DNA from: Mizuhopecten yessoensis
Lineage: Eukaryota
Assembly: GCF_002113885.1 (NCBI RefSeq)
Contig: NW_018404943.1
Coordinates: forward strand, 892,363 to 956,362
Length of the DNA: 64,000 bases
Direction: 5' to 3'
Shown one piece after another: positions 1 through 64,000 of the stretch. The notes beneath the pieces are model-generated. The model was not told where the DNA came from. It made no database searches and saw nothing but the letters and a program-made list of their open reading frames with translations. A program made the position numbers and the translations under genes. How positions within the stretch are numbered: the stretch's first letter is position 1; each line of letters opens with the position of its first letter.

Positions 1-966
1 CACTTGTTTAGCTTCCTTTTTCCCCCCCCCAAGAACCACTCTCCCATTTAAAAATTATATTTAGTTTATAGATTTTTGGATAACAATGAGTGATTGAGTG
101 ATTATTCTACTTCATTTCATAAATATTGTCTGTGGGAATAAGTTGGAATTTGAATTTGTTGAGTTCTGTCTCTTAAATAGCTTTTTTTTTAATAAATTCA
201 GTGAAGGTTTCGAAAGACCAGCCCAAGACCATAGGTTGATAATTTGGCAGGTAGAATTTCATGTGGCAGACAGTTCGAATCTTTTGATAGACCCATAAGA
301 ATAGAAGCTACATACATGTAATACATTTTATCTATCCTTTTTTCAATCTACAATAATTTGAAAGTATAGTCTGGCATTCATATCCTTTCCTAAAAGCACA
401 TAAAAGATTATCAAAAACTTGTTCAAAAAATTTGCTGAGCTGATCAAAATGAGTTGGTTCATATACCGCCGATATGGATGGTAGTATGCCGACCCGTCTG
501 TATTTTCCTTTATCTAATCTGACCTTTTTTTCTTGAAATGGTTTGTACTTGTGCTTGTTTTAAATTGTCAGGGAAGAAACAAGAACTGATAGTTATGTTG
601 ATAAGTTTTGTTATGTAGGGTGTAAGAGAGTGTTGTCCAGCTTTGAACACTCAAAGTTAAAGGTTTGTAGGCATAGACATGTACATCACACCATATAACA
701 TCCAGCCATATATTGTGTTGTGATAGAACTAAATCAATATAATATGTACCCGTGTGGTTGTGTGTTAAATGTGTGCTTCCTGTTTCTACATGAAAACAAG
801 CTATGGTCTGTAGGAAGGCATTTTTTTTTTTCATTTTAGAGCAGGAGTTCTGACTTTACCAGTGCTTATCACTAAATGCCAATAAAACTTTAGCGTAGGT
901 ATGGAAATCTAGGGTCGGTAGGGAAACCGGAAACACATATTTTTTGGGCCTTATTGTGCCTGTATT

Positions 967-1143
967 CCTTGTTATCACCACAGAATTAGATTAGATGTTA
1001 TCTAAGTCCTTGTTATCACCACAGAATTAGATTAGATGTTATCTAAGTCCGTGTTATCACCACAGAATTAGATTAGATGTTATCTAAGTCCGTGTTATCA
1101 CCACAGAATTAGATTAGATGTTATCTAAGTCCGTGTTATCACC
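967..1143. repeat. 41-bp tandem repeat, ~4 copies
   Basis: CC(T/G)TGTTATCACCACAGAATTAGATTAGATGTTATCTAAGT. Confidence 0.95.
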
Positions 1144-2245
1144 CAATAGTAAAAGACATAACTTAAAAATTTGATGACTCCTCTCAATTTTCAAACTTTT
1201 CGGATCCGCTATGAACCTATATCGTTTTAAAATTTATTTGCACCAATATGAAATACTTCAGTTTCCTTTTCAAAGTATTTATTATGGTCCATAAATGTTT
1301 GGTGTTTTAAACGCCCATGTGAATTTTGTGAAGGAGTGAAATGGCCGCGCCTTGACCCTTTTTACTCCGACATTGTTTTATATTGGAAGAGTGGACAGCT
1401 CTCGACATCTAATTATAAATGTGCCGGTAAGTAACAAATGACGTCTATAAGCTTCGAGACTGACTTAGGAAGTACATGTAGAACAAGGTCACAGAGGTCA
1501 GGGTTACAAGTTGATGTGAAGTCATGTGACCCTATTTGCAATACTGGCCTTAATGCAAAAACTTAACCAGTCACCAAAATGCTATACTTATCGAGGAATA
1601 TAAGCATTCCAAGTTACATGACCCTGACAGATCTGCAGTACTTAAGCCCATGACTCTTATGGTAAAAACTTAACCATTGTAAAACAGGTCAAGGCCAATA
1701 TTGTGAAGGTCACAGAAATGCTGCGAGACATGCCGTACTCAAGACACATAAATATGTGAAATTTAACCCAATTAACTTCCTAGCCGGCAGCAAAAATTAC
1801 ATTTCTGGTGGATGAAAAATCCCAGGTTGGAAAGATGAACGATATTTCTGTCAATAATCAGCGCTTCTATACTATCCAAGTAAAATTACCGTGAGAATAC
1901 CCCCACCCCTCGTTCTCCCCATTTTGGAGTAATCTAGGTAAATTTAATATATACCTTTACATTCCCTTTCATTTTGATGTCAGGAATAACTCAATAGTTT
2001 AAGTCATACCACAGTCTTCCCTCTTGTATCAGTCACTATATGTCAAAGGTTATGGCCACCGGTTCTATACATACAATGTAGATTTCAATCTCCTTTTGCC
2101 TTGCTCAAATTTTAAAAAGTCTAGATTCAATGCTCAATAACTGAAGGCAAGTGATTTTAGGCCCACCAGGTCTAAGTCATGCACAAACTCTAACATATAC
2201 AACAAATAAACAGACAAATTCTGAATATTTTCAACAGACTGGAAT

Positions 2246-2251
2246 TTTATT
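2246..2251 (-). terminator. Candidate poly(A) signal AATAAA for gene A, implying a ~1.75-kb 3' UTR
   Basis: tttatt on plus strand at the end of a long AU-rich stretch downstream of the stop; other signals are possible. Confidence 0.35.
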
Positions 2252-3074
2252 CCACAATTTACAATATTTTCAACATCACAATAGTGAAATCTGTAAATTG
2301 TATAAAGTATTCATATTCAACATATATATATATGTCATTTGAGGAGTACAGTCATTTTTATGCCATTCCCAAACAGAATACATAAATTGCTTGTTAGGCT
2401 AAGCATAATTTACCTGTTTTTGAAAACAGCCAGAAGTACATGCACAAAATAAAGATTGCGAGATACATACAAATTCATTTACAAGATATATAGGTTTGCA
2501 ACCAAGGTCATTTAGGTATCTGGAAGGCCTTTGTCCTTGATCATGTGTGTCTCTCAATTACTGGTACCGAGTTTTCAAAATCTCAGTCAAGTGGTATGTA
2601 TTTTATTAACGTTCATGTATAGGTAGATATTTGTATAAAAATCTGTTTGTAACTGGGGTATATAAATTAAGTTAATGTCTCTATAAATACAGAAGTGCAA
2701 CAATAAAGGTGCAACCTTTTAAAGAATGTGTAGCATCTTGCACATTTTGTAGTATATATGAAATATTATGTACAAAAATAGTTTTCAAAATATGGAAATA
2801 ATGTTTTACAACTATCAACTTTTGTAAAAATGTATGGAATATATATATAGAAAACAAAAATATTATGATATGCAATACAAAGTTCCAATGTATATATTAT
2901 AATGCATCAGCAATTTCAACACATACCGGTAAATATAGTGATGTTAGATGTACAATAGTGTCCGCCAAATAGTTTCCGTAAAATCTTGGCTGAACCATAT
3001 GGATGTATGAGCACTAAGCACATGATATAAATGTTTAAAGTATACTTATTGCACTTTAATCTCCTATCAGTCAT

Positions 3075-3425
3075 CATCCTCGATATCCAGGGGTTAATAC
3101 TCTCACTTGCGCTCTCTGCACCCCTGGAATATGTCATAGGCACAAAGACAGCTGTTTGATTGGTCTCCGGTAAAAAAACACCTGACCAATTGCTAGGCTG
3201 ATACCTGTCCCTTGAAGGTTACAAAGGGGCCACACCCAACTTCAAAGTCAGTCAATTTTTACCGTTACACACCGTGATATTCTTTTGATGTACATCAAAG
3301 GATCAAACTAGTCTTTTTGTCTCATCAACAGGGTGGCACACACTGAGCCTTCAATTTTGCTAGGACGTCATATACCAGGGGTGCAGAGAGCGAAACTGAG
3401 AGTAACCCCTGGAGTATTAAGGATG
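3075..3425. mobile_element. MITE with ~60-bp imperfect TIRs in the predicted gene A 3' UTR
   Basis: CATCCT..CCAGGGGTTA..CGCTCTCTGCACCCCTGG versus CCAGGGGTGCAGAGAGCG..TAACCCCTGG..AGGATG. Confidence 0.6.
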
Positions 3426-3849
3426 TTGTCACATGTAGACACCATTATGTATCCTCCTCAACGATAGCATCGGACAATGTCCATGTCAGAGATGTCAAGA
3501 GTTCCTGAGAGGACTAGCAATATGTTCAGTGATGGACTGTATTGTCACATGGTTAAACATTTCAGGAACATATACTTTTACAATGCATTTCGATTCAACT
3601 TAGAATCTAACATTATAGCCTCTGTTTTTCCCCATAGTGATATGATTTTTAGAACAAGATTTGCTCATTCAAGTTCCAGTTTTGATAATAATTCCAGTTA
3701 AGGCTGCAGTTTTCCTGTCAGTAAATGACAGTTTTTTTCTAATACAAGTACATTTAAGTTTCAACTGTGCTGATGACTTTGGTAAATATGTTGAAAGATT
3801 CATATGGTGCTTATATTAAGACCATTCAGATATTTATGGTACTGATCAA

Positions 3850-3932
3850 CCCTTTCACCACTGTGGACCATAATGGACTCGTCCAGATCAATGCATGGTA
3901 GAGTTTACTAAAGTTACATAGGGGTGAAAGGG
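3850..3932. mobile_element. Second copy of the 83-bp mini-MITE, opposite orientation, in the predicted gene A 3' UTR
   Basis: Same TIRs; interior is a reverse-complement match to 8095-8177. Confidence 0.72.
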
Positions 3933-3994
3933 TTAATTACATTCAGATGTTGATGATACAATGTTATGTGTAGACTCTCAGCACATGTAAATGT

Positions 3995-4347
3995 TCATGG
4001 TGCTGGTATAGACTCCTGGTAGCCTAAACCCTGGGACCCTGACACACGAGAAAAGCCGTAATTCGGGCCCAAACCTTCAGATGAATACAGCGAGCTTGGA
4101 CGTTGAAGATATCTTGGGCGGTACCTCTTCTGAGCAATAAGCTTAACTCCCATAATCACAAAACCAATAAATACAGCAACAAACACAACACCAATTAAAC
4201 TTCCAATCAAAATTGTCATCTGGACTCGGGTCAGACCAGACTCCTCCTCCACTGCCCCAGGGTTGGGTGTGGTCTGTCGAACAGTTTCATGATATCTTTT
4301 TGTGTTGAGCCGTTCTTCCTTTTCCTTAAAGCCAGGAACTATGTCAT
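3995..4347 (-). CDS. Gene A last coding exon: juxtamembrane stalk, TM helix and ~49-aa cytoplasmic tail
   Basis: ttgcag acceptor in frame with ORF 3995-4252; [23 protein letters not shown] followed by basic [11 protein letters not shown]. Confidence 0.85.
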
Positions 4348-7300
4348 CTGCAAGTTGTGAAGAGAAAAAATAAATGATTTTGACTTTTTTAAAGAAAATG
4401 TGAACAGCTCTTATCTACAACAGGTGTAAGAATGTTGTCAAGGAGATCAGTTGGACCAAGATTAAAGATTTAATATCATCATTATTAATATCATATTCTA
4501 TAATATTGGCCTTCAATTTGAAACTGCAATAAAACCAATGTTCTGCATTAAAATTACTGGGTAATAGTGTATAAAGTTTTGACAAGCATCATTACTATAT
4601 GAGTAGAATAATAAACATTCAGTTAAACAGATTAACTGGAAATTTTAGGGTAATTTACAAAGCAATTCCAATTAAGAATAATGATGGTAAGGAAGAATAT
4701 TAATTTAATCAGAAAGGCAAAGAAGGCTCTTCAGTACTTATTGATTTTTTCTTGGTTTTTTTTCTCCAGTATGTGTCTCTAATGTCTTTGAGGTAAGAAC
4801 TTTTTACCTAAAAATGCCTCATTGTCCGGTTTTAAGAGCTTTCCTCTTGCTCCCTCAAACATGAGGCAGTGATAAGATCCATAAGTGTTGATGCAGACCT
4901 GTGTGCCCACTCGTCCTCCACAAACACTGTCCCTACTTTCACATTCATTGATATCTGCAGAAATACAAATGAACAAACTCTAAAACCAATGCCATTAAGC
5001 CACAAAGAGATTTTACCTCATTATAATATATATGTATACTTACTACACATTGAGCTATGATTTCAAAAAGCTATAAACATGTTCTCTCTACACACAGAAG
5101 AGTAGGGGGTCAAAAACCTAGTTATACATGTCCCCATTCACAAACCATTGATCTGACCTGTTAAATTAAACTCAGCACTGCTACCCGACATAGATATACT
5201 GTACTTTCCACTAATGTTTTGTCCCCCGTAGATATATTCCATATTGAGGTTGTGATCTTACAAACTGCATTCTCCCCTGAGTTGGGACCTCACAAACTGC
5301 TTCCTCCCCTGAGTTGTGACCTCACAAACTGCATTCTCCCCCGAGTTGTGACCCCACAAACTGCTTGCTCCCCGAGTTGTGACCTCACAAACTGCTTTCT
5401 CCCCGAGTTGTGACCTCACAAACTGCTTTATCCCCGAGTTGTGACCTCACAAACTGCTTTCTCCCCGAGTTGTGAGCTCACAAACTGCTTTCTCCCCTGA
5501 GTTGTGACCTCACAAACTGCTTTCTCCCCTGAGTTGGGACCTCACAAACTGCATTCTCCCCCGAGTTGTGACCTCACAGACTGGTTTCTCCCCTGAGTTG
5601 TGAGTTGTGACCTCACAACCAACTGTATTTTCCTCCAAGTCCTGACCTCACAAAGATATACTGCATTCTCCCTTTTGTTGTAACCTCACATGAAAATTGC
5701 ATTCTCTCCTCAATTATGGCCTCACAAAGATTACTGTATTTCCCCTAAAATATGGCCTCACAAAGATTACTGTATTTCCTTTACAATATGACCTCACAAA
5801 GACATAGCACACTCTCTCCTGAGTTGTGACTCACCAAGCTATACATTTATACAAAGTAATATGTATAAATGGATCGACAGAAAGATAAAAAGATTTTATC
5901 AAAATTAAAGTGATACTCTTATAAACAGTACTTAGCACTTTGTAGATGACTACATAAAAGTGGACATTTTTCACTGTGCGTAAATGTGCACGCTATTCAC
6001 ATTGAATAAATTAGTGCATGTATACATAGACAATTACATATAGATTATAGATATATACAGTGTTTGGTTTGGTTTTGGTTAGTATTGTTTAACGTCCTAT
6101 CAACAGCTATGGTCATTTAAGGACGGCCTCCCCTGTGTGCAAGATGCAAGCGTGTAGTGTATGCGTTTGTGTTTTGGGCTGCGATATGTTCGTGATTGTC
6201 TCCTTGTGATAGCGGGGAACTGATGCCGAATATATAGTGCTACCTCACTGAAACATACTGCCGAAGACACCCAGCAGGACACCCCACCCGGTCACTGCGA
6301 ACCAGTCGTCCCACTCTTAAAATGCTGAGCGTTAAGCAGGAGTAGAAACTACCATTTTTACAGACTGGTATGTCTCGGCCAGGGGACAGAACCCAAATCC
6401 TTCCTCACAGGGACGAACGCTCAACTAAAGGCCAAAAGTGAGGCATTGTCAAGGGAGACATTAGAGATACAGTGTAGCATATATTGAGCTAGAGACCATT
6501 GCCGACATGAAATTCTCCCCATCACAATCAGCTGAAGGATCGAGTCACAATGCAAGCATTTCCACTATAACTGTAATGAATGATTGTCTATAAACATATG
6601 TTCCTATTCCGTCTTTGCGTATTGAAGAGTTATCTTCTCTTGGTAGCAGGTATTGATTGTTACGTCACTTGTTTGTGAGAATAACGTAATCAATTTTTGA
6701 GAAAACGACGTTATTTTCTCACACAGACCATTGACGTAACAATCAATACCTGCTCCCAAGAGAAGATAACTCTGCAATACGCAAAGACGGAATAGGGAAC
6801 GTAATAATTGAACTTGTAAGTCACTCTTTTCCAAGCTTTCGGGCTTAGCCCTTCGTCAGGGATCAAATGTCAACATGTTTGTCAAGATGGATGTGACATA
6901 TAGGTCCAGTGACATTTGATCCCTGACGAAGGGCTAAGTCCGAAAGCTTGGAAAAGAGTGACTTACAAGTTCGTTAATGTAATGAATGACATAATTGAAG
7001 CTATATAAGGATCCAGCAACAACTATAATGCTGATTACCTGAACAAGTGTGACCATCAATGTTGAGGGTAAATCCTGCATTACAAATGCACCGATAAAAA
7101 CCTACTACGTTGGTACAGATCTGATCACATGGTCCCAACTCATTACATTCGTCAATGTCCGAACAGGTGACGCCATCTTGTTGTAGTCGGAACCCGAAGA
7201 AGCAGCCACAATGAAAGGCCCCGAATGTGTCCACACATAGCTGGGTACAGTTGCCTCTGTTAGAGGTCAGACAATGGTTGATGACTGCAATGATCAATGA

Positions 7301-10300
7301 TATATACAGTAGCGATATCTAGGAATGAAACTCCTGATTACAGTGGAGCCACAGCAAATGTGTTCCGATTATGAGATCAAAATACCTTAAACGCTTATGG
7401 TTTTCAAAACATGACACCTTGTTTAATTACACTCGAAACTTATATTTGAGATTATCCTGCCGTGTTATTACATTTTACTGGTGACCCATATTTAGGACGG
7501 TGTAACGAAGTTTGTGTTTAAGGGTAACTGTTGCCTAAAAAGCTGGTTACCACTAAATAAGACATATATACAAAATCGCATTGATAAAAATATGATATGA
7601 TCTGAGACACATGTTTTTATAATTATAATTATGCAATATTTAAAAATTTCATTAATACATTGGATACATTTTTGTTTACCTTTGGTAGTACAATGTACAT
7701 GTACCTGGTTGCTATCTATGAATCATTTTTTTTCTGCTGTTAAATTAACATTACAAAAACCCAGACAACATTTGAAACTGATGGCTCATTTGAGACTGTT
7801 TTATTTTTACGTCAGACTTATATTTGAGACTTCAGATTGAACATATCCGGGGCAATTAAAAAAGCCACTGTTGAAAGCAAAATCTTTTCTGCGAGATAAA
7901 ATACCAACCTGGATGCTGTGGACCGGTTTCACCTGAAGTAAGGAAATTACATTAGTGCATTGGACACTTGATAAATCAGTATTAACAACAAATGAGAAAA
8001 AGACAATCTATGAGTTTGGCGACACATTTCTATCTATATTGTACTATACATACAATGCTTGTAATATCAGCATACTGTGATCTGTGAAATTTAACCCTTT
8101 CACCCCTATGTAACTTTAGTGAACTCTACCATGCATTGATTTTGGCGAGTCCATTATGGTTCACAGTGGTGAAAGGGTTAAGGATCCCTGGCCCTAAGCA
8201 GGTAAAACAATGGAGAATTCCATTGTTTTACATAGTGTCACCACCTTTTTATTTTGTTTCCGATATAAAAGTAGCAGGTCTAAGGCCAGATGATTACCAT
8301 CGACTTGGTAAACAGATAATTGCGAAGTCTGTTAGAGAGAGCCTGTTTCATGTAAGGAGGTGTAGGTTTTAAACCCAGAGAGGCCCTTTTCTAAACACTT
8401 TCTTCAGGTTGGTAGGTATGGATTATGAAAAGTTCTTTTTTTGTACTGTCACCTTCATCAGACAAGTGACCAGTGAAGCGTATGTACCCAAAGGTGTAAA
8501 ATATGTACGAGTTGTCCACAAAATCGATGTTGATTTCGGCTACGCTGTAAGCGTATGTACAATAAATGTTATGTATGCACCGAAATTACTCGATTCAGCT
8601 ACGCTTTGTTTAAGCGCTCTGGTCATTTGTCTGATGAAGGTGACAGTGTACATATCTTACTAGTCATCGAAACGTCACATAGAAAATTTTATTGGTTGTG
8701 TAAAAAGAACTTTTCATTATTCAGATAGGCCTTGTTTATGCAATTATGTTAAAACATCTGCAGCTATATAATAATGTCTTCCATCAAATCCAACGTACGT
8801 CTGTAGAATATTCTGTAGTTATGGGTCTCTTTTCAGAAATAATTTAATACAGCTATAGCCATGTGAGCAAACAAAAAACACTTCCAATGCATAAGGAGAG
8901 TTTTTGAGTGAAGAATTATATTTTCTAACCATATCTGTTACATAGCAATGTGGAGCTTGCTTAGCTGCTTCTGTATCCCCACAAATGGTTAAATCTTACC
9001 TACAGCTCCAGTATACCCCTGTGGTCCCATTGGTCCAGTGCTTCCGAAACCTGTATTCCCAACTACACCTGTCGGTCCTATTGGACCAGTATGACCTGTC
9101 CATCCTATTGGTCCAGTATTTCCTTGTGGTCCTGTATTCCCAACAAAACCTGTAGGTCCCATTGGACCAGAATATCCTGTCCATCCTATTGGTCCAGTGT
9201 TTCCCTGTGGGCCCGTATTTCCTACCACACCTGTAGGTCCTATTGGGCCAGTATGTCCTGTCAATCCTATTGGTCCTGTGTTTCCCTGTGGTCCTGTATT
9301 ACCAACAACACCTGTGGGTCCTACTGGTCCAATACCTCCGGTCAAACCTATAGCTCCTGTGTTTCCCTGTGGTCCTGTATTACCAACAACACCTGTAGGT
9401 CCTATTGGTCCAGTACTTCCTGTCAAACCTATAGCTCCTGTGTTTCCCTGTGGTCCTGTATTACCAACAACACCTGTAGGTCCTATTGGTCCAGTACTTC
9501 CTGTCAAACCTATAGCTCCTGTGTTTCCCTGTGGTCCTGTATTACCAACAACACCTGTAGGTCCTATTGGTCCAGTACTTCCTGTCAAACCTATAGCTCC
9601 TGTGTTTCCCTGTGGTCCTGTATTACCAACAACACCTGTAGGTCCTATTGGTCCAGTACTTCCTGTCAAACCTATAGCTCCTGTGTTTCCCTGTGGTCCT
9701 GTATTACCAACAACACCTGTAGGTCCTATTGGTCCAGTACTTCCTGTCAAACCTATAGCTCCTGTGTTTCCCTGTGGTCCTGTATTACCAACAACACCTG
9801 TAGGTCCTATTGGTCCAGTACTTCCTGTCAAACCTTTAGCTCCTGTGTTTCCCTGTGGTCCTGTATTACCAACAACACCTGTAGGTCCTATTGGTCCAGT
9901 ACTTCCTGTTAATCCTAAGGCTCCAGTGTTTCCCTGTGGTCCTGTATTACCAACAACACCTGTAGGTCCTATTGGTCCAGTACTTCCTGTCAAACCTATA
10001 GCTCCTGTGTTTCCCTGTGGTCCTGTATTACCAACAACACCTGTAGGTCCTATTGGTCCAGTACTTCCTGTTAATCCTAAGGCTCCAGTGTTTCCCTGTG
10101 GTCCTGTATTACCAACAACACCTGTAGGTCCTATTGGTCCAGTACTTCCTGTCAAACCTATAGCTCCTGTGTTTCCCTGTGGTCCTGTATTCCCAACAAC
10201 ACCTGTAGGTCCTATTGGTCCAGTACTTCCTGTTAATCCTAAGGCTCCAGTGTTTCCCTGTGGTCCTGTATTACCAACAACACCTGTAGGTCCTATTGGT

Positions 10301-13300
10301 CCAGTACTTCCTGTCAAACCTATAGCTCCTGTGTTTCCCTGTGGTCCTGTATTCCCAACAACACCTGTAGGTCCTATTGGTCCAGTACTTCCTGTTAATC
10401 CTAAGGCTCCAGTGTTTCCCTGTGGTCCTGTATTACCAACAACACCTGTAGGTCCTATTGGTCCAGTACTTCCTGTCAAACCTATAGCTCCTGTGTTTCC
10501 CTGTGGTCCTGTATTACCAACAACACCTGTAGGTCCTATTGGTCCAGTACTTCCTGTCAAACCTATAGCTCCAGTGTTTCCCTGTGGTCCTGTATTACCA
10601 ACAACACCTGTAGGTCCTATTGGTCCAGTACTTCCTGTCAAACCTATAGCTCCTGTGTTTCCCTGTGGTCCTGTATTACCAACAACACCTGTAGGTCCTA
10701 TTGGTCCAGTACTTCCTGTCAAACCTATAGCTCCAGTGTTTCCCTGTGGTCCTGTATTACCAACAACACCTGTAGGTCCTATTGGTCCAGTACTTCCTGT
10801 CAAACCTATAGCTCCTGTGTTTCCCTGTGGTCCTGTATTACCAACAACACCTGTAGGTCCTATTGGTCCAGTACTTCCTGTCAAACCTATAGCTCCAGTG
10901 TTTCCCTGTGGTCCTGTATTACCAACAACACCTGTAGGTCCTATTGGTCCAGTACTTCCTGTCAAACCTATAGCTCCTGTGTTTCCCTGTGGTCCTGTAT
11001 TACCAACAACACCTGTAGGTCCTATTGGTCCAGTACTTCCTGTCAAACCTATAGCTCCAGTGTTTCCCTGTGGTCCTGTATTACCAACAACACCTGTAGG
11101 TCCTATTGGTCCAGTACTTCCTGTCAAACCTATAGCTCCTGTGTTTCCCTGTGGTCCTGTATTACCAACAACACCTGTAGGTCCTATTGGTCCAGTACTT
11201 CCTGTCAAACCTATAGCTCCTGTGTTTCCCTGTGGTCCTGTATTACCAACAACACCTGTAGGTCCTATTGGTCCAGTACTTCCTGTCAAACCTATAGCTC
11301 CTGTGTTTCCCTGTGGTCCTGTATTACCAACAACACCTGTAGGTCCTATTGGTCCAGTACTTCCTGTCAAACCTATAGCTCCTGTGTTTCCCTGTGGTCC
11401 TGTATTACCAACAACACCTGTAGGTCCTATTGGTCCAGTACTTCCTGTCAAACCTATAGCTCCTGTGTTTCCCTGTGGTCCTGTATTACCAACAACACCT
11501 GTAGGTCCTATTGGTCCAGTACTTCCTGTCAAACCTATAGCTCCTGTGTTTCCCTGTGGTCCTGTATTACCAACAACACCTGTGGGTCCTACTGGTCCAA
11601 TACCTCCGGTCAAACCTATAGCTCCTGTGTTTCCCTGTGGTCCTGTATTACCAACACCACCTGTAGGTCCTATTGGTCCAGTACTTCCTGTTAATCCTAA
11701 GGCTCCTGTGTTTCCCTGTGGTCCTGTATTACCAACAACACCTGTAGGTCCTAGTGGTCCAGTACTTCCTGTCAACCCTATAGCTCCTCTGTTTCCCTGT
11801 GGTCCTGTATTACCAACAACACCTGTAGGTCCTATTGGTCCAGTACTTCCTGTTAATCCTAAGGCTCCTGTGTTTCCCTGTGGTCCTGTATTACCAACAA
11901 CACCTGTGGATCCTGTATTACCAACAACACCTGTAGGTCCTATTGGCCCAGTCCTTCCTGTCAAACCTATAGCTCCTGTGTTTCCCTGTGGTCCTGTATT
12001 CCCAGTAAAACCTGTAGGTCCTATTGGTCCAGTACTTCCTGTCAAACCTATAGCTCCTGTGTTTCCCTGTGGTCCTGTATTCCCAACAACACCTGTTGGT
12101 CCTACTGGTCCAGTACTTCCTGTTAATCCTAAGGCTCCAGTGTTTCCCTGTGGTCCTGTATTACCAACAACACCTGTAGGTCCTATTGGTCCAGTACTTC
12201 CTGTCAAACCTATAGCTCCTGTGTTTCCCTGTTGTCCTGTTTTTCCAGCAACACCTGTGGGTCCTACTGGTCCAGTACTTCCTATTAATCCTAAGGCTCC
12301 AGTGTTTCCCTGTGGCCCAGTACTTCCTGTTAATCCTATGGCTCCAGTATTTCCCTGTGGCCCAGTACTTCCTGTTAAACCTAAGGGTCCTGTTATTCCT
12401 TGTGGCCCAGTACTTCCTGTTAATCCTAAGGCTCCCGTTATTCCTTGTGGACCAGTACTTCCTGTTAATCCTAAGGCTCCCGTTATTCCTTGTGGCCCAG
12501 TACTTCCTGTCAGTCCTGTGGCTCCTGTGTTTCCTTGGGTAATTGTTGGTATTGTCACCTGTGCTGTGGTTACTATCTGTGTTGTGGCTACATGGGGTGT
12601 CGTCACTGGTGTTGTGGTTACCGGTGTTGTCACTTGTGTTGTGGTTACCTGTGTTGTTGTCACCTGTGTTGAGATATTAGGTGCAGTTGTAGGACCAGCA
12701 GTCGTTGTAGGTACAACTACAATAAACAGAAAATAGGAGTAAGACAATGACAATTGGAAAATTTCACAATTGCATATGGTCTGAACAGATGAATCATGAA
12801 AAATTTTACACAGGAAAATTGTCATGTTTGAATTACTGAACTTCAATGTATCCGTTCCTTACATGGTTCTAAATCTGCCTGGACAGAGAAGAAAAAGGGT
12901 TTGATGAAGAATTCTAGCTGTGAGCCCACTGCCAGTGTACCGTCATTAGCATAGGTCAACAGTGTACCGTTGTTTGGTGTGGGAGAGTAGCTAAAGCTCA
13001 TTGGTATATAGGCCACATCTGTGCTCCAGCCTAGGAAAATTCCAGCACCAGTTGTCGGAGCATTGTTGATGACAATCTGAGACAAAGCAGAAATTATGTA
13101 GTGTATACTGTGAAACTTTCACCCTACTCCAGTAAAACTTTCACCCTACTCCAGTTTTCACCCTACTCCAGTAAATCCCTTCACCCCACTCCAGTAAATC
13201 CCTTCACCCTACTCCAGTAAAACTTTCACCCTACTCCAGTAAAACTTTCATCCTACTCCAATAAAACTTTCACCCTACTCCAGCAAAACTTTCACCCTAC

Positions 13301-16300
13301 TCCAGTTTACACCCTACTCCAGCAAAACTTTCACCCTACTCCAGTAAAACTTTCACGCTACTCCAGCAAAACTTTTATCCTATTCCAGTTTTCACCCTAC
13401 TCCAGCAAAACTTTCACCCTACTCCAGCAAAACTTTCATCCTACTCCAGTTTTCACCCTACTCAAGTAAAAATTTCATCCTACTCCAGCAAAACTTTCAC
13501 CCTACTCCAGTTTTCACCCTACTCCAGCAAAACTTTCATCCTACTCCAGTTTTCACCCTACTCCAGCAAAACTTTCACCCTACTCCAGCAAAACTTTCAC
13601 CCTACTCCAGCAAAACTTTCACCCTACTCCAGCAAAACTTTCACCCTACTCCAGCAAAACTTTCACCCTACTCCAGCAAAACTTTCACCCTACTCCAGCA
13701 AAACTTTCATCCTACTCCAGTTTTCACATTACTCCAGCAAAACTTTCACCCTACTCCAGTAAAACGTTCACCCTATTCCAGTAAAACTTTCATCCTACTC
13801 CAGCAAAACTTTCATCCTACTCCAGTTTTCACCCTACTCCAGCAAAACTTTCATCCTACTCCAGCAAAACTTGCACCCTACTCCAGTAAAACTTTCACCC
13901 TACTCCAGCAAAACTTTCACCCTACTCCAGTAAAATGTATTTTCGTGCAGTGTTAATTTCACCCTACACATTTGATTACTGTGTTTCTTATATTGCTTAC
14001 TGCTGCAATGACCAATTCACTCTCATTACGGAGGGCGAAAAAGGCGAAAAGTTAAACTGCGACAAAAATTCCCGTTATACAGTATTACCTCAGAATGTAA
14101 AATAAGTTGACAATTCAACTTGGTAATGTTTTAGTTGATTCAAAACATCATGAAAACATTCCATACATTAAGTAATTCAATCTAATTAAAATTATATCTT
14201 CACATCGCTCCCGTTTTCTGATATGTCGCGTTGAAGGATCTACAACGCGACATATCAGAAAACGGGAGCGATGTGAAGATATAATTTTAATTAGATTGTA
14301 AGTAATTTATTATGCAGTGACTTCAAATAACATGTATTTTATTACCATCTGCTATATGAAATGCACAAATATTCTATCAAGTTTCAAAAGTTCTTCTTGA
14401 AAGTTGCAAGCACATCATGAGAGGCTTATCTCACAAAATTTTACTCAACATTTTTCCATCCTCATGATTAATTGATGCAAAGTTTTTTTCATCATCTCAT
14501 ATTTTTTTTGTTTTCACATCGTTGGTAAGTCATGGTCTGAGAAAAACATTACAATTTCTGTGTGCGAGTTATTCATAACTTGCATATTTCCAAAGAATTG
14601 AATTTTCAAGGAAAATGTTAATTTAAGGAGGCTCCACCCTTTCGCAATTAGCCATCAGAATTCAATGAAAGTTTCACATGATAGTTATGTCACTATGCAG
14701 AGACGATTTTATGAAAATCTAAGCATTCTGATAAACTGGGGATTTATTTGTAAAAAATACTGAAAAATTGATTTTTTGTCAAATTCAACACTTTCACATT
14801 TTTTGAGCGTGTGGCATTGTTCAAAACTATTACAACAATAAAATAATGAAAAGAAACGTTGCTAATCAACCCTACAAATATTTTATTTATCATAAAATAT
14901 CTACAACATGTTACAAAAAGGGTTTCTTTATTGAAACTATATGGATAAAAGTTACTAAATGCAAGCCAAAATCAAACAGGAAACATAATTACATACAAAA
15001 AGAGTGAAAAATGGAACCAAATACACACAAAGTCTTTATAATTAATTTATTTTACATTTTACAATTATTTTGATCCTGATGAGAGTTGTCTACCTTGAAA
15101 ATAATCGGAACTTTTTGCAGAGGGATAGAATTTATACAATGACACTTATTTTATTTAATACACCAGAAAAATGACGGAAATAAATTAAATTACTATATTT
15201 ATTTTTCAATTTACTGTTCTTTTATGGAACAAAATTACTCTCAATCATGTACACTTTGGACATCCTTCCATAGCCTGCTTACGCACGGTATATTAACATG
15301 TCAGGTACATAAGTAACCATAGGCTTTCGCATGGTATGCCGTTATTACGTGCACGCACATGCACTTGCATTTTATAGGGATCTTGATATTTTACAAACCA
15401 CTTTTTTCACAGAGTTATTGTAATTGCATTTGTGAACCGATTTATCTGACAGAGCCCAACTCGCTCGCCAACAAAAGTCGTAGCGACCAAGAGCTTGTGA
15501 ACTACTGTTAGCACGTGATACATACAGGTGAGGTCGGTAAACAAAACACATCACTCTGCATTCCATGCGCCTCATATACAACCTTCTTGAAGTCGTCTGA
15601 TCGTATGTCAGTGTTTTCCCGTGAGTTGATTAATGTCTTTGTATCATAAGCTTTATTTCTGAAGTACATGTGATTACAAATTTCCAAGTTAAGTCTAGAT
15701 ATCGGGTGTTGACATATCACGTCACGCACATGTACTATTGTTTACCCAGTGTTACTATAATTTACACTTCGATAATGGAATGCCCGATACGCAATACGGA
15801 AATGACGACACGAAAATACGACAAGAAAAAAATGTGTATTACGAAGGGTGGAAACTCCTTAAGGAATTTTTATGTTCTGTAAACTTGTGAAGCCTTTAGC
15901 ACTTTTCAAGGTCACAACATAAGTTCAAGAACTGTTAAGGTCATAGATCTGCTAGATCTCTGTCTTGAATCATTTGTTCAATATCCCTAAAAATTAAGGC
16001 TTCATATCACGCAACCATCACTGTTGTGAGATATGGAAGTTGACATCTGTGGCGTTGACCTTTGATCTTGAACTAAAGCAATATTGCGAAACAAAATGTA
16101 AAAAAAATCTGTCCTGTACTTCTTGGAAAATAGCAATCACAGACTTAAGATGGACACCTGGTAGCCATCTTGTTCTTGACATTCACAAATAAATGGTGCT
16201 GCACCACAAGGACTCAAAGTAACCTGTAAACAAAATCTGAAAGACTGACATTCTGACTTGTAATATACTTTCTGAGAAATTACAAGAATTTTAACAGATG

Positions 16301-19300
16301 GACAGAATGATTGCATGGACAAAAATCAATTTGAAAAGTCAACAATGTGATGATGACAGAGGGTTAAAAATTCTTTTGCATCAAATTTGGTTACAATTAA
16401 CTACCTGGTGAATACTTGGTTGCACCAGGTTACACTTAACTACCTGGTGAATACTTGGTTGGCACCAGGGTACAATTAACTACCTAGTGAATACTTGGTT
16501 GGCACCAGGTTACAATTATCTACCTGGTGAATACTTGGTTGGCATCAGGTTACAATTAACTACCTGGTGAATACTTGGTTGCACCAAGTTACAATTAACT
16601 ACCTGGTGAATACTTGGGTGGCGCCAGGTTACAATTAACTACAGTGTACCTGGTGAATCCTTGGTTGGCACCAGGTTACAATTAATTATCTGGTGAATAC
16701 TTGGTTGCACCAGGTTACCATTAAGTACCTGGTGAATACTTGGTTGGCACCAGGTTTCAATTTACTACCTGGTGAATACTTGGTTGGCACCAGGTTTCAA
16801 TTTACTACCTGGTGAATACTTGGTTGGCACCATGTTACAATTAACTACCTGGTGAGTACTTGGGTGGCACCAGATGACAATTAACTACCTGGTGAATACG
16901 TGGTTGGCACCAGGTTACAATTAACTACCTGGTGAGTACTTGGGTGGCACCAGATAACAATTAACTCCCTGGTGAATACTTGGTTGCACCAGGTTACCAT
17001 TAAGTACCTGGTGAATACTTGGTTGGCACCATGTTAAAATTAACTACCTAGTGCATACTTGGTTGCACCAGGTTACAATTAACTACCCGGTGAATACTTG
17101 GTTGGCACCAGGTTACAATTAGCTACCTAGTGAATACTTGGTTGCACCAGGGTACAATTAACTACCTGGTGAATACTTGGTTGCACCAAGTTACAATTAA
17201 CTACCTGGTGAATACTTGGGTGGCACCAGGATACAATTAACTACCTGGTGAGTACTTGGGTGGCACCAGACTGACATTCTGACTTGTAATATACTTTCTG
17301 AGAAATTACAAGAATTTTAACAGATGGACAGAATGATTGCATGGACAAGAATCAATTTGAAAAGTCAACAATGTGATGATGACAGAGGGTTAAAAATTCT
17401 TTTGCATCAAATTTGGTTACATTTAACTACCTGGTGAATACTTGGTTGCACCAAGTTACAATTAACTACCTGGTGAATACTTGGGTGGCACCAGGATACA
17501 ATTAACTACCTGGTGAGTACTTGGGTGGCACCAGATGACAATTAACCACCTGGTGAATACTTGGACCTGGTGAATACTTGGTTGGCACCAGGTTTCAATT
17601 TACTACCTGGTGAATACTTGGTTGGCACCAGGGTACAATTAACTACCTGGTGAATACTTGGGTGGCACCAGGTTACAATTAACTACCTGGTGAGTACTTG
17701 GGTGGCACCAGATAACAATTAACTACCTGGTGAATACTTGGTTGCACCAGGTTACAATTAACTACCTGGTGAATATTTGGTTGGCACCAGGTTACAATTA
17801 ACTACCTGGTGAGTACTTGGGTGGCACCAGATGACAATTAACTACCTGGTGAATACGTGGTTGGCACCAGGTTACAATTAACTACCTGGTGAGTACTTGG
17901 GTGGCACCAGATGACAATTAACCACCTGGTGAATACTTGGGTGGCACCAAGATCCTCTTTAGGTTTCTTTGTTGAGAGCACTTTTCTGTCCCTAGACCTA
18001 CATACAAATAGAATCACCTAAGCTCTGCTATTTCTAGGTCATCAGGAAAAGGCTTCTCAAGATTGCTCCTTTTAGGGGTCCATCCTCATCCTTGGTGAGA
18101 ACTAAAGACCCTAATTATAAATGATCTCAGCTCTTATGAGCTAATGAAAAAGCAGACAGCAAGACTTCCTTAAAGCATTTCTGGACATTTTCCCTACCGT
18201 ATGCCTGCCTTGAGTTCCTGGGAAGGTGGCTCTTTGTTTGAACAGCAGTCTGTACCTGAAGGCGGATATTCTCTCCCACAGAAGGATGTTACCAAGGGAT
18301 GGCTGTCTGAAATTCTGATGGATGTAGACATGGACGGCAGTCAGGATAAAGTTACTGGGGAGTTCATTGACATGGTTGATGAGGGCTGTAGACAGACCGA
18401 GGGTGTCTGTGTAGTAAAGGGGCCTCTGGACAACTGGAAACCCCAACATAACAGGTTGACCTACAACTTAATAAAAATGGCATTTGAGAAATATCTTTCT
18501 AGGGATATTACAACTCTCGCCAGCAATATTTCAGTTTTAGATTTTTGGGGTGTTGAAAAATTGAAACAACCACTAGAATAAGAATATAATTCCTAATATG
18601 AATTAATGCATTGAAAATATATTAAATAAACAAGACACATGTCCCTGTTTAAGTTCTTTGTTTTAATTACATATCTTTATTACAGAGTATTCTTTTATGT
18701 CCACAAATATTCTTGGAGGTTAAATGTTGTGATACAGTATTAATATTCTCTAAGTATTTAATTTTGCACCATCTTTGGTGACTGTGAACATAGCGAAATA
18801 AATTATCCCGCTATTACAAGCAGAGTAATCAAAACGGAGATTTTAAGAACATCCTACTAAGTTTAGTTCAGACCCGTATTAATTGTCTTTCTTGAAAGTT
18901 TGAATCGCCCAACACCACCTTAAGTTTGTCCTAAATTGCAGTGTTATAATGAATTCTGGACTAGCAAAATCAATATCACTCAGCACTCACTTGCTCATCA
19001 TTTAAAAACTCTGTTCTTTCCCTATCAATGCTAAATTTAACATAAGGCTGGAATAAATGAGTCTTTGAGTAAGGTTCTGTCGTGTTGTCCAATGCTCCCT
19101 TAGAACACCGTTTACTACAACTGCCTTGAGTGATTGCCAGATTATGTTGAAACCATCTCCCGGCCTCCTCTTTCATATGTTGTCTTTAAATATTTACATT
19201 TATTCCCTAATTCTAGGGATGTGTGTTAAGCTGGCATCCAAAACAAATATTATAATGCATTGTATTGGATAGCTTGCCAAACTTTAGAAAGTTGCTTTGC

Positions 19301-20583
19301 AAATGTGTTGTACTTTAATATACATACTTTTGATATGTAATGACATCTTTGTTGAGTTTTGTTCTGATAGTACTTGGAAAAAATCACTGAAAATACCACT
19401 AAGTAGTGTAAGTATTGAAAATTCAATATATTGTTCGAGCCATAGATGCCATACAGTTAACTTAGTTAAGGTTACAACATTTCATTTCCTTTGTCCAGGA
19501 ATGCTCGATTCTGAATTAAGTCAAATTTCCGTAGCCATTCTAAACAAGAGGCTCAGAGGGCATGTATTGCTCACCTGGATATGAAAGTAATCATGGCAAA
19601 AAATTCTCCAAATAAGATGCAAAGGAATGGGCCAGACCCCAAGGACAATCCCTGTATCCTATCTGTATTAGATTTTTCATGCCCTGCAATTTTATGTATG
19701 GTTATGGGGTGGGGATCTCAACTGTTTCCAAGGTGTGACTCAGAAACTAGATCCCTAGGGTTGTGGCCAGACCCCATGATCAATTATAATATCATGACTG
19801 CATTCGTCTCTTTAATGCACATGTTTCCAGGATTGCCCAGGGGTCTGGCCCACCCTTGGAGACATAGTCCTTGGGTCATAACTTTGAAACGGTTGAGATC
19901 CCCACCCCAAAACTGTATATACAAATGCTTGGCATAAAGAGACGAATGCAGTCATGATATAGGAATTGATTCCAGAGTCTGCTCAACCCTTGGAGACTTG
20001 ACCCCTGGGTCATAACTTTGAAACGGCTAAGATCCCCACCCAAAAACTATATATACAATTGTTGGGCATAAAGAGACGAATGCAGTCATGATATTAGAAT
20101 TGACCCCAGGGTCTGTCCTACCCTCACAGACTTAACCTCTGGGTCATCACTTTGAAACAGTTGAGATCCCCACCCCAAAACTGTATAAACAAATGCTGGG
20201 CATAAAAATATCTTCATTCTCAGCAATTGTATATAGGGTTATAGGGTGGAGATCTCAACCATTTCCAAGCAATAAACTATTTTTGGCCCCACCCTTTAGC
20301 CAAGGGGGTCAGTCCCACTACTTGTACAATTTGAATCCCTGGCTCCCATGAATGCTTCTGATCAAATATGATTGATATCCAGTGTATAGTTCTCCAGGTG
20401 AGCTAACGAGAAGTCCTTTTAGCGAAAAAGATGATGATACACAAAACGATGTTTTGTTTTGTGATGACATGAACTCATCGACACTTTGTACACGGTTGTA
20501 CTGTTACCTGTAGTTCGGGTTGCATTTTGTAGTATAACTGCTAAAATCACAAGGACGCACCAGGGTCCCTTATAAGCCTCCAT
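3995..20583 (-). CDS. Gene A (whole model): type I transmembrane Thr-rich collagen-like protein with EGF domains, 8 coding exons, 1679 aa
   Basis: Join on minus strand: 20583-20508, 18460-18198, 13076-12863, 12716-9000, 7932-7909, 7284-7039, 4954-4808, 4347-3995. All introns are GT..AG, phases match (1,0,1,1,1,1,1), and the total of 5040 nt gives an open frame ending in TGA. Domain order: signal peptide, N-domain, Thr stalk, Gly-X-Y, EGFx3, TM, tail. Confidence 0.82.
4808..4954 (-). CDS. Gene A exon 7: truncated (4-Cys) calcium-binding EGF-like domain plus linker
   Basis: DINEC...C...[10 protein letters not shown]; ctgcag acceptor, TAG|GTAAAA donor, 147 nt, phase 1-1. Confidence 0.85.
5245..5835. 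repeat. ~31-33-bp minisatellite with a degenerate right flank
   Basis: GAGTTGTGACCTCACAAACTGCTTTCTCCCC(T). Confidence 0.9.
6064..6466 (-). mobile_element. tRNA-derived SINE (MetaSINE-like), near full length
   Basis: Degenerate tRNA-like head, (CCAAA)n tail, flanked by a 9-bp direct repeat ATACAGTGT (6055-6063 and 6467-6475); second copy at 31713. Confidence 0.8.
6830..6862 (-). ncRNA. Minimal hammerhead ribozyme motif, sense to gene A pre-mRNA
   Basis: Minus strand reads TCC-CTGACGA-A-GGGC-TAA-GCCC-GAAA-GCTT-GGA. Confidence 0.5.
6920..6952 (+). ncRNA. Minimal hammerhead ribozyme motif
   Basis: TCC-CTGACGA-A-GGGC-TAA-GTCC-GAAA-GCTT-GGA with palindromic AGCT stem III. Confidence 0.5.
7039..7284 (-). 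CDS. Gene A exon 6: two EGF-like domains, the second of calcium-binding type
   Basis: Two 6-Cys units; DIDEC...[10 protein letters not shown] cbEGF consensus; ttgcag acceptor, CAG|GTAATC donor, 246 nt. Confidence 0.9.
7909..7932 (-). CDS. Gene A exon 5: 24-nt microexon (G)ETGPQHP ending the triple helix
   Basis: ttacttcag acceptor, CAG|GTTGGT donor, phase 1-1; continues the Gly-X-Y register (GAV-GET-GPQ). Confidence 0.65.
8095..8177. mobile_element. 83-bp piggyBac-like mini-MITE
   Basis: TTAA|CCCTTTCACC ... GGTGAAAGGG|TTAA. Confidence 0.75.
8628..8679 (+). ncRNA. Minimal type I hammerhead ribozyme motif (Penelope-like element type)
   Basis: TGT-CTGATGA-A-GGTGAC-loop-GTCATC-GAAA-CGTC-ACA: stem I, core, stem II, palindromic ACGT stem III, GUC cleavage triplet; partial inverted copy at ~8443-8475. 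Confidence 0.65.
9000..12716 (-). CDS. Gene A exon 4: Thr-rich mucin-like stalk plus ~1,178 aa Gly-X-Y
   Basis: ttgtag acceptor, TAG|GTAAGA donor, 3717 nt, phase 1-1; Gly at every third residue from 12534 with one G-F-G imperfection near the end. Confidence 0.92.
9200..12300 (-). repeat. Coding 81-bp (27-aa) tandem repeat, roughly 38 copies
   Basis: [27 protein letters not shown], near-identical at DNA level; 45-bp units follow at ~12300-12510. Confidence 0.95.
12863..13076 (-). CDS. Gene A exon 3: second half of N-terminal domain ([17 protein letters not shown]...FSVQADLEP)
   Basis: tctcag acceptor, GTAAGG donor, phase 0 to 1; shares LGW, NxTLLxY and FFxxPxxFS motifs with gene B exon 50481-50706. 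Confidence 0.85.
13112..13935. repeat. 22-bp minisatellite, apparently inside a TACTGT...ACAGTA MITE (13106-14084)
   Basis: AAAACTTTCACCCTACTCCAG(C/T) units with shorter variants. Confidence 0.9.
14178..14298. mobile_element. 121-bp foldback MITE with 9-bp target duplication (Mutator-like)
   Basis: Perfect 56-bp inverted arms, 9-nt loop, TAAGTAATT on both flanks. Confidence 0.8.
14627..15858. mobile_element. Non-autonomous DNA transposon with TTAA target duplication (Kolobok-like termini)
   Basis: TTAA|GGAGGCTCCACCCTT ... AAGGGTGGAAACTCC|TTAA; interior homologous to 33923-35114. Confidence 0.75.
16390..17950. repeat. 39-40-bp minisatellite split by a duplicated unique flank
   Basis: GGTTACAATTAACTACCTGGTGAATACTTGGTTGGCACCA; ~16242-16390 is repeated at ~17268-17418. 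Confidence 0.92.
18198..18460 (-). CDS. Gene A exon 2: first half of N-terminal globular domain ([17 protein letters not shown]...FPGTQGRHT)
   Basis: ttgtag acceptor, ACG|GTAGGG donor, phase 1 to 0; aligns by eye with gene B exon 48298-48563. Confidence 0.8.
19541..20405. mobile_element. Non-autonomous Helentron/Helitron-like (HINE-type) element with internal ~135-bp tandem units
   Basis: Starts AACAAGAGG..GCTCACCTGG and ends CCAGGTGAGCTAA (subterminal inverted repeat); related starts at ~20632 and ~30275. Confidence 0.55.
20508..20583 (-). CDS. Gene A coding exon 1: signal peptide [25 protein letters not shown]
   Basis: ATG directly after an acceptor-like tttcag, hydrophobic core, phase-1 donor CAG|GTAACA matching the next exon. 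Confidence 0.72.
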
Positions 20584-21022
20584 CTGAAATCTGAATAGGA
20601 AGAAATTCAAATACGAGAAAAACTACCTGAACAACAAGTGGCCTAGGGCCTTAAAAGCTCACCTGGTATTTTATTTTAAATTCAAACCTGCTGAATACTA
20701 TAAAAGTGATCAAAGCAGTAAAAGAAATTTAAGCTGTAGGAAGGACTAAATCCCTTTTGGTGGGCAGTACACAAAGGACTTGAGCAAGTCCTTCATGTCC
20801 AGCAATTTTATATGTAGTAATGGGTAGGGGATCTCAACTGTTTCCATGTAATGACACAGGGAGTTAGACGCCAGGGATGGGTCTGAACCTTGAGCCAATC
20901 CTGGTAGCATGAATGTCTGTCTGCACCTCTCCCTGACTAGCAAGTGTAATTTAGCAATTAACACTTCCAAATTACAACATATCTTCTTCCATTGAGCCCA
21001 GCTCCTCTATCCCAAAAGGAAG

Positions 21023-21023
<1 letters not shown>

Positions 21024-21061
<38 letters not shown>
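21024..21061. repeat. (GT)n microsatellite
   Basis: Direct read. Confidence 0.95.
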
Positions 21062-21063
<2 letters not shown>

Positions 21064-21284
21064 CCCTCCTTTATATTAAATGTGTCCCCTTCACATAGAA
21101 GTGTTTTCTGGACCAAATTTGGTTAAAATCCCTTCATTGGTAAGGACGGAGAAAGATTTTAGAGATTTACCTCCATTTCCTCTATTGGGCCCTTCCCCTC
21201 TGCCGCCACCCTGGAATTTTGGACTGAAGGGATACACTTTCCATTTACACAAAATTGAGTCATTTCACCATGAGGTGCTCGCGA

Positions 21285-24200
21285 GGCAAGTAATGTTATT
21301 GAGGAGGAAGAAGGTACTGAATAGTAAGGGACGGAGGTTAGTACTTTTATTGAGGATGTAGTTTTTGAAAGAGTAAGAAAGGAGGCAAGTACTTTCATCG
21401 AGGATGTAGTTGCTAAAGAGTAAGGGAAGGAGGTAAGTACTATTATTGAGGAGGGAATAGGTACTGAATAGTAAGGGAACAATGTAATTACTATTATTGA
21501 GGAGAAAGTAGGTACTGAAGAGTAAGGGAAGGAGGTAAGTACTATTATTGAGGAGAAAGTAGATACTGAAGGGTAAGGGAAGGAGGTAAGTTCTATTATT
21601 GAGGAGGGAATAGGTACTGAATAGTAAGGAAACGATGTATTTACTGTTATTGAGGAGAAAGTAGATGCTGAAGAGTAAGGGAAGGAGGTAAGTACTATTA
21701 TTGAGGAGGAAATAGGTACTGAATAGTAAGGGAACAATGTATTTACTATTATTGAGGAGAAAGTAGGTATTGAAGAGTAAGGGAAGGAGGTGAGTACTAT
21801 TATTGAGGAGAAATTAGGTATTGAAGAGTAAGAAAAGGAGGTAAGTACTATTATTCAGGAGGAAATAGGTACTGAATCGTAAGGGAACAATGTATTTACT
21901 ATTATTGAGGAGAAAGTGGGTACTGAAGAGTAAGGGAAGGAGGCCAGTACTATTATTGAGGAGAAAGTAGGTATTGAAGAGTAAGGGAAGGAGGTCAGTA
22001 CTATTATTGAGGAGGTAATAGGTACTGAATAGTAAGGGAACAATGTATTTACTATTATTGAGGAGAAAGTAGGCACTGAACAGTAAGGGAACAATGTATT
22101 TACTATTATTGAGGAGAAAGTAGGTACTGAAGAGTAAGGGAACAATGTATTTACTATTATTGAAGAGAAAGTAGATACTGAAGACTAAGGGAAGGAGGTA
22201 AGTACTATTATTTAGGAGGGAATAGGTACTGAATAGTAAGGGAACGATGTATTTACTATTATTGAGGAGAAAGTAGATACTGAAGAGTAAGTAAAGGAGG
22301 TAAGTACTATTATTGAGGAAGATGTAGGTTCTAAAGAAAAGTAAGGTAATGATGGGGGAGGTAGGTATTGGGAGAGTACTTAAAGAGTAAGGGAATGAGG
22401 TAAGTACTATTATTGAGGAGGGAATAGGTACTGAATAGTAAGGGAATGATGTATTTACTATTATTGAGGAGAAAGTAGATGCTTAAGAGTAAGGGAACAA
22501 TGTATTTACTATTATTGAGGAGAAAGTAGATGCTGAAGAGTAAGGGAACAATGTATTTACTATTATTGAGGAGAAAGTAGGTACTGAAGAGTAAGGGAAC
22601 AATGTTTTTACTATTATTGAGGAGAAAGTAGATGCTGAAGAGTAAGGGAACAATGTTTTTACTATTATTGAGGAGAAAGTAGGTACTGAAGAGTAAGGGA
22701 AGGAGGTAATTACTATTATTGAGGAGGTACTGAAGAGTAAGGGACAGAGGTTAGTACTTTTATGTAGGATGTAGTTTTTGAAAGAGTAAGGGAAGGAGGA
22801 AAGTTCTATTAATGAGGATGTAGTTACTAAAGAAACGGAAGGTAGGTATTGGGAGAAAAAGTAAGTATTTGGAAGGAGGAAGTAGATACAAGAGAGGAGG
22901 TAGGTTCTAAGGTAGGGATAGGTTCTTTGGGAGGAGGTAGACACAGGGGAAGGAGTTTGGTTCTGAGAAAGGTATAGGTTATTTTGGAGGAGGTAAACAC
23001 AGGGGAAGGAGGTTTGTTCTGAGAAAGGTATAGGTTATTTGGGAGGAGGTAGACACAGAGGTAAGAGGAAGGTTCTGAGGAAGGGTTAGGTTCTTTGGGA
23101 GGAGGTAGACACGGGTTAGGAGGTAGGTTCTAAGGAAGGGATAGCTTCTTTGGGAGGAGGTAGACACTTTGGAGGAGGTAGACACTTGGGAGGAGGTAGG
23201 TTCTGAGGAAGGGATAGGTACTTTGGAGGGAGGAAGACAAGGGGTAGGAGGTAGGTTCTGTGGAAGGGTTAGGTTCTTTGGGATGAGGTAGACAAGGGGT
23301 AGGAGGTGGGTTTCTGAGAAAGGGATAGGTTCTTTGGGAGGAGGTAGACACGGGTAGGAGGTAGGTTCTGATGAAGGGTAAGGTCCTTTGGGAGGAGGTA
23401 GACACAGGGAAGGAGCTAGGTTCTAAGGAAGGGATAGGTACTTTGGGAGGTGGTAGACACTGGGTAAGAGGTAGGTTCTTAGGAAGGAATAGGTACTTTG
23501 GAAGGAGGTAGACACAGGGTAGGAGGTAGGTTATGAGGAAGGAATAGGTTCTTAAGGAGATGATAGACATGGGTAGGAGGTAGGTTCTGATGAAGGGTAA
23601 GGTCCTTTGGGAAGAGGTAGACACAGGGTAGGAGGTAGGTTCTGAGGAAGGGATAGCTTCTTTGGGAGGAGGTAGACACTTTGGAGGAGGTAGACACTTG
23701 GGAGGAGGTAGGTTCTGAGGAAGGGATAGGTACTTTGGGAGGAGGTAGACACGGGGTAGGAGGTAGGTTCTAAGGAAGGGATAGGTACTTTGGGAGGTGG
23801 GAGACACTGGGTAAGAGGGAGGTTCTTAGGAAGGAATAGGTACTTTGGAAGGAGGTAGACACAGGGTAGGAGGTAGGTTATGAGGAAGGAATAGGTTCTT
23901 AAGGAGATGATAGACATGGGTAGGAGGTAGGTTCTGATGAAGGGTAAGGTCCTTTGGGAAGAGGTAGACACAGGGTAGGAGGTAGGTTCTGAGGAAGGAA
24001 TAGGTTCTTAAGGAGGTGATAGACATTGGTAGGAGGTAGGTTCTGATGAAAGGTAAGGTCCTTTGGGAGGAGGTAGACACAGGGTAGGAGGTAGGTTCTG
24101 TGGAAGGGTTAGGTTCTTTGGGAGGAGGTAGACACCGGGTAGGAGGTAGGTTTCTGAGGAAGGGATAGGTACTTTGGAGGGAGGAAGACAAGAGGTAGCT

Positions 24201-27200
24201 GAGGAAGGGATCCTTTTTTTGGGAGGAAGTAGACACAGGGTAGGAGGTAGGTTCTGAGGAAGGGATTGGTACTGAATAGGTTCTTAAGGAGGGGATAGAC
24301 ATGGGTAGGAGGTAGGTTCTTAGGAAGGAATAGGTCCTTCGGGAGGAGGTAGACACAGGGTACGAGGTAGGTTCTGAGGAAGGGATTGGTACTGAATAGG
24401 TTCTTAAGGAGGGGATAGACATGGGTAGGAGGTAGGTTCTTAGGAAGGAATAGGTACTTCGGGAGGAGGTAGACACAGGGTACGAGGTAGGTTCTGAGGA
24501 AGGAATAGGTTCTTAAGGAGGTGATAGACATGGGTAGGAGGTAGGTTCTTAGGAAGGAATAGGTACTTCGGGAGGAGGTAGACACAGGGTACGAGGTAGG
24601 TTCTGAGGAAGGGATTGGTACTGAATAGGTTCTTAAGGAGGGGATAGACATGGGTAGGAGGTAGGTTCTTAGGAAGGAATAGGTACTTCGGGAGGAGGTA
24701 GACACAGGGTACGAGGTAGGTTCTGAGGAAGGGATTGGTACTGAATAGGTTCTTAAGGAGGTGATAGACATTGGTAGGAGGTAGGTTCTGAGGAAGGAAT
24801 AGGTTCTTAAGGAGGTGATAGACATGGGTAGGAGGTAGGTTCTGATGAAAGGTAAGGTCCTTTGGGAGGAGGTAGACACGGTGTAGGAGGTAGGTTGGAG
24901 GAAGGGTTAGGTTCTTTGGGAGGAGGTAGACACGGGGTAGGAGGTAGGTTTCTGAGGAAGGGATAGGTGTTTTGGGAGGAGCTAGACAAGGGGTAGAAGG
25001 TAGGTTCTGATGAAGGGATAGGTTCTTCGGGAGGAAGAGAACATGGGGTAGGAGGTAGATTTTGAGGCAGAATAGGTTCTTTGGGAGGAGGTCGACACAG
25101 GATAGGAGGTAGGTTCTAAGGAAGGAATAGGTACTTTGGGAGGAGGTAAACACGGGGTTAGTAGGTAGGTTTTGAGAAAGGGATAGGTACTTTGGGAGGA
25201 GGTAGACATCGTGTAGGAGGTAGGTTCTGAGGAAGGGATCCTTTTTTTGGGAGGAAGTAGACACTGTATAGGAGGTAGGTTGGAGGAAGGGATAGGTTCT
25301 TTGGAGGGAGGAAGACAAGGGGTAGGAGGAAGGTTCTGTGGAAGGGTTAGGTTCTTTGGGAGGAGGTAGACACGGGGTAGGAGGTAGGTTCAAAGGAAGG
25401 GATAGCTTCTTTGGGAGAAGGTAGACACTTTGGAGGAGGTAGACACTTGGGAGGAGGTAGGTTCTGAGGAAGGGATAGGTACTTTGGAGGGAGGAAGACA
25501 AGGGGTAGGAGGTAGGTTCTGTGGAAGGGGTAGGTTCTTTGGGAGGAGGTAGACACGGGGTAGGAGGTAGGTTCTAAGGAAGGAATAGCTTCTTTGGGAA
25601 AAGGTAGACACTTTGGAGGAGGTAGACACTTGGGAGGAGGTAGGTTCTGAGGAAGGGATAGGTACTTTGGAGGGAGGAAGACAAGGGGTAGGAGGTAGGT
25701 TCTGTGGAAGGGGTAGGTTCTTTGGGAGGAGGTAGACACGGGGTAGGAGGTAGGTTCTGATGAAGGGATAGGTTCTTCGGGCGGAAGAGAACATGGGGTA
25801 GGAGGTAGATTTTGAGGCAGAATAGGTTCTTTGGGAGGAGGTCGATACAGGTAGGAGGTAGGTTCTAAGGAAGGAATAGGTACTTTGGGAGGAGGTCAAC
25901 ACGGGGTTAGTAGGTAGGTTTTGAGAAAGGGATAGGTACTTTGGGAGGAGGTAGACATCGTGTAGGAGGTAGGTTCTGAGGAAGGTATCCTTTTTTTGGG
26001 AGGAAGTAGACACGGTGTAGGAGGTAGGTTGGAGGAAGGGATAGGTTCTTTGGATGGAGGAAGACAAGGGGTAGGAGGTAGGTTCTGTGGAAGGGTTAGG
26101 GTCTTTTGGAGGAGGTAGACACGGGGTAGGAGGTAGGTTCTAAGGAAGGGATAGCTTCTTTGGGAGAAGGTAGACACTTTGGAGGAGGTAGGTTCTGAGG
26201 AAGGGATAGGTACTTTGGAGGGAGGAAGACAAGGGGTAGGAGGTAGGTTTCTGAGGAAGGGATAGGTTCTTTGGGAGGAGGTAGATACGGGGGAAGGAGG
26301 TAGGTTCTGAGGAAGGGATAGGTACTTTGGGAGGAGGTAGACACGGGGTAGGAGGTAGGTTCTAAGGAAGGGATAGGTACTTTGGGAGGTGGTAGACACT
26401 GGGTAAGAGGTAGGTTCTTAGGAAGGAATAGGTACTTCGGGAGGAGGTAGACACAGGGTAGGAGGTAGGTTCTGAGGAAGGAATAGGTTCTTAAGGAGGT
26501 GATAGACATTGGTAGGAGGTAGGTTCTGATGAAAGGTAAGGTCCTTTGGGAGGAGGTAGACACAGGGTAGGAGGTAGGTTCTGTGGAAGGGTTAGGTTCT
26601 TTGGGAGGAGGTAGACACCGGGTAGGAGGTAGGTTTCTGAGGAAGGGATAGGTGTTTTGGGAGGAGCTAGACAAGGGGTAGAAGGTAGGTTCTGATGAAG
26701 GGATAGGTTCTTCGGGAGGAAGATAACATGGGGTAGAAGGTAGATTTTGAGGCAGAATAGGTTCTTTGGGAGGAGGTCGACACAGGATAGGAGGTAGGTT
26801 CTAAGGAAGGAGTAGGTTCTAAGGAAGGAATAGGTACTTTGGGAGGAGGTAAACACGGGGTTAGTAGGTAGGTTTTGAGAAAGGGATAGGTACTTTGGGA
26901 GGAGGTAGACATCGTGTAGGAGGTAGGTTCTGAGGAAGGGATCCTCTTTTTGGGAGGAAGTAGACACGGTGTAGGAGGTAGGTTGGAGGAAGGGATAGGT
27001 TCTTTGGGAGGAGGTTGACACTGACTGGGGAGGAGGTAGGTTCTGAGGAAGGGATATGTACTTTGGGAGGAGGTAGACATGGGGTAGGAGATAGGTTGTG
27101 AGGAAGGGATAGCTTCTCTAGGAGGAGGTAGACACAGGGTAGGAGGTAGGTTCTGAAGAAGGGATAGGTACTTTGGGAGGAGGTAGACAAGGGGTAAGTA

Positions 27201-29893
27201 GGTAGGTTATGAGGAAGGGATACATACTTTCGGAGGAGGAAGACACGGTGTAGGAGGTAGATTCTGAATAAGGGATAGTTTTTTTGGGAGGAGGTAGACA
27301 TGGGGTTGGAGGTAGGCTCTGAGGAAGGAATAGGTTGTTTGGAAAGAGGTAGACACGGGGTACACGGTAAGACCTTAGGAAGGGATAGGTACTTTGGGAG
27401 GAGGTCGACACGGGGTAGGAGGTAGGTTCTGAGGCAAAATAGGTTCTTTGGGAGGAGGTAGATACAGGGTAGGAGGTAGGTTCTAAGGAAGGGATAGGCT
27501 CTTTGGGAGGAGGTAGACACGGGGTAAGTAGGTAGGTTCTGAGGAAGGGATAGGTAATTCGGGAGGAGGTAGACATGGGGTAAGTAGGTAGGTTTTGAGG
27601 AAGGGATAGGTACTTTGGAGGGAATTAGTCACTGGGAAGAAGGTAGGTTCTTAGGAAGGGATAGGTTCTTTGGGAGATGGTAGACACGGGGTAGGAGGTA
27701 GGTTCTGAGGAAGGGATAGGTTCTTTGGGAGGAGGTAGACAGGGGGTAGGAGGTAGGTTCTGAGGAAGGGATAGGTACTTTGGTAGGAGGTGGACACGGG
27801 GTAGGAGGTAGGTTCTAAGGCAGAATAGATTCTTTGGGAGAAGGAAGACATAGAGCAGGAGGTAGGTTCTAAGAAGGAAGGGATAGGTTCTTTGGGAGGA
27901 AGTAGACACAGGATAAGAGGTAGGTTCTGAGGAAGGGATATGTACTTTGGGAGGAGGTAGACACAGGGTAAGAGGAATGTTCTGAGGAAGGGATAGGTTC
28001 TTTGGGAGGAGGTAGACACAGGGCAGGAGGTAGGTTCTGAAGAAAGGATCGTCTCTTTGGGAGGAAGTAGACACAGGGTAGAAGGTAGGTTCTGAGAAAG
28101 GGATAGGTTCTTTAGGAGGAGGTAGACACAGGGTAGGAGGTAGGTTCTAGGGAAGGGATTGGTACTTTGAAGGGAGGTAGACACAGAGTAGGAGGTAGGT
28201 TCTGAAGAAGGGATAGTCTCTTTGGACGGAAGTAGACACAGGGTAGGAGGTAGGTTCTAGGGAAGGGATTGGTACTTTGAAGGGAGGCAGACACAGGGTA
28301 GGAGGTAGGTTCTGAAGAAGGGATAGTCTCTTGGGCAGAAGTAGACACAGGGTAGAAGGTAGGTTCTGAGGAAGGGATAGGCTCTTTGGGAGGAGGTAGA
28401 CACGGGGTAGAAGGTAGGTTCTGAGGCAGAATAGGTTCTTTGGGAGGAGGTAGACATAGAGCAGGAGGTAGGTTCTAAGGAAGGGATAGGTTCTTTGAAG
28501 GGAGGTAGACACAGGGCAGGAGGTAGGTTCAGTAGAAAGGATCGTCTCTTTGGGAGGAAGTAGACACAGGGTAGGAGGTAGGTTCTGAGAAAGGGATAGG
28601 TTCTTTGGGAGGAGGTAGACACAGGGTAGGAGGTAGGTTCTGGGGAAGGGATCGGTACTTTGAAGGGAGGTAGACACAGGGTAGGAGGTAGGTTCTGAAG
28701 AAGGGATAGTCTCTTTGGACGGAAGTAGACACAGGGTAGGAGGTAGGTTCTGAGGAAGGGATAGGTTCTTTGGGAAGAGGTAGACACAGGGTAGGAGGTA
28801 GGTTCTGAGGAAGGGATAGGTACTTTGTGAGGAGGTATACACGGGGTAGGAGGTAGGTTCTGAGAAAGGGATAGGTTCTTTGGGAAGAGGTAGACACAGG
28901 GTAGGACGTAGGTTCTGAGGAAGGGATAGGTACTTTGTGAGGAGGTATACACGGGGTAGGAGGTAGGTTCTGAAGAAGGGATAGTCTCTTTGGATGGAAG
29001 TAGACACAAGGTAGGAGTTAGGTTCGTAGAAAGGGATAGGTTCTTTGGGAGGAGGTAGACACAGGGTAGGAGGTAGGTTCTGAGGAAGGGATTGGTACTT
29101 TGTGAGGAGGTATACACGGGGTAGGAGGTAGGTTCTGAGGAAGGGAAAGGTTCTTTTGGAGGAGGTAGACACAGGGTAGGAGGTAGGTTCTTGGGAAGGG
29201 ATTGGTACTTTGAAGGGAGGTAGACACAGGGTAGGAGGTAGGTTCTGAAGAAGGGATAGTCTCTTTGGGAGGAAGTAGACACAGAGTAGGAGGTAGGTTC
29301 TGAGAAAGGGATAGGTTTTTTGGGAGGAGGTAGACACAGGGTAGGACGTAGGTTCTGAGGAAGGGATTGGTACTTTGTGAGGAGGTATACACGGGGTAGG
29401 AGGTAGGTTCTGAAGAAGGGTTAGGTTCTTTGGGAGGAGGTAGTCACAGGGTAGGAGGTAGACAAGAGGTAAGTAGGTAGGTTCTGAGGAAGGGATAGGT
29501 TCTTTGGGAGGAGGTAGACACGCTGTAGGAGGTAGGTTCTGGGGAAGGGATCGGTACTTTGAAGGGAGGTAGACACAGGGTAGGAGGTAGGTTCTTCATG
29601 AAGAAGGGATAGTCTCTTTGGACGGAAGTAGACACATGGTAGGAGGTAGGTTCTGAGGCAGGAATAGGTTCTTTGGGAGGAGGTAGACACGGGGTAGGAG
29701 GTAGGTTCGGAGAAAGGGATAGGTTCTTTCGGAAGAGGTAGACACGGTGTAGGAGGTAGGTTCTGATGAAGGGTTAGGTACTTTGGGAGGAGGTAGACAC
29801 AGGGTAAGTAGGTAGGTTCTGAAAAAGGGATAGGTTTTTTGGGAGGAGGTAGACACGGGGTCGGAGGTAGGTTCTGAGGAAGGGTTATGTACT
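21285..29893. repeat. 8.6-kb purine-rich satellite: ~51-bp AT-richer block (to ~22850), then ~55-bp G-rich block with higher-order duplications
   Basis: Consensus GGGAGGAGGTAGACACAGGGTAGGAGGTAGGTTCTGAGGAAGGGATAGGTTCTTT. Confidence 0.95.
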
Positions 29894-30274
29894 CACGGAT
29901 TAAAAAACACGCATAAATATGCAGTTTTGCTTAATGCACTTTTTATCTTGCTCAAAATGAACCCATACCTGAAAAAGCACTGATATATTTCATTCATGAA
30001 ACAGTCTTTTTTGTAGTCTAACAAACGTACGAAAATGTCGTATGCAAATGAGGCCACATCTCCTCGCCGTTTTTCTCCCGAAGAGCCAAGGAGACGTTCT
30101 TATATTGATAAACAGTGTTTTCAATGAAACGTAAACCTTGTAATGCAATGAACTTTCCAATTTTCACCAATTTTAAACAGAACAAAATGAGAAATAACTT
30201 ACCATCAACCAAAACCGATATAAGACAGCAGAAAAAAAATAATAACAGATTCTATATTATAACTAAATAAATAT

Positions 30275-30810
30275 AACAAGAGGCCAGGAGGGCCTGTATC
30301 ACTCACCTGGTTCTTTTGCTACATGAAACTGACATATAGGTAACTTCAGACCAAATTTGGTAACTAGAACACAAGACATTTTAACATCTCTTAAACGCTT
30401 CTCAAAATTTTGTTGTTTGAAATTTGAAATTGTAATTTTAAAGCTTTTAACCCACGTTGACGTTCGACTCCGGGTAGCACTCAAAGTTGACATTTGACCT
30501 CATTACTGTGATTAAGAAAATGATTCGCACTGTGGGTCTACATAACATACTCAAGTATCATGACTCTATAGTCCAAATGGTTCTTAGGATATTGTTGTTT
30601 GAATTTTTGAACATATTTGACCCCTGTGACCTTGAAACTAGGTCAAGGTCATTTTAATGAGGAAACTTTATAGCACTCCATCCCATGTACCTAATGGCCA
30701 AATATCATTACCCTGGGTCTTATGGAACTTGAGAAGAATATTGTTAAAGCTTTTAACCCATGTTGACATTTGACCCCGACTAGCACTTAAAGTTGACATT
30801 TGACCTCATT
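30275..30810. mobile_element. Truncated HINE-type element
   Basis: AACAAGAGGCCAGGAGGGCCTGTATCACTCACCTGG start, TGACCTTGA/TCAAGGTCA motifs, internal duplication. Confidence 0.45.
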
Positions 30811-31489
30811 ACTAGTGTTGGGAATCGCTTGTAAGTTCATAATCGATCATCACTTTCAATCAAGTGACTATTGATAGACTGTAAACATGTGTATCACAGT
30901 CGTCGCTGATTTCAACAGATTCGACCGATCCGCGATAGGCTCCGAAATGAATCCCCGTGGATGTTTATCTATTCTGATCTTGCAAATTCATGGTTATGAT
31001 TATTACCTGTAAACTATAGCTAGTATCCCCTTGTATCCCGGTCTTCTTTTTGAGAACAGATCTTCAGTGCAATCCTTTCGTCCACCCGTATCTGACAGAC
31101 CCTCCCGTTAGGCCTACGTTCTGATATCAATTTTTCTCTGCACGTGCATGATGTCATAGCATATCCGGTGCGAACTGTTTGCTTGACGGATTATGAATCG
31201 ACACAGTCCGACTCTAGTTCAGATACTAATGTCGAAGATGGTAAACCTAACTGTTTAGTCTCTAAAATGGAATTTGAAAACAAAATAGATTCTATATCAG
31301 ATGACTTTTTTATATGTAGATTTTATATAAAACGTTAAAAAAAAAAAAAAAAAAAAAACTTTGTCAAAGTCAACGTGTTGAACTTGAATATTTAATATTG
31401 AAGGAGGCTCCACCATTTCGCAATTAATGTTTATGTCATTATGTAGATATGATTTTATGAAAATCTAAGCATTCCGATGATAATATATC

Positions 31490-33575
31490 TGGCACCTACA
31501 TTAATGTAACATATATCTAGTAACTTAATACCTACCTCAATGAAATAAAATATTACACTTGAAAAAAACTATTTAACATATCTAGTTCAATCCGTAGTAC
31601 ACAGGTACTAAAAGAGACGACGTCGACGCTAGTACCTACAATATAGGTTCATTAAAGCGTATCAAGTAGGTCTACCTCAACGTATATGTAATCTATCTAG
31701 TAGCTACACAACGTCCTGCTGGGTGTCTTCGGCAGTACGTTTCAGTGGGGTAGCACTATAAAGTCGGCATCAGTTCCGCGCTATCACAAGGAGACAAACA
31801 GTTACACGAACATATCGCAGCCTCCCAAAACACACGCGCATACACTACACGCATGCATCTTGCACACAGGGGAAGCCGTCCTTAAATGAACTTAGCTGTT
31901 GATAGGACGTTAAATAATAATAAACCAAACCAAACCAAACCTCAACGTATATGAAATATATCTTGTACATACCTAAACGTAATATATCTAGTACCTACCT
32001 CAATGTAAAAATCTAGTACAAACATCAATGTAATATGTCTAGTACAAACCTCAATGTAATATATCTAGTACAAACCTCAATGTAATATATCTAGTACCTA
32101 CCTCAATGTAAAAATCTAGTACAAACATCAATGTAATATTTCTATTACAAACCTCAATGTAATATATCTAGTACCTACCTCAATGTAATATATCTGTACA
32201 AACCTCAATGTAATATATCTAGTACCTACCTCAATGTAATATATATAGTACCTACCTCAATGTAACATATATAGTACAAACCTCAATGTAATATATCTAG
32301 TACAAACCTCAATGTAATATATCTAGTACCTACCTCAATGTAACAAATATAGTACCTACCTCAATGTAACATATATAGTACCTACCTCAATGTAACATAT
32401 ATAGTACCTACCTCGATGTATTAAAATCTAGTACAAACCTCAATGTAATATATCTAGTACCTACCTCAATGTAACAAATATAGTACCTACCTCAATGTAA
32501 TTTATCTAGTACAAACCTCAATGTAATAAATCTAGTGCCTACCTCAATGTAACATATATAGTACCTACCTCAATGTAATATATCTAGTGCCTACCTCAAT
32601 GTAATATGTCTAGTACCTACCTCAATGTAACATATATAGTACCTACCTCAATGTAATATATCTAGTACAAACCTCAATGTAATATATCTAGTACATACCT
32701 CAATGTAATATATCTAGTACCTATCTCAATGTAATATATATAGTACCTACCTCAATGTTATATATCTAGTACCTACCTCAATGTTATATATCTAGTACCT
32801 ACCTCAATGTAATATATCTAGTACATACCTCAATGTAATATATCTAGTACAAACATCAATGTTATATGTCTAGTACAAACCTCAATGAAATATATCTAGT
32901 ACCTACCTCAATGTAATATATCTAGTACAAACCTCAATTTAATATATCTAGTACCTACCTCAATGTAATATATCTAGTACAACCCTCAATGGAATATATC
33001 TAGTACCTACCTCAATGTAATATATCTAGTGACTACCTCAATGTAACATATATAGTACCTACCTCAATGTAATATATCTAGTTCAAACATCAATGTAATA
33101 TATCTAGTGCCTACCTCAATGTAACATATATAGTACCTACCTCAATGTAATATATCTAGTACAACCCTCAATGTAATATATCTAGTACCTACCTCAATGT
33201 AACATATATAGTACCTACCTCAATGTAACATATATAGTACCTACCTCAATGTAATATATCTAGTACAAACCTCAATGTAATATATCTAGTACCTACCTCC
33301 ATGTTATATATCTAGTACATACCTCAATGTAATATATCTAGTACATACCTCAATGTAATATATCTTGTACAAACATCAATGTAATATGTCTAGTACAAAC
33401 CTCAATGTAATATATCTAGTACCTACCTCAATGTAATATATATAGTACAAACTTCAATGTAATATATCTAGTACCTACCTCAATGTTATATATCTAGTAC
33501 CTACCTCAATGTAATATATCTAGTACGAACCTCAATGTAATATATCTAGTACAAACCTCAATGTAATATATCTTA
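31490..33575. repeat. 26-bp minisatellite
   Basis: TACCTACCTCAATGTAATATATCTAG; homogeneous from ~31980. Confidence 0.95.
31713..31940 (+). mobile_element. 5'-truncated copy of the same SINE, inserted in the 26-bp minisatellite
   Basis: High identity to the reverse complement of ~6064-6280; (CCAAA)n tail. Confidence 0.8.
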
Positions 33576-33922
33576 TTACCCCTGGCACTATTCTAGACGG
33601 ATGTTTCGTCCTTGGCGCACACTCTATTGTGATTCCCTATCATGTGATGCGCCGTTTGTCCGATAAGTATACATCGCTTAATAACAAGTTATAATCATCA
33701 CTTCAAATTACTGGATCCGCGCTGAAAAGATGCTGCCAGACTCTGGGTTTTCTTTACTAGCACCTGCAAAATAGTTTATAAATCAATATCCACATTTTTT
33801 TTCTTAACTCGTCAGTCGAATTACGTTATCTCGACGCTCTGTATATGTTAAAGTAAAACCATGAAGATTGCATATCACCGCTTCAAATGAACTAATTGCC
33901 ATATAGACTGATATGTAGCTAA

Positions 33923-35114
33923 GGTGGCTCCACACTTTCGCAATTAACAAGCAAAATTCGTTGAAACTTTCATATAATGGTTTTGGGAACAATAACAACA
34001 ATAATAAAATGAAAAGAAGCATTTCTAATTAACCCTACAAATATTTTATTTATCGCAAAATATGTAACACATGTTACACAAAGTGTTTTTATTGAATTTG
34101 TACGGATAAAAGTGATTATCTACAAGCTAAAAGCAAACAGGACATAAAGATCTATACATATAGAATGGGAAATTGAACAAAATATACACAATGGCTTTAT
34201 ATTTTATGTATTTTACATTTTACAATCACTTTGATCCGGGTGAGAGTTATCTTCCTTGAAAAAAATCGGAACTTTTTGCAGAGAGATGACATTTACACAA
34301 TGACAGTTGTCTCTGTTTACATATAACAAAAATGATGGAAATAAATCAAAAATATGATATCAAAATTATCAATTTATTGTTCTTTAATGGAACCAAAATT
34401 ACTCTCAGTCATGTACACTTTGGACATCATTCCACAGTCCGCTAACTCACGGTATATTTATAATTACATGTGACCAGAGGCTATCGCATGGTATGCCGTT
34501 CTCACGTGCACTCACACATGCATTTCATAGGTATCTTGATATTTTACAAACATTATTTTCACAGAGTAAGTAGACTACAGTTGTAAACACGATTTAATCG
34601 ACAGAGCGAAACTCCCTCAACAGCGAAAATCGTAACGACCTCGAGCTTATGAACTCGTATAAGCACGTCCGCATTCCATGTGTTTCCTATATGACCTTCT
34701 TGAGGTCGTCTGGTCTCATGTCACTGTCTTCCCGTGAGTCTGTTATTTCCCTGTAAAATCTCGATATCGGGTGTTGACATATCATCGGCACGCACGTGTA
34801 CTGTTGTTTAAAAGGGGGCCTGTTCGTTTATGCGGAACAACCGGTTTGGCCGTTTATAAATGTAACAAATGTGTATGCAGGCCTTTCAAGGCTTTCTCAA
34901 GGCTCGCCTGAAAGCAGCATCAGCTTACTAGGTCCGACCTTATTTAATAAACGAACAACAGTGGTCCGATTGGTTTGACCGTGTAAACGAATGCAATACG
35001 GAAATGACGACACGGTGTACATGCACATTTCGATCAAGACAATTGAGTCCGAGCTGTACTTTTTCCGGAAGTACGTCACGAAAATGGACGCTGATGACGA
35101 TGTGTGGAGCCACC
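33923..35114. mobile_element. Second, diverged member of the Kolobok-like family
   Basis: Perfect 13-bp TIR GGTGGCTCCACAC/GTGTGGAGCCACC, flanks CTAA and TTAA, colinear with 14627-15858; a left-end fragment also lies at ~31403-31478. Confidence 0.75.
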
Positions 35115-35487
35115 TTAACTAGAGATATATGACGAAGTTAGAACTGAATGAAAGATGTATGGGAACTTTTTTGGTAAATACATACGTTGTATAACGGACT
35201 TGCACCTCCTTCCTTTCTCCTTTCTATATACAGTTGTCATTCTCGAGTAGAATATAAAGCTAATTAAAAACAAATTTAATGATTGCAAGTATATGTTAGT
35301 TTACTAAATGGAGTATTGATGAACAAAATTCTATTTGCTTTTACTGTTAAATAGAGCTGTTGGGGAACAGCATATCTCGTTTATTCGTGATACATTTTAA
35401 GTCAGTAAATAGCAATAGAAATACATCAACATATATATTGTAGGTTGCTGAACCAGATGCGCGAAGTTGGCTCAATAGACAGACGTC

Positions 35488-36935
35488 ATTCGACCTTCAG
35501 ATTTTGAATGTTTCGCGGCTCGACATACGACATTCGACATTCAAATTTTTTGATATTCGAAATTCAGATTTTAAAAGTGTGGCGACTCAAAATACGACAT
35601 TCAGATTTTGAATGTAGAGTGGTTCGACATACGACATTCGACATTCAGATTTTGAATGTTTCGCGGCACGACATGCGACATTCGACATTCAAATTTTTTG
35701 ATATTCGAAATTCAGATTTTGAAAGTTTGACGACTCGAAATACGACACTGGACATTCAGATTTTGGATGTAGGGCGGTTCAACATTCGACAGTCATATTT
35801 TGAATGTTTCTAAGCACGACATACGACATACGATTCAGATTTTAAATGTTTCGTGGCTCGACACACGACATTTGAAATTCAAATATTTTTACATTCGACA
35901 TTCAGATTTTGAAAGTTTGGCGATTCGAAATACGACATTCTACATTCAGATTTTGAATGTAGGGCGGCACCGCATACGACATTCGACAGTCAGATATTTA
36001 ATGTTGAGTTGAGCAGCTCGGCATACGACGTACGATACAGATTTTGAATGTTTCGTGGCTCGACACACGACATTTGACATTCAAATATTTTGACATTTGA
36101 CATTCAGATTTTGAAAGTTTGGCGACTCGAAATACGACATGTAGGGCGGCACCGCATACAATGTATGACATTCGACATTTATATATTTCATGCTGAGCGA
36201 CTCGACATATAATGTATGACATTCGACATTCAGATATTTAATTTTGAGTGGCTCAACATTTGACATTCGGCATTCAGATATTTAATGTTGAGTGGCTCGA
36301 AATACAATGTAGACATTCAACAATCAGATATTTAATTTTGAGTGGCTCAACATTTGACATTCGACATTCAGATATTTAATGTTGAGTGGCTCGAAATACA
36401 ATGTAGACATTCGACATTCAGATATTTAATGTTGAGTGGCTGAACATTTGACATTCGACATTCAGATATTTAATGTTGAGCGACTCGACATAAAATGTAT
36501 GACATTCGACATTCAGATATTTAATGTTGAGCGGCTCGACATATAATGTAGACATTCGACATTCAGATATTTAATGTTGAGTGGCTCGAAATACAATGTA
36601 GACGTTCGACATTCAGATATTTAATGTTGAGTGGCTCGAAATACAATGTAGACCATCGACATTCAGATATTTAATGTTGAGTGGCTCGAAATACAATGTA
36701 GACCATCGACATTCAGATATTTAATGTTGAGTGGCTCGAAATACAATGTAGACCATCGACATTCAGATATTTAATGTTGAGTGGCTCGAAATACAATGTA
36801 GACCATCGACATTCAGATATTTAATGTTGAGTGGCTCGACATACAATGGATTACATTCGACATTCAGATAGTTCATGTTGAGCGGCTCGACATACAACAT
36901 TCGACATTAAAATTTTAAATGTTGAGCGGCTTCAC
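35488..36935. repeat. CGACATT-rich tandem array, ending in near-perfect 50-bp units
   Basis: ATTCAGATATTTAATGTTGAGTGGCTCGAAATACAATGTAGACCATCGAC; the left part has longer composite units. Confidence 0.9.
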
Positions 36936-37469
36936 ATTCCTAAACCTTATAATATTCGATAGGCTATTGAATTTGGTGATCTAACACTGTAAAAACAACT
37001 TGCTCAAAAACTTAAAGCAAGTCAAGTTCAGCTGTTTTTGTATATTGCTTACACTTTCACTTGCTAAGTCCAGATTCATCTTGGGAGGGGGTCCAAGGTA
37101 TAGTGGGAACAGAGGATTTTTCCTCGATTTGTTGTAGTAATCTGCGTACCAGCGTTGAGGCAGCTGCGCGCCTGACTTCATATAATGCCTCATAATAGTC
37201 AACAGCCTATATAGGTGTGATGATTTTACATGACACTAGAATAAATTGCTCAAAAACGTTAACGAAGTCCAATAACGCAGTTTTTGGCCCCTAAAATACG
37301 AAAAAAAATACTCAGCACATTGCTTACACTCCTTATAATGTAAGTAAGTGATTCAACATAATCTAACACTGCAAAACAAATTGCTTAAAACTTTACAAAG
37401 TCACACTAATTCTGTTGCTTATGGCCCCTAAGATAGGAAAATATGGCTCAGCACATATTGATCACTTCG

Positions 37470-39720
37470 AAACGTTCTTACAAGAAAATGGAGTTAAAGC
37501 TGAAACGTCAATACAAACGACACGAAGGTGACATGCTGGAAATGTTATAAAAATCGAACCCCAAGAAGTTCCACAAACTATTTAAAAGCAAATCAAGCCA
37601 ATGGGCAAATTCAAGTTTATCAAACGAAGATTTTTATACTTATTTTAAAAATCTAACAATGAGTAATAATAGTGATGAAGATGACAGCGAACCTAATATC
37701 GACGAGGCCATCTACGATGAATTAGACAAAGATATTGATAAAGATGAAATATTAAAAGTCATAAACAATCTAAAAAACAACAAAAGTTGCAGTGAGGACT
37801 TAATAATCAATGAAATTTTTATTAAAGGAAAAGATATTTTGTTGCCTTGTATGGAAAAATTGTTCAATGTGATTTTTAAGTCTGGGCATTTCCCAGAAGC
37901 ATGGTGCAAAGCTTGTATTGTTCCAATTCACAAAAAGGGCAACTTAAATGACACCAATAATTATCGTGGCATTTCGTTAGTTAGTTGTTTTGGAAAAGTT
38001 TTTACGGGCGTTTTAAATACCAGAATATTAAATTGGGAAAAAAAGTATGGTATTCTAACTGACGCACAGTTTGGTTTCAGACCTGGAATGTCAACCACTG
38101 ACGCCATTTTTGTTTTAACAACCCTTATAAATAAGTCCCTAAAAAAGAAAAAGCGTTTGTACTGCTGTTTTGTAGACTTTAAAAAAGCTTTTGATTTTGT
38201 TAATAGAAGCAAGTTATGGTGTAAAATGATCAATTGTGGTATCAGAGGTAAATTCCTTCAAATTTTGATTGACCTATATAATAATGTTAAATCATGTGTA
38301 AAGTATAATGGAGTCCTAAGTGATAGTTTTTGCAACAAGATTGGACTTTTACAGGGCGAAGTACTGTCACCAGTTTTATTTTCCTTATATGTTAATGATT
38401 TTGAGATCAATTTCATAAAAGACAATTGTCCAAGTGTAGAACTGCAACTTATAAACCTATTTTTGATAATGTATGCAGATGACATGGTGCTGCTATCAGA
38501 AACACCAGAAGGTCTCCAATCTATGCTGGACTCCCTACAGGATTATTGTAACACATGGGATCTGGAAGTCAACATATCTAAAACCAAAATAGTTGTTTTT
38601 AGAAATGGTGGTAACTTACGAAATAATGAAACGTGGTCTTATAAAGATACAAACATTGATATCGTGGATGAATTCAAATATCTAGGTATGCTTTTTCATT
38701 ATAATGGAAAATTTCTTAAAACACAGAAGCATGTGGCTGATCAAGGAAGAAAGGCACTGTTCGCCTTAGCATCTTCGTTACGCAATTATTGTTTTAATAT
38801 TGAAACTCAGTGTACTATTTTTGACTCTTATGTAAACAGTATTTTGTGCTATGCCTCAGAAATCTGGGGATTTCACAAAGCACCTGATGTAAATAAAGTT
38901 CATTTAAATTTTTGTAAAAAAATTCTAGGAGTCAGACAATGCACTAATAATGATCTGGTTTATTGTGAACTTGGTAGATTCCCCCATATAGTCCAAAGGA
39001 AACTGAGGATTTTTAAATACTGGTTAAAAGTGAAATGTAGCGATAACTGTATATTAAAAGCTTGCTATGACGAGCGTATAAGTGGTAATGATGACTGGTT
39101 AATTAATATTAGGCAAGAATTAGCTAGTATGGGTTTGGAGTATATCTTTGAGGAAAACTTACCTATTAATATTGCGGCAAAGATTATAGAACAAAGATTG
39201 CTCGATGTTTCACGACAAAGTATGTTAACAAATATTTCAAATTCTTCAAAGGGGTATTTATATCAACACCTGATAGACAATGTCGACTTACAGTTTTATT
39301 TGCGTAAGCCAATCCAATCAAAATTCAAGCGTCAAATTACTCGCTATAGACTGTCCTCTCACAGTTTAAATATTGAGGTCGGGAGGCGGAATAATATAAA
39401 CCGTCATAATCGACTGTGTACTAGATGTAATTTAGGCGACATAAAAGATGAGTTTCATTTTATTCTCAAATGTCCATTTTATGAAAATCTAAGGTTAAAG
39501 TACATAAAGAAATATTATCGTTTAAGTCCGAGTGTGTTTAAGCTAACTCAACTATTAAGTACCAATAATGTAAAGGAAATTTTTAATCTTGGAAAATATT
39601 TACATTTGGCAACAAGTGTACGTAAAGAGTCACTCTCCTCTTAACATATGTCCATATGTTATTCTGTATTGTATTGCATAACATGTTGTACTTATCTTGT
39701 AATATATGTATTATACCCAT
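37470..39720 (+). mobile_element. 5'-truncated non-LTR retrotransposon (LINE) ORF2 fragment: reverse transcriptase plus C-terminal Cys/His motif
   Basis: ORF 37659-39644 with NYRGISL, QFGFR, FVDFKKAFD, GLLQGEVLSP, YADD, FKYLG and CTRC...DEFHFILKC. The same frame extends to ~37470 across one TAA (37548). No endonuclease domain, so non-autonomous; clade (RTE-X/CR1-like) not resolved. Confidence 0.92.
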
Positions 39721-40193
39721 GAGTCAGTCTTTTTTTTTGTAATTTTCTATGCCGAGCAGAGCAAGGCGAAAAAAAAATTCAGACCATAAAAAATAATTAC
39801 CAATATGTCTATTACCTGTGATTCTATAATTACATATGTAGTTATTTTTCGGGTATGCCTGATCCACTCTCCCTAATCCACCTCTAATTATGGCCTATAA
39901 AATCAATCATATTTGAATGAGCAACTGTTTCCCTCGAACCACATACATACGCATAATATCATTCAATAATCAGTAATACGCTCAAGGTTCCGTTCGAGGG
40001 AAAAGGGGGATGGGGGTTCGTTGCACAATACCATTCGATATTCAATAATGCGTACTTAAGTACTATTTTCGGAGAGTTTCATTGAACAATACCATTCAAT
40101 GTTCAGGAAGATGTACTATGGTAGGTGGGGGAGGTGGTTTCGTTGCACGATACTATTCCATATTCAGTAATACGTACTATATTCGGCGAGGAA

Positions 40194-40470
40194 GTGTGTG
40201 TGTGTGTGTGTGTGTGTGTGNNNNNNNNNNNNNNNNNNNNNNNNNNNNNNNNNNNNNNNNNNNNNNNNNNNNNNNNNNNNNNNNNNNNNNNNNNNNNNNN
40301 NNNNNNNNNNNNNNNNNNNNNNNNNNNNNNNNNNNNNNNNNNNNNNNNNNNNNNNNNNNNNNNNNNNNNNNNNNNNNNNNNNNNNNNNNNNNNNNNNNNN
40401 NNNNNNNNNNNNNNNNNNNNNNNNNNNNNNNNNNNNNNNNNNNNNNNNNNNNNNNNNNNNNNNNNNNNNN
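40194..40470. other. (GT)n microsatellite running into a 250-N assembly gap
   Basis: N run at 40221-40470. Confidence 0.98.
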
Positions 40471-41744
40471 GGGGGAGCTGGGTTCGTGTTGCACGATACA
40501 ATTCAATATTCAGTTATACGTACTATTTTCGGCGAGGGATGGGGGTCGTTACACGATACCATTCAATATTCATTAATACGTATTATGCTAGATATTATTA
40601 TGAGATACACTATCGGCACAAATACATGGAATACCAGCCGATAACTCTTCGTTTGATTAATGGGAGGGAGTTAAGAACATGTGCACCCAGTATTGATCTG
40701 CGCCTTATTTCTCTTTTTGATTGATTTAAACATATTTTTATTTATTTGCATCTATTACATATATACTATCGGTACAGATACATGGAATACCAACCGATAA
40801 CTCTTCCGAATGATTCTAGGGAGGGAGTTACCAGTACTCTCGGATGAAGACATGTACAACGCCTTTATATTTATACCTTACCATCGATGTCTCAGTAATA
40901 AAAAAAACGTGGCCTAAAATATATCGATGGAAAAAAAAGTTTACCCTTGTGCACCCCCAGCCTTGATCTGTCCCTGATTTCTATAACGTTTTATCTTTTT
41001 TATTTATCTGTTTATTTTATAATCTTTAGTATAGGAGGAACATATTTCAATAATCATCACTAGCATCGCACATTGACAGGTACGACTTATGAAATTGTTG
41101 CACGATACCATTCATTTTTTTCAGTAATACGTAAAATGTTCGGCGAAGGAGCAATGATTTCTGTTTAAGCCGGGATATGCAATTAGAATGTCGATAGATG
41201 TGGTTCGAAATAAATGTAAAAGCCCCGTGTAAATCTGTCATTTGATGTATTTGAATATAATATTATCCCGGATCCATATATACGGCTAGAGTTCAGCAAA
41301 CAAATGTCAGGTTGCCCACCCCCAGCCCTCCCCTCCCCTCCCCTNCCCTCCCCTCCCCTCCCCTCCCCTCGGAACTCGTTGGACTGAAAATTTGTCAAAA
41401 CTTTTCCATAGACAACTGCAAAGCATACTGACCTATATAAATCTTGATTTAAACATGTTTTTACAATAAAATATAAATATGTATTGATTTCTCTTACATT
41501 GTATTTTTTTTTTATCTATCTTTTTTATAGTCTTCAGTATAGGAGGAATGTTTTATAATAATCACCATTATCATCGTCTATTGACAGGCGCGACTTATGA
41601 AATTGTCAACTAGAAAATAAAATTCCTGTTTAAGCTCACGAATGTACTTATTGACCCTAGTTGTAACAGGCAACATTTACTTGAAGTTCATGAAAAAAAT
41701 GTCTGCATGCAAGTTCTGTTCACTCGGATGAATAGATGTGTGAC

Positions 41745-41896
41745 GTATTGCAACATCCAATCAGATTATACAACGCAAAGTTCGTGCAGCCGATGGGTAC
41801 AAAAGGGCGCGTGCGGCGTTTGTCACCAGTCCAGCCGACGTCCCTGCTCACCAGTGTCTACCGGCGTGGCTCAGTGTAGAAGCCCAAAAGGTAAGA
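41745..41896 (+). promoter_or_regulatory. Candidate promoter and non-coding first exon of gene B
   Basis: Locally GC/CpG-rich island with TGACGT (CRE-like), CCAAT and GCGCGTGCG, ending in a strong donor AAG|GTAAGA at 41890/41891; the ATG exon has an acceptor that needs an upstream exon. Confidence 0.4.
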
Positions 41897-44800
41897 TTTC
41901 ATTTCATTTTCGAGAATAGCAAATGTACTTATTTCTTAATACTTACTCGATAGAAGTATATGTATTTGTTCTGGGTTTAGATATACGTGCCTTTTATTGC
42001 TTTGTGTATGCCGGATATGTGGAATTATTGGAATTTAGAACTGTTTAATAACATTCTCCGTTTACTCGCGTTGTCGTACGAAAGTTTCAGTTCCTTCATA
42101 AATGCATCGACAGTGCTATAAATTGTTCTGTGGAAGTTTTTTAACATTCGTGCTTATTTTTATTGGTTATGAGATATTGAAGTGAAAAAACCCTTGCATA
42201 GTACATTATTTTTATATACAGCGCTATACGAAAGAATTTACAACGGAAACATATACTTACATTATATTGCATTGTAGTTCTGTAGAACACTGGTTTCACT
42301 TGAAATGCACATTCCCTATAGAAAGTTGTCGAAACGGAACTCGAAATTAACACCGAGGTAATTCTGAAATGCTAGCATGTATTTAGGCGCCATATTTGGC
42401 GTCCGTCCAAAACGTTAGTTCAGGGATTGTTTCTGAATCCAGAATGTTTTTGTAGATGTGCAATTCATACTTGCTATCTTTTTTGAAATTTCCATGGAGT
42501 TTCTGCATGCTCAAAATTACAACATAAATAAAATTTCTGTATGCACCCCTTGGAGACAAAATAACCCTTTAAAATGACAATTCAAGTTCTTTCACATGAT
42601 CGTAAGATCTTTGAATATAGGAATAGTTTAGCAGATTCACTGGTTGAAAACACTAAATTTTACGGTCCAAAATCGAGACTTCCTCCTAAATATTTGGGAA
42701 TGGCAAAAGCATGGCAATTTGGGCTTTAACATTCCTAAGGTTAAAGTCGAATACTATTACTAAAACAGTTGCTAACTCCCAAAGTTTTTATAGTTTTGGT
42801 CTTGAACAAATTAATTGTCCCCGGCCGATAATACAAAAACAAATATTTAAGGTGGTAGATAGTATTGGTTGATATCCTACATGACTAACACTATATTACC
42901 TGAATCCTGAAGTCTTGATGTGGGCAATGGTCAAGGTTACTGTTACTAAAAATAGAATCAAGAGGTACTTTCAAAAGTACGTTTTATGGCTTTCTTGTAA
43001 GAGTTCATTTCGTATTGCTAATTGTAAAATGGTGGATATCCTAAATTAATCATACCATATTACCCAGATTCCAAAATCCAAGATGGCTGCTGTCCATTTC
43101 CTCTGATGGACAAAGACATTATAGTTGTTGGTAAATGATAATGGCTGTGTAGGAACTAGAATCCATATCCATTATCAAACTTGTTGGACATCATTCCTCA
43201 TACGAGATTGTCCCTCGTATGTGATCATTTAGACCAAGCGTTATTATTAGGGTAAGACATCCAAGATGGCGCACATAGCAGCCATCTTTGATTTGAAATT
43301 CAACATGACTGTTTATGGCAGCCATTGTGTAATTTCATCACCAATTTACATTTTGATTGTGTCGATTCCAATAGAAAGGATTACCCAAGACCTGCTGTTA
43401 AAGGTCCCTGGGTGATTTCTAACTGTTATATTTGATATCAAATTCATAGTGGCTAGACGTGATTTCAATGTTAAAATTGTCTATCTGATTTAGTGAAAAC
43501 TTGAAGTAACGGGCCACAAAGTATTGCTATTTTCTTCTTCCAATTAAAACTGACGTGCTATCCTGAAACATGCTGCACAATAATAAGTTTCTGTTAACCA
43601 TTTTGATTTAAATTTTTAATCTACCACTTGGATTCTGTTGTATCATAAGGCATCCTTGGGGCAAAGGAATTTTTAAGTTATAGAGCTCAATAAATCAAAG
43701 TTGGGGTTGGCTGCACATGTCATTTGTTAAGTAGACTAGAGTGTTTTCTGTTTCTAATCTGTCATGGCTATAAAATATGGTAAATGTATCGTTCAATGTT
43801 GCTAAATATTACTGTTCGCGCTCATAGGCTTGTTAAATTTGATTATGATTATATGATCCAAAAATATTTTACCCACTGAATACATAGACAGATGGATGCA
43901 TAAAAGGATTTTGCAATGTTGACAGTCGGCTCTGAAATTTAAAACAAATCATATTTATTTGTATCGTCCCCATTCATAAAGATGCAACATTTAAATTTTG
44001 TTTGCTTGTACGCTTTTATACATAGATGTGTCTTTGTTCATTTTTGAAACCATTTTGTAACTTTCCTGATCGCGTGATAGAAGTAAAGTTAGTTGCAATA
44101 TTTTGATATCTTTGCTATGTAACAAGAATGCATTGTCTGTTGTAATTTTCACAACATGAACAAGTACATAATATTTAGTGTGGTCATTGATCGAAACATT
44201 TGTGAAAAAGGGGCACTCGCAATTAAGCCCCCTGTCCACTTTTGGTCTATATTTTTTTCACTTGGGGTGGGGGCTTATTTGCAGTAAAATATGGTATTTT
44301 CTCTTTATTTCCAAATCTAGGAACAAATGGAAAATATAATGAATTTGCAGTAGCGTACTGTGAAACACTAAGAGTTATGAAACATTTTGTTTTAAAATGA
44401 GTAGTGTTTTGGTTACCTAAATGTTTTAACAGCCCGTTCCTTTATTAATTGGGAAAATATAGCATTCTTTTTTATTGAAATTGGGAATATATTCCTTGGT
44501 TTGTCATTTTGGGAAAATAAGGCACTTTTTAGCTCTAGGGGAAACGGCCTGTATTCGGCGGTAAAACAGAGCAAAAATAATCACTGAGAGTATAGGAACT
44601 CCATCAATAAATGACATTTTATCTCCAATTAAGTAGTATCAGTAGTTGTCATGTTGATACATTGCTGAAATGAAATTTGTTTTCCAAGTCTGAAAACACA
44701 TGAAAAGGGCACTAGGTACAAAGCAGCTGTAGTAGATTCTGGTAGATCTATCGGCACGACGCTTACTTTCAGGGGAGAAATCTTCAATCAGATATTTTAC

Positions 44801-45789
44801 AATTTACCAGATTTAATAGTATATTATAAATAGAAGTTGATGGAACAAGTTTAAAGGACATACATTTGAAAGGTTAGGAATAACAAGAAACATGTGGACC
44901 CCTGTATGGTTTTTCCAGCAAATATACCTGTCGTGCACATGTGATCCTTCCATATTTACGCATAACTTTGGGTGCACATGCATGTTAACATGTGTAAAGA
45001 TAAATTTGCTGGTCAATGTCATTTGTGTATTTACGCATAATAACGCATTACTCTTGCACGTTCAGATTGCTGAGGATATGATTGTTTATAATGATTGGGA
45101 ATATGGGCAAGGGAAGAAATCCTTATACAGAATATAACTTTCCCTACTTATGATCAAATGGACAATATCTTGCAACATATCCATTATGTATTGAAAATAA
45201 TTTCAGAGACCCTAAACTTCTCCTGTAATTGATTTCTATTTATCAAATAGATGACTTAAAATATCTGCACCTTGTCCTATTCCCAGACTAGCATAGTTCA
45301 CAATATCGGTCAAATCTATATTTGGTAACCAATGAAATTGTTGTAATAAAAGAAATTCTGTGATGAACAAGTTTCCAGTCACTTGTCTCTGGCTAATTAT
45401 TTCTTATACATTTGACAATACTTCCCCATGCACATATCAACCTTCAATTTCAATAGATGCCCAAAGACACCAAAACATGCCCTATTTCTGAAACCTTTTT
45501 GTCTGCTCTTAATTCTCCTTGCTAGCATATATCATGTTTCTAGAAACTCTTTAAAAATAGCACTTCATCTAAAACATGTCCTTAAAGCGGAGGATATGAA
45601 TTCCATGAATTTACTTGTTTTAATTATTTTGACGACTCTTCTTTCTTTGATACTTCATGTTTAGAGTTGTCGCTTTTTCATCTGCTCTTTTGATAGAAAT
45701 GTTTCGATTCTAGATAATTAATGTCAAACTCTGCATAATTTGAGGTTCTTGTGTAAAAGATGTGCATTGGTTAGGTTGCCTTACAAGCG

Positions 45790-45876
45790 TCGGCTGTAGG
45801 CAATTTCCCTTTATCTCTGGGGTAGAGCATCGGGCTGGAGAGCAAAGGGTTGACGGTTCGAACCCCAGCGACGGCA
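45790..45876 (+). mobile_element. Degenerate tRNA-derived SINE head
   Basis: GGTAGAGCA A-box-like and GGTTCGAACCC B-box; no intact cloverleaf; similar head on minus strand at ~52640-52700. Confidence 0.4.
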
Positions 45877-46290
45877 CTATCTTTATCACTATTTTTCGTA
45901 TTACTACACTATGTACCTCTTTATCACAGCATAGTTTGAAGGTTGTCAAATTCATGCATTCACAAATTATCTGGTTATAGGGCCTTTGCAACCAGCCAAT
46001 ATCTTTCTCTCCTCTCTGGGGAGCATACAGCGTTACTGCCATTTCGGCGCTCAGGTCAAACAATAAAAATGTAGCTCTGTTTCCCAGACTGACTATTTTT
46101 TTCCTGCCCACACCAATACATTGTTTTTTTAAAAGTCGTGCACGTTATCAAATGTATTTTTTCTCCATTTCTACATCTGGACAAAACTAAAATAAAATGA
46201 ACGAGCTGTAATGTAGTTTGAAACACTAAAAATATCACTCAAGAAAACGATCTTTTTATCTTAATTTAAAGGCGCATCTTAAGTAGTGTG

Positions 46291-47192
46291 CATGGCTTTT
46301 TCTAAGGTCTCCCAGGGGCCGTATAACGGCCCCATTCCCAACAAATTAAGGATTTTTTCCCAATTTCAGGATTTTTTCCATAAGTCTGATATTACACATT
46401 TAGACCTAAAAATCATGTTTTATGACCAAAAATAATGTACATGTTATCGTTGGAACTCTTTTGGGATGAAAAGCGTCTTGATCTACATAAACGAAGTCAC
46501 TGGAGTGTTAGAAAGTAAGTAGTATTTCAGTAAGTGCTCAAAATACATGTCCATGTCGTTGTTGCACTTCTCTGACCTACTTCTACAACCTGGGTCGATA
46601 CAAAATAGCGAGATTTTCAACCTGAACAAAATTAATTTGAGTTTGTATTTCGCTTGTAGAACATTACATGTATTTCATTTTTGTATAACTGGAAAATCAT
46701 GGCAAAAGTTGTCTGCTTCACTTCGAAAGAGGAAAAACTCATTTATGTATTCGACACGAAATTCTTATCTAATTAAGGTTTTATGGAAAGGAATATTAAT
46801 TGGACCCTGTTGAACTTTTAAATGTATGTAAACACACTATACTTTAAAAATCCGAACTTTAAAAATGTGATCCGTCAGCAATCGCGGAAAATCAACTATG
46901 GGCAGTTGGAGGTTACACGGTGCCTGTCAAGAGTATCTCACCCTAACATTGTTGGAGTAGCCCATCGGGTGCTGACAATCCCTCGGGGCCCCAAATCTCA
47001 TGTCTGATGATGAGGGTCGACTCTGGTCAATAAGTTCAGGAACAAAAAATATATAATCCTGCCTTTTTAGTCGAAAAATATTGAAAATTTGGTCAATATA
47101 TTGTCTTTTATTGAAGGAAATATTTTCTTATGTCCTAGAATTTTTCCCAATTTCACTTCGGCCTTTTCCCAATTTACCTAGGAAAAGCCCTG
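46291..47192. mobile_element. Degenerate hAT-like non-autonomous element
   Basis: CATGGCTTTTTCTAAG versus CTAGGAAAAGCCCTG ends; flanks GTAGTGTG/GTGTTGTG resemble a decayed 8-bp TSD. Confidence 0.35.
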
Positions 47193-48066
47193 GTGTTGTG
47201 TTGCTAAACACTGCTGAAATGAATAGGAAACTTAGTCCATGAAAAATGCTTGGGTATAAAATGCAGTGAAATTCATGGAGAGAAATTTAGAAAAAACGCT
47301 GTTAACTTTGGTAGATCTATCGGCATGACACTTCCCTTCAGAGATCGGATCCTGAGCTATTCACTAGATTTAGAAGTATTTGTTAAATGATAGTTGTTAA
47401 TATCTATAAAAGAAAAATATTAATTGACATCTTATAAATTTGATTTTTTTACATGAATAAATAATTATGTTTTGTGCCATTAATACTTGATTAAAACGAT
47501 AACGGATATTTAATTCATTCATGGAGGTAAAATGATATACAAAAATAAAATGTTTTTCCGACCTATCTACACTGGGGAATGTTGGCTAGATGATTTGTCC
47601 CCTTTGGTATTAATTGGATTTTAGTAGAAGAAAAGTTGACTGGTCGATCCTTTCAACTTTGTACCACTTGGTATTTGTTTTTATACGACAGTTGTATGAC
47701 GGGTCGTATGCGCTGCGTTGTCCGTCCATCTGTTAACCGTTTTCTTGTCTTTGTTCTCCAGCCTTTATTCATGATTAATTATATCTTGATGAAACTTGGT
47801 ACATTTATTGCATACCAAAATAGCTCATGAGTTCACATTTCAGAAGTTTATGTGCATTTTTGTTGGCGTTATGCCCCTTTTATTTCCAAGTAAGTTCATT
47901 GTGCAGTAAATGACGGTTGTATACTACTATGCCCAATATGTATTGTTAACTGTGCATGCTTATGTTTTTGTAATAATACTTTTGCTAAAGGAATTGGCCA
48001 ACTTTGCACCCTTACCCCAAAGTTAATTGAAGCACTGGTATAAGAATTGTTTGTTTCAGCTGCAGA

Positions 48067-63537
<15,471 letters not shown>

Positions 63538-64000
63538 GTGAGGATACTGAATGCTTTATTAAGTCCCTACCAGTGCTAAAGGGAATATATAGATTTGCAC
63601 TCTCACAATAAGTTATGTCGCCATCATGGGCATATTTTATTTACTCTTAATATCGTTACATGATATCAAGTCTTCTGGTAACTCGATATACAGTGATTAT
63701 TTTTGGAAGTAGTGCCCTTACAGAACTAAAAATATTTATTTGGCCCCCCGTTTCCAATGTCTGCATAGCACAAATATCGGACCCTTTTGTATGCCGAGTG
63801 ACACTAGTGGTAGTAAGAAGCGAGTCTTTTTGGTACGCGCCCGCATGTTGTGTCGCACAACACGATGCTTCCAAGCACAGCTGTATTTAACATGTAATGT
63901 CCAGGATCGGAGTAGCAAGGAAATCTTAAAACCAAAATCACATGGGCGTTTGTCTCGTGTCGACATAGTTTGGTTAAATGGATTGCATAATTTATCATCA

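Follow-up and report, generated by a model that had tools for sequence, protein, structure and literature searches.

We identified, on the minus strand of the 64,000-nucleotide stretch of Mizuhopecten yessoensis DNA analyzed here (the window), a gene whose collagen domain, EGF modules, transmembrane (TM) helix and tail lie on a single RNA contig. On balance, we favor reading its product as a collagen stalk of type I topology at the cell surface, in which membrane anchors would align the three chains and glycosylated threonine, not hydroxyproline, would probably provide the stability. Because spliced RNA links the collagen to EGF modules and a C-terminal helix, the anchoring would be reversed with respect to the described animal membrane collagens.

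Gene Model and Spliced RNA

The gene comprises eight exons forming one open frame of 1,679 residues, with GT-AG boundaries at every intron. These exons and the neighboring features are:

20508–20583, minus strand: coding exon 1, with the ATG and a segment resembling a signal peptide (residues 1–25); AG immediately 5′ of the ATG, GT donor, phase 0-1
18198–18460, minus strand: exon 2, first half of the head domain (beta-rich, without known family); homology to paralog exon 48298–48563
12863–13076, minus strand: exon 3, second half of the head domain; tblastn E 2e-5 from the paralog
12535–12716, minus strand: opening part of exon 4, a mucin-like linker rich in Thr; residues 185–245 include 26 Thr
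9000–12534, minus strand: exon 4, collagen domain; 388 unbroken Gly-X-Y triplets; 3′ end (9000–9200) on RNA contig
7909–7932, minus strand: exon 5, 24-nt micro-exon closing the collagen region; both joints on RNA (X1, X2)
7039–7284, minus strand: exon 6, EGF1 (6 Cys) and calcium-binding-type EGF2 (6 Cys); Pfam and RNA contig
4808–4954, minus strand: exon 7, calcium-binding EGF-like module cut short to 4 Cys, then the beginning of the juxtamembrane linker; Pfam and RNA contig
3995–4347, minus strand: exon 8 (coding), rest of the juxtamembrane linker, TM helix, basic stop-transfer segment, 45-residue Tyr/Ser/Pro-rich tail and stop; RNA contig
2336–3994, minus strand: probable 3′ UTR, about 1.65 kb; repeat-broken contig pieces 2336–3877 (X2) and 2385–3875 (X1)
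48067–63540, plus strand: gene B, a head-to-head paralog; signal-peptide exon, two head-domain exons and collagen exons, C-terminus outside the window

The encoded protein begins with a signal-peptide-like start, a 158-residue head, the Thr-rich linker and the Gly-X-Y collagen, and continues with two complete EGF modules, a four-cysteine EGF remnant, one TM helix and a basic 45-residue tail. The four exons within 3995–7932 are in frame with the collagen exon (12716–9000; GT-AG, phase 1-1), and the minus strand has AATAAA at 2607 and 2251, in the 3′ UTR region. A plus-strand open frame of 1,213 codons over the collagen exon was rejected as an antisense shadow of the repeat.

In two of four sequencing runs, from two studies (P1 and P2), the collagen exon and the exons for EGF and TM are spliced together on one contig, which goes against the case named as refuting in the preliminary description, namely EGF/TM exons on a different transcript: Runs X1 and X2 each contain all four joints (9000/7932, 7909/7284, 7039/4954 and 4808/4347), the contigs joining at 7930/8998, 7284/7909 and 4954/7039 and reaching the TM exon by skipping 460 nt. 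These runs bear no RNA label on record; we take their contigs to be RNA-derived because spliced joints are present. Record 9 of X2 (1,159 nt) is composed of the pieces 8998–9200, 7039–7284, 4811–4954 and 3910–4350, and the X2 contig loops back at 9200, in the collagen repeat. A non-canonical intron at 4351–4810 was rejected, as the 460-nt skip equals the length of the canonical 4348–4807 intron; the apparent shift is due to a single A>G at 4810. No spliced product of the gene was seen in runs X6 and X21. The RNA joints cover exons 4–8, and exons 1–3 are assigned from splice phases and from the paralog with its matching exon plan.

EGF Modules, Membrane Helix and Topology

The Pfam scan covered six of the eight exons (2–4 and 6–8) and returned collagen and EGF families only. 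The two-EGF exon matches FXa_inhibition, cEGF and EGF_CA (E 3e-16 to 3e-11), and the best solved-structure matches of the pair are LRP2/LDLR EGF pairs; exon 7 matches EGF_CA (E 7e-07) over profile positions 2–29 of 43 only. Of the three consecutive EGF modules described previously, two are complete, whereas the third is truncated to four cysteines (C1–C4), the C5–C6 pair being absent. All 16 extracellular cysteines lie within EGF modules.

Among the 1,679 residues, only the C-terminal helix exceeds a Kyte–Doolittle value of 1.6 over a 19-residue window (peak 2.88 at residue 1608). This TM helix (residues ~1606–1633 of 1,679, at about 4219–4140) contains GxxxG and is preceded by acidic residues and followed by K/R. 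As a single C-terminal helix with such flanks, with disulfide-type EGF modules on its N-terminal side and on a spliced RNA, it supports the type I topology (N-out, C-in) proposed earlier; the basic stop-transfer segment and the Tyr/Ser-rich tail quoted there are likewise found in exon 8. A GPI anchor was rejected because of the 45 polar residues C-terminal to the helix. A motif scan of the tail gave neither YxxPhi nor NPxY, which leaves the suggested sensor role without support; the protein would be a structural tether, not a signaling receptor.

The three C-ends would be gathered by the TM anchors, since there is no C-propeptide, no NC1 domain and no spare cysteine, and the membrane anchor likely replaces the usual collagen assembly domain. 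This would happen in the ER membrane, through anchors that contain GxxxG, and the collagen helix would then zip from C to N, as in an engineered procollagen-TM chimera.

It is also conceivable, if rather unlikely, that the membrane form is a biosynthetic precursor, in which the TM helix, like a C-propeptide, would anchor the chains for folding and then be discarded, the ectodomain being cut off in the 61-residue juxtamembrane linker to go into shell, cuticle or adhesive matrix. The juxtamembrane RLNTKR (4312–4295), for which convertase shedding had been suggested, is present, but a motif scan found no RxxR in the whole 1,679-residue protein, and [KR]R arises in 56% of 20,000 shuffles of the 61-residue segment ([KR]xxx[KR]R in 9%), i.e. 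the KR pair is at chance level and makes a weak case for cleavage. The collagen helix, moreover, contains neither cysteine nor lysine-rich cross-linking sites for fibril building. As for shedding by metalloproteases, the sequence gives no basis for judging.

Composition of the Collagen Domain

The collagen domain of exon 4 (Pfam E 2e-166) comprises an uninterrupted helix of 388 triplets (residues 246–1409; 1,164 residues), followed by one 2-residue interruption and six more triplets, 394 in total. The resulting rod length of 338 nm (394 triplets x 3 x 0.286 nm) reproduces the ~340 nm estimated before and hinges on a 95%-identical tandem array, mostly of an 81-nt/27-residue unit, which may be mis-assembled or polymorphic. 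Among the 38 repeat units compared, 60 codon differences are synonymous and 32 non-synonymous.

Thr occupies 216 of the 394 Y positions (55%) and Pro none (0/394), Pro being restricted to X (130 vs 0); hydroxyproline therefore cannot stabilize the helix. With only four K+R and no D in the main helix, salt bridges cannot do so either. As judged from this composition, glycosylated Thr likely stands in for hydroxyproline, and O-glycosylation of the Thr at 55% of the Y positions would stabilize the helix. According to PMC11923368, (Gly-Pro-Thr)10 forms a triple helix only if galactosylated, and Thr triplets are not enriched in eukaryotic collagens; cited there, too, is the cuticle collagen of the vent worm Riftia, whose Y-position Thr is glycosylated (Mann et al. 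1996). The latter is, as here, an animal collagen with Thr over Hyp at the stabilizing position; it is a secreted cuticle protein, and the comparison is one of traits. Gly-Pro-Thr accounts for only 40 of 394 triplets, most Thr lying in GNT, GLT and GST, for which sugar stabilization was not found in the literature examined. The Riftia-type trait, Thr-dominated Y with scarce Hyp, fits both the scallop gene (216/394) and gene B (332/790).

A Gly-X-Y array of this kind could also lack a stable triple helix, the protein then acting much like a membrane mucin, as an extended and densely O-glycosylated chain that serves as glycocalyx, lubricant or anti-adhesive coat: Pro is absent at Y, charged residues are scarce, Thr makes up 214 of the 1,164 residues of the main helix and 26 Thr crowd the neighboring linker, and the C-terminal end resembles membrane mucins, which have an EGF-TM-short-tail layout. 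We give this reading little credence, as Gly recurs at every third position through 388 triplets (790 in gene B) while X and Y vary, a regularity that a mucin does not need, and Pro occurs at X only.

Head Domain and Paralog

The N-terminal signal peptide of the preliminary description is signal-like by hydropathy and the −1/−3 pattern, on which the call rests, but it lies at 20583–20508, far outside 3995–7932. Its 10-residue hydrophobic core (11-residue hydropathy 3.3) is too short for a TM helix, and cleavage is predicted after residue 26. Sequence and paralog together suggest that the collagen is preceded by a beta-rich head of 158 residues and, ahead of it, by a signal peptide that is cleaved off.

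Exon 2 aligns to the paralog exon 48298–48563 with a score of 66 (shuffle maximum 43), exon 3 to its counterpart with 85 (47), and the head as a whole to that of gene B with 135 (best of 1,000 shuffles 58). The gene B head exons have phases 1-0-1, identical to the minus-strand gene, and its three exons precede the collagen in the same order and phases, i.e. both genes share a signal-head-collagen plan; the gene B collagen runs to 790 uninterrupted triplets, with Thr at 332 and Pro at 0 of 790 Y positions. A wrong 5′ model, in which exons 1–3 belong to another transcript or a different first exon is used and the N-terminus differs, possibly without head or cleavable signal, would fit RNA joints that are seen only from the collagen exon onward and the fact that exons 1–3 are separated by introns 2.0 and 5.1 kb long, in which large repeat arrays lie, but is very improbable given that every joint is GT-AG and in frame, that exon 3 lies only 146 nt from the collagen exon and that gene B has the three matching exons, phases and order.

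A HMMER search of representatives gave five matches at E ≤ 0.001, of which P0002 and P0003 were retained; exon 2 is homologous to these and to P0006, a cluster mate of P0002. P0001, P0004 and P0005 were dropped, as their scores add up 6–16 short stretches in repetitive proteins. HMMER yielded single-exon fragments only and no full-length homolog of the collagen-EGF-TM protein, and no Lingula or pearl-oyster sequence was among the results of the homolog searches. Word-index searches with exon 2, exon 8 and a five-row exon-2 alignment gave nothing at E ≤ 0.01, which is weak evidence. For the head exons, Pfam returned nothing under E 0.28, and the head alignment, compared with PDB sequences, gave nothing under E 0.29. 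The best ESM Atlas scores were 0.82 and 0.88, with low recognition and no usable lead. The model of one half-domain (pLDDT 74) had no Foldseek match at E ≤ 0.001 and a best VIA Z of 3.7; the second half was modeled at pLDDT 37. Carbohydrate-binding beta-sandwiches, several at Z 2.0–2.4, were set aside as background level, and a conceivable resemblance of the head to DUF4082-type beta-sandwiches found no support in Pfam. The two head exons are not mutual repeats.

In the type I stalk that we favor, a rod reaching up to some 340 nm from an EGF base stiffened by Ca would hold the head far out and tie the cell surface to an outer matrix of shell, periostracum or cuticle type; the spacer or tether role envisaged earlier is plausible.

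Comparison with Known Collagens

The predicted single-pass helix and extracellular collagen are shared with the MACITs XIII, XXIII, XXV and XVII, C. elegans COL-99, ectodysplasin A, colmedins and class A scavenger receptors. According to the relevant sections of reviews (PMC7848082, PMC4678570, PMC11304992), all animal membrane collagens are type II and fold from N to C, with N-terminal TM and interrupted or short helices in the proteins just listed, MACITs having a cytosolic N-terminus and several collagen domains with non-collagenous stretches between them, and collagens XIII/XXIII/XXV carry RxxR furin sites; the scallop protein has a C-terminal TM, 388 unbroken triplets with one 2-residue break, and no RxxR. 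The contrast drawn previously with type II membrane collagens agrees with the review text on MACITs, ectodysplasin, colmedins and class A scavenger receptors (PMC7848082). The last three end in a C-terminal SRCR, lectin, olfactomedin or TNF domain, none of which Pfam detects in the six exons scanned here.

Fibrillar collagens likewise have a long uninterrupted helix (~1,000 residues; 1,164 here), but they carry a C-terminal COLFI propeptide, whereas no COLFI match is found here and RNA joins the collagen to EGF/TM, and their Y positions are frequently Pro for hydroxylation (0/394 here). CCBE1 combines collagen and calcium-binding EGF in one chain, with the EGF before a short collagen, and is secreted without TM.

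A TM can replace the C-propeptide in a procollagen chimera (Bulleid, Dalley and Lees 1997, EMBO J 16:6694, as reported in PMC7015688 and PMC11304992): There, as proposed here, a C-terminal membrane anchor nucleates the helix, although the construct is artificial and of Hyp-type collagen, unlike the scallop protein. The streptococcal Scl1/Scl2 and other Gram-positive collagen-like proteins, as portrayed in sections of PMC8968730, share with the predicted scallop protein the outer head, collagen stalk, C-terminal anchor and absence of hydroxyproline, and Thr is the commonest Y residue of Gram-positive collagens (48%); Scl1/Scl2 differ in being bacterial, cell-wall anchored, short and trimerized by the N-terminal V-domain, without EGF, introns or cytoplasmic tail (PMC8968730). 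This likeness is analogy rather than homology.

Collagen + EGF proteins are known from Lingula, which has 17 EGF-collagens, and from pearl oyster, and the shell proteome of Lingula includes EGF-collagens that lack COLFI (Luo et al. 2015, PMC4595640). As here, the Lingula anatina and pearl oyster EGF-collagens combine collagen with EGF_CA, FXa_inhibition and cEGF without COLFI; Supplementary Table 30 gives 22/20/19 such proteins in Lingula and 7/6/6 in pearl oyster, respectively (PMC4595640). Unlike here, a membrane anchor is not mentioned for them in the portions available, where "transmembrane" occurs 0 times in the main text and five times in the supplement, none on collagens; this comparison was made by text and domain counts (PMC4595640). 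Whereas the collagen + EGF combination is already known in lophotrochozoans, an animal collagen with a membrane anchor of type I would be new, and the literature searched yielded none.

We tentatively suggest that the gene represents a natural animal type I transmembrane collagen founding a lophotrochozoan family: A C-terminal anchor instead of a C-propeptide would nucleate a 340-nm helix with glycosylated Thr and without hydroxyproline, topped by a head of an undescribed family. Such a protein would parallel, among animals, the bacterial "lollipop" collagens, and the EGF-collagens of brachiopod and mollusc shells, which have no COLFI, may follow the same, so far hidden, plan. If true, a design opposite to type II, previously from an engineered chimera and bacteria, exists in animals and provides a natural case for two old questions: can the registration of collagen chains be left to a membrane anchor alone, and can a very long triple helix be formed in an animal without hydroxyproline, via glycosylated Thr? 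It would also predict a C-terminal TM in the shell EGF-collagens, which lack a known trimerization domain. The earlier description of collagen + EGF in lophotrochozoans, the truncation of the third EGF module and the Thr-for-Hyp composition had not featured in the preliminary description.

Gene Model and Domain Layout

The window is eukaryotic and intron-rich (GC 0.40, 251 N); the style of its introns suggests a marine animal without backbone, probably a bivalve. On its minus strand, eight exons with GT-AG boundaries throughout and intron phases of, in order, 1,0,1,1,1,1,1 join in frame to 1,679 codons and a stop:

20583-20508, minus strand: exon 1
18460-18198, minus strand: exon 2
13076-12863, minus strand: exon 3
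12716-9000, minus strand: exon 4
7932-7909, minus strand: exon 5
7284-7039, minus strand: exon 6
4954-4808, minus strand: exon 7
4347-3995, minus strand: exon 8, coding part

The encoded protein is laid out as follows:

Residues 1-26: resembles a signal peptide, with a single basic residue, a hydrophobic core of 10 residues and small side chains at positions -3 and -1
Residues 27-184: head
Residues 185-245: linker with 26 Thr
Residues 246-1409: 388 uninterrupted Gly-X-Y triplets, then a 2-residue break and six more triplets
After the collagen: EGF1 and EGF2, six Cys apiece
Third EGF-like module: calcium-type start, four Cys only
Between this module and the TM: juxtamembrane linker, 61 residues
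Single TM: hydropathy peak 2.88 at residue 1608, containing GxxxG
C-terminus: basic segment after the TM, then a 45-residue tail

The signal-peptide-like segment reaches an 11-residue hydropathy of 3.3, with no 19-residue window above 1.6. Pfam reports collagen (E 2e-166), FXa_inhibition, cEGF and EGF_CA, and the best matches of the EGF pair among solved structures are LRP2/LDLR-family EGF pairs. The preliminary description had counted three EGFs, of which two stand and the third is deficient in Cys; its C-terminal TM with basic segment and tail is borne out by the spliced frame and hydropathy. YxxPhi and NPxY motifs were sought in the tail, and none was found. All 16 extracellular Cys sit inside EGF modules, so that the product has no cystine knot; COLFI and NC1 are likewise absent.

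Splicing of the Collagen, EGF, and TM Exons

The collagen-EGF-TM architecture is real and passed its key test, splicing on RNA: rather than lying on a separate transcript, the EGF/TM exons are joined to the collagen exon by contigs of the sequencing runs X1 (study P1) and X2 (study P2), which contain each of the four joints that lead from collagen to TM, per run on one contig and at that contig's depth. In X2, one 1,159-nt contig runs from the 3' end of the collagen through the EGF exons into the TM exon. Four of the 24 listed runs were aligned to 2000-9200, and two of these four contain the spliced product; X6 yielded unspliced fragments only across this interval, and X21 (raw RNA reads, ~19% of the run read) no reads matching these exons. 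Nine RNA-like contig sets contain 0.27-0.34 of the words of 3400-9300, which is near the exonic share there, 0.28. The last joint is reported 3 bases off because of one substitution at 4810, the skip of 460 nt being the canonical intron length. RNA contig pieces reach 2336-2385 and therefore suggest a 3' UTR of ~1.65 kb. Coding variants relative to the window lie at 4810 (residue 1562; X1 and X2, deduced from the shifted joint), 7086 (residue 1498; X1 and X2) and 9101 (residue 1390; X2); three more variants are synonymous.

5' Exons, Paralog, and Head Domain

From the genomic sequence, we infer that splicing links the signal peptide to the collagen. A head-to-head paralog (48067-63540, plus strand) begins correspondingly:

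48067-48133, plus strand: signal-peptide exon
48298-48563 and 50481-50706, plus strand: head exons, phases identical to the collagen gene, collagen exons next

These shared signal/head exons and phases support the 5' model of the collagen gene; an error in it is very improbable. The two heads align with a score of 135 versus 58 for the best of 1,000 shuffles, and the head exons are significant singly (66 vs 43 and 85 vs 47). The paralog contains at least 870 collagen triplets, a within-window minimum as its C-terminus falls beyond the window; 790 are uninterrupted in one 7.1-kb exon, and its collagen is non-repetitive in DNA sequence. A probable non-coding first exon lies near 41750-41891.

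The head has no match in Pfam, Atlas or PDB. A HMMER search over 1.84 billion representatives matched five proteins, of which P0002 and P0003, short frames on ~1 kb contigs, are true relatives of exon 2 (37-38% identity). Because their similarity stops at the position matching exon 2's phase-0 donor, we read them as the putative counterpart of this exon in other animals. The remaining three matches were rejected as repeat artefacts. Judged by sequence, the head is a small family found in other organisms too (P0002, P0003 and P0006, a cluster mate of P0002) and missing from Pfam; homologue searches retrieved no full-length relative. The first half of the head was modeled as seven beta strands (pLDDT 74), with no clear match in a fold search, and the second half, modeled alone, gave no fold (pLDDT 37).

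Composition and Repeats of the Helix

Pro occupies X in 130 of 394 triplets and Y in none, where Thr (216), Ile (69), Gln (46) and Val (44) prevail; the only charged residues of the main helix are four basic ones. In the 790-triplet exon of the paralog, Y is again Thr-rich (332) and free of Pro (0), though charges are more numerous. As Pro is absent from Y in both genes, 4-hydroxyproline is unable to stabilize either helix. Collagens of prokaryotes and viruses, but not those of eukaryotes, are enriched in Thr triplets; (Gly-Pro-Thr)10 needs galactosylation to fold, and vent-worm cuticle collagen is the animal precedent cited (PMC11923368).

Most of the helix is built from an 81-nt unit, present in 35 copies that are 95% alike, and 38 units differ from the majority unit by 60 synonymous and 32 non-synonymous changes. 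The lack of Gly changes among units is not independent evidence, since the unit pattern demanded Gly at every third place; the 388-triplet run is independent of it. The computed rod length of 338 nm, based on the assembled copy number, is uncertain because this number may vary or be mis-assembled. At 9053-9200 the X2 contig doubles back over 148 bases, with a further 14 letters in between (162 being two units); either that allele carries extra units or the assembly graph contains a loop, and the observation suggests stalk-length polymorphism.

Topology, Assembly, and Alternatives

A single C-terminal helix, the charge bias flanking it and the disulfide EGF modules make an N-out, C-in orientation highly probable, in agreement with the type I topology proposed at the outset and contrary to the type II membrane collagens. 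The latter fold N-to-C from juxtamembrane elements and fibrillar collagens C-to-N (PMC11304992), and a TM can take the place of the C-propeptide (Bulleid 1997). The simplest reading is that three membrane anchors would bring the C-ends of the chains into register, from which the helix would zip outwards, stabilized by glycosylated Thr. The resulting long stalk would hold the head off the cell and tie the surface to an outer matrix; we infer this stalk or tether function. Alternatively, the head may nucleate the helix from the N-terminal side, as in streptococcal Scl proteins (PMC8968730). It is rather unlikely that the membrane form is a precursor whose ectodomain is shed: the suggested site RLNTKR is present, but convertase shedding is unsupported, because RxxR, the MACIT shedding consensus (PMC4678570), occurs nowhere in the 1,679 residues, and shuffles of the 61-residue linker contain a [KR]R pair in 56% and the spaced pattern in 9%. 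Non-convertase proteases may shed it. A non-helical mucin-like coat is improbable.

Relation to Known Collagens

The combination of collagen and EGF was known already; what sets the gene apart is the type I anchor, the hydroxyproline-free, Thr-rich helix and the unclassified head. COLFI-less EGF-collagens comprise 17 genes in Lingula, four of them in the shell proteome (Luo et al. 2015, PMC4595640); collagen+EGF_CA proteins are listed for pearl oyster (PMC4595640), and sternaspid worms also have EGF-collagens (PMC13425148, PMC13564323). The gene shares collagen and EGF without COLFI with these lophotrochozoan proteins, whereas a membrane anchor is not mentioned for theirs in the accessible text of these three papers. 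MACITs and collagen-like membrane proteins are type II without exception (PMC7848082), unlike the predicted type I product here. The gene is best filed with the lophotrochozoan EGF-collagens, as neither MACIT nor fibrillar collagen. According to Linden and King (bioRxiv 10.1101/2021.10.08.463732), TM regions and/or signal sequences are predicted for many collagens of holozoans, the conserved ChCL having an N-terminal TM; non-animal proteins of type I topology could be among them. A natural animal type I collagen is not described in the full-text literature searched, from which most subscription journals are missing, and unannotated gene models of like layout may well exist in databases. Matches to "type I transmembrane collagen" were prostate-cancer papers on Endo180 or biomarkers. 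Further context is found in PMC12549020, PMC6337334 and PMC12403961.

Surroundings in the Window

Between the two collagen genes lie a 250-N assembly gap (40221-40470) and an open frame of 697 codons (37551-39644, plus strand) that contains a YADD motif and looks like the reverse transcriptase region of a LINE. Large minisatellite arrays occupy introns and upstream sequence (13113-13935, 16389-17949, 21300-29900, 32000-33570, 35500-36900), and a near-perfect inverted repeat (14179-14297; arms of ~55 bases, short loop) lies within the intron separating exon 2 from exon 3. A CpG-richer segment at 30940-31260 (minus strand), ending in a GT donor at ~31009, is a candidate non-coding first exon of the collagen gene.
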